64,000 nt of DNA from an uncultured Bacilli bacterium (lineage in GTDB: Bacteria > Bacillota_I > Bacilli_A > RF39 > UBA660). Positions within the stretch are counted from its first letter, which is position 1; each line of letters begins with the position of its first letter. The translations under genes were made by a program, and so were the position numbers. The notes beneath the pieces are model-generated. The model had not been told where the DNA came from. It saw only the letters and a list, made by a program, of their open reading frames with translations, and searched no databases. Shown here one piece after another: positions 1 to 64,000 of the stretch. The stretch is taken from the NCBI GenBank assembly GCA_947628535.1, contig CANRAF010000002.1:41200-105199 (forward strand). Direction: 5' to 3'.

Positions 1-19
1 TATATCTTCTACATTTATT

Positions 20-790
20 TTATTCATATATTTTTTCCTCTTCTTGTTTCTTTGCACTACTTTCGAAAACTTTATATCCTTTTTCTTCTATTTCTTGTGC
101 TAAGGTGTAGTCTCCTGTCTTAACTACTTTACATCCCGTAACGATATGAATAAAATCTGGTTTTAAATATTTTAAAATACGACTATAATGAGTAATTAAT
201 AAGATAGAACATTTGGACTCTTTTTTGTATTCAAGTACATTTTCACAGACTAATTTTAAACTATCTATATCAAGCCCAGAATCAAGTTCATCAAGAATTA
301 AAAACTCTGGTTTTAAAGTTTTCATCTGAATTATTTCATTTTTCTTTTTTTCTCCTCCAGAAAAGTTTTGATTAATAGAGCGATGCATCATTTCTTTAGG
401 GAAATTAAGATCTTTATAATTAGTTTCTAATTCTTTTATAAAATCATATAAACCTATTGGAGTCTCTCTTCTACAGTTAATTGCCATTTTTAAAAATTCT
501 TGATTAGTTACTCCTTCAACATCAATTGGATTTTGAAACTGAAGAAATATTCCAAGACGAGCTCTTTCATCTGTTGTTAAATTAAGTATCGATTTTTTAT
601 TTACTAAGATGTCTCCTTTTACTACTTTATAATCACTGCTTCCCATGATGACTTTGGAAAGAGTACTTTTCCCAACACCATTTGGGCCCATAATTACATG
701 TATTTCATCTTTTTTTATATTTAAATTAAATCCCTTAAGGACTGTTTTATCTTTTATTTTTACTTCTAAATCTTTTATTTCGATATCCAT
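20..790 (-). CDS. sufC: Fe-S cluster assembly ATPase SufC (ABC-type ATPase)
   Basis: Walker A GPNGVGKST, ABC signature LSGGEKKKNEI, Walker B ILDELDSGLD. The true start is probably the second Met (MDIEIKDL), preceded by a GGTGA RBS; the ORF-track start at 802 gives an MVIF extension. Confidence 0.85.
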   Translation of the reverse strand: MDIEIKDLEVKIKDKTVLKGFNLNIKKDEIHVIMGPNGVGKSTLSKVIMGSSDYKVVKGDILVNKKSILNLTTDERARLGIFLQFQNPIDVEGVTNQEFLKMAINCRRETPIGLYDFIKELETNYKDLNFPKEMMHRSINQNFSGGEKKKNEIIQMKTLKPEFLILDELDSGLDIDSLKLVCENVLEYKKESKCSILLITHYSRILKYLKPDFIHIVTGCKVVKTGDYTLAQEIEEKGYKVFESSAKKQEEEKIYE

Positions 791-945
791 AAAAATCACC
801 AACTATATTCTACCACTAAAATCTATTTTTCACAATAATTATAAATTGTTTATTATAAGCAATTAATTACAAGGATAGACATTTAATTTTTTATCTTTTC
901 AAAATACTATTTTTAGTATATAATTGTATGGAGGTGATAGATAGT

Positions 946-1326
946 ATGAAAGATGATTGTGTGTTTTGCAAAATAATAAATGGAGAGATTCCTACAAATA
1001 AAATTTATGAAGATGATGAAGTTATTTCTTTTTTAAGTATTGATCCTGTAACTTATGGTCATACATTAATTATACCAAAGAAGCATTTTACTGATTATAC
1101 TGATATTGATTTAGAAACTTTAAACTATATAAATAAAATTGGTAAAAAAATATATAAAATGCTTTGGGAAAATTTAAAATGTGATGGAATGAAACTTGTA
1201 CAAAATAATGGAACACCTCAGGAAGTTAAACATTATCATTTACATCTAATTCCTATTTTTGATAATGAGCCTTCTGGTAAAGATGATTTTGAAAAAGTTT
1301 TAAAGGAAATAAAAAATGGTAACTAA
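946..1326 (+). CDS. HIT-family (histidine triad) nucleotide hydrolase
   Basis: Histidine triad HYHLHLIP and N-terminal CVFCKI motif. RBS GGAGGTGA (931-938) lies 7 nt before the ATG at 946; the ORF-track ATG at 928 falls inside that RBS. Confidence 0.8.
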   Translation: MKDDCVFCKIINGEIPTNKIYEDDEVISFLSIDPVTYGHTLIIPKKHFTDYTDIDLETLNYINKIGKKIYKMLWENLKCDGMKLVQNNGTPQEVKHYHLHLIPIFDNEPSGKDDFEKVLKEIKNGN

Positions 1327-1398
1327 TGTTACCTTTTTATTTTGAATTTTTTAATCATTTATTTTCTAATATAAACCATAATAATAAAGGTGAATATT

Positions 1399-2355
1399 AT
1401 GAAAATAAGACTTGGGTATGTTGATGGACCTTTCTCTCTTCCTATTAGTTATTGCCATACTATTACTTATACAAACTTTAAAAAACTTGATGATAAAGTA
1501 GCTTACTTCAAACTTAAAAATATAGTTAATACTAATCTTGATAATTTTTTAAAAGTGTTAAAATTTAATAAACAAAATAAAATTACTTTTTATAGAATGA
1601 GTCATACTATTGTACCTTTAGCAACTCATAAAGATGTAGATTTTGATTATATAAATTTATTTAAAGAAAAATGGATAAAAATTGGTGATTATATAAAGAT
1701 GAATAATATGAGAGTAGACTCTCATCCAAATCAATATTGTATTTTAAATAGTACTAATAAGGATGTGGTAAATAATAGTTTCGATATTTTAAAATTTAAT
1801 TATAATTTATTTAAGGCAATGGGTATAAAATCAAAAGTAGTTCTTCATATTGGAAGCTTAAATGGTAACAAAGATGATGCTATTAAAAGATTTAAAGAAA
1901 ATTTTTATAAATTAGATAAAAATATTAGAGATATGGTTACTTTAGAAAATGATGATAAAATATTTAATATTGTTGATACTTTAAATCTTTGTGAGGAGTT
2001 AGATATTCCTATGACTTTAGACTATCATCACTATTTATGTAATAAAAATGGTGAAAAATTACATGATTATCTTGATAGAATTATTAATACTTGGAAAAAT
2101 ACTGGTTTAAATCCTAAAATACACTTTTCAACCCCTAAAAATAAGAAAGAATTTAGAAGTCATAGTGATTTTATTGACTATAAATCATTTGTAAAATTTC
2201 TAAATATATTACTACCTTTTAACTGTGATTTTGATATTATGCTTGAATGTAAAGCAAAGGAAGAGGCTCTTTTTAGGCTTTCAAGACAGCTTAAATTTAC
2301 TAAAGGTATAAGTTGTTTAAACACAAGTACTTTTATAATTAAAAAAAGTATATAA
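1399..2355 (+). CDS. uvsE: UV DNA damage endonuclease UvdE/UvsE
   Basis: Begins MKIRLGYV as UvsE proteins do; about 319 aa. RBS AAGGTGA is followed by the ATG at 1399; the track start at 1390 is a GTG. Confidence 0.75.
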   Translation: MKIRLGYVDGPFSLPISYCHTITYTNFKKLDDKVAYFKLKNIVNTNLDNFLKVLKFNKQNKITFYRMSHTIVPLATHKDVDFDYINLFKEKWIKIGDYIKMNNMRVDSHPNQYCILNSTNKDVVNNSFDILKFNYNLFKAMGIKSKVVLHIGSLNGNKDDAIKRFKENFYKLDKNIRDMVTLENDDKIFNIVDTLNLCEELDIPMTLDYHHYLCNKNGEKLHDYLDRIINTWKNTGLNPKIHFSTPKNKKEFRSHSDFIDYKSFVKFLNILLPFNCDFDIMLECKAKEEALFRLSRQLKFTKGISCLNTSTFIIKKSI

Positions 2356-2387
2356 AATTTATATACTTTTATTTACTTATTTTATTA

Positions 2388-2413
2388 AAAAAACGCTACT
2401 TAAGCGTTTTCTT
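2388..2413. terminator. bidirectional rho-independent terminator between convergent uvsE and rbfA
   Basis: Stem AAACGCT, loop ACTTA, stem AGCGTTT, flanked by an A-run upstream and a T-run downstream. The hairpin overlaps the rbfA stop codon. Confidence 0.5.
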
Positions 2414-2747
2414 TGTCATTTATTTCTTTTATTTTTCTTTCGATATTTTCCCCATATTCAATAGATGTATCATAATGAAAACTTATTTGGGGCATTTTTC
2501 TTATTTGAATATTTTTAGAAAGTTCAATTTCAATAAAGTTTGCTGCACTATTTAGGGCAGATTCTATTTCATCTTTATTTTCTCTATTTAAACAAGTAAA
2601 GTATACTTTAGCAAATGATAAATCATTAGTAACATCACAATCTGTAATAGTTGCATCTTTGGCTTTAGGATTTTTTACATCCTCTAAAATAATTCTACTT
2701 ATTTCTCTTACAAATAAGCTACCTATTTTTTGTGATTTAATACTCAT
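2400..2747 (-). CDS. rbfA: ribosome-binding factor A
   Basis: 115-aa ORF immediately downstream of infB with a 4-nt overlap, as in the conserved nusA-infB-rbfA operon. Confidence 0.8.
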   Translation of the reverse strand: MSIKSQKIGSLFVREISRIILEDVKNPKAKDATITDCDVTNDLSFAKVYFTCLNRENKDEIESALNSAANFIEIELSKNIQIRKMPQISFHYDTSIEYGENIERKIKEINDKENA

Positions 2748-4861
2748 CTTTTTACCTCTTCTAAAGTATAGACTTCTAAAATGTCTCCTTCTTTAATATC
2801 GTTAAAGTTTTCTATTGTTATACCACATTCTATACCTTTTTTAACTTCATTTGCTTTTTCTTTACCTCTTTGAAGTGATGCAATAATACCATCATAGATT
2901 ACTATTCCATCTCTTACTACTCTAACTTTATCAGCATTTTTTACTACTCCATCAGTTACAAAGCAACCTGCAATAGTACCAACTTTAGAGAATTTAAACA
3001 ATTGTCTTACTTCTACTGTTCCTAAAACTTTTTCTTTATATTCAGGATCTAACATACCAATTATTGCATCTTCAAGTTCTTCAATTATTTTATAGATTAC
3101 GCTGTGAAGTCTAATATCAACTCCATATTCTTTAGCAAGTTCTACTGTTTTACTATTTGGTCTTACATTAAATCCAATTACAATAGCATGAGAAGCATTG
3201 GCTAAAACTATATCACTTTCTGTTATAGTTCCTACTCCACTTCTAATTACTTCTACTTTTACATCATGAGAATCAATTTTAGAAAGGGATTGTTTGATTG
3301 CTTCTTCACTACCTTTTACATCAGTTTTTAAAACAACACTTATTTTTTTTGTACCTTCTTTTACTTTGCTGAATAAATCTTCTAAAGTCATACCAGAACG
3401 ATTAGTATTCTCATCTTTTGCTCTTAATTTTCTATCTTCTGAAACTTTTCTTGCTTCTTTTTCTGTTTCAAATGCCATGAAACGATCACCAGCTACAGGA
3501 AGTTCATTTAATCCAGTAATTTCTACAGGCATACTTGGACCTGCCATTGCTATATTTTCGCCTTTATCATTTTTTAAGGTTCTTACTTTACCATATTCAG
3601 TTCCTACTACAATAGGATCACCAAGTCTTAAAGTACCATTTTGAATTAAAAGGGTTACGATAGATCCAATATTTTTATCAAGTCTCGCTTCAATTACAGA
3701 TCCTGTAGCATAACGATTAGGATTGGCCTTTAAATCATTCATTTCTGCTACTAATAAAATATTTTCTAAAAGTTCATCAATACCTACTTTAGTTTTAGCA
3801 GATATTTTATTTACTAAAGTATCTCCGCCCCACTCTTCAGGAGTAAGTCCAGCTTCTGATAACTCTGTTAAAACTTTTTCTGGATTAGCATTTGGAAGAT
3901 CAATTTTATTTATCGCTACAATTATTGGAACATTAGCAGCTTTAGCATGATCTATTGCTTCAACTGTTTGAGGTTTTACTCCATCTTCTGCTGAAACTAT
4001 AATAATTACAATATCAGTAACAGAGGCCCCACGAGCTCTCATTTCAGTAAAAGCAGCATGACCAGGAGTGTCAATAAAGGTTATAAGTTTTTCTCCTACT
4101 TTTACTTGATATGCTCCAATGTGCTGAGTTATTCCACCTGCTTCACCACTTACTACACTTGTTTTTCTAATAGCATCAAGAAGTGATGTTTTACCGTGAT
4201 CAACATGTCCCATAATTGTTACTACAGGTGGTCTTTCTACTAAATCTTCTTCTTTATCGATTATTTCGTATTCTTCAAAATTTGATATATCTCTTGTTTC
4301 TTCTTTTTTTAACTCTTTTCCATAGTCAATTACTAAAAGTTCAGCAGTTTGAAAATCTAAACTTTGATTTAAATTAGCCAGTGCTCCGAGATCAAATAAT
4401 TTTTTTATTAAACTCGCAGAATTTTCGTTTAGAGAATCTGCTAAATCTTTAACTGTCATTCCTTCTTTATATAGAACTATCTTTTCTTCTTCACTACTAT
4501 TAGTTTTTAACTTTTCTTTATGTTTATATAAATCTTTTTTAGCCTTTAAATATTCTTTATTATCCATTTTTTTAGAAACTGGTTTCTTTTTCATTTTGAC
4601 ATGACTTTTATCTTGAACTGATTCTATTCTTAAATCTTTTTCAAGTTCATCGTCATCTACTACCTCATCGTCTTCTTCTATTTCTTTATCTTCATCTATA
4701 GAATCCTCTTCTTTTGCGAGTTCATTATCTAATAATATGATATCTTCTTCACTTAGTAAATCGTCAGAATTTTTAGCTTCAATACCAAGTTTTTCACATA
4801 GTGCTAATATTTCTTTTTCGTCTTTTGAAACATCTATAGCATATTCTTTCACATTCATCAT
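2744..4861 (-). CDS. infB: translation initiation factor IF-2
   Basis: 705 aa. GTPase motifs GHVDHGKTSLLD, DTPGH and NKID; acidic and lysine-rich N-terminal region. Confidence 0.95.
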   Translation of the reverse strand: MMNVKEYAIDVSKDEKEILALCEKLGIEAKNSDDLLSEEDIILLDNELAKEEDSIDEDKEIEEDDEVVDDDELEKDLRIESVQDKSHVKMKKKPVSKKMDNKEYLKAKKDLYKHKEKLKTNSSEEEKIVLYKEGMTVKDLADSLNENSASLIKKLFDLGALANLNQSLDFQTAELLVIDYGKELKKEETRDISNFEEYEIIDKEEDLVERPPVVTIMGHVDHGKTSLLDAIRKTSVVSGEAGGITQHIGAYQVKVGEKLITFIDTPGHAAFTEMRARGASVTDIVIIIVSAEDGVKPQTVEAIDHAKAANVPIIVAINKIDLPNANPEKVLTELSEAGLTPEEWGGDTLVNKISAKTKVGIDELLENILLVAEMNDLKANPNRYATGSVIEARLDKNIGSIVTLLIQNGTLRLGDPIVVGTEYGKVRTLKNDKGENIAMAGPSMPVEITGLNELPVAGDRFMAFETEKEARKVSEDRKLRAKDENTNRSGMTLEDLFSKVKEGTKKISVVLKTDVKGSEEAIKQSLSKIDSHDVKVEVIRSGVGTITESDIVLANASHAIVIGFNVRPNSKTVELAKEYGVDIRLHSVIYKIIEELEDAIIGMLDPEYKEKVLGTVEVRQLFKFSKVGTIAGCFVTDGVVKNADKVRVVRDGIVIYDGIIASLQRGKEKANEVKKGIECGITIENFNDIKEGDILEVYTLEEVKR

Positions 4862-4887
4862 AATAAATCACCACTTTCTTTTATTTT

Positions 4888-5145
4888 TTAACACATTTTT
4901 TCAAGTTCATCATAAATGGCTTCCGGTACTTTGACTTCAAGATGTTTTTCTAAAATTTTAGAATCTCTAGCTTTTTTTATAACATCTTTATCAAGTTTTA
5001 AATAAGCACCGCGTCCATTTGCTTTTCCTTTTTCATCTATTATTATTTCTTTTTCTGGTGTTCTAACTACTCTTATAAGTTCTTTTTTAGGACATTTTTC
5101 ATTAGTTACAACACAGGTTCTCATTGGAATTTTTACATTTTTCAT
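4888..5145 (-). CDS. ylxR: YlxR/RnpM-family RNA-binding protein (DUF448)
   Basis: 85 aa with conserved MRTCVV...GRGAY motifs. Located between nusA and infB as in other Bacillota. Confidence 0.75.
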   Translation of the reverse strand: MKNVKIPMRTCVVTNEKCPKKELIRVVRTPEKEIIIDEKGKANGRGAYLKLDKDVIKKARDSKILEKHLEVKVPEAIYDELEKMC

Positions 5146-5146
5146 A

Positions 5147-6217
5147 TTATTCCCCTACTTTAATACTTATGCCCATTTCTTTAACTTGTTCGCTATTTTT
5201 TACATCAATTTTATACTTTGTAAGACGAGATGCTAAGCGAACGTTTTGTCCTTTTTTACCAAGTGCAAGTGAAAAATCATCTCCATCTGCAATGGCAAGT
5301 GCTTCTCCTTTTTTAGGATCTAATATATAAACTTGAACGTTTTTAGCAGGATTAAGAGCATTTTTTATAAATTCTTCTTTATTTTCAGAATACTTGATAA
5401 TGTCTAATTTTTCTCCTGATAATTCTTTAATTATATTAGATATTCTAGAGCCTTTTTCTCCGATGCAGCAACCAATTGGATCAATGTTTGCATATTCTGA
5501 GTAAACAGCAACTTTTGATCTTGAACCAGCATCTCTTGCAACACCATAAATCATAACAGAACCATCTGCGAGTTCTGGTATTTCAAGTTCAAATAGTCTT
5601 TTTACAAAATTATAATGACTTCTTGATAAAAGAATTATTGTTCCTTTGGTATTTGAATTTACTTTAGTAACGTATGCTTTAATAGTTGATCCCATTTCTA
5701 TTTTTTCATCACCAATTAATTCTGATTTTGGAAGTATTCCATTAGTTCTTCCTAAATCAATATAATAGTTGTTTTCATCTTCTAAAGCTACTGCTCCAGA
5801 AACTAATTCTCCTTCTTTATCTTGAAATTCTAAAATTAAACTATTTCTTTCTGCTTCTCTTATTTTTTGAATTACAACTTGTTTAGCAGTTGAAGCTGCA
5901 ACACGTCCAAAATTATCTGGTGTTACTTCTTCTTCAATTGTACTTCCTATTTCTAATGTTTTATCTATTTTTTTAGCATCTTCTAAAGAAATTTCTACTT
6001 CATCATCTTCTACTTCTTCAACAACTGTTTTATAAGAATAAATTTTTATTTCTCCTGTTTCTTTGTTAATATTTATTTTAGCATTAGTACGAGAATTAAA
6101 ATTTTTCTTGTATGCTGAAAGTAAAGCTTGTTCCATAGTTTCAAAAATATAATCACGGTCGATATGCTTTTCTTTTTCAAGCAAATCCACGGCATTTAAA
6201 AATTCTTTACCATTCAT
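5147..6217 (-). CDS. nusA: transcription termination/antitermination factor NusA
   Basis: 356 aa with an S1 and two KH domains (GxxG: GEKGSRI, GKKGQNV). Overlaps the rimP stop by 1 nt. Confidence 0.9.
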   Translation of the reverse strand: MNGKEFLNAVDLLEKEKHIDRDYIFETMEQALLSAYKKNFNSRTNAKININKETGEIKIYSYKTVVEEVEDDEVEISLEDAKKIDKTLEIGSTIEEEVTPDNFGRVAASTAKQVVIQKIREAERNSLILEFQDKEGELVSGAVALEDENNYYIDLGRTNGILPKSELIGDEKIEMGSTIKAYVTKVNSNTKGTIILLSRSHYNFVKRLFELEIPELADGSVMIYGVARDAGSRSKVAVYSEYANIDPIGCCIGEKGSRISNIIKELSGEKLDIIKYSENKEEFIKNALNPAKNVQVYILDPKKGEALAIADGDDFSLALGKKGQNVRLASRLTKYKIDVKNSEQVKEMGISIKVGE

Positions 6218-6456
6218 TATTTACTTCCTCCTTTTTCTTTACTTGATACATCAAGAATGTATTTTTCTTTAATAAAATCTTCTTTATCTAAAATTTTATT
6301 AATTATATTAGTAGCTTCAACTATTTTATCAATATTTAAAATTTCTTCACTATCTAATATTATGTTTAAACTACCCTTTTCATAATTTATAGTATCTACT
6401 GTAATATTAATTTTTTCTAAAGGTTTTTCTATTTTTGTTTTTATTTTATCAATCAT
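6217..6456 (-). CDS. rimP: ribosome maturation factor RimP, unusually short (N-terminal domain only)
   Basis: RimP-like YILDVSSKEKGG motif, comparable to Y-LEVSSPG. RBS GGGAGG precedes the ATG at 6456; the track start at 6480 is a TTG. Only about 79 aa, versus about 150 aa for typical RimP. Confidence 0.6.
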   Translation of the reverse strand: MIDKIKTKIEKPLEKINITVDTINYEKGSLNIILDSEEILNIDKIVEATNIINKILDKEDFIKEKYILDVSSKEKGGSK

Positions 6457-6559
6457 ACTTCCTCCCTTAAAACAAGACAAAAGTGGGTTTTGCCCACTTC
6501 GTTGTACTTAGATTATAACATATATTAAATAAAATGCAAAGTTTTTTAGTATTTTTTAT

Positions 6560-6847
6560 TTAACTTGTTATGTAATCGTGATAACCTCCGAGAACATTTA
6601 CGACTTTATATCCCATATTATCTAATTTTGAACAAGTTTTTACACTTTCCATTCCTTGAGTACAGTATATATAATATTCTTTTGATTTATCTAAATATTT
6701 GCTTGGATCCATAAGTAGAAAATTATTTGGTATGTTTTTACTACTTGGAATGGATCCTAAATTATATAAATAATTTTTTCTAATATCTATTATATTTACT
6801 CTACCAACCATTCCTTTTAATTCACTTGCTTTTATGCTTTTATACAT
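6560..6847 (-). CDS. single-domain rhodanese-like sulfurtransferase
   Basis: 95 aa. Active-site cysteine loop YCTQGMES. Confidence 0.6.
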   Translation of the reverse strand: MYKSIKASELKGMVGRVNIIDIRKNYLYNLGSIPSSKNIPNNFLLMDPSKYLDKSKEYYIYCTQGMESVKTCSKLDNMGYKVVNVLGGYHDYITS

Positions 6848-6949
6848 AAATACTCCTCCTTTGTTATTTTATGAAAAAGTGAAAAAAATGATTGTATGAG
6901 CAATTTATATTTAGAAAAATAAATATTTTATATTTTTTGTTAAACTATT

Positions 6950-6982
6950 AAAAAACCCTTGAAATATAATAATTTCAAAGGT
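6950..6982 (-). terminator. rho-independent terminator after the T4SS coupling-protein gene
   Basis: Imperfect 9-10-bp stem CC(C)TTGAAAT ... ATTTCAAAGG, followed on the minus strand by TTTTTT. Confidence 0.5.
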
Positions 6983-6991
6983 TTATAATTT

Positions 6992-9301
6992 TTATTCATC
7001 AAAGAAATCATCAAAGAATTGATCATCAGTTACTTTAAATTTAGAAACTTCTGAATCCTTTACTGGTTCTGCTTTTTTCATTTCTGGTATATTTTGCTTA
7101 TGTGGTATAGAATTTATCTCAGGAGCTTCTTCACTGTGAACTGTTATATTTGGCTTGCTATTTAAATCAGATTGTTCTTCTTTAGGATTTACATTATTTA
7201 TAAATCCGGCGAGCATAGTAGGTGCTATATCAGAAGCAGGAGAATTTTTTAAATCCGGTTTTTCTTCTTTTGTTTCCTCTATTTTGCTTTCTTCAGTTTC
7301 AGTTTTAATTTCTTCTTTAACTTCAGTTTGTTTCTTCTTTTTTTCGGCCTCTTTTGCCTTTAATTTTTCTGCTTCTTCTTGTTCTTCTTTTTCAAGTTCT
7401 GCTATTTTAGCATCTATTTTTTTGACTAAATCATCAACATTTAATGGTTCTTGGGTATCATGACTATTATTTACACTATTATTTGTCTTTAAGGCTTCAA
7501 AAGGATTATCAAATGGAGGCATCATTCCTCCAGGTATACCTGGCATAGAAGGTGCTCCTGCCATATTCATGAATTTATCTTTTCTTTTATTTTTCATAAA
7601 CTCTTTTAAATTAAAAACTTTAACATCCTTTTTTTCTCTTTCAACAAATGGATCAGCTTCAATTTTAGGTGATCCCCAATCTATTTCAAAATTAGGTTTA
7701 AGCCTTGTTTTATAAGGATTTAATCTAATTCTTTTAACTATTGCTTCAAACTTTTTCATTCTTTGAAGATCTGCTACTGTTGCAAGAGGACGAGTTTCTT
7801 CTCTTTCTTTTTCTCCTTTTCCTACTTTTACAATCTTATCTCCACATAACTCGCTTATTTCTTTAAGAGCTGCAAGTTCTGTAGTAAGCAGGTAAAGTAA
7901 ATTATTACAGTTACTTCTGATAGTTTGAGCATCTTCTTTTCCATAAACTGCATCTAATTGAGCAAAGTTTTGAATAATCATCGTAAATCTAATTAGTCTA
8001 GATCTAGCCGCAGTAATCATTGTTGTTATGTCCTTTAAAGGTGGCATATTAGCAAACTCATCTAGAATAAAGTTTGTTCTAATAGGAAGCTCTCCTTTTG
8101 GAGAATTTTGAGCAGTATCAATTAAAGATTCATAACATTGTTTGATAAAGATAGTTGCTAAGGCGTGATAAGTTTTCTTTTCATCTTGGATTATCATAAA
8201 AACTGCTGTTTTTTTCTTACCAATTGTATCAATATCAAAATCATTTTGAGAAAGCATTTCTGATAAGTTTTCACGTGATGAGAAAAGACGAATTTTTTGT
8301 CTAAATGTAGATAAAATAGAACCTTTTGTTTCTTCTGGTGCAAAAATTGTACCAGATGCACAGGTATAAGCAGCACCTGCAGGATCTTTATCGTTAAAGT
8401 ACTCTTTAATATAGGTGCTTCTGGCCCCAAACTTTTCTTCTCCAACTGTTGTCATAAGTGAAATACTATTAATATTTATTTCTTCTTCTTTAGCATCTTC
8501 AAAAAGCCCTAAAGCAAGTCCCGCAAAATAATCTGCTGAGGTTTTTTCCCAGAATGGATCTTTATTAGCACTTGATTCTTCATATAGAATATTAGCTGCT
8601 AAATCATCTAAAAGTTCCATAGCTTTATCAGTATTACCTTCTTTGTATAACTTATATGGAAGATGAAGCGGATTCCAAGTATTACCACGTTGTGGATCAC
8701 GGAAATTTAAAACAAGTATTTGGTATCCTCTTTGTTTTAAAAGGCCGGCACTTTCACGGTAAATTTCACCCTTAGGATCTGTTACAATCATTGATTCACC
8801 CTTTTTAGCAAGTATTTTTACTAATGGATGAATTATACACTGAGTTTTACCTGTACCAGTAGAACCAATTACTAAGTTGTGACTTTCTCCATCATCTACC
8901 CATAATTTTTGACCATTACTTACAATTGGAAATCCAGCATGTTCATAATTTTCATCACTAACATCAAGTTCTGATAAAGTTTTTTTCATTTCTTTATCAG
9001 TACACCATCTTGAAAAACCTTTTTCATCTTTTGGTTCAGATGAAATACCAAAACCCTTTTCCTGTTCAAAGAAGTAATTCTTTACTGTTGCAAACAAGAA
9101 AACCATGGCGAAGGCATAAAAAACGATAACTGCTGGTAAATTTTCAACTAGTGCTGTAAATGGATTAAGCCCGGCAAATGTTCCTTCATTAGCAAATGAA
9201 GAAATATTATTAACTAAAATTGATACTACTATTAAAAGAAGTAGTGCAAAAAGTGCAAATATCATCCAGTCTTGTGCTGAAGCTTTAAATTTTAGTTTCA
9301 T
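6992..9301 (-). CDS. type IV secretion coupling protein (VirD4/TraG/PcfC-like T4CP)
   Basis: Two N-terminal TM helices; Walker A LVIGSTGTGKT; Walker B FILDEFANM. About 230-aa K/E-rich low-complexity C-terminal tail ending DDQFFDDFFDE. RBS AAGGGAGGG. Confidence 0.8.
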   Translation of the reverse strand: MKLKFKASAQDWMIFALFALLLLIVVSILVNNISSFANEGTFAGLNPFTALVENLPAVIVFYAFAMVFLFATVKNYFFEQEKGFGISSEPKDEKGFSRWCTDKEMKKTLSELDVSDENYEHAGFPIVSNGQKLWVDDGESHNLVIGSTGTGKTQCIIHPLVKILAKKGESMIVTDPKGEIYRESAGLLKQRGYQILVLNFRDPQRGNTWNPLHLPYKLYKEGNTDKAMELLDDLAANILYEESSANKDPFWEKTSADYFAGLALGLFEDAKEEEININSISLMTTVGEEKFGARSTYIKEYFNDKDPAGAAYTCASGTIFAPEETKGSILSTFRQKIRLFSSRENLSEMLSQNDFDIDTIGKKKTAVFMIIQDEKKTYHALATIFIKQCYESLIDTAQNSPKGELPIRTNFILDEFANMPPLKDITTMITAARSRLIRFTMIIQNFAQLDAVYGKEDAQTIRSNCNNLLYLLTTELAALKEISELCGDKIVKVGKGEKEREETRPLATVADLQRMKKFEAIVKRIRLNPYKTRLKPNFEIDWGSPKIEADPFVEREKKDVKVFNLKEFMKNKRKDKFMNMAGAPSMPGIPGGMMPPFDNPFEALKTNNSVNNSHDTQEPLNVDDLVKKIDAKIAELEKEEQEEAEKLKAKEAEKKKKQTEVKEEIKTETEESKIEETKEEKPDLKNSPASDIAPTMLAGFINNVNPKEEQSDLNSKPNITVHSEEAPEINSIPHKQNIPEMKKAEPVKDSEVSKFKVTDDQFFDDFFDE

Positions 9302-9326
9302 AGTTTACCCTCCCTTGGTTTATTTA

Positions 9327-11117
9327 TTATAGTCCTCCACCAGTTCCAAACGAATCTAATTCTTCTGGTGTAACTATTACTGTAATACGCATTCTACGGG
9401 ATCCACAAACAAATAAGGCTTCTCCCTGTGAATAACGTTTTATACTTTCTTTTTCATTATCATTTAAATCTATAAGCAATGAAAGATCTTCAACTGCTTG
9501 TTTTTTAAGGCCCATTACTAAATAATAAGATGCATTATCAAAGATTGCTTTTCCTTGAGTTATTACTGCCTGTGATGTAAAATCACTTGGTTGTTGTGTA
9601 ATTATTATATTTCCCGTATTGTATTTACGAGAACGTCTTTGAATTTGAGCTAAAAAGTCAGCTCCTAAAACATTTCCTCCAGAAAGAAGAACATGTGCTT
9701 CATCTACCATTAATACTGTGTTTTGTGTTGGGTCTAAACATAGACTCCAAGCATATTTTAAAACGTTAAATAATAGAGCATTTCTAATATTAACATCTGT
9801 ATTCATAAGTTCTCTAATATTGAATACTATGAAATTACTACGTGGTGATATAGTTGTTTTTCCATTAAAGTAAAATCTAAGTTCATTAGTAAGTGGTCTT
9901 ATTTTAAGTTCAAGCCTTTCCATTATATCACGTTCATGAGTCATATCTGTCATTGAAGTAAGTTTTCCTTTGATTGTTGTATATACGTCATCAAATGTTG
10001 GATAGTGTTCACTAGTAAATGTTGAAAAATCAGTATTAAATCCTATTCCAAATCTTTGATATGTCTCTTGAGTAAGTTCTATAAATAAATTAAGAACATC
10101 CTCTTCAATAGATGGATCATAGTATTTCATAAATGCTTTTAAAAACTGAAGTGTTTTGGTAAGAACTGTGTATCCAAGGCCTTGCCTTATTTCATCATCA
10201 TCAGCATCTATTAATACTTCAAATGGATTAATAAGTCCAAATTCGCCACCCTTTCCTAAATCTATTGTATCTCCACCAACGGCTTCAACCATTTCTTTAA
10301 GTTCGTTTTCAGGGTCGATTGCTACTATTTGATAACCGTTTCTTATAGCGGTTCTTAAAAGTAATTTAGCAGCAGTACTTTTACCTGAACCAGAAGTACC
10401 TAAAATAATCATATTAGCATTTACTCTGTTATGTTCTTTTCTCATTTGATATAGGAATTGGTTAAACATAACAACCCCACCAGAGAAATCTGTTCCAAGA
10501 AGAACTGAAGGCCCTGGATCTTTAATGCTATCAAATATATATGGATACATTCCAGCCATTGTAGGACTTGGCATAATTGTTCCAATTCGCTCTTCTACTT
10601 CTTGTTTTGGGAAAACTGGAATTATTGATTTTAAAACTTGTTCTTGTTCAAATCTTAAAGGAATTGCTCTAAGCTGCATAGCATCTAAATAGTTTTTAAC
10701 TTGAAGTTTTTTAAGATCTAAATCTTCTTTTGACTCGCCAGTTACTATAATATGCATTTGAAAATCAAACGTTTTTGATTGAGCAGCTGCAAGTTGTTGA
10801 ATGAATGATTCAAGTGTTTCATAGTCTTGTCTTATACTTTCTTGATATGTTGCATCTTTTTCTTCTTGATATCTTATTTTCATTGAAGCAAGTTCTTTAT
10901 TAAGCATTTTTGTTAAAGTTGAAAATGGTACAGGGATATGCTTAATTACTATTTTAACACCTGGCATATTAGTTATGTTTGATAAAAATCCTACACCGAC
11001 ATATCTAGGATAACCAACAACTGTTAAAATAGTCATGAATTTATCACTAGCAACTATCATGTTGCTGTTTGTAAAATCAAGCCCTTTTGGAGCCACTTCG
11101 CTTTTAAAGTAACTCAT
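9327..11117 (-). CDS. VirB4-family T4SS ATPase (TrsE/PrgJ/ConE-like), short 596-aa form
   Basis: Walker A GTSGSGKS; Walker B LMVDEAH. Has its own RBS GGAGGGG. ATGA start/stop overlap with the upstream 233-aa ORF. Confidence 0.8.
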   Translation of the reverse strand: MSYFKSEVAPKGLDFTNSNMIVASDKFMTILTVVGYPRYVGVGFLSNITNMPGVKIVIKHIPVPFSTLTKMLNKELASMKIRYQEEKDATYQESIRQDYETLESFIQQLAAAQSKTFDFQMHIIVTGESKEDLDLKKLQVKNYLDAMQLRAIPLRFEQEQVLKSIIPVFPKQEVEERIGTIMPSPTMAGMYPYIFDSIKDPGPSVLLGTDFSGGVVMFNQFLYQMRKEHNRVNANMIILGTSGSGKSTAAKLLLRTAIRNGYQIVAIDPENELKEMVEAVGGDTIDLGKGGEFGLINPFEVLIDADDDEIRQGLGYTVLTKTLQFLKAFMKYYDPSIEEDVLNLFIELTQETYQRFGIGFNTDFSTFTSEHYPTFDDVYTTIKGKLTSMTDMTHERDIMERLELKIRPLTNELRFYFNGKTTISPRSNFIVFNIRELMNTDVNIRNALLFNVLKYAWSLCLDPTQNTVLMVDEAHVLLSGGNVLGADFLAQIQRRSRKYNTGNIIITQQPSDFTSQAVITQGKAIFDNASYYLVMGLKKQAVEDLSLLIDLNDNEKESIKRYSQGEALFVCGSRRMRITVIVTPEELDSFGTGGGL

Positions 11118-11815
11118 ATTGGCATCACCCCTCCAGATTCATATTTTTTTCCTCCATTTAAGAAGTTATCTATTATCATTCTAAGATCGTCATTTGATGT
11201 TTGACTTGCCACAAGACCGGCACTGGCTAAACTATTTATCAAATTACGAAGTCTTTTTTGTAAAAGTTCTCCATTTTTTTCTTTAAACAGAATAAAGTAT
11301 TCAGTATCTACAACATCATTATTGATAAAATATTCTCCTTTTTGCATATCTTGTGAGATGAGTTTTCTTATTCTTTGATCTTGATTTTTATTATAAAGAA
11401 CTTGAAGTTCTGCTTGATAAACTGCGATATCTACAGGACGATCTGCTACTACTAACCAAAATTCAAAATCAATAGTGTTATAGAAATTCATAAGTCCTAT
11501 TAATGCATTATCCATGGAAACTTGGTCTAATATGAAAATGTTTCTAGGTTGTATTTTAACACCTGTAATCATTTCATTTCTATTATTATACATAATTCCA
11601 TTACTAATAGCTTTAAGTGGTAACCAATTTTCTGTATATTTGGGATTTTTTTGAGCGGCTTTTGGCATAACTTTGCCACTTTGTTTATTTTCCTCATTAT
11701 TATTTACAGGTGTATTTATACTATTTATACCCGAATTAACACTTTGATTTACTTGCCCATTTCCCGAATTATTCATCTGATTGTTCATATTTATAACACC
11801 AACCTCTCCATACAT
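11114..11815 (-). CDS. T4SS-associated protein of unknown function, translationally coupled to virB4
   Basis: 233 aa with an N/Q/S-rich low-complexity N-terminus and no TM segment. Its stop overlaps the virB4 start (ATGA). Might be a detached VirB4 N-terminal-domain-like protein. Confidence 0.4.
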   Translation of the reverse strand: MYGEVGVINMNNQMNNSGNGQVNQSVNSGINSINTPVNNNEENKQSGKVMPKAAQKNPKYTENWLPLKAISNGIMYNNRNEMITGVKIQPRNIFILDQVSMDNALIGLMNFYNTIDFEFWLVVADRPVDIAVYQAELQVLYNKNQDQRIRKLISQDMQKGEYFINNDVVDTEYFILFKEKNGELLQKRLRNLINSLASAGLVASQTSNDDLRMIIDNFLNGGKKYESGGVMPI

Positions 11816-12089
11816 ATTTTCTTCGGTTTACAAAGTAAAATTTATACATTTCATGAATAAATACTCTTGAATTATGATAATTTGCAATTGGGAATACTAG
11901 AAATGCTGAGATAAAGGCAGGAGTTAAAGTTATTATTGCTGCCCAAATCTCAATTATTGGGAGTATTGTAAAGAGTATAAATGATATTAATATTCCACTT
12001 GCCAATATTATCAAATCAAGTTTACTTAAAAAACCAAATATTAAACCTTGTTTTTTACTATTAGCAGGTACTAAATAATTGTAATCCAT
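11769..12089 (-). CDS. PrgI/TcpE-family small membrane protein (VirB3-like)
   Basis: 106 aa with two long hydrophobic helices. N-terminus YLVPANSKKQGLIFGF fits the PrgI-family pattern. Lies just upstream of the VirB4 gene, as VirB3 homologues do. Confidence 0.5.
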   Translation of the reverse strand: MDYNYLVPANSKKQGLIFGFLSKLDLIILASGILISFILFTILPIIEIWAAIITLTPAFISAFLVFPIANYHNSRVFIHEMYKFYFVNRRKYVWRGWCYKYEQSDE

Positions 12090-12112
12090 GTAGTATCACA
12101 TCCTTTTTATTA

Positions 12113-14659
12113 TTAACTTTTTTTAGAATAGTCATCAAACGCTTTTGCTTTACCATATTCAGTAGATTTTTGAACTGCAATAATTTCATCACTGTATTGA
12201 TTAGATTTATCTCTTGCAATTCCTTCTACATCTTCATATGCTGCAAAAGTTTGAACATCTCTTTCAGTTTTTCCAAGTTCTCTTTGAAGTGCTGTATTAA
12301 CTCTAAGTTCTGTCCTCATTTCTGTTTCGGCTTGTTCAATTTTTCCTTTTGCTGATTGTTCAAAATCTATTGATAAAACTTGTCCATTAGCACCAACATA
12401 TTTATCCGATTGACCAGAATCTATCCATTGTTGCCCATCATAATATTCAATATTGCCTTGACTATTTTTTCTATTTGTTTCATTTAAAGCAATGAAATCA
12501 CTTCGTTCTTTTTTGTAACCAGCTTTTCCTGTTTTTGTTACTTGATTACCATTTGCATCTATATACGTATAAGTATAATTATCTGGATCAAGTTCTAATT
12601 TTCTCTTTTTATCAGATAAAAAATTGGAACTCTCTGCTAAATTTTCTATATTATCTTTATGTTTTCTAAAATTGTCTAGTAATTCCTTTTTATCTACTTT
12701 ATCTTTAATTTGATTATCCATTTTAGTTTTTGGAGAATAACCTACAGTTCCTGCTACTCCTGCCACTGTTCTTTGCCAAAAACCTAATCCATTTTGCTTG
12801 GCATCATTTATTCTTGCATTCTTAGCAGCAATCTGGTTGGATCCACCTGTTATATTTCCTTTGGAGCCAGAACCTGCTCCTAAGGCTGCACCTTTAAAAG
12901 CACCACTTATTCTTCCAAGACCTTTCCCTGTTGCAAATCCAACAGCAGTTCCAAGTGCTCCGCCTGCGGCAAATCCTGCTGCACTTTTACCCATATTCAT
13001 AATATCTTTAAATGAACTTCCCATAGAATCAAGTCCAAATAATTTAGAAATCATACTAGGTAAAGCTTTTGCAAATACTAAAATTGCTACAATATAGAAA
13101 AATTTAATTAATAAGTTTTGTTCCCAAAAACTTTCTGATATTAATTTTAAAAGATCTACTGCAATAGCAATTGCAAACAACTTTATAAATAAATCTACAT
13201 AAATAGAAAGATACATTTTAACCCATTGATTAAATATTTTATCTTTGGGATTGACATAACTTATAATTGGAATTGGTGCAAGCATTTCGAGTAATAATAA
13301 TTTAAATCTACGGATAATTATATCAATACATAGAATAAGTAAATATACTATTAATCCAATACCAGCAACTAATGAAGCAATAAATCCTAAATTCAAAGTA
13401 TCATCTGACATTAATTCTATAATATTATCATTTGCTTCTGAGTTCTCAAACATATGTTCTTGCGCATTTTTACATTTTTCTTCTGACTCTTCATCTTCTG
13501 CACATTCTTGAAACGTTTTTGCAGTTGTTTGAGCAAACTTAATAGCTTCGTAAGAATGTTTTTCGCTTAATCCCTTAAAATATTTTTTACCACCATCAAA
13601 AGCACTAGTACTTGTATTTTTACCTATAAATAAATTATTAGTTTCAACCGAATGACTTGCTTGTTGCCCACTTGCATTCATCTTAAGGCCTTTAATCGCT
13701 TTTTCAAAATCATTATAGTTATTGTACCCTCCCATAATACCTATATTTTTACACGTTTGCGGTCCACTTGCAGTTACTACTTCAGAATCACAACCATCTA
13801 TTTCACCTTTAGGCATTGATTTTTGTGCCGAATATGTACTATCGCTTGTTTTTTTTAAATATTTTGGACAAGTAGTAGGAAAATTAGAAGAAGTTACATT
13901 AAATACAGTACCCATTGTTATTTTACCAGGGAAAGGTGAATAATAACCATTATCTGAATCTCCGTGAATTCGCTGATCACTTCTATCATAATAAGAAAAT
14001 TTGCATGTACCATCTCCACAATTTAATTTCCCAGTTGGCCCAGTATCTGGGTTATTATAAAATTCAATCTTATATACATCATTTATTACATAAGAATGGG
14101 TCCAATTAGTACCCACTAAATTTTTCTTATGTGATTTAACATTTATGTAATAACAAGTTAACTTTTCATTTGCAGCATAAACATCATCCACAAGTAATTT
14201 AGATTTAGAACTCATATTATCTGAATGTTTTTCTTTTATACTACTAACAGGCATTAATCGATTTATCAGACCATCATCAGCGAGAATTGCCTGTTCAACT
14301 TCAATTAATAAACCGTCCTTTTTATTAAAAATTATAAAATCTGGCGATAACGCTATTAATAGAATTATACATGTTACAATACGCTTTATCATTTTACCTG
14401 CGCCAGCTTCTTTGTCACTTACTGTATCAGGATTAATAATCATTTGAAGCATACCTATTGTAACTCTAAATAGCATAAATACCCCTGCTAACACGTATAT
14501 TGTTTGGGTAAAATTAAAGTTTAAACTAGCAAATGCATTACCATCGTTACGAACTAACTCTAATAAAATATCATATATTCTAGCAACTAATGTGTATAGG
14601 CCTGCAATTATATTAAATAAAACACTTGCAACAATTTCATTAAATAACAATATTTGCAT
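12113..14659 (-). CDS. VirB6/TrbL-like polytopic T4SS channel protein with a large Cys-rich extracytoplasmic domain
   Basis: 848 aa. N-terminal TM helices; a hydrophilic domain of about 280 aa with at least 12 Cys (CGDGTC, TTCPKY, DGCDSE, QTCKNIG, FQECAEDEESEEKCKN); 5-6 more TM helices; a Gly-rich segment; and a hydrophilic C-terminal extension of about 270 aa. RBS AGGAGG. Confidence 0.55.
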   Translation of the reverse strand: MQILLFNEIVASVLFNIIAGLYTLVARIYDILLELVRNDGNAFASLNFNFTQTIYVLAGVFMLFRVTIGMLQMIINPDTVSDKEAGAGKMIKRIVTCIILLIALSPDFIIFNKKDGLLIEVEQAILADDGLINRLMPVSSIKEKHSDNMSSKSKLLVDDVYAANEKLTCYYINVKSHKKNLVGTNWTHSYVINDVYKIEFYNNPDTGPTGKLNCGDGTCKFSYYDRSDQRIHGDSDNGYYSPFPGKITMGTVFNVTSSNFPTTCPKYLKKTSDSTYSAQKSMPKGEIDGCDSEVVTASGPQTCKNIGIMGGYNNYNDFEKAIKGLKMNASGQQASHSVETNNLFIGKNTSTSAFDGGKKYFKGLSEKHSYEAIKFAQTTAKTFQECAEDEESEEKCKNAQEHMFENSEANDNIIELMSDDTLNLGFIASLVAGIGLIVYLLILCIDIIIRRFKLLLLEMLAPIPIISYVNPKDKIFNQWVKMYLSIYVDLFIKLFAIAIAVDLLKLISESFWEQNLLIKFFYIVAILVFAKALPSMISKLFGLDSMGSSFKDIMNMGKSAAGFAAGGALGTAVGFATGKGLGRISGAFKGAALGAGSGSKGNITGGSNQIAAKNARINDAKQNGLGFWQRTVAGVAGTVGYSPKTKMDNQIKDKVDKKELLDNFRKHKDNIENLAESSNFLSDKKRKLELDPDNYTYTYIDANGNQVTKTGKAGYKKERSDFIALNETNRKNSQGNIEYYDGQQWIDSGQSDKYVGANGQVLSIDFEQSAKGKIEQAETEMRTELRVNTALQRELGKTERDVQTFAAYEDVEGIARDKSNQYSDEIIAVQKSTEYGKAKAFDDYSKKS

Positions 14660-14674
14660 AATTAACCTCCTATA

Positions 14675-15004
14675 CTATAGCCCTATTTTACAAACACCAG
14701 ATGTTAGTCCTGCCATATACAATATAAAATTCAAAACTACTGGAACAAAAAAGATTGCTACTCCAATTACAATTCTTTTTACTGTTCTTGTAAGAGCAGT
14801 TTTCATATCTTTTTCTTCTTGAGAAATTACTGCCTGAACCATATCAACACTACATAAAGCAATTACTAAACATGGTGTTGCTATTTGTATCCAGGAAAAT
14901 ACTTTTGTTAAAATATCTCTAAAGTCAGCTCCAAGTAAATTACAATCACTTTGAGTAGGAAAATTAACTAAAAAATTTATATTGTTAATTATAAAATCTA
15001 ACAT
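14675..15004 (-). CDS. small two-helix membrane protein, VirB2/TrbC-like putative T4SS pilin (paralogue 3)
   Basis: 109 aa. Shares the second-helix motif IGVAIFFVPVV with the two upstream paralogues; Cys near the C-terminus (SGVCKIGL). Confidence 0.4.
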   Translation of the reverse strand: MLDFIINNINFLVNFPTQSDCNLLGADFRDILTKVFSWIQIATPCLVIALCSVDMVQAVISQEEKDMKTALTRTVKRIVIGVAIFFVPVVLNFILYMAGLTSGVCKIGL

Positions 15005-15095
15005 TTAAATCACCTTCACAGTATTCATCTATTTTATTATAACAAAAAAAAAAGCACAAGACAATAAGTTTTGTACTTTTATTTACATATTTTTA

Positions 15096-15512
15096 TTAAC
15101 TTTTACCCTTACATGAATTGGCATTAGGCTTTGACACACAAGCTAAACATTTATTGTAATTATCATCAGCTTGGTTCTCTGCTCCAGATACCATACCAAA
15201 TATTATTTGTACAATAACTACTACAAAGAATATTGCTACCCCATAAATAATTCTCATAAGTAACATTTTTTGGGCTTCTTTTATTTTTTTATCTTCTCCA
15301 GCCATTACTGCTTTACCTAAATCAATTGTACCAAGTAAAACGATAATTACGGGGATAATGATTTTCATTACATTTACTATTTGTCCAACAAATTGCCAAA
15401 TTATTAAAGTTTTTTCACAAAAATTATCTGATGTTTGTAGTGTTGCACCACTACCAGCTTTTGCTAAAAACTGAATAATATCCATTGGCATTGCACTTAA
15501 AAATTCTAACAT
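15096..15512 (-). CDS. small two-helix membrane protein, VirB2/TrbC-like putative T4SS pilin (paralogue 2)
   Basis: 138 aa. IIPVIIVLLGTIDLGKAVMAGEDKKIKEAQK is nearly identical to the loop of 15585..16022. C-terminal tail CLACVSKPNANSC. Confidence 0.45.
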   Translation of the reverse strand: MLEFLSAMPMDIIQFLAKAGSGATLQTSDNFCEKTLIIWQFVGQIVNVMKIIIPVIIVLLGTIDLGKAVMAGEDKKIKEAQKMLLMRIIYGVAIFFVVVIVQIIFGMVSGAENQADDNYNKCLACVSKPNANSCKGKS

Positions 15513-15584
15513 ATTAATCTCTCCTTCTATCTATAACTATAATACTATATATAATACTGCTGTGTCAAACATTTTTTTTTAATT

Positions 15585-16022
15585 TTACACTTCTTCTCTT
15601 CCATATAAATTATCTTGGTTTATATCTTCATTTTCTTGTTGACTATTTTCATCATAATTATTTATCTCATTTTCTTGATTACTTTTAGATTCTTCAACAT
15701 ATTTTAAACAATTTTTGCTGTGTGGTTTAGTTGCACATTCCCAGCATATTTTATAATCACCTTCATCTGTTTCAACTCCGAGAAGGCCAAATATTACTTC
15801 TACAATTGTAAATATAAAGAATATTGCTACCCCATAAATTAATCTTCTAATGAATGCTTTTTGGGCTTCTTTTATTTTTTTATCTTCTCCAGCCATTACT
15901 GCCTTACCTAAATCAAGCGTACCTAAAAGAATAATTATAACTGGTATAATAATTCTAATTATATATATAATTTCACCGACAAAATTCCATGCGGCAGCAC
16001 TATCGGCACAAAAGGTATCCAT
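15585..16022 (-). CDS. small two-helix membrane protein, VirB2/TrbC-like putative T4SS pilin (paralogue 1)
   Basis: 145 aa. Helix-loop-helix IIPVIIILLGTLDLGKAVMAGEDKKIKEAQK. C-terminal CWECATKPHSKNC tail followed by an acidic N/E-rich end. RBS GGTGG. Confidence 0.45.
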   Translation of the reverse strand: MDTFCADSAAAWNFVGEIIYIIRIIIPVIIILLGTLDLGKAVMAGEDKKIKEAQKAFIRRLIYGVAIFFIFTIVEVIFGLLGVETDEGDYKICWECATKPHSKNCLKYVEESKSNQENEINNYDENSQQENEDINQDNLYGREEV

Positions 16023-16210
16023 TAAACCACCACCAAACTACTTGGAAAGTATATCATAATATATGTTAAATGTCAATTAAAATACAATTAAATTTAAATT
16101 TCATAAGATTAACTAAGTAAAATTTATAATATAATAACTATCTTTTTATTTGCTGTAATTTTAAACATTATTTTATTTAAATATTTATTTTATTTTTTAA
16201 ATGTGTTATT

Positions 16211-16657
16211 ATGTATCTTGAGGTGTTAATATTGAAAAAATTTAGATGGTTAATAATACTTGCTATTATTATTATTGCTTTAGTTGCTGTTATCTTTATA
16301 TTTTCTAATGATGAAAGCAAATATATTCATGAAATATCTTTTAGTGAAGTTGTTAATAAAATAGAAAATAAAGATGATTTTATTCTTTATATTAAACAAA
16401 ATGGATGTGAACATTGTAGAGCATTTACTCCTAACTTTGTAAGTGTGTTAAGTGATAATAATTTAGAAGCTTATGCTCTTAATCTTAGTGATATTTCTGA
16501 AGAAGATAATGAATCTTATGAAGAAATGTTTGATATTGATGGAACTCCAACAGTACTATTCTTTGATGATGGTAATGAAAGTTTAATTAGAATTAGTGGT
16601 GAACAAACTAAAGCAAATATTAAATCAAAACTTGAAGCAACTAAATTTATAAAATAG
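16211..16657 (+). CDS. membrane-anchored thioredoxin-like thiol-disulfide oxidoreductase
   Basis: N-terminal TM anchor followed by a CxxC active site (NGCEHCRAF); 148 aa, TlpA/ResA/StoA-like. The true start may be the TTG at 16232, which follows a GAGGTG RBS. Confidence 0.6.
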   Translation: MYLEVLILKKFRWLIILAIIIIALVAVIFIFSNDESKYIHEISFSEVVNKIENKDDFILYIKQNGCEHCRAFTPNFVSVLSDNNLEAYALNLSDISEEDNESYEEMFDIDGTPTVLFFDDGNESLIRISGEQTKANIKSKLEATKFIK

Positions 16658-16705
16658 AACTATATGTTCTATTTTTTTTATAAAAAAAAGGAATTAAATT
16701 CCTTA
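16657..16705. terminator. pair of back-to-back terminators between the convergent thioredoxin gene and the pbp gene
   Basis: AGAAC-TATAT-GTTCT followed by T8 (plus strand). AAGGAAT-TAA-ATTCCTT preceded by A8, which reads as T8 on the minus strand. Confidence 0.55.
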
Positions 16706-18817
16706 TTTTAAAGTAAAAGTAACTTTCATATTTTTACTTACTTTTTTATTTACAATAGACTGATCTTTTACATATCCATATCCTTTGAAGCTACATTTTA
16801 GATTTAACATATCACAGACTGCTTCTGCTTCTCCTTTACTATATCCAGTTAAAGATGGCATATTATAACTTTTACTATTTGTTAAAAGAATAAGATTATC
16901 ATTAGAATCAATAGTAGTATTTTTATTTGGATATTGATTTACTACTTTTGATCCTGTTCCAATAATTAATTTGTCTATACCTTTGGTTAATGATTTTACT
17001 CTTTCGACACTTTTATTTAAATAATTCCCTACTATTTTATTATGAATAGTAGTATCTTTTTCTTCTTCTTCGAAAATATTTAAATATTTATTCATATTTT
17101 TTACAATATCTGTTACTGAATCACTTAATACATTTGCACTACTTGGACGTTTACTTGAAGCATATATAATTACTTTTGGATTATTTTTAGGCCACATTCC
17201 CATAAATGATTTAGTAACGTTATAATCATCTTCATAGTAACTACCTGTATTTGAATTAACAAGTTGTGCTGTTCCTGTTTTACCAATTAAATTTGAATTT
17301 TTTACTCTATAAGCTGAACCTGTTGCTCCATACCAATTAGAATTTACTGTTTTATACATAAGTTCACGTATTTTTAAAGCTGTTTTTTTAGAGGCAACTC
17401 TATCTACTTCTTCTCTTTTTCCTTTATAGACAACTTTACCAGTTTCATCTATTACTTTATCTATTATATATGGTTTAAGCATAATTCCATCATTAGCAAT
17501 TGATGTTAGGGCTTGAACATGCTGCATTGGAGTTGTTGTTATACCTTGACCAAATGATGCATTATATACTTCTGTTTCATAATTAAATCTTATCTGTCCT
17601 GGTACTTCACCTGCGAGAGTTATACCAGTTTTTTTTCCAAATCCTATTTTTGTAAAATAATCATTTAATATTGTTTTATTAATAAAGTTATTTACGATAT
17701 TAATTACTCCGACATTACTTGACGCTTGAAATCCTTGATCGTATGTTATTCTTCCGAAACCTCCTGCTAACCAGTCATTAATTACTGTCCCATCTTCTGC
17801 TTCATATCTTCCAGAGGTAAATTTACTATCTCCTCTGTAGGTTCCTGCTTCCATTGCTGCCATATAAGTGTAAGTTTTCATTATTGATCCTGGTTCATAA
17901 GCTTCACCTACTGTAATATCAGTCCAGTTTTTTATATTTTTTTTATTTGGATCAAAAGATGGCTTTTGACTACTTCCTAAAATTTTTCCTGTTTTAGCAT
18001 CCGCAACTATTAATGTTAACCAGTCAAAATCATATTTACTATCGACATCACTTGCAGCTTGTTCTAAGAAAAATTGTACATTTGAATCAATTGTTAAGTA
18101 AATATCGTTTCCATCTATTGCTTTTATAGTAACCTCTTTTGTTCCAGGTATTTTATAGCCATTTAAATCTTTTTGATAAGTTGTATAACCATCTGTTCCT
18201 GAGAGAACATCATTTAGTAAGGCTTCCATGCCAAATTCTCCATTAATTTTACCTTCTTCATCTGATTTAGCATATCCAAGAGTATAAGATGTAAAGTCTC
18301 CATTTGGATAGTAACGTTTTTCATTTTGAATAAAATCAATACCTGGTAGATTTAAAACTTCTATTTTTTCCTTTTCAAGTTCTGTAAGTTCTTTACCTGA
18401 GCTACCAAATTCTACTTGATATCTTCCTTTTTGATTTAATATTTTATATATTTCACTTTCTTTCATGTCAATTACTTTAGATAATTTTTTAGCAGTCATT
18501 TTTTTATCTTTGACATGATATAACTTGCTTTCACCTTCACTTCTCGAAGGATCTAAGTATGCTATTAATGTATATGATGAAACATTAATTGCTAAGGCTT
18601 CTCCATTTGAATCGTAAATGTTCCCTCTTTTAGCATATATTTTTTTAGATACAACGCTTCTGCTATCTGCAAATTCTTTTAAATTTACACCATCTACTTC
18701 TTTAGAAAGTGCGAGAAAAGATACTCTATAACTTAAAAATAAAAAACAAAAAAGAGCAATAACAATAAACAAATTTATTAATTTATTGCTTTGTTTTGCT
18801 CTTTTCATTTTAATCAC
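16703..18817 (-). CDS. class B penicillin-binding protein (FtsI/PBP2B/SpoVD family) with C-terminal PASTA domain
   Basis: 704 aa with an N-terminal TM anchor and a transpeptidase domain; PASTA-like C-terminus. Last gene of the mraZ-rsmH-ftsL-pbp operon. Confidence 0.85.
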   Translation of the reverse strand: MIKMKRAKQSNKLINLFIVIALFCFLFLSYRVSFLALSKEVDGVNLKEFADSRSVVSKKIYAKRGNIYDSNGEALAINVSSYTLIAYLDPSRSEGESKLYHVKDKKMTAKKLSKVIDMKESEIYKILNQKGRYQVEFGSSGKELTELEKEKIEVLNLPGIDFIQNEKRYYPNGDFTSYTLGYAKSDEEGKINGEFGMEALLNDVLSGTDGYTTYQKDLNGYKIPGTKEVTIKAIDGNDIYLTIDSNVQFFLEQAASDVDSKYDFDWLTLIVADAKTGKILGSSQKPSFDPNKKNIKNWTDITVGEAYEPGSIMKTYTYMAAMEAGTYRGDSKFTSGRYEAEDGTVINDWLAGGFGRITYDQGFQASSNVGVINIVNNFINKTILNDYFTKIGFGKKTGITLAGEVPGQIRFNYETEVYNASFGQGITTTPMQHVQALTSIANDGIMLKPYIIDKVIDETGKVVYKGKREEVDRVASKKTALKIRELMYKTVNSNWYGATGSAYRVKNSNLIGKTGTAQLVNSNTGSYYEDDYNVTKSFMGMWPKNNPKVIIYASSKRPSSANVLSDSVTDIVKNMNKYLNIFEEEEKDTTIHNKIVGNYLNKSVERVKSLTKGIDKLIIGTGSKVVNQYPNKNTTIDSNDNLILLTNSKSYNMPSLTGYSKGEAEAVCDMLNLKCSFKGYGYVKDQSIVNKKVSKNMKVTFTLK

Positions 18818-18822
18818 CTTAC

Positions 18823-19116
18823 TTACTCTACTATTTTTATGCTATTACTAGTATAACTCAATCCCATCTTTTTGGCAACTGATTCTAGATTTTCTAAAGA
18901 TGCTAGTTCGTTAATTTTCATTTGAAGACTTTCGTTATTTTTGTTTTGCTTTTCTATTTCTGCTTTACTATTTTCAACTTCATAATTAATTTCACTTAGA
19001 GTACTTTTAGCAAAAACACTCATAAATGGATATGACACACAAATAAGAGCTGTCACAAAAAATAACACTTTCTCAAATTTAGTAAATTTAACTGTTTTCT
19101 TTTTACGCTTTTTCAT
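18823..19116 (-). CDS. ftsL: cell division protein FtsL
   Basis: 97 aa with a basic N-terminus, one TM helix and a coiled-coil. Positioned between rsmH and pbp. Confidence 0.7.
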   Translation of the reverse strand: MKKRKKKTVKFTKFEKVLFFVTALICVSYPFMSVFAKSTLSEINYEVENSKAEIEKQNKNNESLQMKINELASLENLESVAKKMGLSYTSNSIKIVE

Positions 19117-19129
19117 TTTTTCATCTCCA

Positions 19130-20059
19130 TTATTTTATTTTTTCTATTACTCTAAGTTTTGCTGATTTACTTCTTTTGTTTTGTTTTATCTCTTCATCTG
19201 TTGGAAGTATTGGTTTAGTAGTTACCAGTTTAAAATCTGGGAGAAGGTCTTTTGGAATATTTGGAAGACCTTTTACTACTTTATCTATTTCACATTTTTC
19301 TTTAAACATTTTTTTACATATTCTATCTTCTAAAGAATGAAATGTTATTACTACTACTCTTCCACCTACATTTAAAAGTTCTAAACTATCTTTTAAGGCA
19401 GTTTCTAATTCTTCAAGTTCATTATTTACTTCAATTCTAAGGGCTTGAAAAACTTTTTTAGCAGGATGAGTGTTTCTTTTTTCTTTGTATGGATAACATC
19501 TATCAATTATTTCTACTAGCTCTATAGTAGTTTCAATTTCTTTTTCTTTTCTTACTTTTTCAATTTCAAGAGCTATTTTTAAAGCATGTTTTTCTTCTCC
19601 ATACTCTCTAAATATACGAGTTAATTCATCAGGTGTATATGTGTTTATAATAGTCTTTGCTGTTATTTTAGAGGACTTATCCATTCTCATATCAAGTGGT
19701 CCATTTTTCATATAACTAAATCCTCTTTTTTCATCATCTATTTCAACAGATGAAACTCCTAAATCAAATAAAATACCATCTACTTTTTTATTACCAAGTT
19801 TTTCTTTTATATTTTTGTAGCTAGTGTTATATATTTCAAAGTTATCATCTATTTTAGCAAGTTTTATGCGACTATAGTTTATTGCTTCTATATCTTTATC
19901 AAAAGCCAATAAATATCCCTTTTTTATTCTTTTTAAAATTTCACTTGCATGACCGGCAAATCCTAAAGTCGCATCAATATAAATACCATCTTCCTTTATA
20001 TTTAAATATTCTATAGCCTCCTTAAGGAGTACACTTTTATGTTTTTCTTCCATCATCAA
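19130..20059 (-). CDS. rsmH: 16S rRNA (cytosine1402-N4)-methyltransferase RsmH/MraW
   Basis: 309 aa; SAM-binding motif GGHA in DATLGFAGHA. 4-nt overlap with mraZ. Confidence 0.85.
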   Translation of the reverse strand: MMMEEKHKSVLLKEAIEYLNIKEDGIYIDATLGFAGHASEILKRIKKGYLLAFDKDIEAINYSRIKLAKIDDNFEIYNTSYKNIKEKLGNKKVDGILFDLGVSSVEIDDEKRGFSYMKNGPLDMRMDKSSKITAKTIINTYTPDELTRIFREYGEEKHALKIALEIEKVRKEKEIETTIELVEIIDRCYPYKEKRNTHPAKKVFQALRIEVNNELEELETALKDSLELLNVGGRVVVITFHSLEDRICKKMFKEKCEIDKVVKGLPNIPKDLLPDFKLVTTKPILPTDEEIKQNKRSKSAKLRVIEKIK

Positions 20060-20493
20060 ACTTCAAAATTAGTTTCGAAAAGATGGTCTGCTAAATCTGA
20101 TATTTCATCTCGGCTTACATCTACAAAACTATTCCATTTTTCTTTAGACCAGATTTCTAGTCTATCGTTTACTCCGATTATAATACATTCTTTATCTAAA
20201 GATGCATAATCGATTAAAGGATTAGATATTTTGATGCGACCTTGTTTATCAAATTCAGCGGCAGTGGCTCCAGATAGAAACATTCGTGTGAAACTTCTCG
20301 CGTCTTTTTTAGTAAAAGGTAGTGTTTTTAATTTAGAAACTATTAATGACCACTCAGGAAGAGAATAAACAAATAAACAATCTTCAAGCCCACGAGTAAC
20401 AATTACATTTTCCCCAAGTTCCTCGCGAAGCTTTGAAGGTATTATAATTCTTCCTTTTTCATCAAGGTTATGATGATATTCCCCCATCAACAT
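20056..20493 (-). CDS. mraZ: transcriptional regulator MraZ
   Basis: N-terminus MLMGEYHHNLDEKGRIIIP, matching the MraZ consensus MFMGEY...DEKGR. The true start is the ATG at 20493, not the upstream GTG used by the ORF track. Confidence 0.85.
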   Translation of the reverse strand: MLMGEYHHNLDEKGRIIIPSKLREELGENVIVTRGLEDCLFVYSLPEWSLIVSKLKTLPFTKKDARSFTRMFLSGATAAEFDKQGRIKISNPLIDYASLDKECIIIGVNDRLEIWSKEKWNSFVDVSRDEISDLADHLFETNFEV

Positions 20494-20566
20494 AACAATC
20501 ACCACTTTCTACCACATCGTTCCACTGTCTACCACAATTTTACTATTATATATATCTTTTGTAAAT
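20494..20566 (-). promoter_or_regulatory. Pmra: sigma-A-type promoter (-35 TTTACA, 17 bp, -10 TAAAAT) followed by the MraZ operator (4 x GTGG direct repeats at exact 10-bp spacing)
   Basis: Minus-strand reading: TTTACA-N17-TAAAAT-T-GTGGTAGACA-GTGGAACGAT-GTGGTAGAAA-GTGGTGATTGTT-ATG. On the plus strand the CCAC repeats sit at 20502, 20512, 20522 and 20532. Confidence 0.6.
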
Positions 20567-20618
20567 AGTTTTTTGAGAAAAAATTATAATTTTTCTAAAA
20601 GCAAACATTTATTTGTCA

Positions 20619-20654
20619 AACAAAAAAAATACTGCAATCTTTTGCAGTATTTTA
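20619..20654 (-). terminator. rho-independent terminator after yqeY
   Basis: ATACTGCA-aaaga-TTGCAGTAT followed by T8 on the minus strand. Confidence 0.6.
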
Positions 20655-20668
20655 TAATTACTTTCTAA

Positions 20669-21112
20669 TTAAATTAATTTTTCTCTTATTTTATTTGTTA
20701 CACTTTTCATATCACATCTATTTTTTAATTTTGGAGTTATTAGTCTCATTATGTTTCCTAAGTCTTTAACAGTTTCTGCTCCTGTTTCTTCAATTGCATC
20801 ATCTATTATTTTGTTAATTTCTTCATCTGTCAACTGCTTAGGCATATATTCACTTAATATATCTATTTCTTTTTGGTAGGACTCTATTAAATCATTTCTG
20901 TTTGCTTTTTTAAATTCTACTATTGAATCATTTCTCATTTTTATTTGTTTATTTATAACATCAAGTAATAATTCATCATTTTCTTCTTTTTTGTTATTTA
21001 TTATTTCTAACTGCATTGCTCCTTTAACTGCTCTTAAAGTATTAAGTTTATCTTTGTCTTTTTCTTTCATAGCAGTTATTAAATCGCTTTTTAATTTTTC
21101 TAATAAATTCAT
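20669..21112 (-). CDS. yqeY: GatB/YqeY-domain protein
   Basis: 147 aa with a YqeY-like N-terminus (LKSDLITAMKEKDK...LRAVKGA). Confidence 0.7.
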   Translation of the reverse strand: MNLLEKLKSDLITAMKEKDKDKLNTLRAVKGAMQLEIINNKKEENDELLLDVINKQIKMRNDSIVEFKKANRNDLIESYQKEIDILSEYMPKQLTDEEINKIIDDAIEETGAETVKDLGNIMRLITPKLKNRCDMKSVTNKIREKLI

Positions 21113-21147
21113 AATATTTTCCTTTCTTTATCTAAAAAACAGAAATT

Positions 21148-21351
21148 TTAATCATTTCTGTTTCTGTTATTTCGTTTATTTCTTTTTTTAGAGTTAATGA
21201 TGTTTTGTTTTTTTTCTTCTCTTCTTTTAACTCCTGGTTTATCGTAATACTTTCTTTTTTTGGCTTCAGAAAGGACACCATCACGAGCACATTTTTGTTT
21301 AAAATTCTTTAGTGCTTTATCTAAATTACCTTTTACTGTTACTTCAGTCAT
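21148..21351 (-). CDS. rpsU: 30S ribosomal protein S21
   Basis: S21 signature MTEVTVKGNLDKALKNFKQKCARDGVL...YYDKPG, with a basic C-terminal extension. Confidence 0.8.
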   Translation of the reverse strand: MTEVTVKGNLDKALKNFKQKCARDGVLSEAKKRKYYDKPGVKRREEKKQNIINSKKRNKRNNRNRND

Positions 21352-21431
21352 AATTTAAGCCTCCTTTCTTGCCATTACTAAAGTGTATTATAACAAACTT
21401 AATTACAAATTTCAAGTTTTTTTTACTTTAT

Positions 21432-22739
21432 TTAAAAGGGCATTTTAAAATTACCGTTTGTTAATTGTTTCATCATTTTTTTACTTTGTTCAAAATTACT
21501 AAGTAATCTATTAACTTCCTCTACTTTTCTTCCACTTCCTTTAGCAATTCTTTGTTTTCTACTTGCTTTAATTATTTCAGGTTTTCTTCTTTCTTCTTTA
21601 GTCATAGATAAGATTATTGCTTCAATATGGGCAATATCTTTAGGATCTATATTAACGTTATTTAATCCCATTTTTTTAGCTCCGGGAAGCATTTTCAAAA
21701 TTGATTCAAGAGATCCAAGCTTTTTTATTTGTTTCATTTGTTTTAGAAAATCTTCTAAATCATATTTACCGCTTCGCATCTTTTTAAATGATTTTTCTGC
21801 TTCCTTTTCATCTATTACTTCATTTGCTTTATCAACTATAGAGAGTATATCTCCCATACCAATAATTCTTGAGGCCATACGGTCTGGATAAAAAGCATCT
21901 AATCCATCTAATTTTTCACTTGTTCCAACAAATTTAATTGGAACTGATGTTAAGTGTCTTACAGATAGAGCAACCCCTCCTCTGGTATCACCATCTAATT
22001 TAGTTAAAATTACTCCTGTTAAATCTAAGTTTTCATTAAATCCTTTAATTACATTTATAGCATCTTGTCCCATCATAGCATCGATTACTAAAAGTACTTC
22101 ATCTGGATTTATTTCTTTTTTAATACTTTTTAACTCATCCATAAGTTCTTCATCAATATGAAGACGTCCTGCAGTATCTATTAAGACATAATCAAAACCA
22201 TTTTCTTTAGCATAGTTAATAGCATTTTTACTTATTTCAGTAGGAGATTTTTTTCCTTCTTCATAAACTTCAATATTTAACTCTTTACCTATTTGTTTTA
22301 ACTGATCAATAGCTGCGGGACGATAAATATCACAAGCGACTAAAAGAGGTTTTTTACTATGTTTTTTTCTTAAAAAATTAGAAAGTTTCCCAATTGTTGT
22401 AGTTTTACCTGATCCTTGAAGCCCTACGAGCATTAAGGTTGCAGGATTACCCTTTAAATTAAGTGGTTCGGATTGTCCCCCTAAAAGGGCTTCTAATTCA
22501 TCTCTTATTATACCTACAAACATTTCTCCAGGAGATAAACTTTTCTTTACTTCTTCTCCAAGAGCTTTTTCTTTTACTTTAGAAGTAAACTCACGAACAA
22601 CTTGATAGTTTACATCAGCCTCTAAAAGAGCAAGCCTTACTTCTCTAAGCATTGGGTCAATATTTTCTTCAGTTATTTTTCCATGTCCTTTTATATCTTT
22701 TACTATTTTTTCAAATCTATCACTTAACGACTCAAACAT
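21432..22739 (-). CDS. ffh: signal recognition particle protein Ffh (SRP54)
   Basis: N domain plus GTPase motifs GLQGSGKTTT, DTAGR and TKLD, and a methionine-rich M domain. The likely start is MFESLSDRF. Confidence 0.9.
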   Translation of the reverse strand: MFESLSDRFEKIVKDIKGHGKITEENIDPMLREVRLALLEADVNYQVVREFTSKVKEKALGEEVKKSLSPGEMFVGIIRDELEALLGGQSEPLNLKGNPATLMLVGLQGSGKTTTIGKLSNFLRKKHSKKPLLVACDIYRPAAIDQLKQIGKELNIEVYEEGKKSPTEISKNAINYAKENGFDYVLIDTAGRLHIDEELMDELKSIKKEINPDEVLLVIDAMMGQDAINVIKGFNENLDLTGVILTKLDGDTRGGVALSVRHLTSVPIKFVGTSEKLDGLDAFYPDRMASRIIGMGDILSIVDKANEVIDEKEAEKSFKKMRSGKYDLEDFLKQMKQIKKLGSLESILKMLPGAKKMGLNNVNIDPKDIAHIEAIILSMTKEERRKPEIIKASRKQRIAKGSGRKVEEVNRLLSNFEQSKKMMKQLTNGNFKMPF

Positions 22740-22790
22740 ATTAATCACCTTTTGTAATTATATCAATTATTTTAAAAAAAAGAAAGAATC

Positions 22791-23693
22791 TTAATTTAAA
22801 TCATTAAGTTCTTTAATTGAAAAACCTGTACATTCTTCTACTATTTTAATATCAATTCCTTTGTTTAACATATTTTTGGCAATTTGTTTTTCTTTGTTTT
22901 TATTTTCTTTTTCCATTTTTTTTGTTTCTTCCTTTAACATCTCTTTAACCATTTCTTTAGTTCTTTTTTTGACCATTTTTTCAGCCCTTTCCTCTGCCAT
23001 TGCTATCATTGTTAATTCCTGTTTTGTGTAATCATCATATGACTCTACTTTCCCGTTTATCGCATCCATATACTTTTTCATATCCATCAATCTTTCATCT
23101 CCCTTTACTATCTTTTCTATTTCTTCTTCCTTTCTTGTTGTTAATATCTTACATATCTTTTCAAACTCCGTCATTTCTTCTTTATTATATATCTTTTTCT
23201 TATAATATGAAAGATTTATATGAAATATTTTTATTAGACCACTATATATTCTGCTTTCTATGCTCTCTTCTCTTATACTATATTTGTATATCCCTTTCCC
23301 CTTTTTCTCTATATCATAACTATCAAAGTTTATTTGTATTACCTCTAAACTGTTTTCTATTATCATCCTTCTTAGATGACTTATATTTCTTTCTATTAAT
23401 TTTTTACTATATACTCTATTACACTCTATTGATATATATTTATCATTTACTTTTACATAATAGTCACATACTTCTCCTTTTTTATTTTTTCCTTTGGCTA
23501 TAAATCCTGGATCTTTTTCTTCAAATTCTTTTAATTCTATTCCTAAGAGTTCTTTTACTATTACTTTTATTAAGAAATGATCTTTATCACTTTTAAAGAT
23601 ACTTTTAAATACTACATCACTCATTGGATCAATATAATCATATTTAGCTTCTTCTCTTAAGAATTGTTTTTCTGCGTCTGTTAATATTTTCAT
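22791..23693 (-). CDS. Rpn-family PD-(D/E)XK recombination-promoting nuclease/putative transposase (Transposase_31-like)
   Basis: 300 aa. N-terminal nuclease-fold region (YIDPMSDVVFKSIF...). K/E-rich helical C-terminal half ending GFSIKELNDLN, as is usual for this family. Confidence 0.55.
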   Translation of the reverse strand: MKILTDAEKQFLREEAKYDYIDPMSDVVFKSIFKSDKDHFLIKVIVKELLGIELKEFEEKDPGFIAKGKNKKGEVCDYYVKVNDKYISIECNRVYSKKLIERNISHLRRMIIENSLEVIQINFDSYDIEKKGKGIYKYSIREESIESRIYSGLIKIFHINLSYYKKKIYNKEEMTEFEKICKILTTRKEEEIEKIVKGDERLMDMKKYMDAINGKVESYDDYTKQELTMIAMAEERAEKMVKKRTKEMVKEMLKEETKKMEKENKNKEKQIAKNMLNKGIDIKIVEECTGFSIKELNDLN

Positions 23694-23807
23694 GGACCCT
23701 CCTTTTTTCTTTGTCTATAAATATAATTAGCAAAAAAATTAAAAGGACCTTAGTTTTATTTAAAAAAAATAAAAAAATATGCTTTAATGCATACTTTTAA
23801 TATCTTA

Positions 23808-24350
23808 CTATTCTATTTCATATATATCTATTCCATATTTATTATCTACAGTGTCATAAAAAATGTAATTTTTTGGAGGATTATACGTTAATGATAAGAA
23901 TACAACATATCCTATAATTATTAAAGCAATTGCTATTTTATTTAATAGGGTATTTTCCTTTTTTCTAGTTATTAAATAGTAATTAAATATTTGAGATGCT
24001 ATTATTACTAATATTAGTAGTCCTATTGAAATAAATGGATTTTCTCCAAAAATAGCATAAAGTGGTAAGAAGATAATTAGATAAACTATAATACTTGAAA
24101 TCATAGTAAGAAAAATACTTGACCAATAATTTGTAAATTTAATATTTAATTTTTTTAAAATAAAATATTCAATTATACTCCACGCAAGGAGTCCACTATA
24201 AAGAAGTTTCATATGTTCCCAAATACTTTCATTTACTGGAAATAAAACAGAAAATAATGGATTTGGGAACCAATCATATAAAAAGTGGAATAATACAGTA
24301 AAAGCAAAAGTTGCTATTATGGCAATTATTTTTATTTTTTTAAGTTTCAT
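23808..24350 (-). CDS. polytopic membrane protein of unknown function
   Basis: 180 aa with 5-6 predicted TM helices. No recognised motif. Confidence 0.35.
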   Translation of the reverse strand: MKLKKIKIIAIIATFAFTVLFHFLYDWFPNPLFSVLFPVNESIWEHMKLLYSGLLAWSIIEYFILKKLNIKFTNYWSSIFLTMISSIIVYLIIFLPLYAIFGENPFISIGLLILVIIASQIFNYYLITRKKENTLLNKIAIALIIIGYVVFLSLTYNPPKNYIFYDTVDNKYGIDIYEIE

Positions 24351-24405
24351 ATCATCACCTATTTAATGATATGAAAAAAATATATATTTATTTATATTAT
24401 AGTTT

Positions 24406-24843
24406 TTACTTTTCTAATATTATTGTAACTGGTCCATCATTTAAGAGTGAAACTTTCATATCTGCTCCAAAAAGTCCTTCTTCTACTTTTAATCCAGTAT
24501 CTTTTAATTTTTTATTAAATTTTTCATATAAAACTATTGCTTTATCGCCATTTAAAGCGTTTATATAACTTGGTCTATTTCCTTTTTTAGAATCAGCATA
24601 TAAAGTAAACTGTGAAACTGAGAGAATGCTTCCGTTTACATCTTTTATCGATAAATTCATAACTCCATCTTCATCATCAAAAATTCTAAGATTTGTTATT
24701 TTATTTACCATCCAATCTATCTCTTTTTCACTATCATCTAAAGTAAATCCTACTAAAAGAAGAAGCCCTTTATCAATTTTCCCTACTTCTTTTTTATCTA
24801 CTTCTACTTTGGCATTTTGAACTCTTTGAACTACTACTCTCAT
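24406..24843 (-). CDS. dtd: D-aminoacyl-tRNA deacylase
   Basis: 145 aa beginning MRVVVQRV, with the conserved SQFTLYA motif. Lies immediately downstream of relA, as is common in Bacillota. Confidence 0.85.
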   Translation of the reverse strand: MRVVVQRVQNAKVEVDKKEVGKIDKGLLLLVGFTLDDSEKEIDWMVNKITNLRIFDDEDGVMNLSIKDVNGSILSVSQFTLYADSKKGNRPSYINALNGDKAIVLYEKFNKKLKDTGLKVEEGLFGADMKVSLLNDGPVTIILEK

Positions 24844-27002
24844 TATCTCATTATCCTTTCTACATCATTTACATATTTTATCTTCGAAAGATTAGTCATA
24901 TACTTTTCTAAATCAGTTAAACTTGTAACTAAAACAGAAACAGAATAAACATTATTATTTGTTTTATTAATTAAGTTTACATTTTCTAAAGCTATTCCAA
25001 TTGATGCAGCTGTTTGAACTATATCAACTATAATATTTTCTTTTGAAGTTGTATGAATTATTATTTCACTTTTATATTTACTATCAATATTTGGATTCCA
25101 AGTTGCCTCAATTATTCTATCATCTAAAAATTCTATATTTGTGCAACCTTTTCTATGAATTCTTATTCCATTTGTTTTTGTAATGTATCCTACTATTTCA
25201 TCTCCAGGAACAGGTTCACAGCAACTAGCAATTGTTGTTTCAATATTTTTTGTATCTCCAACAACTATATCATTATCACTACTTTTAACTATTACTTTTA
25301 ATTCTTTCTTCTCTTCTTTTTTATCACTATCATTTTTTACAATACTTTTGGCAGAAAATTTATTATTACCAATATTTAGATAAATATCTTCAAGGGAATC
25401 AAGTTTAAAATGATCAAAAACCTTTTTTAGATTTTCTTCAGACATAAAATCACTTAATGGTATTTTTTTTCTTCTAAGTTCTTTTTCTAAAAGATTTTTT
25501 CCTTCTTCAATATAATCTTCTTTGGTAGTTCTATTAAAGAAACTTTTGATTTTATTTTTAGCACTTGTTGTTTTAGCAATATTAATCCATTCTCTAGAAG
25601 GTCCTTTGGAATTGTTGTTAGTTATTATTTTTACGATATCAGAGTCTTTTAATTCATAAGTAAGAGGAACCATGTTATTATTGACAATTGCTCCGGTCAT
25701 TTTATCTCCTACTTGAGAGTGGATTTTATAAGCAAAATCAATTGGAGTTGCTCCTATGGGAAGTTCAAAAACATCTCCTTTAGGGGTATAGACATAAATA
25801 TTGTTATTTAACACTTCGTTTTTTACTTTTTCTACGAAATCTTCACTTGTTAATTTGTCATCTCTAAGTTCGATTATTGATTTATAAAATTGCAATTTTT
25901 GTTCTGTTATATTTTGCATTTCAACAGCGGCATCTTTCTTTTCTTTATAGGCCCAGTGAGAGGCAATACCATTTTCTGCTATTTCATCCATATCGTAAGT
26001 TCTAATTTGAATTTCAAATAAATTTCCAAATGGTCCAAAAACAGTTGTATGAAGTGTTTGGTATAAATTAGTTTTTGGCATAGCAATAAAGTCTTTAAAT
26101 CTCTTGGAAATCGGTTTATATTTAGAATGAATAAGTCCAAGAGTTAAGTAACATTCTTGCTCCTTTTCTACTAAAATTCTAATAGCAAGTAAGTCATAAA
26201 TATCGTTAAAACTTCTACCCTTATCTAATTTTTTATAAATACTATAAATACTTTTTGCTCTTCCTTTTATTTCGTGTTTAATACCATTTTCTTTTAATAA
26301 GGCACTTACCTCATCCATCATTTTTTTAACATATTCTTCACGTTCTTTTTTGGTATTGTTAAGTTTTTCTACAACATCACGGTAAGCTTCTGGTTTTAAA
26401 TATTTTAAAGAAAGGTCTTCAAGTTCACTTTTTATTTTACTCATTCCAAGTCTGTGAGCAATTGGTGCGAGTATTTCTAAAGTTTCTTTAGCCTTTCTTT
26501 TTTGTTTATCATGATCCAGTGCATAAAGTGTTCTCATATTATGAAGTCTATCTGCTAATTTTATAATAATTACTCTTACATCTTCACTCATACCAACAAT
26601 TATTTTTTTATAATAACTTGTTAAATATTCATTATCAGTTGAAACATTAATATTATTTATTTTAGTAACACCATCTACTAAATTAGCAACAACATCTCCA
26701 AAAGTATTTTTTATTTCATTTTTACTAGTTTCAGTATCTTCAATTACATCGTGAAGAAGAGCTGCTATTATAGTTTCCTTATCTGCTCTTATAGATGTTA
26801 AAATCTGAGCAACAAATAAAGGGTGAACTATATATTCTTCTCCCGTTTTTCGGTATTGCCCTTTATGTTTTTCTTTAGCATATAAATAAGCTTTTTCTAT
26901 TTCTTTTATGTCATTTTCATCTAAATAAAGTTCAAGCTCTTTTTTTAAGTCATCATAACAAATTGTTCTATTATTCAAGTTATCACCTCGTTTACTTATC
27001 AA
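24843..27002 (-). CDS. relA: bifunctional (p)ppGpp synthetase/hydrolase RelA/SpoT
   Basis: 719 aa with an HD hydrolase motif HDVIEDT, a synthetase domain, and TGS and ACT C-terminal domains. Confidence 0.9.
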   Translation of the reverse strand: MISKRGDNLNNRTICYDDLKKELELYLDENDIKEIEKAYLYAKEKHKGQYRKTGEEYIVHPLFVAQILTSIRADKETIIAALLHDVIEDTETSKNEIKNTFGDVVANLVDGVTKINNINVSTDNEYLTSYYKKIIVGMSEDVRVIIIKLADRLHNMRTLYALDHDKQKRKAKETLEILAPIAHRLGMSKIKSELEDLSLKYLKPEAYRDVVEKLNNTKKEREEYVKKMMDEVSALLKENGIKHEIKGRAKSIYSIYKKLDKGRSFNDIYDLLAIRILVEKEQECYLTLGLIHSKYKPISKRFKDFIAMPKTNLYQTLHTTVFGPFGNLFEIQIRTYDMDEIAENGIASHWAYKEKKDAAVEMQNITEQKLQFYKSIIELRDDKLTSEDFVEKVKNEVLNNNIYVYTPKGDVFELPIGATPIDFAYKIHSQVGDKMTGAIVNNNMVPLTYELKDSDIVKIITNNNSKGPSREWINIAKTTSAKNKIKSFFNRTTKEDYIEEGKNLLEKELRRKKIPLSDFMSEENLKKVFDHFKLDSLEDIYLNIGNNKFSAKSIVKNDSDKKEEKKELKVIVKSSDNDIVVGDTKNIETTIASCCEPVPGDEIVGYITKTNGIRIHRKGCTNIEFLDDRIIEATWNPNIDSKYKSEIIIHTTSKENIIVDIVQTAASIGIALENVNLINKTNNNVYSVSVLVTSLTDLEKYMTNLSKIKYVNDVERIMR

Positions 27003-27210
27003 TAGTTAAATCATCATCTTCAAGTTTTAAAATGTCATTTACAATTTCATTAAGAGTTAAATTTTTGCTTTTCTTCCATTTTTTTAATGTTAAATAAAAC
27101 CAGATATCATCTACAGTATAATCTTTATTTTTTCTCATGTAGTATTCTTCTTTAATTTTTAAAGCCGGCATTACTCTTGTTTTTAACTCTTCTAAAGTGT
27201 TAAAATGCAT
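26992..27210 (-). CDS. small protein, possibly a ComN/YrzD-like post-transcriptional regulator (tentative)
   Basis: 72 aa; the W-x-YL-x3-KW-x-K ... DIL pattern resembles the Post_transc_reg family. Overlaps the relA start by 11 nt. Confidence 0.35.
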   Translation of the reverse strand: MHFNTLEELKTRVMPALKIKEEYYMRKNKDYTVDDIWFYLTLKKWKKSKNLTLNEIVNDILKLEDDDLTIDK

Positions 27211-27222
27211 TCTATCACTTCC

Positions 27223-28074
27223 TTAATTTAATTTTAAAACTTGTTTTAAAAGACCATTATTCTCTTTATAAAGAGCAATATTTTTACCATTTTTAGTAAA
27301 AAGTATTAGCCCATGTTCATTTAATTTTATTTGATTACCATTTAAAATTTCTGTTTCCATACTCTTTGGAATTTCAAGTTCTTTTAAATTTAAAACATCT
27401 TTTATATCTAAAAGTTTATAACTGCCCTCTTCTATTTCTTTTAATGTATTTGCATCATTTAAAGTAAATTTATCTTGGGAAATTCTAATTAGATTACTCA
27501 TACAAAGAGGGATATTTATATCTTTTGAAATATCATTTATTAAACTTCTTATATAAGTTCCCTTACTTACTAAAGCATTAAATTTAAAGTAATGTAATCC
27601 CTCTTTTTCAAAAAAATGGATATTACTTATTTTCAAGATTTTAACTTCTTTTTTAGGAAGAGTTACTTTTTCTCCCTTTCTTGCATATTCATAAAGTTTT
27701 CTTCCATTTACTTTAACAGCACTATAAATTGGTACTTCCTGCATATATTTTTTTTCATAATATTTTACCGCGCTTGTTATTTTTTCTAATGGAATGCGTT
27801 CTATATTTATTTTATTTAAAATATTTCCAGTGATATCATAAGTATCTGTTTCTGTACCTATTAAAACTTCTACTTCATATTCTTTATTATCATTTTCTAA
27901 AAAATTACCTATTTTTGTAAGTTTACCTATTCCTATTATTAAAAGTCCTTCTGCTAAAGGGTCTAATGTTCCAAAATGTCCTACTTTTTTTTCATTAAAT
28001 TTTTTAGAAATTATATTTACTACATCTCTTGAGGTATATCCTTTTTCTTTATTTACTAATATTACTTTATCCAT
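27223..28074 (-). CDS. truB: tRNA pseudouridine(55) synthase TruB
   Basis: GHFGTLDPLAEGLL catalytic motif. The likely start is MDKVILVNKEKGYTS. Confidence 0.85.
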   Translation of the reverse strand: MDKVILVNKEKGYTSRDVVNIISKKFNEKKVGHFGTLDPLAEGLLIIGIGKLTKIGNFLENDNKEYEVEVLIGTETDTYDITGNILNKINIERIPLEKITSAVKYYEKKYMQEVPIYSAVKVNGRKLYEYARKGEKVTLPKKEVKILKISNIHFFEKEGLHYFKFNALVSKGTYIRSLINDISKDINIPLCMSNLIRISQDKFTLNDANTLKEIEEGSYKLLDIKDVLNLKELEIPKSMETEILNGNQIKLNEHGLILFTKNGKNIALYKENNGLLKQVLKLN

Positions 28075-28145
28075 GATATCACTTCCAAAATACATAAAAA
28101 TTATATCAAATAAAAGATTATTTTAAAAGACTTTAAACAAGTCTT

Positions 28146-29924
28146 TTACATAGCTCTTTTAAATAATTTTTCTAGTTCATAGAAACTATAATTAATAATA
28201 GTTGGTCTCCCATGAGGACAAGTATAAGGGTTATCACATTTAAGAAGTGTTTCAAGGAGTTTTTCAGCTTCTTCTAAAGAGATAAAATCATTTGCTTTTA
28301 TAGACATTTTACATGCTAAAGTTATAGCTATTTTTTCATTAAATTTCTCTTTAGAAAAATCTTTTTCACTTATTATTACTTCCATTATTTTTCTAAGGGA
28401 TTCAGTAATATATTTTTCATTTATCCATTTAGGATGACTTCTAATTATAATAGTATTTGCTCCAAACTCTTCAAAATCAATACCTAATCTTTCAATTACT
28501 TCAGCCTTTTCTTTAAGTTCAATAAATTCTGCTTTAGTAAATTCAAGTTTTATAGGAATTAGAGAATCGATTTTTGTAAATGAATCTTTCCCAAGTTCTT
28601 TTTTATATTTTTCATAATTTATTCTTTCCTGAGCAGCATGTTGATCAATTATATACATTCCGTTTTCATTTTCTCCAACAATATATGTTCGGTGAACTAT
28701 TCCAACAGGTGTAATCTTTGGAAGACTTTCTTTTTTTTCCTTTTTGTCTTCGTTTTCTTCTTTTTTGCTATTTAATTTACTATAACTTTCTTCGTTTTCA
28801 TTTACAGAAAAGTCAAAAGTTACTTCTTCATATTTTGGCTTTATTATTTCTTTTTCTTTAAAATCAATGTTTTTATCAATTGTACTTATTTCAGATATAT
28901 TAGTAATTACTTTATCTTGCTCTTTTATTTCAGGTACTAAAACTAGTTTATCTAAAGCATCTTTTATAGTATTTATTACTAAATTTGATAACTCATCAAA
29001 TTTAGAAAATTTAATATCCATTTTAGTAGGATGCACATTGACATCAATAATAGATGAATCGACATCAATATTTAAGATAACAATTGGATAACGTGATATG
29101 GGAAGAAAAGTATGATAAGCCTCTAAAATGGATTTGGTAATAGAGGCATTTCTTACATATCTTCCATTTACTAAAAGAGTTATAAAACCACGTGATGAAC
29201 GACTTACTTCAGGGTAAGATATATAACCGCTTATTTCATAGTCACTATTTTCTCCATTTATTTTTATCATTTTTTTAGCAACATCAATTCCATAGATATG
29301 ATTTATAACTTTTAGTAAATTACCTGAACCATCGGTATTTATTAATACTTTATCATTGTTTGTTAAAATAAATTTTATTTCTGGATGGGCAAGAGCCATT
29401 TTAGTTAGGTAGAAAGTAATATTTGCAAGTTCAGTATGTAAATTTTTTAAATATTTTAATCTCGCAGGAGTATTATAAAAAATATCTTCTACTTTTATTT
29501 TTGTTCCTCGGCGAAGAGAAGATGAAGATATTTGCTCATTTTCACCACCAATTACTTTTATAGTTGTTCCTTCATGTTCATCAGATGTTTCAAGGGTCAT
29601 TTTAGAAACAGAAGCAATTGATGGAATAGCTTCTCCTCTAAAACCTAAAGTGGTAATGTGAAATAGATCCTCATCTGTATATAGTTTACTTGTAGCATGT
29701 CTTTTTAAAGAGCATATAGCATCATCTCTTGTCATTCCAATTCCATCATCTGTTACTGTTATCTCTTTTGTACCAGATTCTATTAAATCTACTTTTATCT
29801 TACTAGAATTTGCATCAATACTATTTTCTACAAGTTCTTTAACAACATTCATTAAAGTTTCAACTACTTCTCCTGCTGCTATTTTATTTGATAAATTAGT
29901 GTCCATTACTTTTATTTTATTCAT
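28146..29924 (-). CDS. mutL: DNA mismatch repair protein MutL
   Basis: GHKL ATPase N-terminus (AAGEVVE, ELVENSIDA, DDGIGM) and a C-terminal dimerisation/endonuclease domain; 592 aa. Confidence 0.9.
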   Translation of the reverse strand: MNKIKVMDTNLSNKIAAGEVVETLMNVVKELVENSIDANSSKIKVDLIESGTKEITVTDDGIGMTRDDAICSLKRHATSKLYTDEDLFHITTLGFRGEAIPSIASVSKMTLETSDEHEGTTIKVIGGENEQISSSSLRRGTKIKVEDIFYNTPARLKYLKNLHTELANITFYLTKMALAHPEIKFILTNNDKVLINTDGSGNLLKVINHIYGIDVAKKMIKINGENSDYEISGYISYPEVSRSSRGFITLLVNGRYVRNASITKSILEAYHTFLPISRYPIVILNIDVDSSIIDVNVHPTKMDIKFSKFDELSNLVINTIKDALDKLVLVPEIKEQDKVITNISEISTIDKNIDFKEKEIIKPKYEEVTFDFSVNENEESYSKLNSKKEENEDKKEKKESLPKITPVGIVHRTYIVGENENGMYIIDQHAAQERINYEKYKKELGKDSFTKIDSLIPIKLEFTKAEFIELKEKAEVIERLGIDFEEFGANTIIIRSHPKWINEKYITESLRKIMEVIISEKDFSKEKFNEKIAITLACKMSIKANDFISLEEAEKLLETLLKCDNPYTCPHGRPTIINYSFYELEKLFKRAM

Positions 29925-29935
29925 ATAAACTACCT

Positions 29936-30532
29936 CTATTCAAAGTAAGTACAAAGTTCATTTTTACTTAAATTTTTATTATAATCATCTATTAATGTTT
30001 CATTACCTCTTTTTAGTACTATACAAAGTATTTCTTCTTTAGATGGCACTTCTTTTCCATCTTTAGTTTGGCATGATTTGATGATATCTTTTGTTTCTTC
30101 ACCATTTTTAGTTACTTGTTCAATTGTTGAAGTAACTAGACAAGTACTATCTTTAGCATGATTTCTATTATCATCAGCTTGATATTTAGATGATTTTAAT
30201 AAATCCCCTTTAGATCTTAATTCAAATTTAGTTTGTCTAAAGCCATCTCTAGTAATTTTATCACCACTATAGGTAAGATCTGAAAAATATTCAAATACAT
30301 CATCTGTAATTTCAGAATAATCTATTGTTTTAAGGGGTGCTTTTCCTTTTAAAATTAAATCTTGGCGATATTTATCATAAGCAGCCTGAATATTTGAATG
30401 TAAATTAATTAATTCCTTTTGTTTTACTTCCTCACGATATTTTGTAACACTTATAGTTGCAATGGATGCTAAAACTGCGAGAATGATTACAATTGCAATA
30501 AGTTCCATAATTGTAAAAGCTCTATTATTCAT
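29936..30532 (-). CDS. type IV pilin-like protein (prepilin-type N-terminal cleavage/methylation motif)
   Basis: N-terminus MNNRA|FTIMELIAIVIILAVLASIA: a class III signal followed by a hydrophobic helix with the conserved Glu5. Four Cys in the C-terminal third; 198 aa. Confidence 0.55.
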   Translation of the reverse strand: MNNRAFTIMELIAIVIILAVLASIATISVTKYREEVKQKELINLHSNIQAAYDKYRQDLILKGKAPLKTIDYSEITDDVFEYFSDLTYSGDKITRDGFRQTKFELRSKGDLLKSSKYQADDNRNHAKDSTCLVTSTIEQVTKNGEETKDIIKSCQTKDGKEVPSKEEILCIVLKRGNETLIDDYNKNLSKNELCTYFE

Positions 30533-30586
30533 AGACTCACCTCTATTACTAATTTAACACAAAATAAAAAAAAAAGAAACTAGAAA

Positions 30587-31129
30587 TTACCTTCGTTTTA
30601 ATCTAGTTTTTGGCTTTTCATGAAATTCTTTCTTTAAGTTTTCCATAATATTATCAATGCTTTGATAATTTAAATCATAACAGTAGGACGCACTATCATT
30701 TATAATGCCCTTTTTACTTCTTAAATTGTAGTTTTCACTATAATTTATACTTTTATCATTCTCACTATATGAAAAAAATCTATTTACAGTATCTCCTTTT
30801 AATGAAATAATTTTTTCTTCTTTAATTTGTTTACCCTCATGTTCATAACATTTGGTAAAACTAATTAAATCCTTTAAACATTTAAAATTATAACTATACA
30901 TAGTATCAAGCATGATATCTATATCTATTTGAGTGCCAATTTTATTTCCAAATTTATTGTTAAGTGTTTTGTATAAAATTTTTTTATTTTCATCTAGAAT
31001 AATACTTTGATAAAACTTCCAATCTTTAATTTCTGGCGCTAAAGCGTAAATTTGATTTAAAATACTATTTATATCTTTTTCACATACTAATTTAAATTCT
31101 GCTACAAAATTTTTTTCCATTTTATTCAC
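30587..31129 (-). CDS. hypothetical protein
   Basis: 180-aa ORF with a strong RBS context but no recognised motif. Confidence 0.3.
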   Translation of the reverse strand: MNKMEKNFVAEFKLVCEKDINSILNQIYALAPEIKDWKFYQSIILDENKKILYKTLNNKFGNKIGTQIDIDIMLDTMYSYNFKCLKDLISFTKCYEHEGKQIKEEKIISLKGDTVNRFFSYSENDKSINYSENYNLRSKKGIINDSASYCYDLNYQSIDNIMENLKKEFHEKPKTRLKRR

Positions 31130-31175
31130 CTATATATTTATATGATGAAATTTATATTTTTTTACTAAAAAATGA

Positions 31176-31212
31176 AATAAAAAATATAGACCATTATAGT
31201 CTATATTTTTCT
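31176..31212 (-). terminator. rho-independent terminator after the LRR/Fn3 surface-protein gene
   Basis: ATATAGAC-catt-ATAGTCTATAT with T-runs on both sides. Confidence 0.55.
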
Positions 31213-31235
31213 TGCCATTAATTTTTTAATAGGTT

Positions 31236-32282
31236 TTAGACTCTAGTATAAGTTGCTGCTGAATATTTACTATATACCCTCTTTCCATTTACCATTTTAT
31301 AAGCTTTAACACGATAATATGTTCCGCTTCCCTTTTTTAGGTTATATGATGTTGTTGTAGAAAGTTTAGTAGTTGATTTTATATAGTAATATTGTTTATT
31401 TTTAGTATTATATTTAAATACTGCATATCCACTTGCACCTGTTACTTTTTTCCAAGTGATTTTGGCAACTCCACTTCTATATTTTGTTGCTTTTACTTTA
31501 GTTGGAGTACTTGGAATAGGTTTTACAGCTATTACTTTAGAAAGTTTAGTATAATATTTTTTACCTGTTGTAGGACTTTTTACATAAGCTCTTATTTTGT
31601 AGTAATATGTAGTTCCTGTTTTTAACCCTTTTGATAAGTTTACGCTTATATGTGCTGTTGTATAAGTATAGTATTCATACTTTTTACTTTTTGGATTATA
31701 TTTATAGATTTGAATAGCATCATAATCTGCATCACTTTCCCATCTTATTTTTATTTTATTGTAAGAAACAGATGAAGCTTTTACATCATAAATCTCTGGA
31801 AGAATAACTCCGTCTGCTCCTATAGTTGCTTTCTTTCCAGGTTCGAAAGTGTATACTCCTACTCTATTGTAATTACTATCTAATAAATACCAAGTAACTT
31901 CATATAGGTCATAGCTTTCCCAGTATTTTTGATCTAAAGTAAAATCAGCTGTAGTTAAAGATGATGGAACGTCTACAAATACAAAAAGTGCTTTTTTAAA
32001 TGCTCCTGTTTCTATAGTTGTGACTCCCTCAGGAATATAAAGTTCACTAGAAATTACTCCATCAAAAGCATTACTTCCAATTGTTGTAATTTTTGTGCCA
32101 TTTATTGTCGCAGGTATTTTAATAATATCATATTTATTCCCACATTTATAATTAGTTATTTTTGCATTATTACTAGAATCTACTTCAAAACATGAAATTG
32201 GGGCATCAGCATAAACATTTGATAATCCAAAAATACTAAATACAAAACCTATAAAAAATACAAAAATTAGTTTTCTTTTCAT
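31236..32282 (-). CDS. secreted surface protein: BspA-type leucine-rich repeats followed by fibronectin type III-like repeats
   Basis: Signal peptide. LRR_5-like segments (IPATINGTKITTIGSNAFDG..., IPEGVTTIETGAFKK) then two Fn3-like modules (KIKIRWESDADYDAIQIYKYN; KITWKKVTGASGYAVFKYN). Confidence 0.55.
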   Translation of the reverse strand: MKRKLIFVFFIGFVFSIFGLSNVYADAPISCFEVDSSNNAKITNYKCGNKYDIIKIPATINGTKITTIGSNAFDGVISSELYIPEGVTTIETGAFKKALFVFVDVPSSLTTADFTLDQKYWESYDLYEVTWYLLDSNYNRVGVYTFEPGKKATIGADGVILPEIYDVKASSVSYNKIKIRWESDADYDAIQIYKYNPKSKKYEYYTYTTAHISVNLSKGLKTGTTYYYKIRAYVKSPTTGKKYYTKLSKVIAVKPIPSTPTKVKATKYRSGVAKITWKKVTGASGYAVFKYNTKNKQYYYIKSTTKLSTTTSYNLKKGSGTYYRVKAYKMVNGKRVYSKYSAATYTRV

Positions 32283-32323
32283 TATTTTCTCCTTTCTTAT
32301 AATTTATATATTAATTATACAAC

Positions 32324-32333
32324 CCCCCCCCCA
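32324..32333. repeat. homopolymeric C10 tract in the divergent intergenic region
   Basis: acaaCCCCCCCCCCagct. This is the only long G/C homopolymer in an otherwise very AT-rich window; it lies about 40 bp upstream of the surface-protein start and about 70 bp upstream of sigK. Confidence 0.9.
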
Positions 32334-32401
32334 GCTATTGTCAAGTTATTTAAATCATATCTTTTCAAATAAATTACAAATTTCTACATATTATTTATTA
32401 G

Positions 32402-33106
32402 GTGATTATATTGTTTGCTAGTATTGTTTCTTTTTTGAAAACATTAATGCTTTTTAAAACTTCTTATTCAAATAATGTTTTTAAAGAACCACTATCAAAG
32501 GAAGAAGAAGAAAAATATATCGAACTTCTTTTACAAAATGACAAGGACGCACGTGATAAATTAATTGAACATAATTTAAGATTAGTAGCACATATTACTA
32601 AAAAATATGAAAATACCAATATTGATAATGATGATTTAATAAGTATTGGAACAATTGGACTTATAAAAGGTATTGACTCATACTCTAAAAAACATGGAAC
32701 AAAAATAACTACTTACTGTGCTAAATGTATTGAAAATGAAGTATTGATGTTTTTTAGGAGTAATAAAAAAAATAATAATAACATCTCTTTAGATGATCCA
32801 ATTGGATATGATAAGGAAGGAAATGATATTACTATTTTAGATATTTTAAAAACTCCAAAACCTGATTATATTGAAGATATGTATGTTAAAGATAATATAA
32901 AACTACTTAATAAATATTTAAAAAATTTAACTTCAAGAGAAAAAGAAATAATTATAAGAAGATATGGTCTTAATAATAGAGATGAACAAACTCAAAAAGA
33001 AATTGCTAAAGACTTAAATATATCGAGAAGTTATGTTTCAAGAATTGAAAAAAGAGCTATTACAAAAATACTTAGAGAATTTATAAAAAAGGGAGATATG
33101 AAATAG
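32402..33106 (+). CDS. sigK: sporulation-type sigma-70-family sigma factor with N-terminal pro-sequence (sigma-K-like)
   Basis: N-terminus ...SYSNNVFKEPLSKEEEEKYIELL...LIEHNLRLVAHITKKY closely parallels the pro-sigma-K/E junction of Bacillus (YVKNNAFPQPLSSSEEKKYLEL...LIEHNLRLVAHIVKKF). Regions 2 and 4 are present. Confidence 0.65.
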   Translation: MIILFASIVSFLKTLMLFKTSYSNNVFKEPLSKEEEEKYIELLLQNDKDARDKLIEHNLRLVAHITKKYENTNIDNDDLISIGTIGLIKGIDSYSKKHGTKITTYCAKCIENEVLMFFRSNKKNNNNISLDDPIGYDKEGNDITILDILKTPKPDYIEDMYVKDNIKLLNKYLKNLTSREKEIIIRRYGLNNRDEQTQKEIAKDLNISRSYVSRIEKRAITKILREFIKKGDMK

Positions 33107-33155
33107 AATATTTTCCTTTTCTTTCTTTTATAGTATAATATACTTGGTGATTTTT

Positions 33156-34280
33156 ATGGATGTAATTGGAATAATTGCAGAATATAATCCTTTTCACAGT
33201 GGTCATAAATACCAAATTGAAAAGATTAAAAAACTTTTTCCTAATTCAATTTTAATAGTAATACTTTCAGGACCTTTTACTGAAAGAGGAACAGTTTCTA
33301 TAATGAATAAATGGAATAAAACAGCAATAGCTCTTGAAAATGGTATTGATTTAGTTGTAGAACTTCCCTTTTTATATGCAACTCAAAGTGCTGATGTTTT
33401 TTCAAGTAATGCTCTTAAAATTCTAAATAGTTTAAACGTTCAAAAAATAGTATTTGGGAGTGAATGCGGAAATATTTCAAAACTTGAGAGTATTGCCAGG
33501 GAAGAGATAAATAATAAAGAATTTGACTCTTTAGTTAAAGAATATATAAATAAAGGAAATAATTATCCTACAAGTGTATCTTTAGCACTTAAGAAGCTAG
33601 GACTCGAAAAAATAGATAGTCCTAATGATTTACTTGGAATTTCTTATATAAAAAGTATAATTAAAAATAATTACAATATAAAACCTATTGCTATTAAAAG
33701 AACAAATAATTATCATGGTGGAAATAGTGGTAACATACTTAGTGCTTCTGAAATAAGAGATAAGTTTTTTAAAGGAGAAGATATTGCTAACTATATAAAT
33801 TATGATACAAAATTACTTTATAAAAATAATGATTTTTTTAATCTTTTAAAATATCAAATTGTTACTAATAATAATCTTAAAAATATATTAACTGTTGATG
33901 AAGGTATTGAAGGAAGAATAAATAAAGTAATTGACGAGGTACATTCTTTAGATGAACTTTTAGAAAAACTAAAAAATAAAAGGTTTACTTACAATAGAAT
34001 TAATAGAATGTTTATTCATATTTTAACTAATACACTAAAGGAAGAAGCTCAAAAGAATTTAGATTATATTAGAGTTTTGGGATTTAATGATTTAGGAAGA
34101 AAATATTTAAAAGATATAAAAGATAAATCACATCTTAAGATAATTACTAAATATAAAGATAGCGATAGTGATATTTTAAAGATTGAAAGAAAAGCGAATT
34201 ATATTTATTCTATGATTGTTAAAGATAATAGTTTGATAAAAAGAGAGTTAGAAAGACCAATATATAAAAAAAAGGAATAG
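33156..34280 (+). CDS. tmcAL: tRNA(Met) cytidine acetate ligase TmcAL (YlbM-family nucleotidyltransferase)
   Basis: N-terminus MDVIGIIAEYNPFHSGHKYQ, comparable to the YlbM pattern VVEYNPFHNGH. About 375 aa. Confidence 0.65.
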   Translation: MDVIGIIAEYNPFHSGHKYQIEKIKKLFPNSILIVILSGPFTERGTVSIMNKWNKTAIALENGIDLVVELPFLYATQSADVFSSNALKILNSLNVQKIVFGSECGNISKLESIAREEINNKEFDSLVKEYINKGNNYPTSVSLALKKLGLEKIDSPNDLLGISYIKSIIKNNYNIKPIAIKRTNNYHGGNSGNILSASEIRDKFFKGEDIANYINYDTKLLYKNNDFFNLLKYQIVTNNNLKNILTVDEGIEGRINKVIDEVHSLDELLEKLKNKRFTYNRINRMFIHILTNTLKEEAQKNLDYIRVLGFNDLGRKYLKDIKDKSHLKIITKYKDSDSDILKIERKANYIYSMIVKDNSLIKRELERPIYKKKE

Positions 34281-34300
34281 ATTTTTTCTATTCTTTTTGT
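34268..34300. terminator. bidirectional terminator between tmcAL and the GNAT gene
   Basis: GAATAGA-ttttt-TCTATTC flanked by an A-run and a T-run. Confidence 0.5.
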
Positions 34301-34301
34301 A

Positions 34302-34772
34302 TTAATTAATATTTTTTGAGAAAAACTTGGCATCATTTGAAGTGAAACCATATTTTGTATAACATTTGTGTGCTGGTACTCTACAGTTTTTAGCCCAAAG
34401 TTCCATGTAATAACAGTTTTTTTCTTTTGAAATTTTTTCGCATTCTTTTAACATTTTAGTAGCAATATCATGTCTTCTGTATTCTTTTTTTACACAAACA
34501 TGATTTAAAATAGAATAAGTTTTCATATTTTCAAAAATAGTTGGTATAATTGTGATTTTAGTGTGGGCAACTATTTTATCATCTATAGTTCCTATTAAAT
34601 AAATTTGATTTTCATCATAGATTGTTTTTTTAAAATTTTCAGTAGCATAATCAAGATTAGTATTTTCTTCAAAACATTCATTACATAAATTTATTATTTC
34701 TTCTACATCGTTTATGTTAGCATTTCTAAACTTAACATTCATATTTTCATCTCCACATTGCATATTATTCAC
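34302..34772 (-). CDS. GNAT-family N-acetyltransferase
   Basis: About 150 aa; acetyl-CoA-binding motif A region VKKEYRRHDIATKML. Confidence 0.6.
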   Translation of the reverse strand: MNNMQCGDENMNVKFRNANINDVEEIINLCNECFEENTNLDYATENFKKTIYDENQIYLIGTIDDKIVAHTKITIIPTIFENMKTYSILNHVCVKKEYRRHDIATKMLKECEKISKEKNCYYMELWAKNCRVPAHKCYTKYGFTSNDAKFFSKNIN

Positions 34773-34860
34773 AATACCTTTAACTTATATATTTGTCAAG
34801 AAATATTATCTAAAATTTGTCTACTTTACCAAAAAAGAACAACTTACTTAATAAGTTATT

Positions 34861-36045
34861 CTATATATTTCCAGAGAATGCATCTTCAAGAACTCCGAGA
34901 TATTGTTTAAATATATTAGCCTTTTCAATATTTTCATTTGTTATAAGTTTAACTTTCTTTATGGTTTTACCACTGTCTTTTAAATATAGATAACCTATTT
35001 CATCACCTTTTTTAATTGGATACTTTAAATTATCTAATTTGATATCGTATGTATACTTTTTAGGAGTACTACCCTTTTTAGTTGTTACTCTTACATCTTC
35101 ACTTAAAATTAAATCTATTTTTTTCTTATCTGCTTTGTTTAAATTTATACTTTTAACTATATCTCCTTTATTTAAAATGCTCCTGCTTTCATACTGATTA
35201 TATCCATAATCAAGCATTGCCATAGCTTCAGTATTTCTTGAATTTGTATTGTTATAACCAAAACTAATAGCAATTAGTCTTAAGCCATCTCTTTTCGCAG
35301 TTACTGCAATAGATGAACCTGCTTCATCTGTAAATCCTGTTTTAAGCCCATCTACTCCTTTATAAAATCTAACTAATTTATTAGTATTTACAACCCATGT
35401 TTTATTTTCAGTATTTTCTCTAATATAATCTTCATATTTACTAGTGTATTCTAAAACTTTTTCATGTTTTAATAATTCACTTGCTATTATTGCCATATCA
35501 TAAGCTGAAGAATATCCTCCTTCTTCATCAAAACCAGTACTATTTACAAAATTAGTATTTTTAAGTCCTAAAGCCTTTGCTTTTTCATTCATTTGATTTA
35601 CAAAAGCTTCTTCTGTTCCACTTACTCTTTCTGCCATTTGAACCATCGCATCATTAGCGCTTGCCATAGTAATTCCTTTTAAAAGATCATTTACACTTAT
35701 TTTTTCTCCTTCTTCAAGCCATATTTGAGTACCACCCATTTCTTTGGCATTTTTACTTACTGTTAAAATTTCATTTGTTTTTATAGAACCTGAATCTATT
35801 TTTTCAAATATTAATAAAAGACCCATCATTTTAGTAAGAGAAGCAACACTTGTTCTTTGATTGGCATTTTTATTATATAAAACTTCTCTTGTATCATAAT
35901 CAATCATAATAGCACTACTTGCTCCAGGAGTTATATCAGGACTTTTTTCTAAAGCAAAACTATAACTAGGTATAATTAAAAACGATAAAGAAAGAATTAT
36001 ACTTATTATTTTTTTCATAACATCACCTAATAAAAAATATGTCAT
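34861..36045 (-). CDS. D-alanyl-D-alanine carboxypeptidase (S11, PBP5/DacB-like) with signal peptide
   Basis: SxxK motif in SVASLTKMM, an SxN region and KTG in GLKTGFT. C-terminal beta-sandwich domain. Confidence 0.75.
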   Translation of the reverse strand: MTYFLLGDVMKKIISIILSLSFLIIPSYSFALEKSPDITPGASSAIMIDYDTREVLYNKNANQRTSVASLTKMMGLLLIFEKIDSGSIKTNEILTVSKNAKEMGGTQIWLEEGEKISVNDLLKGITMASANDAMVQMAERVSGTEEAFVNQMNEKAKALGLKNTNFVNSTGFDEEGGYSSAYDMAIIASELLKHEKVLEYTSKYEDYIRENTENKTWVVNTNKLVRFYKGVDGLKTGFTDEAGSSIAVTAKRDGLRLIAISFGYNNTNSRNTEAMAMLDYGYNQYESRSILNKGDIVKSINLNKADKKKIDLILSEDVRVTTKKGSTPKKYTYDIKLDNLKYPIKKGDEIGYLYLKDSGKTIKKVKLITNENIEKANIFKQYLGVLEDAFSGNI

Positions 36046-36067
36046 AAAAAGATAGTTAGAACTTTAA

Positions 36068-37216
36068 CTATCTTATATATTTTTTTGTTAAATAATCTTT
36101 ATTTGGTTTTATATTTTCTTTAAAAAATGAAAAATCATTATCTAAAAAGCCAATATCTTCAAACATTTGTCTATCACTTATAAGTGCTTGGTTTGATAAA
36201 AAGTTTTTAATTTCTTTTAATCCTTCTTTTTTATCCTGTTTATAAATTTTAAAAAAGTATTCTGCTATTAATGAACCATAGCCATAATGTATTAAATTTA
36301 GATAGTTTTCAACATCTTCAAACTCAAATGCGAATTCTCTTCCTTTATTATATTCTTTATAGCAGTCATAATCTATGATTTGATAATATTGATCATCAAA
36401 AATACAAGAACCATTAATACATGCAAAAACAACAAAGTTTAAATGCATTAAATTACAAAAAATATCTTCATTTTTTAAATACAAACTTCTTTCCGCATCA
36501 TCATAAAAAATTCTATTTTCAATTAAAAAATCAATAAATATTCTCTCAAAAAATTCAGACATTACTTCACTAAAACTATAATAGTACCTAAACATTTGTT
36601 GATTTGAGGACATTGATCTCATAAATTCATTTTCATAGGAATGACCGATCTCATGGACTAAAGTTTGAAGATATGTAACTGAAGGACTATTCCCATTTTC
36701 TAAAGAAATCTTATCTGGTTCAATTCCTAATCCGTTTATACATGTACCTAAATATTCTGATTCATATTCTGAATCTTCAGGTTTAAAATTTTCAGTTAAT
36801 ATTATATTATTTGAATTTTTTAGATTATTATAAATTGCTCCAGAAGCTGAATCTACACTATTTAAGAACTCTAATAGTATTTCTTCTTCTTTTTTACTTG
36901 ATACTTTATTTTTTGGATATAATGATGCAAACGTATCATTATAATACCCTAACTCTTTATACACATCATAAATTTTACTTGTTATATTTAAATGAATATC
37001 AAAATTACTTATAAGCAGATCATAATACCCGCTATCTAAAATTAACCTACTATTTGCCTTTTTGCCAAACAGCTTTTTATAATACTTTATCTTTTCTTTT
37101 TCATCTAATCGAGCATAATATATGCATATAAGATTACTTATCATCCATCTTTTAGCACTACTTTTTTCATACTCTAATTTTTCTAAAAGTTCATCTATTT
37201 TATTCATCAAAACCAC
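36068..37216 (-). CDS. cytoplasmic HExxH zinc-metallopeptidase-like protein
   Basis: TLVHEIGHSY, with a downstream Glu-containing segment (SEVMSEFFE) that could supply the third zinc ligand. No signal peptide; 382 aa. Confidence 0.4.
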   Translation of the reverse strand: MVLMNKIDELLEKLEYEKSSAKRWMISNLICIYYARLDEKEKIKYYKKLFGKKANSRLILDSGYYDLLISNFDIHLNITSKIYDVYKELGYYNDTFASLYPKNKVSSKKEEEILLEFLNSVDSASGAIYNNLKNSNNIILTENFKPEDSEYESEYLGTCINGLGIEPDKISLENGNSPSVTYLQTLVHEIGHSYENEFMRSMSSNQQMFRYYYSFSEVMSEFFERIFIDFLIENRIFYDDAERSLYLKNEDIFCNLMHLNFVVFACINGSCIFDDQYYQIIDYDCYKEYNKGREFAFEFEDVENYLNLIHYGYGSLIAEYFFKIYKQDKKEGLKEIKNFLSNQALISDRQMFEDIGFLDNDFSFFKENIKPNKDYLTKKYIR

Positions 37217-37300
37217 CTTAAAATAATTGTATCATAATTTTAATAAAATATCTTAATTTTTTTAAATTATTTTGAATAAATTTAATTATGAGGAGACTTT

Positions 37301-38161
37301 ATGAATAAAAGAAAAAGAATTATGATAATATTATTTTTAATTTTAGTAGGTATATTTATAATTTCTATGACAACAATTTTTGAAAATAGAATAACTAATA
37401 ATAAAAATATTGAAGAAATTGATATTTATGAACCATTTAAAAAAACAAATAATTTTAAATTATCTAATAGAGATAGATATATAAAATACTATGAAAATCA
37501 TGATTATTTAAGTTATGAAGATGTCGTTACATATGTAAACATTGGACTTGATTATGGCTTTTATAAATATATAAAACCTGCAGATACAAAAAAGGGAATT
37601 AATGTTTTAGTAAATAAATATTTAAAACTTGATGAGAATTATATTCCAAATGACTTAGAAAAAATAGATGATTATTATTTTATAAATGGTAATAAAAATG
37701 CTAGACTTCTTAGAAGAGATGCTAAAATAGCTTTTGAAAAAATGAGTAAAGATTCAATAGAAAATAAAACACCAGTTTATGGCCAAAGTGCTTTTAGAAG
37801 TTATGATAAGCAAGAATATCTTTATGCTGAAGCTTTAAAAAAATTAGGAGAAGAAAAGGCAGATTTAGAAACCGCGAGATCAGGACATTCTGAACATCAA
37901 ACTGGACTTACTATTGATGTTAGTTCTACAAAAAGCGGAAATATGCTTGTTTTTGAAAATACTAAATCATATAAATGGATGTTAGATAATAGTTATAAAT
38001 ATGGATTTATTTTGAGATATCCTAAAGGAAAAGAATTTATTCACGGATTTATGTTTGAAGCATGGCATTTTAGATATGTTGGAGTTAAAGTTGCTACTGA
38101 TATGCATAATAATTATAGTAACTTAACTTATGAGGAATATTTTTATAAATTTTTAGACTAA
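37301..38161 (+). CDS. VanY/M15B-family D-alanyl-D-alanine carboxypeptidase, N-terminally membrane anchored
   Basis: M15B motifs SGHSEHQTGLTIDV and EAWHFRYVG. N-terminal TM helix. Confidence 0.65.
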   Translation: MNKRKRIMIILFLILVGIFIISMTTIFENRITNNKNIEEIDIYEPFKKTNNFKLSNRDRYIKYYENHDYLSYEDVVTYVNIGLDYGFYKYIKPADTKKGINVLVNKYLKLDENYIPNDLEKIDDYYFINGNKNARLLRRDAKIAFEKMSKDSIENKTPVYGQSAFRSYDKQEYLYAEALKKLGEEKADLETARSGHSEHQTGLTIDVSSTKSGNMLVFENTKSYKWMLDNSYKYGFILRYPKGKEFIHGFMFEAWHFRYVGVKVATDMHNNYSNLTYEEYFYKFLD

Positions 38162-38190
38162 AAAAAGGACTTTTTAGTCCTAATGTTCGT
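38160..38190. terminator. bidirectional terminator between the vanY-like gene and the lipoprotein gene
   Basis: AGGACT-tttt-AGTCCT flanked by A7 and T-rich sequence. Confidence 0.5.
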
Positions 38191-38896
38191 ATAATCCATG
38201 TATTTTTTGTCTAGTTATATCATCAATTTCGTTTAAAGTCCACTTACCATCTACTTTTGTTAGTGTAAAATCAATTGTATATTTTACTCTGTCTTTTGCA
38301 TCCTTTAATTTTTCAAGTCTATATTCTACATACTTAGCATCTGATGCAATATCATCAGCAGCATCTTCTGTTTTATCTTTTGCATCACTTACTGCATCTT
38401 TAGCAGAATCTACTGCATCCTTTGCTGCGTCCTTAACTGAACCTGCTGCATCTTCTACTTTATCTTTGGTTTCTTCGGCAATTGTTTCTACAGCATCATC
38501 ATTATCACTAGTGTTATCTTTAAATTCATCTGGATTGTTTTTGTAGTATTCTTCAGCGTCTTTATTTATTTTATAATAATCATAAACTTCAATTTCAGCA
38601 GTTACTGTTGCTGTATCACCATTGATAACTTCATCTTTGATTTCATAAGTTAAATCTTGATATTGCTTTTTCATAATATCTGAATATGTAGTTTTTTGAT
38701 CATCATCCATTAACGAATCAGAATCTACCATTTCTTTTAATTGTTCAATAACTGTTTCATCTTGGTTTTTATAATTATCTAAGAAATTTTCAACCTTTTT
38801 AGTTGGTGTATTATCCATTGAACAACCACTCAATAATACAATAGCCATAATACATGAAAAACATAATATTAATTTCTTCATAAAAAATCCTCCCAT
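38180..38896 (-). CDS. lipoprotein with acidic Asp/Ala/Lys-rich repeat region
   Basis: Lipobox LLSGC. The likely start is MKKLIL. Repetitive DAAKDAVDSAKDAVSDAKDKTEDAADD segment. Confidence 0.5.
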   Translation of the reverse strand: MGGFFMKKLILCFSCIMAIVLLSGCSMDNTPTKKVENFLDNYKNQDETVIEQLKEMVDSDSLMDDDQKTTYSDIMKKQYQDLTYEIKDEVINGDTATVTAEIEVYDYYKINKDAEEYYKNNPDEFKDNTSDNDDAVETIAEETKDKVEDAAGSVKDAAKDAVDSAKDAVSDAKDKTEDAADDIASDAKYVEYRLEKLKDAKDRVKYTIDFTLTKVDGKWTLNEIDDITRQKIHGLYEH

Positions 38897-38927
38897 TTCT
38901 AGTGTGAGAGAATTTTTTTATTTTATA

Positions 38928-39695
38928 CTATATTTCATTTAATTTATTCTTTTTGATTTTTAAAATTATTACAAATATTACGCCTGCAATAGCGATAATT
39001 CCTACTACTGTTAACCCAATTGTTAAAACTGAGTTATTTTTTTCTTTTTGCTCTTTATTATTTTCAGTATCATTTATATTTGTCTCATCTTCATCTATTT
39101 GAGGATCATTAATTTCTTCATCTATTTCATCCATTGGTTCAGTTTCTAACTCTGGGATTTTTGCTGAAAATGATAAATTAAAATCTTTGCTATCTACATT
39201 CCAAGTATATTTATTTCCGTTAATTGAATCAGCGTTAGAGTCTAATACATTTAAGTCTGTTGTTATATTTACCATTATATTATCTGCTCTTTTAAGACAA
39301 AAGAAAGGACTACTTAATTCTATTGATATTTCTCCATCATTATTTGAAAAATCAAATGTATTAAAGCATTCATTAATTATTCTTTCACTTGTTACAAAGA
39401 TCGATGAAAAATCATTTTTTAAAGTAATAATATACTCATCATTAGCTATTCTTTTTGTTTTTGTATATTTTACACTATCATTATTATCAAAATATATTGG
39501 GCCATTCACTACTGATGTTAAAAAATCATAGTTTCCAGAAGTATCAAGTTCACTCTTTTTTACTTTATAAACTATAGTTTCATGAAAATATATATTTTTA
39601 TCAATAGTCAAATTATAGTTTATACTGCTTGCATTAACATTACTTATTCCAAATAATAATAAAGTAAGAATTAATATATAATATCTCAATTTCAT
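38928..39695 (-). CDS. secreted protein with C-terminal TM anchor (tail-anchored; paralogue A)
   Basis: Signal peptide, then a C-terminal hydrophobic helix and a basic tail ending NEI. Shares VLDSNADSINGNKYTWNVDS with the neighbouring paralogue. Confidence 0.4.
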   Translation of the reverse strand: MKLRYYILILTLLLFGISNVNASSINYNLTIDKNIYFHETIVYKVKKSELDTSGNYDFLTSVVNGPIYFDNNDSVKYTKTKRIANDEYIITLKNDFSSIFVTSERIINECFNTFDFSNNDGEISIELSSPFFCLKRADNIMVNITTDLNVLDSNADSINGNKYTWNVDSKDFNLSFSAKIPELETEPMDEIDEEINDPQIDEDETNINDTENNKEQKEKNNSVLTIGLTVVGIIAIAGVIFVIILKIKKNKLNEI

Positions 39696-39705
39696 ATAGT
39701 CCTCC

Positions 39706-40446
39706 TTAAATTTCTGAAGCTTTTTTGGATTTAAGCTTTAAAATGAAAATTGTTATTAATACAATTACTCCTATAATAACTCCTATAGCTATAAAAATAG
39801 ATTGATTATTTTTATTATTGTTATTTCTTTCTGATGTAGAATTTGTATCATTATAATTCTTTTTATCTTCTTCATTTGTTTTATATGATTTGCTTTTATC
39901 AATTACAAAATATATACTTATATTTCTAGAATTAGAATTGTTTATCTTCCATGTATATATATTATCATTTTCATTTATAGTATTAGCATTACTATCTATT
40001 ACTTTGTATGGCGTAATTACATTAATGCTGATATTAGAAAAACTACATATTAAACCACTACTAGTAGAAAAAGTAATATTGTTTCCTTCTTCAATAATAT
40101 TGTAATAGTTAAAACAATTTCTTATCATTGAAGATCTAGTATGACTTTCAAAATCAAATTCTGCATTTGCTGTAAAACTTTTTTTTGAATCATCAAAACT
40201 AACATTATAATACTCAACACCAGATTCTTTTTCTCTTTTTTGCGCAAATGGATTTTCTAATTCTTGATCATAATACAAAGGAAGTGGAAAACCATTCCAG
40301 TTTTTAAATTCTGAATATTCTGAAGAATTACTAGCTGTAGCTGTTATATTTTCAGTTACTTTATTATCATCAATATTTATATTAACATTAGCTGAACAAC
40401 CTGTTAAACAAAAAAGTATCCCAAATAAAACTATTTTTTTTTTCAT
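39706..40446 (-). CDS. lipoprotein/secreted protein with C-terminal TM anchor (paralogue B)
   Basis: Lipobox LTGC. C-terminal TM plus basic tail ending SEI. VIDSNANTINENDNIYTWKIN matches the paralogue A motif. Confidence 0.4.
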   Translation of the reverse strand: MKKKIVLFGILFCLTGCSANVNINIDDNKVTENITATASNSSEYSEFKNWNGFPLPLYYDQELENPFAQKREKESGVEYYNVSFDDSKKSFTANAEFDFESHTRSSMIRNCFNYYNIIEEGNNITFSTSSGLICSFSNISINVITPYKVIDSNANTINENDNIYTWKINNSNSRNISIYFVIDKSKSYKTNEEDKKNYNDTNSTSERNNNNKNNQSIFIAIGVIIGVIVLITIFILKLKSKKASEI

Positions 40447-40456
40447 TATAACACCT

Positions 40457-42976
40457 CTACTTTGTTATTATCCAAAATCCGCTAGCTTCAGGAACAATGA
40501 CCTTATCAAAATTCCATTTTTTACTATTTTTCTTACCAGATGGATCTTGAACCATTACTTCTTTACCATCAGAACCTGTAAGAACAATAAAGTGTCCATT
40601 CTTAGTAAATGTTCCCGGTCCCATTGATGCAATAACTAAAGCGTTTCCTTTGTTAAGAGCTATTAAAACTTCATCTGAGTTTTTAACATCAACAGTTTTC
40701 ACCTTAAGTCCATATTTTTTACCTGCTTCAGTGAAGAATTCCCATACAGTACCAATCTCTCTACAATAATTATTTGAACAAGCAAAATTTGTAAGCTCAA
40801 CTGGATCATGTTTTTCGTTTAATAAACTTGAAGCTACAATAGCCATAGAAGTTGGTCCACAACCATGAGTTGCTATAGTTCCATATGAGCCATAAGGCTC
40901 TTGATAATCTGTTTGGTAATAAACCCATATTTTGCCATTAAAACTATTCTTTCCTAAAACACATGTATTAGAAGAACCTGTTATCTCAACTCCATCTGAA
41001 TAAAAATATTTTAAAATTTCATCAAATTTTTTTCCTTCATCTTGCATTTGTCTGGCAACTAGTTGGCTCATTCCATAAGCATGTCCTTTTCCATTTAATG
41101 ATCCATTAACAACTGTTTTACTATGTGGTGAATTAATTGTGATTTTATGTGTTTCTTTATTGGGCAATCTAGTATAAGTAGCTGTACACGTAGTGCCATT
41201 ACATTTTGCATCTGGGCAATCCGTATCGTTAATACAAAATGCATCATACATTGAAGAAAATACTTTTCCATCGTATCTTAAAAGCATTCCTGATGTCTCA
41301 TCTGCAGCCTTTTTAGCCTTTTCATTTGGATTTTCAGTAAATACTTGGGCACTTGTACTATTTTCAATTTTAGATGAACAATTTTTCGTTGCATTAACAG
41401 CATATGTTCTTGAAGCAATAGCTTGTGCTTTCATATTTTCAAGATTATCACCGTCATAGTAAGAATTTTCTCTTGAAACAACTCCAGCTACATAATCATC
41501 AAGTTTTAATGTCCCTACACCACTAACAGTTATTCCATTGGAGCAATAATCAGCGGAATTCCCACTTGTACCACTTGAATCACAACATCTTTCTTCAGAT
41601 GTAATGGAACCACTTGATTCATAGTCAGAAGTATCATTTGCAGCATTAGCACTATCTCCTGCTGGTTCACCATCCCACATACTACCACAATTTTTTTTGA
41701 AACCTTCATAATCTAGAAAATAATCAACATAACCATATACAAGTTTATTATTTATTTTCATTCCAAAATGTAGATGATTCCCTGAAGAGTTACCTGAACT
41801 TGCAACATTACCAATAAGTTGGCCTTTACCTACTTTATCACCTTTTTTTACTTTTATTGAACCATTAATCATATGATAATAATGTGTTTCTATTTTTCCA
41901 CCATGTAGAATCCTTACATAATTACCCATTGTCCAGCCACATTGGTCACCTGTATGAGTATTAGCATCAAAACAACCATCATGAGTTTCTGTTACTACTC
42001 CTGATTGAACAGCATACACTGGAGTTCCTCTTCCTATTGCTAAATCTATACCATGATGAGTACTGCCCCATCTTGGCCCAGGTTTACTAGTTATTGTATA
42101 ACTAAACTTTTTCCCTAATGGATTTTGCATTTTACATAAAAACTCTTTTTCATCTCCCGAACCACTATAATCTTCTCCATTATAAGTACTTCCTGAACTT
42201 CCATCTGAAGAGCACATTAATCCAGTTAAACCTGCTGCTGTACCACCAAAAATTGCAAGAAAGATAAGTAATGCTATAATCATTAAAGGTATAAGACTTA
42301 TAGCTATTATTTTAACTTGTATTGGCGCTATCATCCATAATGCTCTTATTCCTTTTTGCTTCATTTCATTTAAATTAGGAGCTACAACATCATTTTGATT
42401 TTCTTTATCTTTATTATTTTTATTATCTTGTTTATTATTCTTTAGTCTGTTAAGGGGATTTAGTCTTGAAAGTCCAAGTCCTGTTCCATTATTTTTTCTC
42501 CCTAATTGTTTACCATCATTATTATTGGCATTATTTGTATTTTTAGGACTTTGTGGCCCTTTGTTATTTTCATTTTGTTTTGAATTATTAGGATTGTTTC
42601 CTTTATTTTTATTTGTTCCTCCACCAGGTAAAGGATTTTTTTTATTACTATTTTCCCTATCAGGATTATTTCCTTTATTTTTATTATCTGTATTTCCCTT
42701 ATTTTTATTAGGAGTATTTTTATTTTTATTATTTTTTAAACCTAGAGCAGGGTTTCTACCATTTGAACCATTTTTTACGCCAGATGCTAAACCTTTCCCA
42801 AAAGTTGATACTTGATTCATAGAATTTGAACCATTAAAATTTTCATCACCAGAATCAATATTTATTCCATTGTCATTAAAACTATTATCATTATGATAAT
42901 CATCTGAATTTTGAGATGTAGGTAGTTCACTATTTGCTGTTTTTCTTTTTGCTTCTTCATTATCCAAGTTTATCAC
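40457..42976 (-). CDS. multidomain peptidoglycan hydrolase: N/K/G-rich N-terminal region, TM, M23 (LytM) peptidase, SpoIID/LytB domain, C39-like cysteine peptidase; candidate T4SS cell-wall hydrolase (PrgK/CwlT functional analogue)
   Basis: M23 motifs HHGIDLA and GNHLHFG. SpoIID-like DYVAGVVSRE...AQAIASRTYA. C-terminal GCGPTSMAIVAS ... GHFIVLTG, giving a Cys/His papain-fold pair. About 200-aa low-complexity N-terminus followed by a TM helix (LIPLMIIALLIFLAIFGG). Confidence 0.6.
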   Translation of the reverse strand: MINLDNEEAKRKTANSELPTSQNSDDYHNDNSFNDNGINIDSGDENFNGSNSMNQVSTFGKGLASGVKNGSNGRNPALGLKNNKNKNTPNKNKGNTDNKNKGNNPDRENSNKKNPLPGGGTNKNKGNNPNNSKQNENNKGPQSPKNTNNANNNDGKQLGRKNNGTGLGLSRLNPLNRLKNNKQDNKNNKDKENQNDVVAPNLNEMKQKGIRALWMIAPIQVKIIAISLIPLMIIALLIFLAIFGGTAAGLTGLMCSSDGSSGSTYNGEDYSGSGDEKEFLCKMQNPLGKKFSYTITSKPGPRWGSTHHGIDLAIGRGTPVYAVQSGVVTETHDGCFDANTHTGDQCGWTMGNYVRILHGGKIETHYYHMINGSIKVKKGDKVGKGQLIGNVASSGNSSGNHLHFGMKINNKLVYGYVDYFLDYEGFKKNCGSMWDGEPAGDSANAANDTSDYESSGSITSEERCCDSSGTSGNSADYCSNGITVSGVGTLKLDDYVAGVVSRENSYYDGDNLENMKAQAIASRTYAVNATKNCSSKIENSTSAQVFTENPNEKAKKAADETSGMLLRYDGKVFSSMYDAFCINDTDCPDAKCNGTTCTATYTRLPNKETHKITINSPHSKTVVNGSLNGKGHAYGMSQLVARQMQDEGKKFDEILKYFYSDGVEITGSSNTCVLGKNSFNGKIWVYYQTDYQEPYGSYGTIATHGCGPTSMAIVASSLLNEKHDPVELTNFACSNNYCREIGTVWEFFTEAGKKYGLKVKTVDVKNSDEVLIALNKGNALVIASMGPGTFTKNGHFIVLTGSDGKEVMVQDPSGKKNSKKWNFDKVIVPEASGFWIITK

Positions 42977-43055
42977 CTGCCTTATAGTTAGTTATAACAA
43001 TAGTATATCATATAATACGACAAAAAAAAAGAAAAGAAATTTATATTTAATATTT

Positions 43056-45446
43056 CTAATCTTCTATTTTATATTTTTTAAATATGAAGTATCCTCCACC
43101 ACCTATTAAAAGTGCTCCTATTAATACTGTACTTATAGCTATTACACTTCCTGTATCTGGTGCTTTTATTTTTTTAACTTCATTAAATATTTTTAAATGA
43201 TCTAAATCTGTATCTCCATTATCTTTTGATCTATCTAATTTATATAAATTTGATTTTGCACTTGTTAAGTTTACATTACCATTTGAAAGAACTCTAAATT
43301 TTACTTCTGTTTTTAAAGCTTGATATCCTTTTGGTGCTACTTTTTCTGTTAAAGTGTAATCCCCTATTGGAATGTTGAATTCTTTAGGTTCTTTACCTGA
43401 TTTATATTTTAGGAATACTTCTCCTTTTTCATTTTTAATTTCTATTGTTGCTCCAGGAAGTTCTTTTTTATCTGTTATTGATTGTTTACTTATTTTCATA
43501 TCTATTGGCTTGTTTGTTACACTTAAGGTTACTCTCTTTTGAACTTGTCCTGGAATATCTTCTTCTTTTAATCCTTCAAATAAACTTGTATCTCCTTCAA
43601 TATATTTTGTCATTAAATCTTTATCTGTTTCATCTACTTTTAAATCTTTATTTAAATCTGATGCGTAAAATTGTAATGGTGTTTCTTCTATTTCTTCTGC
43701 TATTATTTGTTCTATTATTTTTAAATCATCATTATTTATTTTTCCATCATTTGTTGGATCTCCAAGTTTATATTTTTCAAGAGGTAACATAGGTTCATTT
43801 TCATCTGGTACTGCTTCTGTTCCTTGTTTTACAAATTTTAAAGCATCATTATCTTTACTTAATGTAAAATAAAGTGGTTCTTCAAGTACTTTGTACCAAT
43901 CATTTGCTTTTACTTCTTCTAAAATATAATCTCCATATGGGATATTTTCAAATTCTGCTATTCCTCTTTCATTTGTTATTACATTTGCTACTTCTTTTCC
44001 ATTTATGTCTACTGCTGGAGTTTGTTCTCTATTATCTTGTAGTAATTTAAATTCTACTCCTGCTATTACTGCACCTGTTTCATCATCTTGTTTTAAAATA
44101 GTTACATTACCATATGGAATATTATATAAGGCTTGTACTTCTTCACGATTTGCTTCAATTTCTTCGTTTTGTGGTTTTAAAATTATTGGAATACACAAGT
44201 TTTTAGCTCCAATACTTTCAGATTGTTCTGTATCAACTACATACCCTTCAGGTACTTTTGTTTCTTTTACATAATATGTTTTTTGAGCTGCTTTATCAAG
44301 TGGATAATATAAATTATCCCATGATACTTCTCCATTTTTATTAGTTTCTTTATCTGGAAGAGCATTTCCTAAATAATCTGTTGCTTTAGTTGTACATGCA
44401 TCATCTGTAAATATTCCAAATGTTGCGCCTTGCATATTTTTTCCAGTATATTTATCTATTTTATGAAGTCTAATTTTTCCTTTTCCGATTTCTTGATATT
44501 TATACCCAACATAACCAGTTACTGTTTTAGTGGTTGGAGGAGTAATATATGTAGTTTGTTGTAAATCTTTATCGTTACGAGTATATACTTTCCCACCTGT
44601 TTTAAATACTTTTGACATACTAATTGGGGTTGTTACACTATCATTTTTTGAAGTAATTGTTAATGTTTGCCCACTTTTATTTAGAGTAATACCACTTGGG
44701 GCTGTTCCTAGAGTATATGTTGAAAATACTCCGCGCGAATCTGTTTTATTATTTGTAAAATGATGATTTGCTTCTACATATTTAAGTTCCATTCTATTTG
44801 GATCTTGCAATGCTGCTTGACTTGTATCAAAAGCAAAACTTGGAATTAAATTATGATTTAATACATCTTCTCTTATTTCTACTACTTTCTCTGCAACACT
44901 TGATGCCAAACTACCTGATAATAAACTTTGTATTTGCGATTTAGTAAGTGTTCTCCATTCTTTCGTATCATCAGCAACTTCTTTTGATACAAAATGTACT
45001 AAAACTTGAGTAGCTAATCTTGAAACGGTACATTTATTTTCATTTAAATCACTTTCAGTTTCTTCAGCATAATATCCGTAGGCAAGGGCTCTAGCCATTA
45101 AACTACTATCAACATTGTCATCTGATGAAACATAATCAGGGCCAGTTAAAGTGTCTGAATGATTTAAACTAGGCATACCTTCTTCTGTACAATATACAAC
45201 GTGTCCGTTTGCATTATATATAGTTACATGATTTATGACACCATCGTAGTAACCTGAATTTTTTACACTATTTTTTACAGCATACTTACCATAACTCTCA
45301 TGCAATCCTATTGAACTTGTGCTACATTGCTGATAATGAATAGTTGCGGCGTATACATTTTCTGATATAAAAATACCAATTATTAAAGTCAATGCTATCA
45401 TAAAATATAAATTTATATGCTTTATATGTTTAGACATATCTATCAC
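43056..45446 (-). CDS. cell-wall-anchored adhesin-like protein: signal peptide, CnaB/SpaA-type domains, dockerin-like Ca-binding repeats, C-terminal sorting-signal-like APDTG + TM + KKYK
   Basis: CnaB-like GKIRLHKIDKYTGKNMQGATFGIF and GNVTILKQDDETGAVIAGVEFKL. Dockerin-like DPTNDGKINNDDLKIIEQII and DLNKDLKVDETDKDL. C-terminus KAPDTGSVIAISTVLIGALLIGGGGYFIFKKYKIED. Confidence 0.55.
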   Translation of the reverse strand: MIDMSKHIKHINLYFMIALTLIIGIFISENVYAATIHYQQCSTSSIGLHESYGKYAVKNSVKNSGYYDGVINHVTIYNANGHVVYCTEEGMPSLNHSDTLTGPDYVSSDDNVDSSLMARALAYGYYAEETESDLNENKCTVSRLATQVLVHFVSKEVADDTKEWRTLTKSQIQSLLSGSLASSVAEKVVEIREDVLNHNLIPSFAFDTSQAALQDPNRMELKYVEANHHFTNNKTDSRGVFSTYTLGTAPSGITLNKSGQTLTITSKNDSVTTPISMSKVFKTGGKVYTRNDKDLQQTTYITPPTTKTVTGYVGYKYQEIGKGKIRLHKIDKYTGKNMQGATFGIFTDDACTTKATDYLGNALPDKETNKNGEVSWDNLYYPLDKAAQKTYYVKETKVPEGYVVDTEQSESIGAKNLCIPIILKPQNEEIEANREEVQALYNIPYGNVTILKQDDETGAVIAGVEFKLLQDNREQTPAVDINGKEVANVITNERGIAEFENIPYGDYILEEVKANDWYKVLEEPLYFTLSKDNDALKFVKQGTEAVPDENEPMLPLEKYKLGDPTNDGKINNDDLKIIEQIIAEEIEETPLQFYASDLNKDLKVDETDKDLMTKYIEGDTSLFEGLKEEDIPGQVQKRVTLSVTNKPIDMKISKQSITDKKELPGATIEIKNEKGEVFLKYKSGKEPKEFNIPIGDYTLTEKVAPKGYQALKTEVKFRVLSNGNVNLTSAKSNLYKLDRSKDNGDTDLDHLKIFNEVKKIKAPDTGSVIAISTVLIGALLIGGGGYFIFKKYKIED

Positions 45447-45502
45447 TCCTATTCTCTAAAACTATTATAACTTGAAAAATTAACTAAATCAATAGTTTTT
45501 TA

Positions 45503-46141
45503 TTACTTTTCAGTTAAATTAGCATTTGAAAGGAGCAGTATTTCAAATAGATGTTTATGTCTTTTTTCAAAATTTTTTAAACTTTCTTTTAAATATTTAT
45601 ATGCATATTCAAAATTACTACTTTCTTTATTTGTAAATTCATAATATAAATAAAGAAGTTTATCATAATTTTTATTTAAAAATAAATCATCTATCTCCTC
45701 ATTAAGTCTTTTCCTCATATCTTTTTCTTTTCTCGTTAAACTATCTTTTTCTTTATTTATTTCTCCATTTTGTACATATTTTACATTAGTATACTCAAGA
45801 CTTTCAGCAATTTCTAAAACCTCTCTTTCTTCATCTATTAAAAGTCTTGAAAATAAAATAGGCATACTTTCTTTTATTAAAACTCCTATTGCAATTAGTC
45901 CATCAGTAAAAAGACAAATACTTCCAGCATCTTTCATTCCATTCATTTCATATTTAGGAACTTTAGAAGAAAAGTCACTTGAAAATATTACTTTTTTATA
46001 AAGTATATCTTCTATAACTTTAGTATCTACTTTAAATAAAGTTACTTTTTTTATATATTTAATACTATCAGTATCTTCCCATTCAAAAAATTCAATTAAA
46101 TCTTCATTAAAGTTAAGTAAAATATCATAAATATAAGCCAT
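45503..46141 (-). CDS. hypothetical cytoplasmic protein
   Basis: 212-aa ORF with no recognised motif. Confidence 0.3.
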   Translation of the reverse strand: MAYIYDILLNFNEDLIEFFEWEDTDSIKYIKKVTLFKVDTKVIEDILYKKVIFSSDFSSKVPKYEMNGMKDAGSICLFTDGLIAIGVLIKESMPILFSRLLIDEEREVLEIAESLEYTNVKYVQNGEINKEKDSLTRKEKDMRKRLNEEIDDLFLNKNYDKLLYLYYEFTNKESSNFEYAYKYLKESLKNFEKRHKHLFEILLLSNANLTEK

Positions 46142-46233
46142 AATTATCCCTCAAAAATAGTATATACAATATTTTTTATTTTAATCTGTTTAAAAATAGA
46201 CAAAAATAGTATATAATGTACTAGGTGATAAAA

Positions 46234-47046
46234 ATGGACTTTATAGATATAATAGAATATGTAGTTTTAGGAATTATACAAGGTTTTACTGAACCGCTTC
46301 CAATATCTTCAAGTGGACATTTACTTATTTTTAAAAACTTATTTAATTTGACCGCTTTAAAAGATTTAAATTTTGAAATAATTACTAACTTTGGTTCACT
46401 TCTCGCAGTTTTGTTTTTATATAGAAAGAAAATATTAAAAATTATTAAAGATTTCTTTTTATATTTTAAAGGTAAGGAAGAAAAGTATTATAATAATTTT
46501 AAATATGGAATGTTAATTATTATTGGTACTATTCCCGCGGGAATATTAGGTTTACTTTTTAAAGATAAAATTGAACTTATTTCAGAAAATGTAAAATATG
46601 TTGGAATAGCACTTTTAGTTACTGCTTTAGCACTTTTCATAGTAAAAAGTATAAATGGTAAAAAAGATGATAAAGATATAACTTATAAAGATGCATTAAA
46701 AGTTGGGCTTTTCCAAGCAGTTGCCCTACTTCCAGGTATTTCAAGAAGTGGTGCTACTTTAACAGGAGCTTTGTTATGTAACATTAAAAAAAGTAAAGCT
46801 TTAGATTTTTCATTTATGCTTTATATTCCAATTTCTCTTGCAACAATGCTCCTTGGGGTAACTGATTTAGTAAGTACTCCAAATATTAAAGAGTACATTC
46901 TTCCCTACTTTTTAGCATTTATTGCAAGTGCTGTTGTAACATATTTCTCACTTAAATTATTTATTGATTTAGTTAAAAAGAATAAACTTATTTATTTTGT
47001 TATTTACTGTTTAATTGTAGGTGTGTTAGTAATTCTATTTTTATAA
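46234..47046 (+). CDS. uppP: undecaprenyl-diphosphate phosphatase UppP/BacA
   Basis: GFTEPLPISSSGHL and PGISRSGAT motifs, with 7-8 TM helices. Confidence 0.85.
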   Translation: MDFIDIIEYVVLGIIQGFTEPLPISSSGHLLIFKNLFNLTALKDLNFEIITNFGSLLAVLFLYRKKILKIIKDFFLYFKGKEEKYYNNFKYGMLIIIGTIPAGILGLLFKDKIELISENVKYVGIALLVTALALFIVKSINGKKDDKDITYKDALKVGLFQAVALLPGISRSGATLTGALLCNIKKSKALDFSFMLYIPISLATMLLGVTDLVSTPNIKEYILPYFLAFIASAVVTYFSLKLFIDLVKKNKLIYFVIYCLIVGVLVILFL

Positions 47047-47049
47047 AAA

Positions 47050-47082
47050 TAAGGTTCTATTTTGTAGAACTTTTTTTGTGCT
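47050..47082 (+). terminator. rho-independent terminator after uppP
   Basis: GTTCTA-ttttg-TAGAAC followed by T7. Confidence 0.6.
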
Positions 47083-47127
47083 TTTTTTTAATCTTTAGAA
47101 TACTTTTTGTATTAGGAGATGATAAAA

Positions 47128-48033
47128 ATGACTGTAGGAATTCCTCGTAGCCTTTTTTATTATAGATATCAAACTCTAATTGAAGCTTTTTTTAAAGAAC
47201 TTGATATTGATTATATTGTCTCAAATCCTTCTGATAAAGAGACTTTAGAACAAGGAAAGAACCTCGCACCTTCTGAAGCATGCACAAGTCTTAAACTTTT
47301 TTTAGGACATGTCAAAAGTCTTGCAAACAAATGTGATTTTTTATTTATCCCAAGAATTGAAAGTGTTACAGATAAAGAAAAAGTATGTACTAATTTTTAT
47401 TTATTATATGATTTAGTTAATAACCTATTTGATGTAAATATTTTAAATATAAATATTGACGTTACACATGGAAAAAGTGAGAAAAATGCTTTTATTGAAA
47501 TGGGACTTTATCTTGGATTTTCTTATAATAAAACTTTAAATGCTTATAAAAATGCCAAAGAAAAAGAAGCAAAGGTTAAAAATAATTTAATTCTAAAACA
47601 GACAAATATTTTAACAAATGATAAAAAGAAAATTTTAATTGTAGGACATCCTTATAATGTTTACGATCCTTTAATTGGAAAACCAATTACAGACATACTT
47701 GAAAAAAATGATATTGAAATAGTTTATGCTGATATTTACGATGACAAAGAAATAGATAAAGATACTAAAGACATTTCTGAAGATATATATTTTACTTTTA
47801 ACAAGGAACTTATGGGAGCAGTAAATAAATATAAAGATAATGTAAATGGAATTATTATGCTTTCATCTTTTCCATGTGGCCCTGATTCTTTAACAAATGA
47901 ACTTATTTTAAGAAAAGTAAAAAATATTCCAATTATAAATATTGTAGTTGATGAGGCAAATAGTGAAACTGGTCTTTTGACTAGGCTTGAAAGTTTTATT
48001 GATATTATAAATAAGGAGAATATTTATGAATGA
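47128..48033 (+). CDS. 2-hydroxyacyl-CoA dehydratase D-component-like protein (HgdB/YjiM family), subunit 1
   Basis: About 300 aa with conserved Cys contexts SEACTSL and SFPCGPDS. Overlaps the next gene by 8 nt. Confidence 0.5.
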   Translation: MTVGIPRSLFYYRYQTLIEAFFKELDIDYIVSNPSDKETLEQGKNLAPSEACTSLKLFLGHVKSLANKCDFLFIPRIESVTDKEKVCTNFYLLYDLVNNLFDVNILNINIDVTHGKSEKNAFIEMGLYLGFSYNKTLNAYKNAKEKEAKVKNNLILKQTNILTNDKKKILIVGHPYNVYDPLIGKPITDILEKNDIEIVYADIYDDKEIDKDTKDISEDIYFTFNKELMGAVNKYKDNVNGIIMLSSFPCGPDSLTNELILRKVKNIPIINIVVDEANSETGLLTRLESFIDIINKENIYE

Positions 48034-49093
48034 GAAAATTATATCATTTCCCCATATTGGAGATTATTCCTACTTTGTCAAGCCATTTATTGAAAAATTA
48101 ACTAATATTAAAGTTAAAGTTGCTCCTCCAATTACTAAAAAAACTGTAGAAATTGGAAGTAAATACTCCCCTGATTTTGTTTGTCTTCCTTTTAAATATA
48201 ATCTAGGTAATTATATAGAAACTTTAGAAGATGGAAGTAATATTTTATTTCAGTTTGGTGGTGGATGTAGATATGGTAATTATGCTGAAGTACAAAAAAC
48301 AATTTTAGAAGATTTAGGTTATGAATTTGAATTTTATCAGTTCATAAAAAAAGGTAAAACTTCTTTTAATCACGTTTATAAAATGTTTAAAGGTTTAAAT
48401 GAAAATCTTACCAGAGGAAAACTTATAAAAGAGTTATTTCTTATATTCTTTAGAATTATGTTATTTGATAAAAGTGAAGATTATAGAAGAGGAAAACTTG
48501 AAGAAAAAGAAGGAGAATTTAAAAAGATAAGATCTAGGCTAATTAATGATTTAAAAGATGAAGCAAATGTATTTAAAATTATTAAAATTTATAAAAGTTA
48601 TATGTCAAAGTATAGAAAAGTTAAAAAGAAAAAACCAAAGTTAAAAATCGGTATTATTGGAGAGTTATATACTGCAATGGAACCTTTTGCAACTCATAAT
48701 TTAGAAGATGAACTTAAAAAATACGATATAAGTATAAAAAGGTTTACTGACGTATCTTTTCTTTTGATTTATAAAAAACTACTTAGTCCTTTAGTTAAAT
48801 ATAAAACTAAAAATTATCTAAAATATAAAATTGGAGCAGATGCTACTGATAATGTATATAGAATGTTAATCCTTAAGAAAAAAAGTTACGACGGAGTTAT
48901 TCACACAAAACCATTTGGATGTACTCCTGAAGTTGGAGTAATACCAATTATAAATAAAATATCTAACGATGAAAATCTTCCTGTTATGTTTTTATCATTT
49001 GATGTTCAAACTTCAAATACTGGAATTAAAACAAGAATTGAAGCATTTGTCGATATGTTACTTATGAGAAAGGAGAAGAAAAATGGAAAGTAA
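48026..49093 (+). CDS. 2-hydroxyacyl-CoA dehydratase D-component-like protein (HgdB/YjiM family), subunit 2
   Basis: 355 aa. Cys contexts DFVCLPF, GGGCRYG and KPFGCTPE. RBS AAGGAGA. Overlaps the downstream activase gene by 11 nt. Confidence 0.5.
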   Translation: MNEKIISFPHIGDYSYFVKPFIEKLTNIKVKVAPPITKKTVEIGSKYSPDFVCLPFKYNLGNYIETLEDGSNILFQFGGGCRYGNYAEVQKTILEDLGYEFEFYQFIKKGKTSFNHVYKMFKGLNENLTRGKLIKELFLIFFRIMLFDKSEDYRRGKLEEKEGEFKKIRSRLINDLKDEANVFKIIKIYKSYMSKYRKVKKKKPKLKIGIIGELYTAMEPFATHNLEDELKKYDISIKRFTDVSFLLIYKKLLSPLVKYKTKNYLKYKIGADATDNVYRMLILKKKSYDGVIHTKPFGCTPEVGVIPIINKISNDENLPVMFLSFDVQTSNTGIKTRIEAFVDMLLMRKEKKNGK

Positions 49094-50030
49094 AAAGGCT
49101 TACTTAGGAATAGATGTTGGATCAATTTCTACTAAAGGTGTTATTATAGATGAAAATAACAACATTATTGCTAAAAATTATATATGGACTAAAGCTGATC
49201 CTATTAATGCTACTAAAACTCTTCTTAAAAACTTAAAGAAAGATTTACCTAAAGATTATACTGTTTTATCTGTTGGTACTACTGGTAGTGCCAGGAGATT
49301 AATTGGTATTATGATTGGGGCAAATGTCATAAAAAATGAGATAACTGCTCATGCTATTGGTACCTCTTCCCTATATAAAGATGTAAGAACTATTTTTGAA
49401 ATTGGAGGACAGGATTCTAAAATTATTCTCTTAGAAAATGGAATAGTAACTGATTACGCAATGAATACTATTTGTGCTGCAGGAACTGGAGCTTTTCTTT
49501 CAAGTCAGGCTAAAAGACTTGAAGTCGATGTTGAAGATTTTGGCTCTATTGCCCTTACTTCTAAAAAGCCTACTAAAATTGCTGCTAGATGCACTGTTTT
49601 TGCAGAATCTGATTTAGTTCATAAGGCCCAAATAGGTCATAAAAAGGAAGATATTATTGCAGGTCTTTGTGAAAGTGTAGTTAATAATTATTTAAATAAC
49701 GTAGCAAAGGGTAAAAAAATAAAACCTCCTATTGTATTTCAAGGTGGAGTTAGTAAAAATATTGGAGTTGTTAAAGCTTTTGAAAAGGCTACAAATGAAA
49801 AAATTATAACTGATGAAAATGGTCATTTGATGGGCGCTTTAGGGGCCTCAATTCTCGCCAAAAAAGAAAAAGAAGAAGTTTTTGATTTTAACGTACTTGA
49901 TTTAAATTTTGAAACTCGTGGTTATGAATGTAAAAAGTGTCCTAATCACTGTGAGATAATATGTATAAAAAAAGATAAAAAAATTATCGATGCCTGGGGT
50001 AATAGATGTGAAAAAGGAGCCCTTATTTAA
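49083..50030 (+). CDS. BadF/BadG/BcrA/BcrD-type ATPase (CoA-substrate-specific enzyme activase, HgdC-like)
   Basis: ASKHA fold N-terminus LGIDVGSISTKGVI. C-terminal Cys cluster CKKCPNHCEIICI...GNRCEKG. RBS AAGGAGAAG. Confidence 0.65.
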   Translation: MESKKAYLGIDVGSISTKGVIIDENNNIIAKNYIWTKADPINATKTLLKNLKKDLPKDYTVLSVGTTGSARRLIGIMIGANVIKNEITAHAIGTSSLYKDVRTIFEIGGQDSKIILLENGIVTDYAMNTICAAGTGAFLSSQAKRLEVDVEDFGSIALTSKKPTKIAARCTVFAESDLVHKAQIGHKKEDIIAGLCESVVNNYLNNVAKGKKIKPPIVFQGGVSKNIGVVKAFEKATNEKIITDENGHLMGALGASILAKKEKEEVFDFNVLDLNFETRGYECKKCPNHCEIICIKKDKKIIDAWGNRCEKGALI

Positions 50031-50050
50031 TAAAGCTCCTTTTTGTTTTT
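50011..50050 (+). terminator. terminator after the activase gene
   Basis: AAGGAGC (50014-20) ... GCTCCTT (50035-41) followed by a T-rich run; the loop includes the stop codon. Confidence 0.45.
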
Positions 50051-50143
50051 TATATTTTTTAATACCTAATTATTAATAATAGATTTTTATACTATTTGGT
50101 ATATGTTTTTTATGAATACTTAAATTTCTTATTAACAAAAAAA

Positions 50144-50220
50144 TGGCGCGCCCAGAAGGATTTGAACCCTCAACCTCTTGGTCCGTAGCCAAACGCTCTA
50201 TCCAATTGAGCTATGGGCGC
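50144..50220 (-). tRNA. tRNA-Arg (anticodon ACG)
   Basis: Minus-strand 77-nt cloverleaf GCGCCCA-TA-GCTC...GAGC-G-TTTGG-CTACGGA-CCAAG-AGGTT-GAGGG-TTCAAAT-CCTTC-TGGGCGC-G-CCA. The anticodon loop CT-ACG-GA gives anticodon ACG; the CCA end is encoded. Confidence 0.9.
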
Positions 50221-50312
50221 ATATAAGCCATCAAAGTGATAAATAGATTATACTATAAATTATATAATTTTTCAAGTTAAAAGAAAAAAACAAATTTAAA
50301 TTTGTTTTTCTA

Positions 50313-51008
50313 TTATTTATCGATTTCAAAATAATTACCACTATCTAAATAAAGTTTCCCTGTTTTCCCTTCAAACTTAGTTACCATTTCATTATATTTG
50401 TTAAAATTTTTAAATTTAGGAAGATTAATATAAACTCTATTAGAATCATTCATATATAAAATAAATCTATCTTCATCATATTTTGTTGGTGAGTACATAA
50501 TTTGAGATATTTTTAAAAGTAAATCATAATCTATTTGTTTCATTTTTTTAATAAAATTACCATATTTTGTATCAGGTACATAATTGATAAGTGATGGAAC
50601 ATTTAACTCATATTCTTCGCTATTTTTTATTTCCTTTCCACTATCAAATACTATCATATTAGTGTCATTTCTTATAAAAAGTGGTTTATTTTCTTTTATA
50701 TAAATATGAATTTGTAAAAATAAGTTTTTATCTACCTCTACTTCCTTAATAAAAGGATTTTTTTCTAAAGTTTTTTCTATTTTGTTAGAACTTGTCAAGA
50801 AAAAATTAGGATAATCTTTTAAGTTGGATTCTATTATTACTTCTTCATCTGATATAATACTATTTCCATGAATCACTATAGCTTTTGTATCAAGTTTCAA
50901 TACATAAGCACAAAGCATTATTAAGCCAAAAGAAAAAAGCATGATAAATGTAATTATCAATAAAAATATTCTAAATTTTTTATTTACCTTTTTTCTTCTT
51001 TTTGCCAT
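50313..51008 (-). CDS. divIB: cell division protein DivIB/FtsQ
   Basis: Basic N-terminus, one TM helix and a POTRA-like region (VIHGNSIISDEEV). Lies downstream of murB. Confidence 0.7.
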   Translation of the reverse strand: MAKRRKKVNKKFRIFLLIITFIMLFSFGLIMLCAYVLKLDTKAIVIHGNSIISDEEVIIESNLKDYPNFFLTSSNKIEKTLEKNPFIKEVEVDKNLFLQIHIYIKENKPLFIRNDTNMIVFDSGKEIKNSEEYELNVPSLINYVPDTKYGNFIKKMKQIDYDLLLKISQIMYSPTKYDEDRFILYMNDSNRVYINLPKFKNFNKYNEMVTKFEGKTGKLYLDSGNYFEIDK

Positions 51009-51011
51009 ATA

Positions 51012-51923
51012 TTACTCCCAATTAAATAGTTCTTGTTCTCTGTGAAGATCTATATTATATTTTTCCTTTACTTCTTTTTGTGCTAAATCCATTAAAAATT
51101 TGATATCACTTGAAGTTGCTCCTCCTTTATTAACAATAAAGTTAGCGTGTTTTTCACTTATTTCTCCCCCACCATGGGTATATCCTTTTAAATTACAGTT
51201 TTCAATTAATTTACCAGCATACATATCTTTAGGATTTCTAAAAACTGAACCTGCTGATGGATATTCTAAAGGCTGTGATGCTATTCTTCTTCTTTTTCTA
51301 TCTTCTATTAAATCTATTATTTCATCTTTATCACTTTTTTCAAGAGTTAGATATGCTTTTAAAATAATCCAGTTTTTTTCCATAAAAATTGAATGTCTAT
51401 AACTATAATTTAAATCTTTTTTTTCTAAAGTTTTAAACTCTAAATTTTCATCTAAAATTAAAACTTTATCTAAAACGCTACTTATATCCCCTAAATATGC
51501 TCCAGCATTCATATAAACAGCTCCTCCAACAGTTGCTGGAATTCCGCAGCCAAATTCAAGCCCCGAATAGCCTTTTTTACTCATATTATTAGAAAGAAGA
51601 GCAAAATTATAACCTGCTTCTACTTCTACTTTACCATCTTTAAATTCTAAATTAGATAAAGATGTAAGTTTTATTATTACTCCATTATAATCATTATCAC
51701 TTGCTAAAATATTTGACCCATTTCCAAAAACTTTAAATGGAATTTTATTTTCTTTAATATACTTTACAATATCTTTTAAGCTATCTACATCTTTTGGAAA
51801 CACTACAAGTCTAGCAATTCCTCCAGTTTTATATGTTGTAAGAGTTTTAAAAGAGACATTTTCTTTTAAACTACCAAGTGAGTTTTCATTTATAAAGTCA
51901 ATCAGTTTTTCCAAAACAATCAC
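51012..51923 (-). CDS. murB: UDP-N-acetylenolpyruvoylglucosamine reductase MurB
   Basis: FAD-binding N-terminus (KTGG, GNGSN) and MurB C-terminal domain (GSVFRNP). Confidence 0.85.
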   Translation of the reverse strand: MIVLEKLIDFINENSLGSLKENVSFKTLTTYKTGGIARLVVFPKDVDSLKDIVKYIKENKIPFKVFGNGSNILASDNDYNGVIIKLTSLSNLEFKDGKVEVEAGYNFALLSNNMSKKGYSGLEFGCGIPATVGGAVYMNAGAYLGDISSVLDKVLILDENLEFKTLEKKDLNYSYRHSIFMEKNWIILKAYLTLEKSDKDEIIDLIEDRKRRRIASQPLEYPSAGSVFRNPKDMYAGKLIENCNLKGYTHGGGEISEKHANFIVNKGGATSSDIKFLMDLAQKEVKEKYNIDLHREQELFNWE

Positions 51924-52997
51924 CTATTTTAATAACCTTTCTATTTCATTATATACTCTTGTAGCACTATCAGTTATACCCATTTTTTGGGAAGCAGTAC
52001 TCATTTTTTTATAAAGCGTTTTGTCACTTAATATTTTATCTATTTTATTAATAAAATCTTTTTTATCAAAAGAGTTTTCCTCTATTATGAAAGCTGCTCC
52101 ATTTTTTTCTAAATCTTGAGCATTAATAACTTGATGATTGTTGGCAACATAAGGACTTGGTATTAAAATTGATGGAAGTCCAAGAGCGGTTATTTCCGCT
52201 AAAATGGTAGCACCTGCGCGAGTAACTATTAAGTCTGTAAATTTTAAAACTTCTCCCATATTTTCTATGTATGGAAAAACTTTTACATTTTGAGGAAGTT
52301 TATTTTTAGAAACATCATCATAACCCGCTTTACCAGTTACAAGTAATACTTCATAACTTTTGTTTTCAAAGTCTTTTAAAAGTTCTACTATTTTTTGATT
52401 AACTGTTTCTGCTCCTAAAGAACCCATTGTTATCAAAACAAGTTTTTTAGACATTTTAAGTTCGTAATCTGATTTTATACCTTTTTTAGAAAGTAAAACA
52501 TTCTCACTACGAGGATTACCTGTTAAAACTATATTCCCATTTTTAAAATATTTTTTAGAGCTTTCCATAGAAATGCAAACAGTATCAGCATATTTGCTTA
52601 AGATAAGATTAGCTTTACCTGGTATGCTATTTTGTTCATGAAGAATAATTTTTGCTTTTTCTCCTTTAGCTGCTAAAACAACAGGTACAGTAATGTATCC
52701 TCCTACTCCTATTACAATATCAGGTTTAAACTTTTTCATTATTTTTTTACATTTTCTAACTCCTGATATAGTATTTGTTAAAAAACCTGTTATTTTCTTT
52801 AGGCTTTTGCCAAGACCATTCATTTTTATACCAATGTAATCTATTCCCATATTTGGAATTATATCTTTTTCCATTCTATCAGTTGTTCCAATATAAAGTA
52901 TTTCCGCTTTTTTATCTTCTTCTTTTATTTTATTTATAATACTGATAGCAGGATAAATATGTCCACCTGTTCCTCCAGCAGAAATTATGTATTTCAT
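51924..52997 (-). CDS. murG: UDP-GlcNAc:undecaprenyl-PP-MurNAc-pentapeptide GlcNAc transferase MurG
   Basis: N-terminus GGTGGHIYPA and GT28 C-terminal domain; 357 aa. Confidence 0.85.
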   Translation of the reverse strand: MKYIISAGGTGGHIYPAISIINKIKEEDKKAEILYIGTTDRMEKDIIPNMGIDYIGIKMNGLGKSLKKITGFLTNTISGVRKCKKIMKKFKPDIVIGVGGYITVPVVLAAKGEKAKIILHEQNSIPGKANLILSKYADTVCISMESSKKYFKNGNIVLTGNPRSENVLLSKKGIKSDYELKMSKKLVLITMGSLGAETVNQKIVELLKDFENKSYEVLLVTGKAGYDDVSKNKLPQNVKVFPYIENMGEVLKFTDLIVTRAGATILAEITALGLPSILIPSPYVANNHQVINAQDLEKNGAAFIIEENSFDKKDFINKIDKILSDKTLYKKMSTASQKMGITDSATRVYNEIERLLK

Positions 52998-53055
52998 CCT
53001 ATCACATCCTATTTAATTATATCATTAAAACACTTATATATTAAATATTTTTATG

Positions 53056-53637
53056 TTATTTAATTGAATATTGACATCCACAGTAATTTTGACGATATAA
53101 ATTATATTTATTAGAAAGATCTATACTTCTTTTAAAACCATCTTTTTTCTTAAAATCAGAGTATAAATAAGAGATATTATATTTTTTTTCTAATTCATAA
53201 CCTATTTCATTTATTAATTTACTATTTTTATGAGGACTAATAGATAAAGTAGTTGTAAAAAAGTCAAAATCATTTTCTTTTGCATATATTGCAGATTTTT
53301 GAAGACGCATTTTTATACACTCTTTACATCTTTTTCCGCCTTCTTTTTCTTGTTCTAACCCTGCTATTTCTTTTTTAAAAAGTTCATTTTCATAATTAGT
53401 ATCAATATATTTAATATCAAGTTCCTTTAAAAGTTTAATCTCTTCATTTTTTCTTTTTATATATTCTTCTTCGGGATAAATATTAGGATTATAAAAATAA
53501 ACTGAGATATCAAAGTAAGGTAAAAGCCTTTCTAATACAGCTGTTGAACAAGGTGCACAACAACTATGTAAAAGTAGTTTTGGTCTTTCTTTTAAATCAG
53601 TTAAAAATTGCTCAAATTCAGTATAATTATTTATCAT
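53056..53637 (-). CDS. queH: epoxyqueuosine reductase QueH (DUF208)
   Basis: LLLHSCCAPCS N-terminus and C-terminal CGCQYS Cys motifs, matching the QueH pattern. Confidence 0.75.
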   Translation of the reverse strand: MINNYTEFEQFLTDLKERPKLLLHSCCAPCSTAVLERLLPYFDISVYFYNPNIYPEEEYIKRKNEEIKLLKELDIKYIDTNYENELFKKEIAGLEQEKEGGKRCKECIKMRLQKSAIYAKENDFDFFTTTLSISPHKNSKLINEIGYELEKKYNISYLYSDFKKKDGFKRSIDLSNKYNLYRQNYCGCQYSIK

Positions 53638-53692
53638 ATTATCACCTGATTTCTACATAAAATAAAGTTATCTAAAACTTTATTAAATAACT

Positions 53693-54304
53693 TTATCTTT
53701 TACGAACATATTCTTTACTTTGATATACTAATTTTTCCATTTCTTTTAAATTCAATTTTTTAACAGAATTTATACCTAAATTAGCATTACCGTCATGAAT
53801 ATCAGCAACCTTTTTTCTTATACCACGTGGTATTTGGTTAAAGGACTGTTCTGTTTTTATTATTTTATCTAATAATTCAAAATTTTCTATTAAAAGTTTG
53901 TCTTTTTCATAATCTTTAATTGCTTCTTTAGAATCCGATGTACCAAATGCCATTTGGGCTGTAATAAACAGTACAATAGCTGTAGGAATAGATATAGCAA
54001 TAGAACTATTTATACCCGCTTCATTATTAAGTTCATCCATAAAAACAAATAAGCCTATAGCTGTTCCTAATATCGAAGATGATAGTAAATTATTAGCAGA
54101 AAAATTAATTGAGCCATTATAACTATACTCATTATATTGACTAATCATCAGCTCATCTAAAAATTCAACGTTTTCCTCAGAATATGGTAAAGTTTTTATT
54201 TTTTGATTTTCTAAACTATCACCATAAGAAACCTCTATTACATCATCTTTAACATCGTATTCTCTAATAAAATTTTTATCATTTTTTACTATATATTTTC
54301 TCAT
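53693..54304 (-). CDS. hypothetical membrane protein
   Basis: 203 aa with two central TM helices. No motif recognised. Confidence 0.3.
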   Translation of the reverse strand: MRKYIVKNDKNFIREYDVKDDVIEVSYGDSLENQKIKTLPYSEENVEFLDELMISQYNEYSYNGSINFSANNLLSSSILGTAIGLFVFMDELNNEAGINSSIAISIPTAIVLFITAQMAFGTSDSKEAIKDYEKDKLLIENFELLDKIIKTEQSFNQIPRGIRKKVADIHDGNANLGINSVKKLNLKEMEKLVYQSKEYVRKR

Positions 54305-54374
54305 TGTTCCCTCCTGTTTGTGCTTTTTATATAGATTATATTGTACCTTAAATAAGAGAGATAAGCAAGAAAAA

Positions 54375-55091
54375 TTAATTTCTTGTTATTACTTTTGTTC
54401 CTTTTTCTCCATTTAGTACTTCTTTAATACTATTTATGCTTTTTGAGCTATAAATATAAAGAGGAATTTTATGCTTAGCAAGTTCTATTAAAGCTTCAGC
54501 ATCAAGTATCATAAGTGATGATAATCCTTGTTTTAAAGACATTTTAAGTAGTTCTTCATGACTTATTTCATCTATTTTTTTAGCATCTTTTATTTTAGGA
54601 TCTTTATCGTAAACACCATCAATATTTTTGGCCATTAAAATTAGATCTACATTGTATTCTATACCTTTAGAAACAGTTGTCATATCAGTAGATAAATTAG
54701 GTACTCCAAGGCCTCCTCCAAGGATAATTACGTTACCTTTTTTAAGATCATTTTCTACATCGTTTATATTAGCCTTTTTTATAATTCCAGGAACATCAAT
54801 AGCACTATAACATGATGATGGAAGACCTTTTAAATTTAAAAATGAACTAATTGCTAAGGCATTCATTACTGTTCCAAGCATTCCTATTTGATCTGATATT
54901 ACTGTATTTATTTCAAGTTTATTACGACCTCGCCAAAAGTTTCCTCCTCCTACTACAATAATAAGTTCATTTTCTTTAGTTATTTCTAGAATTTCATTAT
55001 ATATTTTTTCTAAACTTTCTTCTGAAATATTATTATCTTTTTTAAGTGCCTCACCACTTATTTTCATCATTATTCTCATATTTGCCTCCAA
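54375..55091 (-). CDS. pyrH: UMP kinase
   Basis: KISGEAL, GGGNFWRG, MLGTVMNALA and VDGVYDKDPK match the PyrH consensus blocks. Confidence 0.75.
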   Translation of the reverse strand: MEANMRIMMKISGEALKKDNNISEESLEKIYNEILEITKENELIIVVGGGNFWRGRNKLEINTVISDQIGMLGTVMNALAISSFLNLKGLPSSCYSAIDVPGIIKKANINDVENDLKKGNVIILGGGLGVPNLSTDMTTVSKGIEYNVDLILMAKNIDGVYDKDPKIKDAKKIDEISHEELLKMSLKQGLSSLMILDAEALIELAKHKIPLYIYSSKSINSIKEVLNGEKGTKVITRN

Positions 55092-55113
55092 AAAAAATTC
55101 AAGTTTCCTTGAA

Positions 55114-55656
55114 TTATTTATAATTTTCTGCTTTTACTTCCATATAACTTTGTTTATGTTTACATACAGGACATACTTCAACAGCATTAGCTCCTACATA
55201 AACATGTCCACAGTTACGGCAAATCCAAATTTTATCACCATCTTTGTGGAACACTTTATCTTCTTTAACATTTTTAAGAAGTGTTAAATATCTTTCTTCG
55301 TGTTCTTTTTCTATTTTACCTACTTCTTCAAATAAATAAGCAATTCTATCGAATCCTTCTTCTTTAGCAGTTTTTGCAAAATCTGCATACATTTCAGTCC
55401 ATTCATAGTTTTCTCCACTTGCAGCGTCTTCAAGATTAGTAGCTGTTTCTGGAACATCTCCACCATGTAATTCTTTAAACCATAGTTTAGCATGTTCCTT
55501 TTCATTATTAGCAGTTTCTTCAAAAATTGCTGCTATTTGTTCATATCCATCCTTTCTTGCTTTGCTTGCATAATATGTATATTTATTTCTTGCTTGTGAT
55601 TCGCCAGCAAAAGCAGTCATTAAATTTTCTTCTGTTTTACTTCCTTTTAATTCCAT
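55114..55656 (-). CDS. rbr: rubrerythrin
   Basis: Four-helix di-iron ferritin-like domain (E...EKEH twice) plus a C-terminal rubredoxin-like CxxC...CxxC motif (CRNCGH...CPVCKH). Confidence 0.8.
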
Positions 55657-55721
55657 AATTTTACCTCCTGTAATTATTGTAATACTTATTTAATAAAGTT
55701 TCAAGAAATAATGATTATTTT

Positions 55722-56315
55722 TTATTTTTTCCTTTTTTGGTCATTTATACTTTTTAAGGCTTCTAGTTCTTCTCTTACTTTATCGCTACAATCTAATAAA
55801 CCATCAATTTGTATATTTTCTAAACCTTTTGCTGTAGTTAGATTATGAAAGTCTACATTTCCTCCTATATATTCCAGGTTTTCTAAACCTTTTACTGTGG
55901 TTAGATTATGAAAGAATGCACCCCATCCTATATATTTTAGGTTCTCCAAACCTTCTGCTGTAGTTAGATTATCAAAGAATGCAATTTCTTGTACATATCT
56001 TAGGTTTTCTAAACCTTTTGCTGTAGTTAAATTTGTACAGTCTAAAAAACCCAATATTATTTCAGGTATTTTTATTTCTTTTGGAATTTCTTCATATTCT
56101 GATAAGTCTATGTTACCACTATATATTTTTAAATCCTTTTTTAAATCTTCTTTTCTTGTTCCTACTTCTTTTCTCTTTATTAAATATTTTTCATAATATC
56201 TATTTTTTAAATAAATTAATGAATTGTCTTTTTCGTCTTTATCTATTAAATATTTTTTTCCGTTATATAACTCTCTATATATTTTTAATAAAAACTTCTT
56301 TCCTTCATAGATCAT
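55722..56315 (-). CDS. cytoplasmic leucine-rich-repeat protein with four tandem ~21-aa repeats
   Basis: Repeats FxxNLTTAxGLENLxYIG. No signal peptide. Confidence 0.45.
   Translation of the reverse strand: MIYEGKKFLLKIYRELYNGKKYLIDKDEKDNSLIYLKNRYYEKYLIKRKEVGTRKEDLKKDLKIYSGNIDLSEYEEIPKEIKIPEIILGFLDCTNLTTAKGLENLRYVQEIAFFDNLTTAEGLENLKYIGWGAFFHNLTTVKGLENLEYIGGNVDFHNLTTAKGLENIQIDGLLDCSDKVREELEALKSINDQKRKK
55816..56070. repeat. 4 x ~63-bp in-frame tandem repeats inside the LRR gene
   Basis: Units start at 55816 and 55879. Consensus ttttctaaaccttttgctgtagttagattatgaaag... Confidence 0.8.
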
Positions 56316-56360
56316 ATTTTCACTTCCCGTTACAATTTTATCATATTTTTTTTTATAATA

Positions 56361-56395
56361 AAAAGACTATTTCTAGTCTTTGTTTTTATTTTTTA
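56361..56395 (-). terminator. terminator after rluB
   Basis: AAGACTA-gaaa-TAGTCTT followed by a T-rich run on the minus strand. Overlaps the rluB stop. Confidence 0.4.
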
Positions 56396-57119
56396 TACTT
56401 TTATCCAAACTATATAGTTTTTTTACTTCTTTTATTGTAAGAGGGCGATATTCTTTTGACTTTAAATTTTCCAAGGTTAAAAATGCTATTTTCTCTCTTT
56501 TTAATTTAAGTACTTTATGCCCAACTTTTTCAAACATTCTTTTTACTTGATGATTTTTTCCTTCAATAATTGTTATTTCTACAATACTTGTATCAGTTTT
56601 TTTATCGTATTTTTTTATCTTTACTTTAGCTTTTTTAGTTTTAACTCCATCAAGCATTACTCCATTTTTTAAAGCCATTAACTCATTTGGTTTAAGTGAT
56701 CCTGTTATTTTTGCAACATATGTTTTTTCAACTTTATTTTTAGAATTTGTAAGTATATTGGAAAGGGATCCATCATTTGTTAAAATGATAAGTCCGGTTG
56801 TATCGTAATCAAGTCTTCCCACAGGAAAAATTCTAAGATCTGTATCTATTAAAGAAGTAATTGTTTTTCTTCCTTTATCATCTTTTGTTGTAGATACAAT
56901 TCCACGTGGTTTATTAAGTAAAAAATAAACTTTTTCTTCGTTTTCTAGCAATATATCATTTATTTTAATTTCATCTTCATCTTCTACTTTAAAACCTAAT
57001 TCTGTTATTAATTTATCGTTTACTTTAACCTGCCCTAAAGTTATTAATTTCTCTGCTTCTCTTCTTGAACAATATCCAGAATTTGCTATTTTCTTTTGCA
57101 ATCTTTCCATATATTTCAC
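56373..57119 (-). CDS. rluB: rRNA pseudouridine synthase, RluB/RsuA family (S4 domain + catalytic domain)
   Basis: N-terminal S4 domain. Catalytic motif PVGRLDYDTTGLIILTNDG. Confidence 0.75.
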   Translation of the reverse strand: MKYMERLQKKIANSGYCSRREAEKLITLGQVKVNDKLITELGFKVEDEDEIKINDILLENEEKVYFLLNKPRGIVSTTKDDKGRKTITSLIDTDLRIFPVGRLDYDTTGLIILTNDGSLSNILTNSKNKVEKTYVAKITGSLKPNELMALKNGVMLDGVKTKKAKVKIKKYDKKTDTSIVEITIIEGKNHQVKRMFEKVGHKVLKLKREKIAFLTLENLKSKEYRPLTIKEVKKLYSLDKSIKNKNKD

Positions 57120-57148
57120 CTGGGTAAATTATAAAATATTTTTTATTT

Positions 57149-58219
57149 TTAATCAACTAGATTTTTAAAAAATAGTTTTATTTTATCTGTAAAACTTACT
57201 TTATTTTCTTTTACATAAATCTTTTCTTCATGAATTAAATCATCATTAAGATAAACTAATACTTTTCCAACATTACCACTTTTCTTTTTATTAAATACTT
57301 CTTTTTTTTCTATTTTATCTTTTTCTTCATTTGTTAAAGGATAAGAAAAAGAATTTTTAATATAAGGTTTACTATCAAATTTTTTTGATGTAGTGTATTT
57401 TTCTTTGTCTAAAACTACATAGTTTTTATAACTGTTAAAAACATCTTCATAAAAGTTTATATGACTTTCAAATCCATAACTATTTCCTATTGTTACTGCT
57501 ACTAAATCAAGATTTTGGTTGCTAGCAGATGACACTAAAATATATCCTGCACTTGGAGTATATCCTGTTTTCCCTCCTGTTGCTTTATCATACATTGAAA
57601 GAAGTTTCATACGATTGTTAAAATAATAACTTTTTTTATCACTTTTCATTTCATAGCTTTTAGTTCCTACAATCTTTCTAAAAGTAGGATTTTTATAAGC
57701 ATAACTATATAAAAGCCCAAGATCATAAACAGTAGAGGTATTTTTTTCATAATCATCAAGTCCTGTAGGATTATTAAAAGTCGTATTTTTAAGTTTTAGT
57801 ATTCTAGCTTTTTCATTCATTAATTTAACAAAATTTGAAACATTTCCTGAAGTGTGTGCTGCTAATGTCATCGCAGCATCATTACCACTTCTTAGCATCA
57901 TTCCATAAAGAAGATCTTGAACCATAATATGTTCTCCTATTTCAGAATAAATATTAGTTCCATCTATAGTTAAAATTTCTTTTCCTACTGTTGCTATATC
58001 CTCGAGATTTGTATTTTCAATGGCCACTATTGCAGTCATTATTTTAGTGGTGGATGCAGGAAGTTTTGGAATATCTTTTCCTTTTTCATAAAAAATTCTT
58101 TTACTTCCCATATCCATAACAATATAGTTATCAAAATATGTTGCTGCATTTACCTTAAATGGCACCATAAAAATAGTAAATAAAATTATAAAAAAGAAAT
58201 ATTTTTTCAAGATAATCAC
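57149..58219 (-). CDS. D-alanyl-D-alanine carboxypeptidase (S11, PBP5/DacA-like)
   Basis: Signal peptide. SxxK in ASTTKIMTA; SxN in RSGNDAA; KTG in GGKTGYT. Confidence 0.75.
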   Translation of the reverse strand: MIILKKYFFFIILFTIFMVPFKVNAATYFDNYIVMDMGSKRIFYEKGKDIPKLPASTTKIMTAIVAIENTNLEDIATVGKEILTIDGTNIYSEIGEHIMVQDLLYGMMLRSGNDAAMTLAAHTSGNVSNFVKLMNEKARILKLKNTTFNNPTGLDDYEKNTSTVYDLGLLYSYAYKNPTFRKIVGTKSYEMKSDKKSYYFNNRMKLLSMYDKATGGKTGYTPSAGYILVSSASNQNLDLVAVTIGNSYGFESHINFYEDVFNSYKNYVVLDKEKYTTSKKFDSKPYIKNSFSYPLTNEEKDKIEKKEVFNKKKSGNVGKVLVYLNDDLIHEEKIYVKENKVSFTDKIKLFFKNLVD

Positions 58220-58258
58220 CTATTTATTTATATGAAAAAAAGGAAATCAATATTTCCT

Positions 58259-60082
58259 TTAAATGTATTTTTCATAAACTCTTTTAAGTTCATTATCAAT
58301 GTTATCAATAATTATACAATCACTAAAACCATCTTCTATAAAATGTTTTTCAATAAATTTTTTATCTTTGTTAGTCGCTATTACTACAGGAATATTAAAT
58401 TTCTTTATCTTTTTAAGTTCTTCAAGTATTGTATAGGCTGAATCTGGTTTCATTTCATCTTCTAAAATGATTAAATCATATTTATCTCCTGCATTTATTT
58501 TATCAACAACATCTTTTCCTACTAAAGTTGAAACTACATCAGCATTATAACTTCCTAAAATTTTAGTCATTTTATACAATAATTCATCATCTGAAGCTAC
58601 TAAAATTCTTTTATTACTTTTTATGCTGGAAGTATAGTTTTTTGCATTATGCATTTTATCATTTGTATCATTTATTTTTTGATCTATTACAACTACTACA
58701 ATAGTACCTTTTTCTTCTTCACTTTTAATACTAATAGAGCCTCCGAGCATTTTTATGATTTTAATTACAACAGGCATTTTTAAATCTAAATTATCTGTTT
58801 TATCAAAATCTATGTTTTCTAAATCTTCATTTGAGGAAAGTAAATTATTTATTTTAGATATACTCATTCCTTTTCCAGAATCTTTAATAGTAAATACTAA
58901 TCTACAAACATCATATCTAGTAACAGTATCTACTTCAATATCGATAAATCCTTTTTCAGTATACTTTATACTGTTTGAAACAATAGATAAAATTATTTGC
59001 TTTAGTTTAATGTAATCTCCATATAATTTTTCTGGATAACTATTAAATGTTTTAAAATTAAATGATATGTCAGAATTTTTATTATTAATAGATAATTGAT
59101 TTTTAATACTTGTCTCTAAATCTACAAATAGTTTTTTAGTCATAAATGTATTATTTTGCATTTTTATTTTTTTATAATCCATAGATGAAACATTAGTAAT
59201 ATCATTAATTATAAAATAAGCATTATTTGCATCTTGCTCAATTGAATCTATTAAATTATTTTTATATTGTTCCTCTTTAGTATTTTTATATAGTTTAGCA
59301 CTATTAATTATATTTTCAATAGGTTTTTTCATTTCTTGAGAAACTTTAAATAAGAAATTTGATTTATCATTAACAGTGTTTTCTACAAGTTCTTTGTTTC
59401 TAAGAAGCATATCTATCATTTGAACATCTGGGTTTTCAATTGTATGATACATTATAAATGCTATAAATATTAAAGTAGGGTTTATTAAATAATTTAATGA
59501 TGGATTCATTACTTGTATGGAAAATATTGCCCCTCCCAAAAATAGTAATAAATAAATTGGGATAAATTTTTTATTTTTTAAATTTTTAAAGTTTGAAATT
59601 AAACAGGCTATTTGTGTTATTATTCCTACTCCACAAATTAAATAAGTATACATGATTGCATATCCACTTACTTCACTAGTAATTTCATTCATAGCTACAT
59701 TAACTGGCAAAACAATTATAAAAATAATACTTAAATATTTAATAATTTTAAAAATGGGCGCAAGTTTGTTTATTTTAGTTTTATTCTTTAATGCAACATA
59801 AACGGTATAGAACGTAAAATAATAAACCCAAAAGAATAAACTCATTAAATAACATTTATTAGATATTGAAATAAGTAATTCATTAGTATATATTATATTA
59901 CTGACTAATAGCCCCAATATTAACCCAGTTGAAGATAAAAACAAATTTGTAATTAGAAACTTTGAATATGTGATATCTTCCACTTGTTTTAAATGCTTTT
60001 TCCTAAAAAATATTATACATGTAGAAACAATTAACAAAAAAGCATATAAATTTATTAGCAAAAGTCCTTGAACATTTTGCAT
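58259..60082 (-). CDS. membrane hybrid sensor-kinase-like protein (about 7 TM + HisKA-like dimerisation region with Gln at the phospho-His position + HATPase_c + receiver-like domain)
   Basis: H-box-like FLFKVSQEMKKPIENI (compare SHELRTPL). N-box IVSNSIKYTEKG. G1 IKDSGKGM. G2 GGSISIKS. Receiver-like VASDDE ... DLIILEDEM ... VVIATNK. Confidence 0.55.
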   Translation of the reverse strand: MQNVQGLLLINLYAFLLIVSTCIIFFRKKHLKQVEDITYSKFLITNLFLSSTGLILGLLVSNIIYTNELLISISNKCYLMSLFFWVYYFTFYTVYVALKNKTKINKLAPIFKIIKYLSIIFIIVLPVNVAMNEITSEVSGYAIMYTYLICGVGIITQIACLISNFKNLKNKKFIPIYLLLFLGGAIFSIQVMNPSLNYLINPTLIFIAFIMYHTIENPDVQMIDMLLRNKELVENTVNDKSNFLFKVSQEMKKPIENIINSAKLYKNTKEEQYKNNLIDSIEQDANNAYFIINDITNVSSMDYKKIKMQNNTFMTKKLFVDLETSIKNQLSINNKNSDISFNFKTFNSYPEKLYGDYIKLKQIILSIVSNSIKYTEKGFIDIEVDTVTRYDVCRLVFTIKDSGKGMSISKINNLLSSNEDLENIDFDKTDNLDLKMPVVIKIIKMLGGSISIKSEEEKGTIVVVVIDQKINDTNDKMHNAKNYTSSIKSNKRILVASDDELLYKMTKILGSYNADVVSTLVGKDVVDKINAGDKYDLIILEDEMKPDSAYTILEELKKIKKFNIPVVIATNKDKKFIEKHFIEDGFSDCIIIDNIDNELKRVYEKYI

Positions 60083-60095
60083 AATTACCACCTCT

Positions 60096-62096
60096 TTACT
60101 CTCTATTTAATTTTAAAACTTTTTTTCTTTTTCCAGCATAAGAAATATCAATTGAGCCAACACTTAAATTAGTTTCATCGACTTTAACATTAATTTCTGT
60201 ATCATCTAATGGTTCATTTCTTAATTTATTGAAATCAACTTTACTATTTTTAGTAAGTGGCATTTTTTCTCTTACTTTAAATTTCGCTGGTATTTGTCTT
60301 GATGACATATTTGGATTTTTTATTATATATTCATAAACAATTTCATTAACCAATTCTATACAATCTACATTTTCAATAAATTCATTATTTAACGTAACGT
60401 GACATATTGGCATTATTCCTCTGTAATTTTCATCATAATAATCTACTACTCTTGCTTGTTTTACCAATGGATGATTTTCTATAACAGATTCAATTTCATG
60501 TGGTTTTATCTTATATCCATCAAAACGAGAAAATGATCTATCCTTTCTTCCTAAATGATAAAATATTCCATCTCTATCCATAGCCATTAAATCTCTTGTT
60601 CTAATATAGGATTCACCATCTAAATCATAATGTGGAACAATTATATTATCATGTAAAACACCATCTGTTACTGAATCTCCAGAAACTATAATTTCTCCTT
60701 CAAGTTTCTCTTCCCCATCTTTAAATTTTAATGGTACTAACTTATCATCAATATTTGGATCAACTATACCTAAAGTTAAACCAGGAATAGGTATACCAAT
60801 TGACCCATATTTGTTATATTCATTTTTAGCATGTGTACCACATCCTAAAAATTCACTCATTCCATAACCTTTTCTGACAATTGCACTACTACCATGGTTT
60901 TTTAACCATAGATTTAGATTTTCTTCGTCTTTTTCAGACATTGAGTCTCCGCCATATGTCATTTTTTTAATACATGATAAATCTAATTTATCTAAATATT
61001 TATAATTAGGTAATGCTGCCAACCATGCTGGTGTTGCAATGATTATATTTGGTTTATATTTTTTTATTAAATACCCAAATTCGCTAATATCAAATTCTGG
61101 CACATCTATACTTATAGCACCACTAGCTAAACTTAGCAAATAGTTATCAAATGCTCCAAAAGGGGCAAACAATGGTAATATTCTTAATACTCTATCTCCT
61201 ATATCAAAATTAACTCCTGCCATTTCCATTGAACTTAACTTGGATATTATATTTTTGTTAGTTGCTGTAATTGGTTTTGGTCTTGCACCACTTGTTCCTG
61301 ATGTATGTCCTATATAATTTATGTCCTTTAAAACATTCAAATCATTATTTAATCTTTCATATTTTATTTCATTTATTAAATCATTATATTTATATACAGG
61401 TATCATAGTTTTTTTTGTTGCGTTTTCGTAAGCTAATTCCATTTTTTTCATATTGTTAAGTTTTTCTCGTAGAGCTTTATACCATGATAGTTTTGCAGAA
61501 GTAGCATTTGCATATCTAGCATTTGCAAGTGAGTTATAATTGATTACATCTTTTAAATAATCTATTTTGCCAGTTAAATTCATAGAATCACTCGCACTTA
61601 AAGTAATAATAGATTTAACTCCTTGTTCTTTTAACTGTTTTTCTATAGGTTTTATCATACCTATATAACACATGTCTAAAGCAACAATGTAATCTGGTTT
61701 TTCAAATTTAACAATTTCTAATAATTTATTAGCATTAGCCATCATATTAGTTGAATCTGGTCTTGGATCAATGTAATCACTAATTGCTCCTAATTGAGTT
61801 GCGCCAAACCAAATTTTACTACTTTCTGGTAAATTTGGGACTAGATTTAAAATCAAATCATTGCGTTTAACTCCTATGGCAGATAATAATTTTGCACTTG
61901 TATCATCAAAAAGTATTTCATCATAAGTAAATTCTCTTCCATAATATGTTTCTGCTACTAATGATTTTCTAGATTTATTTTTTTCTCTTAAATATTGAAC
62001 CATATGATTATAATCTTTGTTTTGGAATTCCAAATCTTGATAATACTTCATCCACGGTTTATCTATATGTGGATATCCTGTTTTTTTACTTTCCAT
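60096..62096 (-). CDS. adenylate-forming enzyme (AMP-dependent synthetase/ligase superfamily), 666 aa, unknown substrate
   Basis: A3 GHTSGTSGARPKPI; A5 GYGMSEF; A7/A8 RTRDLMAMDRDGIFYHLGRKDRSFSRFDGYKIKPHEIE; A10 PLTKNSKVDF. Confidence 0.65.
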   Translation of the reverse strand: MESKKTGYPHIDKPWMKYYQDLEFQNKDYNHMVQYLREKNKSRKSLVAETYYGREFTYDEILFDDTSAKLLSAIGVKRNDLILNLVPNLPESSKIWFGATQLGAISDYIDPRPDSTNMMANANKLLEIVKFEKPDYIVALDMCYIGMIKPIEKQLKEQGVKSIITLSASDSMNLTGKIDYLKDVINYNSLANARYANATSAKLSWYKALREKLNNMKKMELAYENATKKTMIPVYKYNDLINEIKYERLNNDLNVLKDINYIGHTSGTSGARPKPITATNKNIISKLSSMEMAGVNFDIGDRVLRILPLFAPFGAFDNYLLSLASGAISIDVPEFDISEFGYLIKKYKPNIIIATPAWLAALPNYKYLDKLDLSCIKKMTYGGDSMSEKDEENLNLWLKNHGSSAIVRKGYGMSEFLGCGTHAKNEYNKYGSIGIPIPGLTLGIVDPNIDDKLVPLKFKDGEEKLEGEIIVSGDSVTDGVLHDNIIVPHYDLDGESYIRTRDLMAMDRDGIFYHLGRKDRSFSRFDGYKIKPHEIESVIENHPLVKQARVVDYYDENYRGIMPICHVTLNNEFIENVDCIELVNEIVYEYIIKNPNMSSRQIPAKFKVREKMPLTKNSKVDFNKLRNEPLDDTEINVKVDETNLSVGSIDISYAGKRKKVLKLNRE

Positions 62097-62320
62097 ACAT
62101 TTCTCCTTTTATTTTGTTTTTTTACCCTATTATTCTATTTATAAATTAATTATATCACTTAATGTGATTTTTTTAAACTTTGTGTGTCAAAAATTGACAA
62201 GTTTATGAATTATTATAAAAATTTATAAAGAAAATGCAATGATTTTTAAACAATTTGCGTTTAAAACAAAAATTATTAAAAGAAATTTATAAATGTGCTA
62301 TAATGAAAATGGTGATATTT

Positions 62321-63217
62321 ATGAATATTGTTATAAAAGTTGATAATGAAACTAAAGAAAAAATGATTGAATATTATAAAGATAAAAAAAGAGAAAAAAC
62401 TCCTCCTTATGCAATATTTCAAGCTCAGGAAGAGGATACTATTATTACTTTATACGAATCTGGAAAAGCTATGTTTCAAGGTACAAGTGCTTTTGTAGAT
62501 GCTAATATGTGGAAAGCTATTAAAGAAAATGATGAGGAAGATGATGATAGTACTGATTATATTAATACTACTTCTGTTGGTTCCGATGAAGTTGGTACAG
62601 GAGATTATTTTGGCCCAATTGTTGTTACTGCATCTTTTGTAAAGAAAGAAGATATTCCTTTTTTAAAAGAACTTGGATGTAATGATTCTAAAAAATTAAC
62701 TGATGAAAAAATAAAAAATATTGCTCCACAAATTATAAAAAAAATAAAATATAAAAGTATTATCTTATCTAATGAAGAGTACAATGAAAAATACTCTAAA
62801 GAAAATAATATGAATAAAATAAAAGCCATTATGCACAATAAAGCTTTAGGCCTTTTGTTAAATGAAATAGATGATAAATTAGATTATATTATAATTGATG
62901 AATTTGCTAAAGAAAATCGTTATTACGCTTATTTAGAGGGAGTAAATAATATAGTTAAAAATATAACTTTTATAACTAAAGCCGAAAGTAAAAATTTAGC
63001 AGTTGCATCTTCTTCAATTATAAGTAGATATATATTTTTAACCGAATTTGAAAAACTTTGTGATAAGTATAAACTTCCACTACCTAAGGGAAGTGGTTCA
63101 AATGTTGATATAATTGGTGAGGAAGCTGTTTCAAAGTATGGCAAAGATATTTTAAATAGAATTGCTAAGAAAAACTTTTCTAATACAAGTCGCATATTAA
63201 AAACAAGAATTATTTAA
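62321..63217 (+). CDS. rnhC: ribonuclease HIII
   Basis: N-terminal TBP-like domain and an RNase HII-fold with GSDEVGTGDYFGPIVV ... IIIDEF. The likely start is MNIVIKV, after a GGTGA RBS. Confidence 0.8.
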   Translation: MNIVIKVDNETKEKMIEYYKDKKREKTPPYAIFQAQEEDTIITLYESGKAMFQGTSAFVDANMWKAIKENDEEDDDSTDYINTTSVGSDEVGTGDYFGPIVVTASFVKKEDIPFLKELGCNDSKKLTDEKIKNIAPQIIKKIKYKSIILSNEEYNEKYSKENNMNKIKAIMHNKALGLLLNEIDDKLDYIIIDEFAKENRYYAYLEGVNNIVKNITFITKAESKNLAVASSSIISRYIFLTEFEKLCDKYKLPLPKGSGSNVDIIGEEAVSKYGKDILNRIAKKNFSNTSRILKTRII

Positions 63218-64000
63218 TAACTCTTGTTTTTATTTCCGCTTTTTTATTTTGCATTTGAATAATTAATATACTTGCTATTTCTTTTAACTTTTCATCTATT
63301 ATTAAAACGTCTTGTTTTCCTAAACTATTATAAAATTCTAGTATTCTACTTAAATTATCTAATATTTCACTATCTTCAGGATATTCATTTAAATGATTAT
63401 TTATAAGTCTTGTTATTTCTTCAAAAGTAAGATATGAGTGGTTTTCTTGTTTCACTTCTTGATTTTCAAACTCTTTACCTATAACTTGATAATAATCTTT
63501 AATAAGAATACTTCCAAAAGTTTTTTCTGAAGTTTCAGTATTATATAAATCATATTCTTCCATAGTACACTTACAATAATTATTATCAATTCTTTTGTAA
63601 TCTGTATATTCACTTACTTTAATATCAAAATTATTATCCATTGCTAAATTATTGTATACTGATTTTAATAATTCATAAAAATCTTTTCTATTAACCTTAA
63701 AATTTTTCATATTTTGCATACGAATAATTAATCTATTTGCTATTTCGTTTAACTTTTCATCTATTTCTAAAACGTCTTGTTTTTCCAATTTGTTATAAAA
63801 TTCTAGTATTCTACTTAAATTATCTAATATTTCACTATCTTCAGGATATTCATTTAAATGATTATTCATAAGTTTTGTTATTTCTTCAAAAGTAAGATAT
63901 GAATGGTTTTCTTGTTTTAATTGTCCTCCTTTAACTTGATAATAATCTTTAATAAGAATACTTACAAAAGTTTTTTCTGAAGTTTCAGTATCATATAAAT
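63210..64000 (-). CDS. repeat protein of unknown function, 3' part only; the reading frame continues past the window end
   Basis: A unit of about 155 aa (NNHLNEYPEDSEILDNLSRILEFYN...QENHSYLTFEEIT) is tandemly duplicated. Reverse-frame translation of 63870..64000 continues the repeat (…TETSEKTFVSILIKDYYQVKGGQLKQENHSYLTFEEITKLMNNH). Convergent 8-bp overlap with rnhC. Confidence 0.5.
   Translation of the reverse strand, partial: LYDTETSEKTFVSILIKDYYQVKGGQLKQENHSYLTFEEITKLMNNHLNEYPEDSEILDNLSRILEFYNKLEKQDVLEIDEKLNEIANRLIIRMQNMKNFKVNRKDFYELLKSVYNNLAMDNNFDIKVSEYTDYKRIDNNYCKCTMEEYDLYNTETSEKTFGSILIKDYYQVIGKEFENQEVKQENHSYLTFEEITRLINNHLNEYPEDSEILDNLSRILEFYNSLGKQDVLIIDEKLKEIASILIIQMQNKKAEIKTRVIK
63236..64000. 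repeat. intragenic tandem duplication, unit about 465 bp, at least 2 copies, about 90% identical
   Basis: gcatttgaataattaata... at 63251 recurs as gcatacgaataattaatc... at 63716. taaattatctaatatttcactatcttcagg occurs at 63351 and 63816. One 17-nt indel between the copies. Confidence 0.8.

What the first reader, a model, noticed from the sequence alone, without database searches (positions are those of the whole stretch)
6992..16022. Relaxase-less Gram-positive-type T4SS gene set wedged between core operons
A contiguous minus-strand cluster between the rimP-nusA-infB operon and the mraZ/pbp operon. It encodes three VirB2/TrbC-like two-helix proteins, a VirB6-like channel protein, a PrgI/VirB3-like protein, a coupled 233-aa ORF, VirB4 (Walker A/B present) and VirD4 (GSTGTGKT / ILDEFAN). 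Each gene has its own RBS and the T4CP gene is followed by a terminator. No relaxase, integrase/recombinase, replication initiator or obvious oriT occurs in or next to the cluster, and both flanks are housekeeping genes. This argues for a chromosomally fixed T4SS. Possibilities are a domesticated system (DNA release or uptake, effector or adhesin export, contact-dependent functions), an ICE whose processing genes lie elsewhere, or a decaying element. Either way it is an unusual organisation for the MPF-FA class.
Basis: partly seen in the sequence, partly recalled or inferred. Interest (0 to 1): 0.7.

Follow-up and report, generated by a model that had tools for sequence, protein, structure and literature searches.

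The report
Lineage-wide chromosomal type IV secretion system
The window, from an uncultured small-genome gut bacterium of the RF39 group, carries an intact type IV secretion machine with no DNA-processing or integration genes; over 500 related species inherited it vertically and its motor protein is better conserved than core housekeeping proteins, so it is a domesticated cell machine, not a mobile element.

Summary
Positions 6992-16022 (minus strand) form one operon: three VirB2-type pilins, an extended VirB6, PrgI/VirB3, a 233-aa TrsD-like protein (a stand-alone VirB4 N-terminal domain), VirB4 and VirD4. It has a promoter-like site, a strong terminator and housekeeping flanks. No relaxase, recombinase, replication gene, att repeat or flanking tRNA occurs in the 64 kb.

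New here: the same gene order occurs in all 80 related species genomes examined, and at least 554 carry the VirB4. Those with a GTDB placement belong to order RF39. VirB4 is 71-96% identical across them. In the closest relatives dN is 0.04, against 0.10-0.19 for Ffh, PBP2B, RsmH and MraZ at equal dS. ATPase motifs are intact in 80/81 VirB4 and 64/65 VirD4. Decay and an ordinary ICE are therefore excluded.

The nearest mobile relatives share only 29-35% identity: a Thomasclavelia ICE and B. thuringiensis pBMB67. They keep the same core plus a relaxase or recombinase.

The substrate is unknown. The closest functional parallel is the relaxase-less T4SS of Patescibacteria. No paper found describes this system in RF39.

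The parts
16048..16076 (-). Promoter-like site (TTGACA-17-TATACT with TG) upstream of the first pilin gene
   Evidence: Consensus scan, 11 of 12 matches. Sequence read. A consensus match only; no expression data.
15585..16022 (-). VirB2-type T4SS pilin paralogue, 145 aa
   Evidence: Clusters with the pilin family of 118 members, 65 of which hit PF18895. It is 79% identical over 203 nt to the next gene (D1). dN/dS is 0.12-0.26 against relatives.
15096..15512 (-). VirB2-type T4SS pilin paralogue, 138 aa
   Evidence: PF18895 at E = 0.009 on its own, with family-level support. Cys32 is conserved in at least 90% of members and Cys122 is invariant.
14675..15004 (-). VirB2-type T4SS pilin paralogue, 109 aa
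   Evidence: PF18895 at E = 0.002, with family-level support.
12113..14659 (-). Extended VirB6/TrbL-like channel protein, 848 aa. It has N-terminal transmembrane helices, a Cys-rich outside domain of about 300 aa, a TrbL_4 membrane core and a long C-terminal tail
   Evidence: PF19597 at 6e-8, above its cut-off. Weak hits to the mycoplasma ICE families MMCAP2_0566 and Mbov_0396. Fastest-evolving gene of the cluster, with dN 0.42-0.67. The topology is read from the sequence and is an inference.
11769..12089 (-). PrgI/VirB3-like membrane protein, 106 aa
   Evidence: PF12666 at 1e-5, 26.4 bits against a cut-off of 27. Aligns to positions 4-94 of NF045975. Occupies the same position in pBMB67, where it is annotated 'PrgI family'.
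11114..11815 (-). TrsD/TraC-like stand-alone VirB4 N-terminal-domain protein, 233 aa. The likely true start is 11788, giving 224 aa
   Evidence: NF045975 positions 98-280 at 2e-12. Orthologues carry PF26593. It is 25.5% identical (6e-13) to the 227-aa gene upstream of virB4 in pBMB67. RBS check. dN/dS is 0.06-0.13.
9327..11117 (-). VirB4 ATPase, 596 aa
   Evidence: It is 71-96% identical in the 80 related species genomes retrieved, of at least 554 that carry it. dN is about 0.04 and dN/dS about 0.04. Walker A and B motifs are intact in 80 of 81.
6992..9301 (-). VirD4 coupling protein, 769 aa, with two N-terminal transmembrane helices and a Lys/Glu-rich C-terminal tail of about 230 aa
   Evidence: PF02534 at 5e-54 and NF045973 at 1e-95. 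Walker motifs are conserved in 64 of 65. dN/dS is 0.12-0.18.
6950..6983 (-). Intrinsic terminator ending the operon
   Evidence: 13-bp stem followed by a U-run, -14.6 kcal/mol, z = -5.8.
16211..16657 (+). Membrane-anchored thioredoxin-like oxidoreductase (CEHC motif), divergent from the pilin genes. Candidate accessory factor for pilin disulfides
   Evidence: PF00085 at 5.5e-9, with weak PedC/BrcD and TrbB hits. Found in the same position in 16 loci of the window's subclade. The functional link is an inference.
6560..6847 (-). Single-domain rhodanese, a conserved downstream neighbour of virD4
   Evidence: PF00581 at 1e-12. Lies downstream of virD4, directly or after one or two genes, in 42 of 81 loci, distant ones included. 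Role unknown.
40457..42976 (-). Multidomain peptidoglycan hydrolase (Peptidase_M23 + SpoIID + Peptidase_C39_2), 839 aa. Displaced VirB1-type component
   Evidence: Pfam result. It is 40-43% identical over about 250 aa to the hydrolases that sit between virB4 and virD4 in the sister clade. The operon is conserved in relatives L087-L090.
39706..40446 (-). Lipoprotein with a C-terminal membrane anchor, 246 aa. It belongs to the family that follows the in-cluster hydrolase in many loci of the sister clade
   Evidence: tblastn at 1e-19 to family f17. AlphaFold2 pLDDT 82.6. Best PDB match is M. tuberculosis LppM at 3e-6; the fold is not VirB8- or TcpC-like.
38928..39695 (-). Paralogue of the previous protein, 255 aa, with a signal peptide and a C-terminal anchor
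   Evidence: tblastn at 4e-17 to family f17. Sequence.
38180..38896 (-). Small lipoprotein, 238 aa. Fourth gene of the conserved hydrolase operon
   Evidence: Conserved in the same position in L087-L090. Lipobox seen. No family assignment.
43056..45446 (-). Surface protein, 796 aa, with three SpaA domains, a type I dockerin and a sorting-signal-like C-terminus. Possible adhesin; its link to the system is weak
   Evidence: Present upstream of the hydrolase in L087 (two copies) but not in L089.

Best explanation
This is a functional, vertically inherited chromosomal type IV secretion system that is a core trait of an order-level lineage of uncultured, small-genome gut Bacilli. Those members with a GTDB placement belong to RF39.

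Origin (inferred from the comparisons): it descends from the mating-pair-formation core of a Gram-positive (MPF-FATA) conjugative element of the kind still seen in Erysipelotrichales ICEs, B. thuringiensis pBMB67-type plasmids and mycoplasma ICEs. It has lost the relaxase, recombinase and replication functions and has been kept for the benefit of the cell.

Shown:
- The gene set.
- Its intactness and very strong purifying selection.
- Its lineage-wide synteny.
- The absence of DNA-processing genes in the window and in roughly 1.5 Mb of related loci.
- The displacement of the wall-hydrolase module in this subclade.

Inferred mechanism:
- VirD4 selects a cytoplasmic substrate.
- VirB4, tethered by PrgI/VirB3 and the TrsD-like partner, powers transfer through the extended VirB6 channel.
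- The displaced M23/SpoIID hydrolase opens the wall.
- The three disulfide-containing VirB2-type pilins, possibly oxidised by the adjacent thioredoxin-like protein, build a surface fibre or conduit.

I think the most likely use is contact-dependent exchange of macromolecules with neighbouring cells that does not serve to spread an element. Proteins are a more likely cargo than DNA. This would resemble the essential relaxase-less T4SS of Patescibacteria.

How likely: about 0.9 that it is a vertically inherited, functional system that is not an ICE. About 0.5 that the function is export or exchange unrelated to conjugation.
For: Gene identities:
-.

Distribution:
- At least 554 species-representative genomes carry a close VirB4 relative. 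The best 80 are all uncultured Bacilli or 'Tenericutes' MAGs.
- One of them, Ca. Coprosoma, is assigned to RF39 in PMC8035907.
- Two are complete 1.5-Mb chromosomes.

Synteny:
- The order pilin-VirB6-PrgI-TrsD-like-VirB4-(hydrolase)-VirD4 is conserved in every locus, while the outer flanks differ.

Selection:
- VirB4 dN is 0.04 and dN/dS 0.04. Housekeeping genes in the same loci have dN of 0.10-0.19 at equal dS of about 1.
- All cluster genes have dN/dS below 0.6.
- Walker motifs are intact in 80 of 81 VirB4 and 64 of 65 VirD4.

Vertical descent:
- VirB4 identity correlates with RmuC (r = 0.84) and DedA (r = 0.82).
- All full-length clade members fall into a single 50%-identity cluster. The next hits are at 45%, 42% and then no more than 35%.

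No mobile-element genes:
- Pfam scans of all window ORFs and of the recurrent neighbour families found none.
- tblastn with the pBMB67 MobP3 relaxase found nothing in the window or in about 1.6 Mb of held loci.
- There are no att-like repeats and no flanking tRNA.
- GC and GC3 lie within the range of infB, ffh and mraZ.

Contrast with mobile relatives:
- The T. ramosa ICE has the same core plus SSB, Toprim and a serine recombinase.
- pBMB67 has a MobP3 relaxase next to virD4.

Precedent:
- Patescibacteria (PMC12102498 and PMC12857230).
Against: - No functional data exist and the lineage is uncultured.
- Only 64 kb of this genome and +/-10 kb of related genomes could be read, so a relaxase encoded elsewhere is not excluded.
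- VirD4 is retained under purifying selection. That is equally compatible with DNA transfer.
- No candidate effector was identified.
- No VirB8-like component was found in the window. The one accessory protein modelled has an LppM-like fold, not a fold known from T4SS.
- The link between the hydrolase operon and the T4SS rests on synteny in sister lineages and on domain-level homology, not on proof of orthology.
- dS is saturated, so the dN/dS values are approximate.
Confidence: 0.55

Rival explanations
1. It is a chromosomally fixed conjugation apparatus that still moves DNA. A relaxase, known or novel, encoded elsewhere in the genome nicks chromosomal oriT-like sites, and VirD4 feeds the DNA to the channel. 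The result would be chromosomal gene exchange among RF39 cells, comparable to mycoplasma chromosomal transfer or Hfr-like transfer.
For: - VirD4 is retained next to the channel genes with intact motifs and dN/dS of 0.12-0.18.
- The VirB4 scores best against the mycoplasma-ICE family model. That system mediates chromosomal transfer (PMC12857230).
- Nearly all characterised Gram-positive T4SSs move DNA.
Against: - No relaxase was found in 64 kb or in the 80 related loci retrieved from the genome scan.
- In the mobile relatives the relaxase sits beside virD4.
- Conservation tighter than that of core genes across more than 500 species is unusual for a gene-exchange device.
- Whole genomes could not be searched, so this is not decisive.
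Confidence: 0.25
2. It is a DNA uptake or DNA release machine, that is, competence or nucleotide scavenging. It would resemble H. pylori ComB, the Neisseria GGI or the archaeal Ced system.
For: - The genomes are small and lack several amino-acid biosynthesis pathways (PMC7301438), which could favour scavenging.
- There are weak NCBIfam similarities to CedB and CedD.
- The sister clade carries an adjacent Tad-like pilus/ATPase module.
Against: - ComB works without VirD4, whereas here VirD4 is conserved.
- The Ced hits are generic VirB4/VirD4 homology, 47 and 17 bits against cut-offs of 600-700.
- The GGI needs a relaxase.
- In Saccharibacteria, T4SS essentiality was shown to be independent of ComEC.
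- The Tad-like module is also part of the plasmid pBMB67 system, so it is not evidence for competence.
Confidence: 0.08
3. It is an ordinary integrated conjugative element or its decaying remnant. The integrase, relaxase and attL/attR would lie just outside what was read.
For: The gene content derives from conjugative elements. GC is slightly higher than the window mean: 0.296 against 0.257 +/- 0.03.
Against: - Both flanks are core operons, and the mraZ-pbp2B flank is shared with the closest relatives that have enough flank (L007, L011).
- The cluster is present in all related species examined.
- dS equals that of the flanking housekeeping genes, while VirB4 dN is 3-5 times lower.
- ATPase motifs are intact.
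- There are no repeats or tRNA at the borders.
- Only 1 of 81 VirB4 genes looks broken (L022).
Confidence: 0.03
4. The machine no longer translocates cytoplasmic cargo. It has been reduced to assembling a surface fibre or adhesin from the pilins and pilin-fused proteins, for attachment to host mucus, particles or other cells.
For: - Pilin genes are multiplied and diverge fast.
- Sister lineages encode 350-560-aa proteins that fuse a large outside domain to a C-terminal T4SS_pilin domain (families f23 and f27).
- An adhesin-like SpaA/dockerin protein lies beside the hydrolase operon.
Against: VirD4, which is dispensable for pilus biogenesis in model systems (established knowledge), is conserved under purifying selection with intact ATPase motifs.
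Confidence: 0.09

Closest known systems
T4SS of the relaxase-less, chromosomal 'Patescibacteria clade' (e.g. Southlakia epibionticum; PMC12102498, PMC12857230)
   Same: - Chromosomal, lineage-wide and without an associated relaxase.
- Monoderm MPF-FATA-type core of VirB3/PrgI, a TrsD-like protein, VirB4 and VirB6.
- An array of sequence-divergent VirB2-like pilins.
- A peptidase/lysozyme-type hydrolase just downstream of virB4. This is seen here in the sister clade.
- The host organisms have small genomes and limited biosynthesis.
   Different: - A different phylum (Bacillota) with a normal peptidoglycan wall.
- virD4 is inside the operon here, whereas it is usually remote from virB4 in Patescibacteria.
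- The nearest named VirB4 relatives are Erysipelotrichales, Mycoplasmatota and Bacillus elements. No Patescibacteria were seen among the named near hits. This suggests an independent domestication, but a joint tree was not built.
- Essentiality and an epibiotic lifestyle are unknown for RF39.
Erysipelotrichales ICE T4SS (Thomasclavelia ramosa, locus L091)
   Same: - Nearest named VirB4, at 34% identity.
- The same core order: small protein, VirB6 (704 aa), PrgI-size (121 aa), TrsD-size (225 aa), VirB4 (606 aa), hydrolase.
- SpaA-type surface proteins are nearby.
   Different: The ICE also carries SSB, a Toprim primase and a serine recombinase at its edge. It is present in only some genomes. 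The RF39 system has none of these genes and is fixed.
Bacillus thuringiensis pBMB67 conjugative plasmid T4SS. From memory it belongs to the pAW63/pXO2 group of plasmids; this was not checked
   Same: - Best plasmid match: VirB4 29.4%, VirD4 31.8% and the TrsD-like protein 25.5% identical.
- Contains virD4 (CD1115 family), a small protein, TrbL, PrgI, a 227-aa protein and VirB4.
- Its SAF/CpaB-AAA-T2SSE ATPase-2 membrane protein module is homologous, in the same order, to families f15, f11, f10 and f9 of the RF39 sister clade.
   Different: It is plasmid-borne, with a MobP3 relaxase directly upstream of virD4 and with partition and replication genes. The gene order of virD4 relative to the channel genes differs. 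Its VirB6 is short (285 aa).
Mycoplasma ICE T4SS (Mbov_0397/CDS17 VirB4, Mbov_0396 and MMCAP2_0566 membrane proteins)
   Same: The best NCBIfam model for the VirB4 is NF045975 (4e-99). PrgI, the TrsD-like protein and VirB4 map collinearly onto that single 894-position model. The VirB6-like protein hits the two mycoplasma ICE membrane-protein families. RF39 is phylogenetically close to Mycoplasmatales (PMC7301438).
   Different: - All scores are below the family cut-offs: 332 against 590, 50 against 90 and 37 against 70.
- The mycoplasma model spans all three regions in one protein, whereas here they are three genes.
- Mycoplasma ICEs carry a DDE recombinase (from memory) and transfer themselves.
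- They lack VirB1-like components.
pGO1/pSK41 TrsC-TrsD-TrsE arrangement (MPF-FATA subclass)
   Same: A separate protein homologous to the VirB4 N-terminus (TrsD) is encoded between the VirB3-like and VirB4 genes. This is described in PMC12102498.
   Different: It is a plasmid conjugation system with a relaxase. No direct sequence comparison with pGO1 proteins was run here.
Streptococcus suis 89K island T4SS, a Gram-positive effector secretor
   Same: A Gram-positive VirB/D4-type T4SS reported to export a protein rather than only DNA (PMC12857230).
   Different: It is carried on a pathogenicity island restricted to some strains, not a lineage-wide core trait. No sequence comparison was made here.

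Membership tests
Gram-positive (MPF-FATA) type IV secretion system | VirB4-family ATPase with intact Walker A and B motifs | tested here: met
   PF19044 and PF12846; PDB 4AG5 at 8e-51; GTSGSGKS and VDEAH present. The motifs are conserved in 80 of 81 relatives.
Gram-positive (MPF-FATA) type IV secretion system | VirD4-type coupling protein | tested here: met
   PF02534 at 5e-54. NF045973 at 320.9 bits, above its cut-off of 250.
Gram-positive (MPF-FATA) type IV secretion system | Polytopic VirB6/TrbL-like channel protein | tested here: met
   PF19597 TrbL_4 at 32.7 bits, above its cut-off of 27.
Gram-positive (MPF-FATA) type IV secretion system | VirB3/PrgI-like small membrane protein next to virB4 | tested here: inconclusive
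   PF12666 at 26.4 bits, just under its cut-off of 27. Position, size and the collinear match to NF045975 positions 4-94 support the assignment.
Gram-positive (MPF-FATA) type IV secretion system | VirB1-type cell-wall hydrolase | tested here: met
   It is not in the cluster. An M23+SpoIID+C39_2 hydrolase at 40457-42976 is homologous to the hydrolases encoded between virB4 and virD4 in sister lineages. Assignment to the system is by synteny.
Gram-positive (MPF-FATA) type IV secretion system | VirB8-like (NTF2-fold) bitopic protein | tested here: not met
   None was recognised in the window. The modelled accessory lipoprotein has an LppM-like fold, not a VirB8- or TcpC-like one. Mycoplasma ICEs also lack this component.
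Integrative conjugative element (ICE) | Integrase or recombinase at an element border | tested here: not met
   No such Pfam family in any ORF of the 64 kb or among the recurrent neighbour families of the 80 loci.
Integrative conjugative element (ICE) | MOB relaxase (and oriT) | tested here: not met
   No relaxase family was found by Pfam in the window. tblastn with MobP3 found nothing in the window or in about 1.6 Mb of held loci. MOB-specific HMMs (MOBscan) and whole genomes were not available.
Integrative conjugative element (ICE) | Repeat-bounded insertion (attL/attR), often at a tRNA | tested here: not met
   Only low-identity AT-rich chance repeats were found. The sole tRNA is 34 kb away.
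Integrative conjugative element (ICE) | Variable presence among related genomes, with foreign composition | tested here: not met
   Present with conserved order in all 80 related species genomes. dS equals that of the flanks. GC and GC3 lie within the housekeeping range.
Domesticated relaxase-less monoderm T4SS of the Patescibacteria type | Chromosomal, lineage-wide, no relaxase nearby | tested here: met
Domesticated relaxase-less monoderm T4SS of the Patescibacteria type | TrsD-like protein plus an array of divergent VirB2-like pilins | tested here: met
   Compared with the description.
Domesticated relaxase-less monoderm T4SS of the Patescibacteria type | VirB4 belongs to the monophyletic Patescibacteria clade | not tested
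   No Patescibacteria VirB4 sequence was available for a tree. The named nearest relatives are Erysipelotrichales, Mycoplasmatota and Bacillus plasmids. This argues for a separate origin but is not a phylogenetic test.
Domesticated relaxase-less monoderm T4SS of the Patescibacteria type | Required for growth on or with a host cell | not testable with these tools
   RF39 is uncultured and there are no genetic data.

The most novel reading that the evidence does not exclude
RF39 bacteria, abundant but never cultured members of human and animal gut communities, would depend on this T4SS and its pilin array for obligate contact-dependent exchange with other cells. That could mean taking up or trading metabolites or macromolecules, or injecting effectors into bacterial or host cells. 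It would be a second, independently evolved case of the 'essential, non-conjugative monoderm T4SS' so far known only from Patescibacteria. It would also explain both the extreme conservation of VirB4 and the failure to culture RF39 alone.
Probability: 0.2. Interest if true: 0.9.

Novelty: new variant of a known kind. Interest (0 to 1): 0.74.

Why it matters
A December 2025 review (PMC12857230) makes two points. Nearly all known Gram-positive T4SS functions are DNA transfer. Whether Gram-positives evolved dedicated non-conjugative T4SSs is, in its words, a long-standing question. It treats the Patescibacteria system as unique among monoderms, both for its VirB2-like pilins and for being needed by the cell.

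The RF39 system would be a second such case, this time in Bacillota:
- It is fixed in the chromosome of hundreds of gut species.
- It lacks DNA-processing genes in all DNA that could be read.
- It has a pilin array.
- Its VirB4 is held more tightly than the signal-recognition-particle protein Ffh.

This gives a concrete, sequence-defined target for several lines of work: metatranscriptomics, imaging, heterologous reconstitution, and co-culture strategies for a prevalent but uncultured gut lineage. It also offers a natural experiment on how conjugation machines are converted into cellular organs. The two main genomic surveys of RF39 do not mention the system, and no paper in the searchable library links RF39 to a T4SS.

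Tried and rejected
1. An exact look-up of the window's VirD4 in the contig index found nothing. The VirB4 look-up returned only a 3.3-kb contig, so the rest of this genome could not be read.
2. I tested whether the accessory lipoprotein at 39706-40446 is the missing VirB8/TcpC-like part. The AlphaFold2 model is good (pLDDT 82.6), but its best PDB match is the mycobacterial lipoprotein LppM. The idea is rejected.
3. I looked for a specific link to Patescibacteria VirB4. The next-nearest clusters that carry names are Erysipelotrichales, one Mycoplasmatota plasmid and Bacillus plasmids. No Patescibacteria name appeared, but most clusters are unnamed. This is unresolved and leans towards an independent origin.
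4. I considered that the T2SSE-ATPase module upstream of the cluster in the sister clade might be a competence or Tad pilus, or the sporulation SpoIIIA channel. Four of its families (f15, f11, f10, f9) are homologous, in the same order, to a module of the conjugative plasmid pBMB67, and no SpoIIIA family was hit. It is therefore treated as part of this T4SS subtype. It is absent from the window.
5. The N-domain of the 796-aa surface protein looked like a thioester domain by eye. Neither Pfam nor a PDB sequence search supports this.
6. A PDB sequence search with the 233-aa protein found nothing. Its identity rests on HMM and synteny evidence.
7. An Rfam scan of the window found only the tRNA.
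8. One script timed out in MAFFT. It was replaced by BLAST-based identities.
9. The GC-skew and composition profile shows no island signature.

Full report
**1. What is in the window**

The window has about 26% G+C. Positions 6992-16022 on the minus strand hold eight tightly packed genes:

- Three small two-helix proteins: 15585-16022, 15096-15512 and 14675-15004.
- An 848-aa polytopic protein, 12113-14659.
- A 106-aa membrane protein, 11769-12089.
- A 233-aa protein, 11114-11815.
- A 596-aa ATPase, 9327-11117.
- A 769-aa ATPase, 6992-9301.

Family searches identify them as follows.

- The 769-aa protein is a VirD4 coupling protein: PF02534 at 5e-54 and NCBIfam conju_CD1115 at 1e-95, above its cut-off.
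- The 596-aa protein is VirB4. Its residues 201-595 match the solved VirB4 ATPase domain 4AG5 at 8e-51.
- The 848-aa protein has a TrbL_4 (VirB6-type) core that scores above its cut-off.
- The 106-aa protein is PrgI-like, at 26.4 bits against a cut-off of 27.
- The best NCBIfam model for the VirB4 is the mycoplasma-ICE VirB4 family. PrgI, the 233-aa ORF and the 596-aa ORF align to positions 4-94, 98-280 and 298-889 of that one model.
- This is the TrsD type known from pGO1-class systems and abundant in Patescibacteria. Orthologues carry PF26593 TraC-like.
- The three small proteins score weakly on their own. In the family of 118 homologues collected from related loci, 65 hit PF18895 T4SS_pilin (best 1.8e-9) and 3 hit TrbC/VirB2.

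Other signals:

- A near-consensus promoter-like site precedes the first pilin gene.
- Shine-Dalgarno motifs precede the genes.
- A 13-bp hairpin with a U-run (-14.6 kcal/mol, z = -5.8) follows virD4.

**2. Flanks and the search for mobile-element functions**

One side holds rhodanese, rimP, nusA, ylxR, infB and rbfA. The other holds a divergent thioredoxin-like gene, then pbp2B, ftsL, rsmH, mraZ, yqeY and ffh.

I scanned every ORF of at least 85-90 aa in the 64 kb against Pfam. None is a relaxase, a tyrosine, serine or DDE recombinase, or a replication initiator.

Other checks also point away from an island:

- No att-like repeats bracket the cluster.
- The only tRNA is at 50.1 kb.
- G+C and GC3 of the cluster are 0.296 and 0.154. 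The rest of the window is 0.257 +/- 0.030 and 0.124 +/- 0.028. The cluster values lie within the range of infB, ffh and mraZ.

**3. Comparative evidence**

- The 596-aa VirB4 has more than 100 database homologues at 73-96% identity, essentially all 592-598 aa long.
- A scan of one genome per GTDB species found at least 554 genomes with a close relative. The limit on rows was reached.
- The best 80, at 71-96% identity, are all uncultured 'Bacilli', 'Tenericutes', 'Mycoplasma sp.' or 'Acholeplasma sp. CAG:878' MAGs from human and animal guts. Two are closed 1.5-Mb chromosomes.
- One of them, Ca. Coprosoma, is GTDB order RF39 according to PMC8035907.
- RF39 genomes are 1.5-1.9 Mb, lack several amino-acid pathways and have no cultured member (PMC7301438).

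In every locus the order is pilin(s), VirB6, PrgI, TrsD-like, VirB4, an optional hydrolase module, then VirD4. The genes beyond the cluster differ from lineage to lineage. They are housekeeping genes such as RmuC, DedA, TypA, SufB, TrpRS and germination proteins.

A rhodanese gene lies downstream of virD4, directly or after one or two genes, in 42 of 81 loci.

No recurrent neighbour family is a relaxase or recombinase. tblastn with the MobP3 relaxase of the nearest plasmid found nothing in the window or in about 1.6 Mb of held loci.

**4. Selection and mode of inheritance**

I compared the window with its closest relatives, where MraZ, RsmH, PBP2B, FtsL, RelA and Ffh are 73-88% identical.

| Gene | dN | dN/dS |
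|---|---|---|
| VirB4 (92-95% aa identity) | about 0.04 | about 0.04 |
| Housekeeping genes in the same loci | 0.10-0.19 | not summarised |
| VirD4 | not summarised | 0.12-0.18 |
| TrsD-like protein | not summarised | 0.06-0.13 |
| PrgI | not summarised | 0.13-0.27 |
| Pilins | not summarised | 0.12-0.44 |
| VirB6 (fastest) | 0.42-0.67 | not summarised |

- dS is about 1 for all genes, so it is saturated and the ratios are approximate.
- Equal dS for cluster and flanks argues against recent horizontal arrival.
- The spread of rates within the cluster argues against a recent sweep of the whole cluster.
- Across loci, VirB4 identity correlates with that of the neighbouring RmuC (r = 0.84, 325 pairs) and DedA (r = 0.82). 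VirB4 is on average more conserved than either.
- Walker A and B motifs are intact in 80 of 81 VirB4 and 64 of 65 VirD4. Only one VirB4 (L022) looks broken.
- In a library clustered at 50% identity, every full-length member of the clade falls into one cluster. The next hits are at 45%, 42% and then no more than 35%.

The system is therefore old, vertically inherited and under strong constraint. 'Decaying element' and 'ordinary ICE' are excluded.

**5. Where it came from**

The nearest named relatives, at 34-35%, are from Erysipelotrichales.

- In Thomasclavelia ramosa the homologue sits in a typical ICE. It has the same core order: small protein, VirB6, PrgI-size, TrsD-size, VirB4, hydrolase. 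It also has SSB, a Toprim primase and a serine recombinase at the border.
- The best plasmid matches, at 29.4%, are B. thuringiensis plasmids such as pBMB67. Their order is MobP3 relaxase, VirD4 (CD1115 family), small protein, TrbL, PrgI, a 227-aa protein, VirB4. Further on lies a module of a SAF/CpaB protein, an AAA ATPase, a T2SSE ATPase and two membrane proteins.
- The more distant RF39 lineages (71-74% VirB4 identity) carry a homologous module directly upstream of their pilin genes. Its families f15, f11, f10 and f9 match the plasmid genes in the same order.

The RF39 system is thus this mating-pair-formation apparatus stripped of its DNA-processing and maintenance genes.

**6.

In most of the 71-74% lineages, a peptidoglycan hydrolase of 420-930 aa lies between virB4 and virD4.

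- Its domain make-up varies: M23 + lysozyme, SpoIID + CHAP, SpoIID + VanY, or Amidase_5/NlpC.
- It is accompanied by one or two small membrane proteins or lipoproteins.
- In the window's subclade (80-96% identity), virB4 and virD4 abut.

The missing genes are in the window at 38180-42976.

- An 839-aa M23 + SpoIID + C39_2 hydrolase is 40-43% identical over about 250 aa to the in-cluster hydrolases.
- It is followed by two paralogous anchored lipoproteins of the same family (f17) that follows the in-cluster hydrolases in many sister-clade loci. A third lipoprotein comes after them.
- This four-gene operon is conserved in relatives.
- Locus L031 shows an intermediate state: virB4 and virD4 are adjacent and the hydrolase-f17 pair lies about 8 kb downstream.

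An AlphaFold2 model of the 246-aa lipoprotein (pLDDT 82.6) resembles M. tuberculosis LppM rather than VirB8 or TcpC. No VirB8-like part has therefore been identified.

**7. Mechanism**

Shown: a complete-looking, constrained set of energising, channel, pilin and wall-opening components, with no DNA-processing genes in the DNA that could be read.

Inferred:

- VirD4 recruits a cytoplasmic substrate.
- VirB4, with PrgI and the TrsD-like partner, drives it through the extended VirB6.
- The hydrolase opens the wall.
- The pilins form a surface structure.

The pilin family has one invariant cysteine and one conserved in at least 90% of members. From the sequence, one lies before the first membrane helix and the other after the second. 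Both should face outward and could staple the two ends of the protein together. The divergent thioredoxin-like gene (CEHC motif, membrane anchor) is conserved in this position in the subclade and is a plausible oxidase. This is speculation.

Retention of VirD4 under purifying selection argues for export of a cytoplasmic cargo rather than pure uptake or pure pilus assembly.

I favour contact-dependent transfer that is not conjugative, at about 0.5. A chromosomal DNA-transfer device using a relaxase encoded elsewhere remains a serious rival, at about 0.25. Only 64 kb of this genome could be searched.

**8. Comparison with what is known, and novelty**

The closest functional parallel is the chromosomal, relaxase-less MPF-FATA-type T4SS of Patescibacteria.

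- It has TrsD, PrgI and VirB6.
- It has an array of VirB2-like pilins.
- In S. epibionticum a peptidase and a lysozyme lie next to virB4.
- It is essential for epibiotic growth of S. epibionticum (PMC12102498 and PMC12857230).

The 2025 review calls that system unique among monoderms. The RF39 system shares all the genomic hallmarks that could be tested. It sits in Bacillota, keeps virD4 in the operon, and has Erysipelotrichales, mycoplasma and Bacillus elements as nearest named relatives.

Searches of the paper library found nothing linking RF39 with a T4SS. The two main RF39 genome studies do not mention secretion or conjugation genes.

I rate it a new variant of a known kind, with high interest. 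It offers a second, gut-resident test case for non-conjugative Gram-positive T4SS function. It may also bear on why RF39 has resisted cultivation.

Noticed in passing
window 16211-16657 (+) and pilin genes 14675-16022 (-): A membrane-anchored thioredoxin-like protein (CEHC motif) is divergently transcribed from the pilin genes and is conserved there in 16 related loci. The pilin family has one invariant Cys and one conserved in at least 90% of members, one before the first membrane helix and one after the second. This suggests an end-to-end disulfide staple, possibly analogous to the cyclisation of TrbC/VirB2 pilins.
   Followed up: partly
window 6560-6847 (-): A 95-aa single-domain rhodanese lies downstream of virD4, directly or after one or two genes, in 42 of 81 loci, including distant lineages. 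The linkage is unexplained.
   Followed up: partly
window 43056-45446 (-): A 796-aa surface protein with a signal peptide, three SpaA domains, a type I dockerin and an APDTG + TM + KKYK tail sits just upstream of the displaced hydrolase operon. There are two copies in L087. A dockerin in a non-cellulolytic, small-genome gut bacterium hints at docking onto another organism's cohesins. A thioester-like motif seen by eye is not supported by Pfam or by PDB sequence searches.
   Followed up: partly
L002-L005, L028-L085 (about 500-5700 of each locus): Sister RF39 lineages carry, directly upstream of the pilin genes, a conserved module: an RcpC/CpaB-like protein, a T2SSE ATPase, two membrane proteins, a Flp-size peptide of about 68 aa, one or two proteins of about 150 aa and a 330-aa protein. 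Four of its families are homologous to a module on plasmid pBMB67. It is absent from the window and from the +/-10 kb flanks of the window's subclade.
   Followed up: partly
L015, L018, L020; L018:10768-12600: Some relatives have a tandem duplication of pilin-VirB6-pilin-VirB6. L018 has two YhcG-type PD-(D/E)XK nuclease genes inserted between virB4 and virD4.
   Followed up: no
L023, L027, L049, L053, L084 etc. (families f23, f27, f54): Proteins of 350-560 aa have a signal peptide and a large Cys-rich outside domain fused to a C-terminal T4SS_pilin domain (PF18895 at 3e-5). They look like pilin-anchored adhesins and are encoded between the pilins and VirB6 in many lineages.
   Followed up: no
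window 11788-11815: The annotated ATG of the 233-aa TrsD-like ORF lacks a ribosome-binding site. The ATG at codon 10 has GGAGAGGTAGGTG upstream, so the protein is probably 224 aa and overlaps prgI by 20 nt rather than 47 nt.
   Followed up: yes
OZ007022.1 78-100 kb; OZ007038.1 106-128 kb (L046, L051): In the two closed 1.5-Mb chromosomes the cluster lies within about 7% of the record start. Proximity of the T4SS to dnaA/oriC was noted for Patescibacteria. Whether these records start at oriC was not checked.
   Followed up: no
GCA_016648615.1 contig: The nearest outgroup VirB4 that could be looked up (P0270, 585 aa, a member of the cluster whose representative is 42% identical) is also preceded by a TraC-like 182-aa gene. 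It is followed directly by relA/spoT, uvrD and a NUDIX gene. This hints that a second, unidentified lineage also holds a chromosomal copy.
   Followed up: no

Follow-up and report, generated by a model that had tools for sequence, protein, structure and literature searches.

Three small open reading frames (ORFs) lie side by side on the minus strand of the window, the 64-kb stretch of DNA that was analysed; pilA, pilB and pilC are used as working names, and all coordinates are positions within the window. The first, pilA (15585..16022), was called as an ORF and recognised by homology as encoding a T4SS_pilin-like protein of 145 residues. The second, pilB (15096..15512), encodes a paralogue of 138 residues that was assigned by its similarity to pilA. 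The third ORF called, pilC (14675..15004), encodes 109 residues and is the most diverged of the three. An earlier sequence-only reading had placed three paralogous small ORFs here, and this is confirmed. In pairwise protein comparison pilA and pilB are 56% identical (E 1e-29), pilB and pilC are 37% identical across the core (E 1e-11), and the identity of pilC to the other two paralogues is 30-37%. The cores of pilA and pilB form a 203-nt direct repeat with 79% DNA identity. The three genes are predicted to be old, diverged copies of a T4SS pilus subunit gene.

The proteins differ mostly at their ends. The pilA protein starts with MDTFC, has no N-terminal extension or leader, and consists of two hydrophobic helices connected by a basic loop, followed on the C-terminal side by C-x2-C-x4-H-x3-C and then by an acidic tail that is long, of low complexity and ends in EEV. 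Both pilB and pilC have short uncharged N-terminal extensions. In pilB this extension is 30 residues long (MLEFLSAMP...), and the protein has a short Cys-rich C-terminal end, CLACVSKPNANSC. The pilC protein carries a single outer Cys on each side (C21 and C105) and terminates in GVCKIGL. All motifs quoted in the earlier reading are present, but the tails had been assigned out of step with the ORF sizes: CLACVSKPNANSC belongs to the 138-residue protein, CWECATKPHSKNC and the acidic tail belong to the 145-residue protein, and SGVCKIGL belongs to the 109-residue protein.

Shine-Dalgarno-like sites, read by eye from the DNA, are found directly 5' of pilA, pilB and pilC (GGTGGTGG, AGGAGAG and GAAGGTGA, respectively). 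Sigma-70-like promoter matches on the minus strand precede pilA (16048..16076, TTGACA-17-TATACT with TG, 11/12), pilB (15539..15568, TTGACA-18-TATTAT, 11/12) and pilC (15036..15064, TTGTCT-17-TATAAT with TG, 10/12); these are consensus matches only, and their total count is not above the shuffled expectation. A terminator scan of the coding strand between the pilin genes found none.

The stop codon of pilC is 15 nt from the start of a gene for a VirB6-like polytopic membrane protein of 848 residues (12113..14659, minus strand; Pfam TrbL_4, E 6e-8, above the cut-off), and the pilA start is 1.4 kb upstream of the same point. Topology prediction gives the VirB6-like protein a 326-residue outer loop with 8 Cys and a 314-residue C-terminal tail with 0 Cys. 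Four more genes of a type IV secretion system (T4SS) continue on the minus strand. They encode a PrgI/VirB3-like small membrane protein of 106 residues (11769..12089; Pfam PrgI, E 1e-5, at 26.4 bits just below the cut-off of 27), the N-terminal domain of VirB4 as a separate ORF of 233 residues (11114..11815; NCBIfam VirB4_plasma positions 98-280, E 1.9e-12), the C-terminal part of the VirB4-like ATPase with 596 residues (9327..11117; VirB4_plasma positions 298-889, E 4e-99), and a VirD4-type coupling protein of 769 residues (6992..9301; Pfam T4SS-DNA_transf, E 5e-54). The coupling protein also matches NCBIfam conju_CD1115 with 320.9 bits, above the cut-off of 250, and the 596-residue VirB4 part additionally matches the CD1110 family (E 1e-46), the TraG P-loop and AAA_10 of Pfam. 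The best models for VirB4, those of mycoplasma ICE VirB4 and Firmicute CD1110, are consistent with a system of the MPF_FATA type. No VirB1-like hydrolase and no VirB8-like gene were recognised in the cluster.

Among NCBIfam models, those nearest to the VirB6-like and VirB4 proteins of the window come from the T4SS of mycoplasma ICEs (Mbov_0396/Mbov_0397). The VirB6-like protein matches the mycoplasma-ICE families MMCAP2_0566 and Mbov_0396, both below threshold. The PrgI/VirB3-like protein corresponds to positions 4-94 of a mycoplasma model in which VirB3 and VirB4 are fused, and together with the two VirB4 ORFs it covers this model end to end. However, the window scores are all below the cut-offs of the mycoplasma families and the genes are split, not fused; among the related loci that extend this far into the cluster, almost all likewise have the N-terminal VirB4 domain as a separate ORF. 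The surroundings differ as well, because the flanks of the window are housekeeping genes, namely dcw genes and the nusA-infB operon. No relaxase, integrase or transposase was found in the 64-kb window, in which ten further large ORFs are all non-relaxase and non-integrase. The module is thus chromosomal and set between housekeeping genes, and the pilin-like genes lie in a T4SS cluster, as is looked for in the PF18895 family.

The relationship to known pilin families is less apparent in the single proteins than in their family. Against the Pfam T4SS_pilin model (PF18895, 71 positions, gathering cut-off 26.6 bits) the window proteins give full-length matches of 18.4 (pilC), 16.6 (pilB) and 10.3 (pilA) bits, all below the cut-off. 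As GPCR-type hydrophobic families score at a comparable sub-threshold level on single sequences, the initial single-protein Pfam result was not accepted alone. Among 141 family members collected from 74 genome loci, PF18895 is matched at E<=0.01 by 65, the best with 1.8e-9, compared to 14 for the next-best transmembrane family. A syntenic homologue, L046:2724-3074, which matches pilA with a phmmer E of 1e-20, passes the PF18895 cut-off with 32.1 bits and belongs to a subfamily that is mostly precomputed as PF18895. HHalign comparison of the window family with this sister subfamily gives a probability of 99.86% (E 5e-31, 112 columns). These profile comparisons support the placement of the window proteins as divergent members of the T4SS_pilin family, whose members are themselves pilins by prediction only; the family members close to the window proteins carry no Pfam annotation. 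The three-protein profile matches 752 database proteins at E<=1e-3, and an exhaustive profile search matches 9,385 representatives of 50%-identity clusters at E<=1e-3 and 4,804 at E<=1e-10. With thousands of profile matches, and with homologues at the equivalent gene position in dozens of genomes, the similarity is far beyond chance.

The sequence-only reading had described the proteins as VirB2/TrbC pilins. The 'VirB2-like' label can be retained because of the PF18895 homology, the topology and the gene position beside VirB6, VirB3 and VirB4, but the similarity to the TrbC/VirB2 family proper did not materialise. None of the three proteins matches PF04956 at E<=1, a model to which Agrobacterium VirB2, used as a control, scores 63 bits, and weak matches to it are limited to 2 of 37 and 3 of 141 relatives. 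HHalign detects no relation between the window family and eight annotated VirB2/TrbC proteins from plasmids (probability 0.27%), and no detectable relation to PrgF of pCF10 (0.35%). NCBIfam and PHROGs contain no pilin match for the window pilins, the only hits of a profile search against PDB sequences were opioid-receptor and ion-channel noise, and a tblastn search of 72,556 plasmids with pilB gave no match.

The topology of all three proteins is predicted to be the same and agrees with the earlier description: two strong hydrophobic segments separated by a loop with 5-7 Lys/Arg residues, with acidic ends that carry the outer Cys residues, giving an N-out/C-out arrangement. AlphaFold2 monomer models of pilB (helices 31-71 and 74-111, pLDDT 74) and pilC (helices 21-61 and 64-102) are simple hairpins with helices of about 40 residues. 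A Foldseek search of the PDB with these two models returned only generic helical hairpins (E>=0.9) and no solved conjugative pilin, a search that has low power for a two-helix fold. In the family alignments there is almost no variation in the loop and helix 2, and the ends are variable. Sec-type signal peptides, judged by eye, directly precede the N-side Cys in several homologues, and other family members have large domains fused at either end, which are secreted or adhesin-like in many relatives. The tail ends in [DE][DEK][VLMAI] in 94 of 102 long-tail homologues. The acidic Cys-bearing outer ends, the signal peptides and the fused domains are consistent with both ends being outside.

A similar architecture is known from PrgF_B2 of the Enterococcus faecalis plasmid pCF10, a protein with two transmembrane helices that is encoded near virB6, is essential for conjugation and has been modelled as a pilus on VirB6 (bioRxiv 10.64898/2025.12.18.695078). 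The same preprint, of December 2025, reports VirB2-like proteins of the PrgF type from the majority of Gram-positive conjugative plasmids, and has thereby overtaken the earlier view of VirB2-like genes as atypical of Firmicute T4SSs. PrgF_B2-type proteins are defined as having 50-150 residues, two predicted transmembrane helices and a short charged loop on the cytoplasmic side, and as being encoded near a VirB6-like gene; they are proposed to polymerise on the VirB6 pentamer. The window proteins, with 109, 138 and 145 residues and with genes that begin 1.4 kb and end 15 nt from the VirB6-like gene, answer to this description. Nevertheless, the two groups have no detectable sequence similarity, and PrgF has no PF18895 match and no Cys. 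Furthermore, PrgF is encoded by one gene, and its conjugative plasmid also has a relaxase, whereas the window contains three paralogues in a chromosomal, relaxase-less setting.

The same architecture would also suit proteins that never polymerise outside the cell, and instead remain in the membrane as integral accessory subunits of the T4SS channel around VirB6 and VirB3. The link of the window proteins to pilins is through family name and architecture only, there is no similarity to solved pilins, and according to the preprint cited above no T4SS pilus of a monoderm has ever been visualised. A stoichiometric membrane partner would, moreover, account equally well for the coupling of pilC to VirB6 and for their co-duplication in related loci. 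We nevertheless consider a purely membrane-embedded role rather unlikely. The large secreted or adhesin-like domains on the ends of many relatives speak against it, as does the combination of variable outer ends with an invariant loop. In the analogous PrgF system labelling of the loop from the outside blocks transfer, which argues for extraction of the subunit from the membrane.

An additional Cys, missed in the sequence-only reading, is located just N-terminal to helix 1 (FC or DC). It is invariant in a 29-sequence alignment and at least 90% conserved in alignments of 141 and 148 sequences. The Cys residues of the family follow a pattern of parity. Exactly one N-side Cys is present in 168 of the 189 small family members, the number of C-side Cys is 1, 3, 5, 7 or 9 in 182, and the total is even in 172. 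Seventy of the 189 have one Cys on each side only, and exactly four Cys are found in 117 of 120 close homologues.

Divergently oriented upstream of the pilin array is a gene for a membrane-anchored thioredoxin-fold protein of 148 residues with a CEHC motif (16211..16657, plus strand; Pfam Thioredoxin). Its N terminus is predicted to be inside and its catalytic domain outside. In NCBIfam this protein best matches the PedC/BrcD disulfide isomerase of bacteriocin maturation (E 1.7e-11), and it weakly resembles TrbB of the F type (E 2.4e-3). Both matches are below the cut-off of the respective family. The likeness to these systems lies in an exported thioredoxin-fold gene next to genes whose products have paired outer Cys. 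The gene adjoins the pilin array in 21 loci, only three of which share the upstream neighbour found in the window; that it stays by the array while other neighbours change supports a functional link. Gene linkage and Cys statistics together suggest that this protein may be the thiol-disulfide oxidoreductase that acts on the pilins and on the VirB6 loop. A parallel is the BdbDC thiol-disulfide oxidoreductase of B. subtilis, which acts on ComGC. The even Cys counts and the co-travelling thioredoxin-like gene suggest that a disulfide ties the N end of the pilin to its C end. The earlier proposal of disulfide-stabilised outer ends therefore gains support from the parity statistics and from an extracytoplasmic thioredoxin-like protein whose gene travels with the array.

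The earlier reading had also mentioned metal as a stabiliser. The outer Cys cluster of pilA and pilB could in principle bind a metal ion and form no disulfides, because the C-x2-C-x4-H-x3-C spacing of pilA, which with the N-side Cys would make a zinc-knuckle-like site, is close to that of a CCHC knuckle, and the count of exactly four Cys in nearly all close homologues would fit such a site. In pilB and many homologues another residue takes the place of the His, however, and the small members with one Cys per side are unable to chelate a metal but able to form one disulfide. The site is also predicted to be extracytoplasmic, beside an exported thioredoxin-fold protein. Metal binding is for these reasons improbable.

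The resemblance of the thioredoxin-like neighbour to PedC/BrcD could be taken to mean that the three proteins have nothing to do with secretion, and are bacteriocin-like, immunity or holin-like peptides matured by this isomerase; they are, after all, small, hydrophobic and Cys-bearing. A better match to holins or bacteriocin-immunity proteins had been named beforehand as evidence against a pilin. No holin or immunity family is matched in Pfam, NCBIfam or PHROGs, nor is there a better match to any other family. The profile-level homology to PF18895 is strong, the homologues usually adjoin VirB6, VirB3 and VirB4 in dozens of genomes, and neither a bacteriocin exporter nor a double-glycine leader is present. 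This explanation is scarcely credible.

The same module is present in about 45 of the 74 related genome loci, most of which come from metagenome-assembled genomes labelled Bacilli, Tenericutes or Mycoplasma, and the gene order pilins, VirB6, VirB3, VirB4N, VirB4, VirD4 is kept in dozens of them. The arrays contain one, two or three pilin genes in 11, 21 and 13 related loci, respectively. Pairs of pilC and VirB6 are co-duplicated in L029, L034 and L039, and extra VirB6-like ORFs are found in L036. Two loci, L021 and L022, are flanked by other housekeeping genes, with similarity to other housekeeping genes of the window. Searches of PDB sequences with four upstream ORFs of L018 and L022 gave no match. 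In some distant loci a Tad/CpaF-type cluster is situated upstream, and membership in such a pilus was considered and rejected: the cluster is absent from the window, VirB6 accompanies the pilin-like genes far more consistently, and the proteins have two helices compared to the single helix of the Flp type.

Three classes, A, B and C, can be followed through these genomes, and their orthologues elsewhere are closer than the paralogues at home. The pilA orthologues of other species are 72-82% identical to pilA, compared to 56% for pilB in the same genome, and the pilB orthologues are 60-65% identical. The conservation of orthologues in three classes argues for fixed specialisation and not for variation. 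The sequence-only reading had allowed for pilin variation. One explanation of this kind is an array for antigenic or phase variation in which one expressed pilin gene is switched or replaced by recombination with the neighbouring copies. Tandem paralogues with a core repeat of such identity and with varying surface-exposed ends are what that would call for, and the pilin paralogue arrays of Bartonella and Anaplasma have been read in this way. Yet each of the three window genes has its own start signal and promoter-like site, a search for invertible or shufflon-like repeats at the locus gave only weak AT-rich matches, and there are nearby neither inverted repeats that bound an invertible segment nor a recombinase gene. 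Judged on these sequence comparisons, pilin variation is unlikely, and a switching array of the kind described is very improbable.

The closest published parallel is in Patescibacteria. Saccharibacteria and other members of this group have a chromosomal monoderm T4SS related to MPF_FATA with no relaxase nearby, in which 2 to 11 tandem, strongly diverged pilin genes, detected with PF18895 and PF04956, lie beside virB6, virB3 and virB4. The pilin arrays of the Saccharibacteria T4SS are essential. The earlier impression that three pilin paralogues in a row are unusual is dated, since tandem arrays had already been described there. The window T4SS is likewise chromosomal, has a relaxase-less neighbourhood and contains three diverged tandem pilins (30-56% identity), and the window family is homologous to proteins annotated as PF18895; the Patescibacterial pilins themselves were compared by their published description only. 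There are also differences. The host of the window is a low-GC RF39-type Bacillus. The window contains VirD4, for which S. epibionticum has no recognisable counterpart, and its VirB4 is split in two ORFs. The window family has the pair of N-side and C-side Cys and the linked thioredoxin-like gene, whereas the Patescibacteria paper mentions neither disulfides nor thioredoxin. A 2025 review singles out Patescibacteria as the only monoderms that may build T4SS pili.

The VirB2/TrbC pilins of MPF_T and IncP systems (PF04956) are also similar in design. The mature subunit is made up of two hydrophobic helices separated by a short basic loop, its ends both lie outside, and the gene is located just upstream of virB3-virB4. 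The N and C ends of the T-pilin and of TrbC are reportedly joined by cyclisation (Eisenbrandt et al. 1999), and the putative disulfide staple of the window proteins would mimic this join. Unlike VirB2/TrbC, pilA has no long signal peptide. The window proteins have no sequence relation to these pilins and no Foldseek match, and they carry Cys in place of peptide cyclisation, with no TraF-like peptidase present.

Taken together, the three genes are probably long-separated, specialised PF18895 paralogues that encode VirB2-like subunits of a T4SS of the Gram-positive type (mycoplasma-ICE- or MPF_FATA-like), which is chromosomally fixed in an RF39-like gut Bacillus. Each pilin would insert into the membrane as a helical hairpin with its conserved basic loop (DLGKAVMAGEDKKIKEAQK) in the cytoplasm and both ends outside. 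The extracytoplasmic thioredoxin-like neighbour would then oxidise the outer Cys residues, such that the single N-side Cys bonds to one C-side Cys and the leftover C-side Cys pair with each other. The resulting staple would be a topological mimic of the head-to-tail cyclisation of T-pilin and TrbC. The subunits may subsequently be pulled out of the membrane and pile up into a short tube, for which the VirB6-like protein would be the platform. The lumen of the tube would be lined by the conserved loop, with variable ends like the acidic tail of pilA pointing outwards. The tube would serve transfer of DNA or protein, driven by VirB4 and VirD4, to a neighbouring cell. That the subunits polymerise, that disulfides form and that the thioredoxin-like protein takes part is what we infer.

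The subunits would not be equivalent in such a tube. Because of its tight coupling to VirB6 and its replacement by an ectodomain-bearing protein in other lineages, pilC is most likely a minor subunit, either proximal to VirB6 or at the tip, and the bulk of the tube most likely consists of pilA and/or pilB. For the receptor-binding minor subunit suggested earlier, plausibility comes from analogy only: other lineages have a gene with a large ectodomain in the place of pilC, but pilC of the window has none.

A more far-reaching reading can be offered only tentatively, and we regard it as possible and no better than doubtful. It holds that RF39 gut Bacilli possess a domesticated, chromosomal, relaxase-less T4SS with a three-subunit pilus, whose pilins are made 'pseudo-cyclic' by disulfides with the help of a dedicated exported thioredoxin-like enzyme, and which serves contact-dependent exchange as in Saccharibacteria and not plasmid transfer. 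If true, it would imply a cell-associated or episymbiotic lifestyle of RF39, and the system would be a candidate relative of the Patescibacterial T4SS on the Firmicute/Tenericute side.

A comparable chromosomal arrangement was found described only for the ultra-small Patescibacteria. Beside these and the Gram-positive conjugative plasmids, the window adds a third kind of setting, in which uncultured gut Bacilli of an ordinary phylum have a T4SS with a pilin array fixed in the chromosome. Even if the proteins do not form a pilus, the family is still a conserved, unexplained component of the T4SS. If they do, the disulfide staple would be a simple chemical alternative to pilin cyclisation, a thioredoxin-like assembly factor would have been identified, and there would be a testable handle on the interactions of RF39, a large uncultured lineage with reduced genomes, with its neighbours.

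The three pilin-like genes are adjacent on the minus strand: pilA (16022..15585), pilB (15512..15096) and pilC (15004..14675), encoding proteins of 145, 138 and 109 residues, respectively. A purine-rich ribosome-binding sequence can be read 5' of each gene. The spacer upstream of each also contains near-consensus sigma-70-like hexamers, although overall such matches are no more numerous in this AT-rich DNA than expected from shuffling. PilA and PilB share 56% identity (E 1e-29), PilB and PilC share 37% over the core (E 1e-11), and the three proteins are paralogues. Each consists of two strongly hydrophobic segments and a connecting loop with 5-7 Lys/Arg residues. The N- and C-terminal segments of all three are acidic, and it is here that the outer cysteines are located. 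The positive-inside rule predicts a cytoplasmic loop with both ends of the pilin outside. For pilB and pilC, AF2 predicts a long helical hairpin (pLDDT about 74). The sequence-only reading described the ORFs and their two-helix, charged-loop layout correctly. The tails that it reported are present, but were assigned out of step with the protein sizes, and it overlooked a cysteine immediately before helix 1, which is invariant across a 29-sequence alignment and at least 90% conserved in both large alignments.

In Pfam scans of the single window sequences, the matches to PF18895 (T4SS_pilin) are full-length yet sub-threshold, and they are not evidence on their own because unrelated transmembrane families reach similar scores. 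The family is large, with 752 proteins matched in the indexed database and 9,385 representatives (50% identity) found at E<=1e-3 in an exhaustive search. Species-representative genomes yielded 74 loci, and 141 family members from these loci were scanned with Pfam. PF18895 was matched at E<=0.01 in 65 of the 141 (best 1.8e-9), compared to 14 for the next transmembrane family, and it was the sole transmembrane family matched among 148 representatives at E<=1e-5. One syntenic homologue exceeds the PF18895 cut-off with 32.1 bits. Its subfamily is mostly precomputed as PF18895, and 27 annotated proteins of this subfamily were aligned to the window family by HHalign over 112 columns with 99.86% probability (E 5e-31). 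The scan of the relatives, the homologue above the cut-off and the HHalign alignment together place the window pilins in the PF18895 superfamily, as divergent members.

The original assignment to VirB2/TrbC-like pilins thus holds for architecture and context, but not for membership of PF04956 (TrbC/VirB2). HHalign detected no relation of the window family to eight plasmid-encoded proteins annotated as VirB2/TrbC (0.27%) or to PrgF of Enterococcus faecalis pCF10 (0.35%), and none between the PF18895 subfamily and the same VirB2/TrbC set (0.55%). Foldseek matched the AF2 hairpins to no solved pilin, a comparison of little power for a two-helix fold. Because of these results, 'VirB2-like' refers here to architecture, gene position and family name, and not to a demonstrated common ancestry with PF04956. 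Holin, immunity and phage families, the first two suggested earlier as alternatives, were searched in NCBIfam and PHROGs, and none fits. Polymerization of the pilA, pilB and pilC products into a pilus is a prediction.

Five genes lie 3' of the pilins on the same minus strand, coding for VirB6-like and PrgI/VirB3-like proteins, a 233-aa ORF, VirB4 and VirD4. The VirB6-like protein (848 aa) matches Pfam TrbL_4, and in NCBIfam it comes closest to models of mycoplasma-ICE membrane proteins. The next three ORFs (within 9327-12089) correspond to successive parts of a fused mycoplasma VirB3-VirB4 model: the VirB3-like protein to positions 4-94, the 233-aa ORF, a VirB4 N-terminal domain, to 98-280, and the 596-aa VirB4 ATPase, for which the mycoplasma ICE VirB4 is best (E 4e-99), to 298-889. 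The overlaps between adjacent ORFs of this trio are 47 nt and 4 nt long. The split of VirB4 is a conserved feature and not a frameshift, because the three ORFs are likewise separate in nearly all related loci that extend that far. The VirD4 coupling protein scores above the CD1115 family cut-off. The T4SS genes have 30-32% GC, compared to 25-29% in the flanks, which contain housekeeping genes: PBP2B, FtsL, MraW and MraZ on one side, and rhodanese, NusA, IF2 and RbfA on the other. RelA/SpoT, MutL and cell-wall enzymes are encoded among ten further large ORFs of the window, none of which is a relaxase or integrase gene.

A divergent gene upstream of the pilins encodes 148 residues with a thioredoxin fold and a CEHC motif. 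The protein has an anchor at its N-terminus, is predicted to face outward and, in NCBIfam, is matched best by the PedC/BrcD disulfide isomerase family. At the opposite border, directly 3' of VirD4, a 95-aa single-domain rhodanese is encoded (6560-6847, minus), by eye without a hydrophobic segment. A rhodanese follows VirD4 in 5 of the 11 related loci with enough downstream sequence, distant ones included; it may be a second sulfur/redox protein of the module, or this may be merely conserved synteny. No VirB1-like hydrolase was recognized within the T4SS cluster, which may make an 839-aa wall hydrolase 25 kb away (40457-42976, minus) of interest. This protein combines Peptidase_M23, SpoIID and Peptidase_C39_2 domains; SpaA-fold repeats and a dockerin domain are found in its neighbor of 796 aa (43056-45446, minus). 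Three other minus-strand ORFs had no Pfam match, one of 300 aa (22791-23693) at E<=0.01 and two of 348 aa (31236-32282) and 382 aa (36068-37216) at E<=1e-6.

The related loci come mostly from gut and rumen MAGs titled uncultured Bacilli, Tenericutes, Mollicutes or Mycoplasma sp., and include Mycoplasma sp. CAG:611, Clostridium sp. CAG:433 and Bacillales UBA660. According to GTDB, the order RF39 contains the families CAG-611, CAG-433 and CAG-1000 (PMC8035907). Ten loci (L003, L007, L011, L013, L015, L016, L048, L053, L066 and L070) are low-GC and of Bacilli type, on contigs filed under MAGs titled Lachnospiraceae, Bacteroidaceae or Muribaculaceae, which probably reflects mis-binning or mislabelling and not the true hosts. 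The order pilin(s)-VirB6-VirB3-VirB4N-VirB4 is kept in about 45 loci, with VirD4 next where the locus extends far enough. One pilin gene precedes VirB6 in 11 loci, two in 21 and three in 13. A thioredoxin-like gene adjoins the pilin array in 21 loci, just 3 of which have the PBP2B neighbor of the window; it therefore travels with the T4SS module and not with the cell-division cluster. Wherever flanks are readable, the module lies among housekeeping genes, its position varying between lineages (upstream of the module in L021 and L022, for instance, are RelA and MutL, and MurG, MurB and DivIB). No relatives were found among 72,556 plasmids.

Around some pilin-family genes no T4SS gene was detected, so that they are orphans. 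L040, in which the neighbors were annotated, has two, one after ezrA (9926-10372) and a 426-aa fused version after recX (16029-17309); others are in L030, L032, L038, L041 and L061. A conserved set of about six genes, absent from the window, lies just upstream of the pilin gene in 9-11 distant loci (L011, L016, L049, L052, L054, L056, L066-L068, L071 and L073). Its ATPase is closest to CpaF (PDB 8rkd, E 2.4e-18) and then VirB11 (E 7e-16), and two polytopic membrane proteins are, by eye, putatively TadB/TadC-like. These may be hybrid Tad-like/T4SS loci, or a VirB11 substitute may be present.

The three pilins represent three orthologue groups, classes A, B and C, and every class has orthologues elsewhere that are closer than the local paralogues. 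Class A orthologues are 72-82% identical to pilA, compared to 56% between pilA and pilB; those of class B are 60-65% identical. Class A proteins lack an N-terminal extension. Their tail (15585-15720 in pilA) is acidic and of low complexity, with many E, N, D, K and S residues; it differs between species and ends in [DE][DEK][VLMAI] in 94 of 102 cases (EEV, EEA, EEL, DEM, DEL). This tripeptide may act as a signal for processing or recognition. In class B, the N-terminal extension is short and uncharged, and the tail is short as well. Class C terminates in G-x-C-x-I-G and its gene abuts VirB6. The products of pilC and VirB6 seem to work as a pair, as is suggested by the duplication of the two genes as a unit in three lineages (L029, L034 and L039); L036 has three VirB6-like ORFs and one detected pilC-type gene.

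In more distant lineages, the place of pilC is taken by a gene for 360-600 residues: a leader that by eye resembles a signal peptide, then a large ectodomain, and the pilin domain at the C-terminus. Extended family members include L046:3162-4784, L047:10335-11900, L050:10437-12128, L059:10362-12098, L060:514-2322, L064:9287-10405 and L038:4680-6392, among others; many have the large domain N-terminal to the pilin domain, and in others the pilin domain comes first, with an extension after it. A pilin-domain protein of L038, a locus without a detected T4SS gene, has a weak VWA match, and single 50%-identity representatives carry an Amidase_3, endolysin-like, Peptidase_C39_2 or GDSL-lipase domain. 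The pilin domain seems to serve as an anchor of adhesin- or hydrolase-like modules.

Pilin variation, proposed earlier for the tandem arrangement, is not favored. Because the orthologues are closer in each class, the class differences are consistent and no invertible element or recombinase is present at the locus, the sequences favor a fixed division of labor. The bulk of the subunits would be A and/or B, and C would be located at the tip or close to VirB6. Across homologues the ends vary, and the loop and helix 2 hardly change, which matches a model of conjugative pili that places the loop at the lumen and the ends on the outside (bioRxiv 10.64898/2025.12.18.695078).

Exactly four cysteines are found in 117 of 120 close homologues. 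Among 189 small family members, 168 have exactly one N-side cysteine, 182 have 1, 3, 5, 7 or 9 on the C side, and the outer total is even in 172; the commonest N+C patterns are 1+3 (82 members) and 1+1 (70 members). Such parity would be expected for a bond between the N and C sides with the remaining cysteines pairing among themselves. Metal binding, put forward at first beside disulfides, fits poorly because one cysteine on each side (1+1) cannot chelate a metal. The VirB6-like protein has eight cysteines in an outer loop of 326 residues and none in its C-terminal tail of 314 residues. The best reading of the parity, the VirB6 loop and the linked, predicted outward-facing thioredoxin-like protein is that the exposed parts may undergo oxidative folding. 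The pilin hairpin would be stapled at its open end by a disulfide between the N and C sides. T-pilin and RP4 TrbC are cyclized, and the putative disulfide would be a topological analog of their cyclization.

The closest described system is the T4SS of Patescibacteria, which is chromosomal, mostly relaxase-less and MPF_FATA-related, has 2-11 VirB2-like genes in arrays, and whose VirB2-like genes are essential in Southlakia epibionticum. On Gram-positive plasmids, conjugation of pCF10 depends on the VirB2-like PrgF, and comparable two-helix candidates lie near virB6 in 95% of 174 plasmid classes (the same preprint, of December 2025). Two earlier premises, that VirB2-like genes are atypical for Firmicutes and that three paralogues in a row are unusual, are therefore out of date. 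The literature searched contained no description of an RF39 T4SS, nor of such a chromosomal T4SS in an RF39-type Bacilli setting, with a coupling protein, with a split VirB4, or with a conserved cysteine pair and a thioredoxin-like partner. A disulfide-stapled pilus of a domesticated T4SS in RF39 is a tentative proposal, to which we give rather low confidence; if true, it would point to a contact-dependent lifestyle of these bacteria.

Follow-up and report, generated by a model that had tools for sequence, protein, structure and literature searches.

The question raised by this locus is whether a cluster of genes for surface and cell-wall proteins belongs to the T4SS whose channel genes lie elsewhere in the window (the whole 64,000-nucleotide stretch of DNA that was analysed), or is an independent unit. 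An earlier note had proposed a split system, produced by rearrangement or independent recruitment, with the cluster 24 kb away from the channel genes; the gap between the stop codon of the lipoprotein gene (38180) and the first T4SS gene (16022) is, however, 22.2 kb. We consider it moderately probable that the five genes encode the envelope part, now detached, of a chromosomal T4SS that is vertically inherited and has no relaxase, and whose core lies 22 kb away.

All five of the consecutive minus-strand genes described earlier were recovered as open reading frames between 38180 and 45446. They are separated by gaps of 10-79 bp and constitute one tight transcription unit, listed here with its surroundings:

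45503-46141, minus strand: DUF3603-like cytoplasmic protein, a recurrent chromosomal anchor adjoining the module or the T4SS cassette
45464-45492, minus strand: promoter-like site TTGATT-17-TATAAT just 5' of the adhesin gene, the best minus-strand match (10/12)
43056-45446, minus strand: TIE-type adhesin with a signal peptide, a putative class II thioester domain, three CnaB/SpaA domains with a dockerin insert and an LPXTG-like anchor
40457-42976, minus strand: TM-anchored three-domain peptidoglycan hydrolase, VirB1-like by design
39706-40446, minus strand: paralogue 1, 246 aa, with a lipoprotein signal, a beta-rich ectodomain and a C-terminal TM anchor
38928-39695, minus strand: paralogue 2, 255 aa, with a signal peptide, a beta-rich ectodomain and a C-terminal TM anchor
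38180-38896, minus strand: NTF2-like lipoprotein with an acidic insert (likely start 38881)
38166-38181, minus strand: hairpin resembling a terminator, with a T-run behind it, immediately 3' of the lipoprotein stop codon

Because promoter-like sites in the region are not more numerous than in shuffled sequences, the TTGATT-17-TATAAT site is no more than consistent with a promoter. Membership of the DUF3603-like protein in the system is uncertain. The operon is flanked by cell-wall genes: uppP/bacA to one side, vanY and dacA to the other; ftsQ/murB/murG are also close by. Since the synteny of the module is kept at about 45% hydrolase identity, its locus looks vertically inherited.

The adhesin likely starts at the ATG at 45437, which has a ribosome-binding site (AGGAG) 5' of it and from which its residues are numbered. 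It contains the following elements:

44448-45350, minus strand: thioester domain, with Cys83 at codon 45189-45191 and Gln293 at codon 44559-44561
43599-43763, minus strand: dockerin type I module between CnaB domains 2 and 3 (PF00404 Dockerin_1, E=1.3e-7, 32.1 bits versus a cut-off of 22.9)
43059-43175, minus strand: cell-wall sorting signal, consisting of APDTGS, a TM helix and a basic tail (TIGR01167, 17.4 versus a cut-off of 15.9)

The sortase-substrate-like adhesin with CnaB-type and dockerin-like repeats that had been described is thus borne out by three SpaA/CnaB-type domains (PF17802, E=4e-41) and by Dockerin_1 and TIGR01167 scores above cut-off; matches of the dockerin module to PDB dockerins are weak. 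That description missed the N-terminal domain, which, judged from its sequence, is a class II thioester domain: its profile matches SaTIE-TED (6FX6, E=3.1e-6), SaTIE Cys296 and Gln467 align with Cys83 and Gln293, and none of C83, T143, Q144 and Q293 varies among six orthologues. At the C-terminus, APDTG is followed by a TM segment and KKYKIED, and the sorting signal is kept as [AV]P[DNK]TGS in six orthologues.

The hydrolase begins with a low-complexity N-terminus and a TM segment, after which three domains follow in this order:

41741-42061, minus strand: M23/LytM metallopeptidase domain (E=3.7e-22) with intact HxxxD and HxH motifs
40982-41518, minus strand: SpoIID/LytB-type glycan-cleaving domain (PF08486, E=5.6e-13; TIGR02669, 93 bits versus a cut-off of 83.3)
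40541-40921, minus strand: C39-like (papain-fold) cysteine peptidase domain (PF13529, E=7e-16)

Across 18 family members, no variation was seen at the M23 residues H307, D311, H401 and H403, and the M23 endopeptidase is apparently active. Orthologues retain the general design but exchange individual modules: SpoIID may be replaced by glucosaminidase or phage lysozyme, and C39 by CHAP. Beyond the lineage, the C39-like domain has its nearest relatives in strings of VirB4/VirB6-like genes, in L043 and L046 and on Clostridium botulinum, Clostridium beijerinckii and Vescimonas plasmids. The label PrgK-like given to this protein holds for the common design, but no homology to PrgK was detected at E<=0.001.

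The two secreted paralogues (30% identity, E=6e-10) have the C-terminal TM segments and basic tails, ending in ...SEI or ...NEI, that had been attributed to them. No relatives were found among known proteins; an orthologue of paralogue 1 lies near VirD4 in L097 (E=7e-16). The acidic lipoprotein likewise has the expected LSGC lipobox and a disordered acidic insert (aa 124-179), and is the best-conserved member of the five-gene unit. Its NTF2-like model gave no significant PDB match, with no VirB8-family structure in the top 50. Its most constant neighbour is dacA/vanY, and numerous contigs from the human gut have it alone beside dacA, so that it may be a backbone gene of cell-wall function.

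The VirB4 and VirD4 genes are located at 7-16 kb, as had been reported, and belong to a cassette with the following composition:

16211-16657, plus strand: membrane-anchored thioredoxin/PedC-like protein, divergently oriented
14675-16022, minus strand: three paralogous VirB2-like pilin genes (145, 138 and 109 aa), with homologues in L093, L094, L097 and L154
12113-14659, minus strand: VirB6/TrbL-like polytopic membrane protein, 848 aa (PF19597)
11769-12089, minus strand: VirB3-like two-TM protein, 106 aa, assigned by size, position and topology only
11114-11815, minus strand: TraC-like protein, 233 aa, resembling a split-off VirB4 N-terminal region
9327-11117, minus strand: VirB4 ATPase
6992-9301, minus strand: VirD4 coupling protein (PF02534, E=5e-54)
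6560-6847, minus strand: rhodanese-domain protein, immediately 3' of VirD4 in most relatives

The VirB3-like protein shows 73% identity in L154, and a gene of this size is present at the equivalent position in every cassette examined. The TraC-like protein matches the Mbov_0397 VirB4 family at profile positions 98-280 (E=1.9e-12, below cut-off) and its orthologues match PF26593; TM protein families of Mycoplasma ICEs are also matched by the VirB6-like protein, again with scores below cut-off. Apart from Onthousia-like L091/L092, all cassettes for which the sequence examined covers the upstream end have the thioredoxin/PedC-like gene beside the pilin-like genes. Between the cassette and the module lie mraZ/rsmH, a PBP gene, ffh, relA, dtd, truB and mutL, in agreement with the housekeeping genes named previously.

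VirB4 sequences are as similar between relatives as housekeeping proteins are, or more so, and the cassette therefore looks vertically inherited. This inheritance, together with the absence of a relaxase gene nearby, suggests that the machine may not be conjugative. Gram-positive T4SSs usually comprise VirB1-, VirB3-, VirB4-, VirB6-, VirB8- and VirD4-like parts (PMC12857230). No hydrolase, adhesin, VirB8-like protein or relaxase was found in the cassette at 7-16 kb, and the complementarity of its parts with those of the module supports a link between the two.

Further support comes from gene order in relatives. In the contigs L097, L118, L122 and L123 of related species, homologues of a paralogue and of the lipoprotein are encoded, together with a TM-anchored hydrolase, on the VirD4 strand and 4-7 kb downstream of that gene; the layout of L116 is the same, except that its contig starts just 3' of the expected VirD4. 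The lipoprotein and cadherin-like surface proteins of L149 are encoded directly 5' of the pilin/VirB6 genes and contiguous with them, and L091 has, between VirB4 and VirD4, a SpoIID-containing TM protein that matches the window hydrolase only weakly, and only in the SpoIID domain. In the close relative L154, the T4SS cassette fills the bacA/DUF3603...truB/relA slot taken up in the window by the module block. These arrangements favour rearrangement of a once-linked system as the most likely cause of the separation. The search for relatives with contiguous modules that the earlier note had suggested was thus positive (five contigs, L149 and L091), although rhodanese, VTT, RmuC, DUF3603-like and tRNA-synthetase genes separate the two parts in linked relatives, and the full module of the window was not seen inside the T4SS operon of any relative examined. 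Of the two origins proposed for the split, rearrangement is favoured; the proposal of a split system is itself supported in part, with the cassettes of L093, L094, L154 and L155, which have no module gene within 10 kb, and the solitary lipoprotein genes beside dacA counting against it.

If the operon is the envelope module of the T4SS, the sortase-anchored adhesin would project its thioester domain on the CnaB stalk and bond covalently to the partner-cell surface, stabilising cell-cell contact as TIE_pLS20 does in pLS20 mating. The membrane-anchored hydrolase would open the thick peptidoglycan locally, allowing the channel and the VirB2-like pilins to cross the wall, and thereby fill the VirB1 role, as PrgK does in pCF10. 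The two tail-anchored paralogues and the NTF2-like lipoprotein may provide a wall-spanning scaffold or targeting factors, a role that is played elsewhere by the VirB8-like proteins missing from the core cassette.

The operon could instead be an independent surface and cell-wall unit unrelated to the T4SS, a reading that we regard as rather unlikely but not negligible. The adhesin would then bind host mucus, food particles or other cells, the hydrolase would be an autolysin for wall turnover or daughter-cell separation, the small proteins would be wall accessories, and the proximity to the T4SS would be a by-product of a small, rearranging genome. The location among cell-wall genes, the constancy of the lipoprotein-dacA/vanY linkage and the four cassette contexts without module genes agree with this reading, as does the result that no upstream motif common to the module and T4SS loci was found above chance. 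M23, SpoIID and C39 domains and thioester adhesins are, moreover, common outside T4SSs (PMC6194298). Thioester adhesins and multi-domain hydrolases are also found outside T4SS contexts, an observation that counts against the T4SS link. However, in three different arrangements (the L097-type group, L149 and L091), module-type genes lie no more than 10 kb from the cassette, a proximity that looks above chance for a genome of Mb size (an estimate with the size assumed). A TM-anchored tri-domain hydrolase is a T4SS design, whereas autolysins of this kind are typically secreted and carry wall-binding repeats. Relatives of the C39-like domain are embedded in T4SSs, and the cassette would otherwise be without the hydrolase that Gram-positive T4SSs need (PMC12857230).

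It is improbable that the operon encodes a pilus or fibrillar adhesin dependent on sortase, in which the SpaA/CnaB protein would be a pilin-like subunit, a sortase encoded elsewhere would polymerise or anchor it and the hydrolase would clear peptidoglycan for display. The architecture of the adhesin, a CnaB stalk with a thioester domain at the N-terminus, is that of a tip adhesin or of a monomeric TIE protein (PMC6194298). The adhesin does match the SpaH/EbpB LPXTG major-pilin family, but weakly and far below the cut-off (NF033902, 50 bits versus 95). Its [AV]PxTG signal is of a type known from pilins, and sortase genes are present in the relatives L119 and L155; however, neither the operon nor the rest of the 64-kb window yielded a sortase gene, and the operon has a single CnaB-type gene, whereas sortase-pilus loci typically comprise two or three pilin genes and a class C sortase.

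A role of the operon in spore formation, with the hydrolase as an engulfment-type enzyme, is suggested by the SpoIID domain, the weak SpoIIQ-like M23 match and the spoVA genes of L091, which indicate that some of the lineage may sporulate. This is highly improbable: the SpoIID equivalog TIGR02870 scores 72 versus a cut-off of 234.75, so that the hydrolase is not SpoIID proper, its orthologues replace SpoIID by glucosaminidase or phage lysozyme, which a dedicated engulfment enzyme would presumably not tolerate, its M23 motifs are intact whereas those of Bacillus subtilis SpoIIQ are degenerate, we know of no sporulation counterpart of the adhesin or the tail-anchored proteins, and no sporulation genes were found in the window.

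Compared with known systems, the adhesin and hydrolase that had been likened to PrgB and PrgK are analogues rather than orthologues. The window hydrolase resembles PrgK of pCF10 in having a cytoplasmic N-terminal tail, one TM segment and three extracellular hydrolase domains (PMC11323569) of the same functional types, namely a metallopeptidase, a glycan cleaver and a Cys peptidase, and would presumably share its role of opening peptidoglycan for the channel. PrgK has the layout LytM+SLT+CHAP with a degenerate LytM domain (PMC11323569), whereas the window protein has SpoIID instead of SLT, a C39-like domain instead of CHAP and an intact M23 site, and is encoded outside the T4SS cluster. Homologous C39-like domains (34-43% identity) occur in T4SS-linked hydrolases of C. 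botulinum pINGR16-02E1, C. beijerinckii p1, Vescimonas pMM35_02, L043 and L046, with E-values down to 6e-24 for the plasmids and 1e-23 for L043. Those of L043 and L046 also have an M23 domain, like the window hydrolase. Unlike in the window, these plasmid and MAG genes directly adjoin VirB4-like genes; on the two Clostridium plasmids they also adjoin VirB6-like genes. The full M23+SpoIID+C39 architecture was not found in any plasmid copy, nor were T4SS genes found near a C. tetani plasmid copy of C39.

The adhesin shares with TIE_pLS20 and BaTIE/SaTIE the N-terminal class II thioester domain predicted from the aligned Cys and Gln, and the CnaB stalk (PMC8092201; PMC6194298), and with BaTIE an LPXTG-type anchor. 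It differs in the dockerin module of its stalk, in the replacement of the W of TQxxPhiW by H or Q in most orthologues, and in the sorting motif, APDTG instead of LPXTG. TIE_pLS20, which has no sorting signal, is encoded within the conjugation operon of pLS20, and efficient mating requires it (PMC8092201); by analogy, the window adhesin is plausibly a mating or contact adhesin for the T4SS. PrgB of pCF10 is also an LPXTG-anchored surface adhesin tied to a Gram-positive T4SS. Homology to it was not found, the window adhesin matching thioester, CnaB and dockerin domains only and no PrgB adhesin domain, and its predicted covalent attachment via a thioester contrasts with the lectin-like adhesin domain and eDNA binding of PrgB (PMC8092201).

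The cassette resembles the T4SSs of Patescibacteria (Saccharibacteria) in being of monoderm type, chromosomal and widespread in its lineage, and in having no adjacent relaxase and an array of divergent VirB2-like pilin paralogues (PMC12102498, PMC12857230). However, the window host, an uncultured bacterium, belongs to a gut Bacilli lineage and not to the CPR, there are three pilins instead of six, and the VirB1-like function apparently resides at a different locus from the core. Finally, Mbov_0396, Mbov_0397 and MMCAP2_0566 of Mycoplasma ICEs are the best NCBIfam matches of the VirB6-like and TraC-like proteins, with all scores far below the curated cut-offs. These ICEs are mobile and, their hosts being wall-less, have neither VirB1- nor VirB8-like genes (PMC12857230), whereas the window organism is walled, as its PBPs and mur genes indicate, and has a candidate VirB1-like hydrolase.

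The five minus-strand ORFs that an earlier note had recognized at window 38180-45446, encoding an adhesin, a hydrolase, two paralogous proteins and a lipoprotein, are all present as described and are separated by gaps of 79, 10, 10 and 31 bp. The window has a GC content of ~26% and is a chromosome segment of a gut Bacilli lineage, the close relatives of which are labelled 'Bacilli bacterium', 'uncultured Tenericutes' or 'Candidatus Onthousia' (placed by NCBI in Bacilli incertae sedis). The following signals and probable start codons were located:

45492-45464, minus strand: promoter-like site, the best minus-strand match, just 5' of the adhesin gene
45437, minus strand: ATG, likely true start of the adhesin gene, with an AGGAG ribosome-binding site
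38881, minus strand: likely true start of the lipoprotein gene
38181-38166, minus strand: terminator-like hairpin, the only good one, abutting the last stop codon

Because promoter-like sites in this region are not above those in shuffled sequences, the promoter and terminator signals are only consistent with an operon. With moderate confidence, we regard this operon as a detached envelope/contact module of the chromosomal T4SS, to which it would contribute a VirB1-like hydrolase together with scaffold proteins and an adhesin that makes covalent contact.

The T4SS core genes form a cassette that runs on the minus strand from 16022 to 6992 and consists of three paralogous VirB2-like pilin genes, a VirB6/TrbL-like gene, a VirB3-like gene (106 aa, two TM segments), a TraC-like gene resembling a split-off N-terminal region of VirB4, and the VirB4 and VirD4 genes. 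The cassette is flanked by a divergent thioredoxin/PedC-like gene and, at its opposite end, by a rhodanese gene, the whole occupying window 6560-16657. The T4SS_pilin Pfam match in the window scored 16.6 bits, below the cut-off of 26.6, and the homologue on L093 (L numbers denote contigs of related genomes) was listed without a mark of weakness. No hydrolase, VirB8-like protein, adhesin or relaxase is encoded inside the cassette. VirB1-like hydrolases and VirB8-like proteins are usual components of Gram-positive T4SSs (PMC12857230). The relaxase and the integrase or replication genes that flank the T4SS of a conjugative element were also not found: no relaxase, integrase or Rep domain was detected in window ORFs of >=120 aa or within 10 kb of VirB4 in L091, L093, L094, L097, L154 and L155. 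VirB4 is 73-100% identical in >120 clusters, and between L154 and the window its identity is 92%, compared with 88% for Ffh and 79% for RelA. The cassette, which was found in seven different chromosomal contexts among relatives, fits a relaxase-less chromosomal T4SS of a monoderm, with VirB4, VirD4, VirB6- and VirB3-like proteins, a VirB2-like pilin array and lineage-wide vertical inheritance. Tad/Flp-like pilus genes are located a few kb upstream of the VirB6-like gene in L091 (1-3430) and L097 (400-4040) and are absent from the window; both sets include a CpaF-like T2SSE ATPase gene and unannotated genes for proteins of 260-300 aa, and that of L097 also includes RcpC.

The hydrolase consists of a low-complexity N-terminal tail of ~200 aa, one TM segment (a hydrophobic stretch at approximately aa 215-245, N-terminal to all catalytic domains) and M23, SpoIID and C39-like domains. 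The M23, SpoIID and C39_2 matches each exceed their Pfam cut-offs, TIGR02669 scored 93 against a cut-off of 83.3, and the M23 domain has intact zinc motifs that do not vary among 18 family members. Assignment as SpoIID proper was rejected, as TIGR02870 reached 72.3 bits against a cut-off of 234.75. Both features of VirB1-like hydrolases of the PrgK/TraG/CwlT type, namely a TM anchor with external catalytic domains and the combination of a glycan cleaver with a peptidase, are present, and the gene lies outside the T4SS cluster, 24.4 kb from the nearest T4SS gene in the window. The layout is that of PrgK of pCF10, which combines a TM segment with LytM, SLT and CHAP domains (PMC11323569). The earlier note had called the hydrolase PrgK-like and compared it and the adhesin with PrgK and PrgB of pCF10-type systems. 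A phmmer search against the PDB with the hydrolase found M23 and SpoIID structures but no PrgK at E<=0.001, and neither a PrgB adhesin domain nor homology to PrgB was detected for the adhesin in Pfam, NCBIfam or PDB sequence searches. The two proteins resemble PrgK and PrgB by design only, and the operon should therefore not be filed as a pCF10-type pair.

Hydrolase orthologues that occupy this chromosomal position retain a tripartite design and exchange modules, SpoIID being replaced by a glucosaminidase or a phage lysozyme and C39 by CHAP. Exchanged or lost modules were seen in the equivalent-position hydrolases of L007 (8691-11012), L008 (86-2560), L009 (10001-12502), L122 (9096-9905) and L097 (18557-19780), the last two being reduced to M23 only and to SpoIID plus CHAP, respectively; the TM anchor is kept in those inspected. 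Beyond this lineage, the nearest relatives of the C39-like domain adjoin VirB4-like genes in two Clostridia MAGs and on plasmids of C. botulinum, C. beijerinckii and Vescimonas, but the relative on a C. tetani plasmid has no VirB4-like neighbour.

Pfam matches above cut-off identify three SpaA/CnaB-type domains and one type I dockerin in the adhesin, which ends with APDTGS, a TM segment and a basic tail; the curated LPXTG-anchor model TIGR01167 is also above its cut-off, and the sorting signal is kept as [AV]PxTGS in six orthologues. The earlier note had described a sortase-substrate-like adhesin with CnaB-type and dockerin-like repeats; the N-terminal domain had been overlooked. Pfam reported no thioester-domain family. 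The N-terminal profile matches SaTIE-TED (6FX6), a solved class II thioester domain, the similarity (E=3.1e-6) being divided into two stretches that together cover the domain. The cysteine motif [YFL]C-Phi-zeta occurs as YCTE, in which Y82 and C83 (numbered from ATG 45437) are invariant in the six orthologues. Cys296 of SaTIE aligns with Cys83 and, after a 4-residue tag offset, Gln467 aligns with Q293, which is likewise invariant; the Cys296/Gln467 thioester pair of SaTIE has been experimentally verified (PMC6194298). In the TQxxPhiW motif, T143-Q144 is invariant, whereas the W position holds W in one of the six orthologues and H or Q in the other five, and this W is reported to be non-essential for formation of the thioester bond (PMC6194298). 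The best PDB match of the full-length protein is BaTIE (6FWV), and the CnaB domain of FbaB was also matched. As an N-terminal class II thioester domain is combined with a CnaB stalk and an anchor, the adhesin is predicted to be of the thioester-isopeptide (TIE) type, which has been proposed to bind its targets covalently. A class II thioester adhesin encoded in the conjugation operon of pLS20 is needed for efficient mating in liquid (PMC8092201). A tblastn search of plasmids with the thioester region gave no match.

The dockerin (window 43599-43763) is inserted between CnaB domains 2 and 3 and is kept in orthologues, weakly by Pfam; no partner with a cohesin was seen within the window. L001 carries two tandem adhesin genes (5084-9924; 787 and 775 aa), whose last 60 C-terminal residues are identical and whose N-terminal thioester regions differ, which suggests from the sequences that target specificity may have diversified. 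The module of L011 lacks an adhesin, and the adhesin is therefore an optional member. No sortase domain is encoded by any annotated ORF of the window. Sortase genes are present in L119 (890-3190, with a TLYTC motif), where the gene adjoins pilin-like genes with C-terminal TM anchors, and in L155 (19969-20382, a PF04203 match), indicating that the lineage can process LPXTG-type substrates.

The paralogues share 30% identity (E=6e-10) and belong to a family of proteins of ~220-270 aa, in each of which a beta-rich ectodomain lies between a signal or lipoprotein peptide and a C-terminal TM anchor. An exhaustive search yielded 764 representatives at E<=1e-3, and the family profiles gave no match in the PDB, in Pfam or among the proteins of L149. 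The structure model of the 255-aa paralogue, which was built from two sequences only, has a pLDDT of 47. Within the unit, the lipoprotein shows the strongest conservation (58-71% identity versus ~30-50% for the hydrolase and paralogues). The first homology search with the hydrolase returned 37 hits and badly under-sampled the family, because the low-complexity N-terminus absorbed the word-index candidates; the lipoprotein family comprises 1061 clusters, and the locus is thus far more widespread than that search showed. The core of the lipoprotein (pLDDT >85) was modelled as an NTF2-like alpha+beta domain, for which the best PDB match in the fold search was YcdA (E=5.6e-3), with none at E<=1e-3. 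The acidic repeat of the window copy (38180-38896) is a hypervariable disordered insert in this strongly conserved core (alignment columns 130-200), and distant orthologues of 178-188 aa lack the insert altogether. We also considered whether this protein could be the VirB8-like component (compare the NTF2-like PrgL, TraM and TcpC), but did not adopt this label, because no VirB8-family entry was among the top 50 Foldseek matches; it has a lipobox where a VirB8-like component has an N-terminal TM anchor, and its gene is located outside the T4SS cluster. The most constant neighbour of the lipoprotein gene is dacA/vanY, and many human-gut contigs carry the gene alone beside dacA, with no other module gene. 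It may belong to the chromosomal backbone and share a transcript with the module in the window only incidentally.

The two loci are separated by mraZ, rsmH, PBP, yqeY, ffh, relA, dtd, truB and mutL, in agreement with the earlier description of intervening housekeeping genes. The neighbours of the module, bacA/uppP and a DUF3603-like gene on one side and vanY and dacA on the other, are kept down to ~45% hydrolase identity. Module and cassette both appear to be vertically inherited, and neither looks like a recent mobile insertion; a mobile island was rejected on this synteny and on the lack of integrase and relaxase genes. The DUF3603-like cytoplasmic gene is a recurring positional anchor (window 45503-46141; L093 18300-18935; L097 16060-16698; L154 2344-2976) that adjoins the module in the window and window-like relatives, adjoins the cassette in L154 and L093, and stands between the two in L097 and L122. 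Between vanY and dacA, window 36068-37216 encodes a 382-aa cytoplasmic protein that is kept in all window-like relatives and has a weak Peptidase_M3-like match only. Three ORFs that lack Pfam matches adjoin mutL (window 29936-32282): the first has a type IV prepilin-like N-terminus (MNNRAFTIMELIAIV...), and the others encode a 180-aa protein and an apparently repeat-rich secreted protein of 348 aa. The prepilin-like and 180-aa ORFs have homologues in L001, L008, L011 and L100, and the prepilin-like gene of L008 adjoins mutL as in the window.

In L097, L118, L122 and L123, the order is VirB4, VirD4, rhodanese, VTT, RmuC, DUF3603-like and tRNA synthetase genes. Next come genes of the module type, which encode a paralogue homologue (31% identity, E=7e-16), a hydrolase with a TM anchor and a homologue of the lipoprotein (38%, E=2e-48), and then dacA. 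In these contigs, module and T4SS genes share one strand and are 4-7 kb apart, with the hydrolase 4-5 kb from VirD4 in L097 and L122; L116 has the same layout and begins at the rhodanese gene. The VirB4 of such contigs is 75-80% identical to that of the window. The proposal that relatives with contiguous modules might exist was therefore borne out as to proximity, but housekeeping genes still intervene. In L149, the lipoprotein gene, genes for cadherin-like surface proteins with C-terminal TM anchors, and pilin-like and VirB6-like genes directly adjoin one another. Onthousia-like L091 and L092 encode, between VirB4 and VirD4, a 770-aa TM protein with a SpoIID domain, which in L091 shows a weak SpoIID-domain match to the window hydrolase and is otherwise dissimilar. 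A 264-aa protein of L091, compared as a possible member of the paralogue family, proved unrelated. In L154, the order is bacA, DUF3603-like gene, two small genes, thioredoxin gene, cassette, rhodanese gene, truB, relA, dtd and ffh. The cassette there fills the bacA/DUF3603-truB/relA slot, which in the window is held by the module and the vanY...mutL block. We therefore favour the view that an originally linked system was rearranged over separate recruitment of its two parts.

The main rival is an independent operon for adhesion and the cell wall, unrelated to the T4SS. Four of the seven cassette contexts (L093, L094, L154 and L155) have no module gene within 10 kb, a window-type module lies inside the T4SS operon in none of the relatives examined, and the upstream regions of the two loci have no common k-mer or motif above shuffles. 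These observations are compatible with such an operon, which we nevertheless consider the less likely reading. A role in a pilus or in sporulation is very improbable. The split-T4SS interpretation of the earlier note is supported in part.

Nearly all studied Gram-positive T4SSs are conjugation machines on mobile elements, with the hydrolase and adhesin encoded within the transfer operon. Whether Gram-positive T4SSs have other roles is described in a recent review as a long-standing open question (PMC12857230), and no description of a T4SS in RF39, RFN20, ML615J-28 or Onthousia-type gut Bacilli was found in the searchable literature. In the present lineage the T4SS core is chromosomal, has no relaxase nearby and is better conserved than Ffh (L154), and its VirB1-like hydrolase and putative covalent-binding adhesin are apparently encoded elsewhere, at a locus inherited just as vertically. 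This lineage-wide, pilin-bearing T4SS parallels the essential chromosomal T4SS of Patescibacteria, but in a non-CPR monoderm (PMC12102498, PMC12857230). Should module and cassette indeed be linked, detection tools that search only near virB4 would score such T4SSs as incomplete, the tail-anchored paralogue family and the NTF2-like lipoprotein family would become candidate envelope components of a monoderm T4SS, and the lineage would offer a possibly more tractable system outside the CPR for comparison.

A more speculative extension, which we think doubtful, is that cassette and operon make up a single machine for cell contact in reduced-genome gut Bacilli, one that is inherited vertically and does not conjugate, as the Firmicute counterpart of the essential T4SS of Patescibacteria. 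Its adhesin would act as a thioester 'harpoon' that attaches the cell covalently to a host surface or to a partner bacterium. Once the hydrolase had opened the cell wall, the channel with its pilins would exchange molecules that are not a mobile element.
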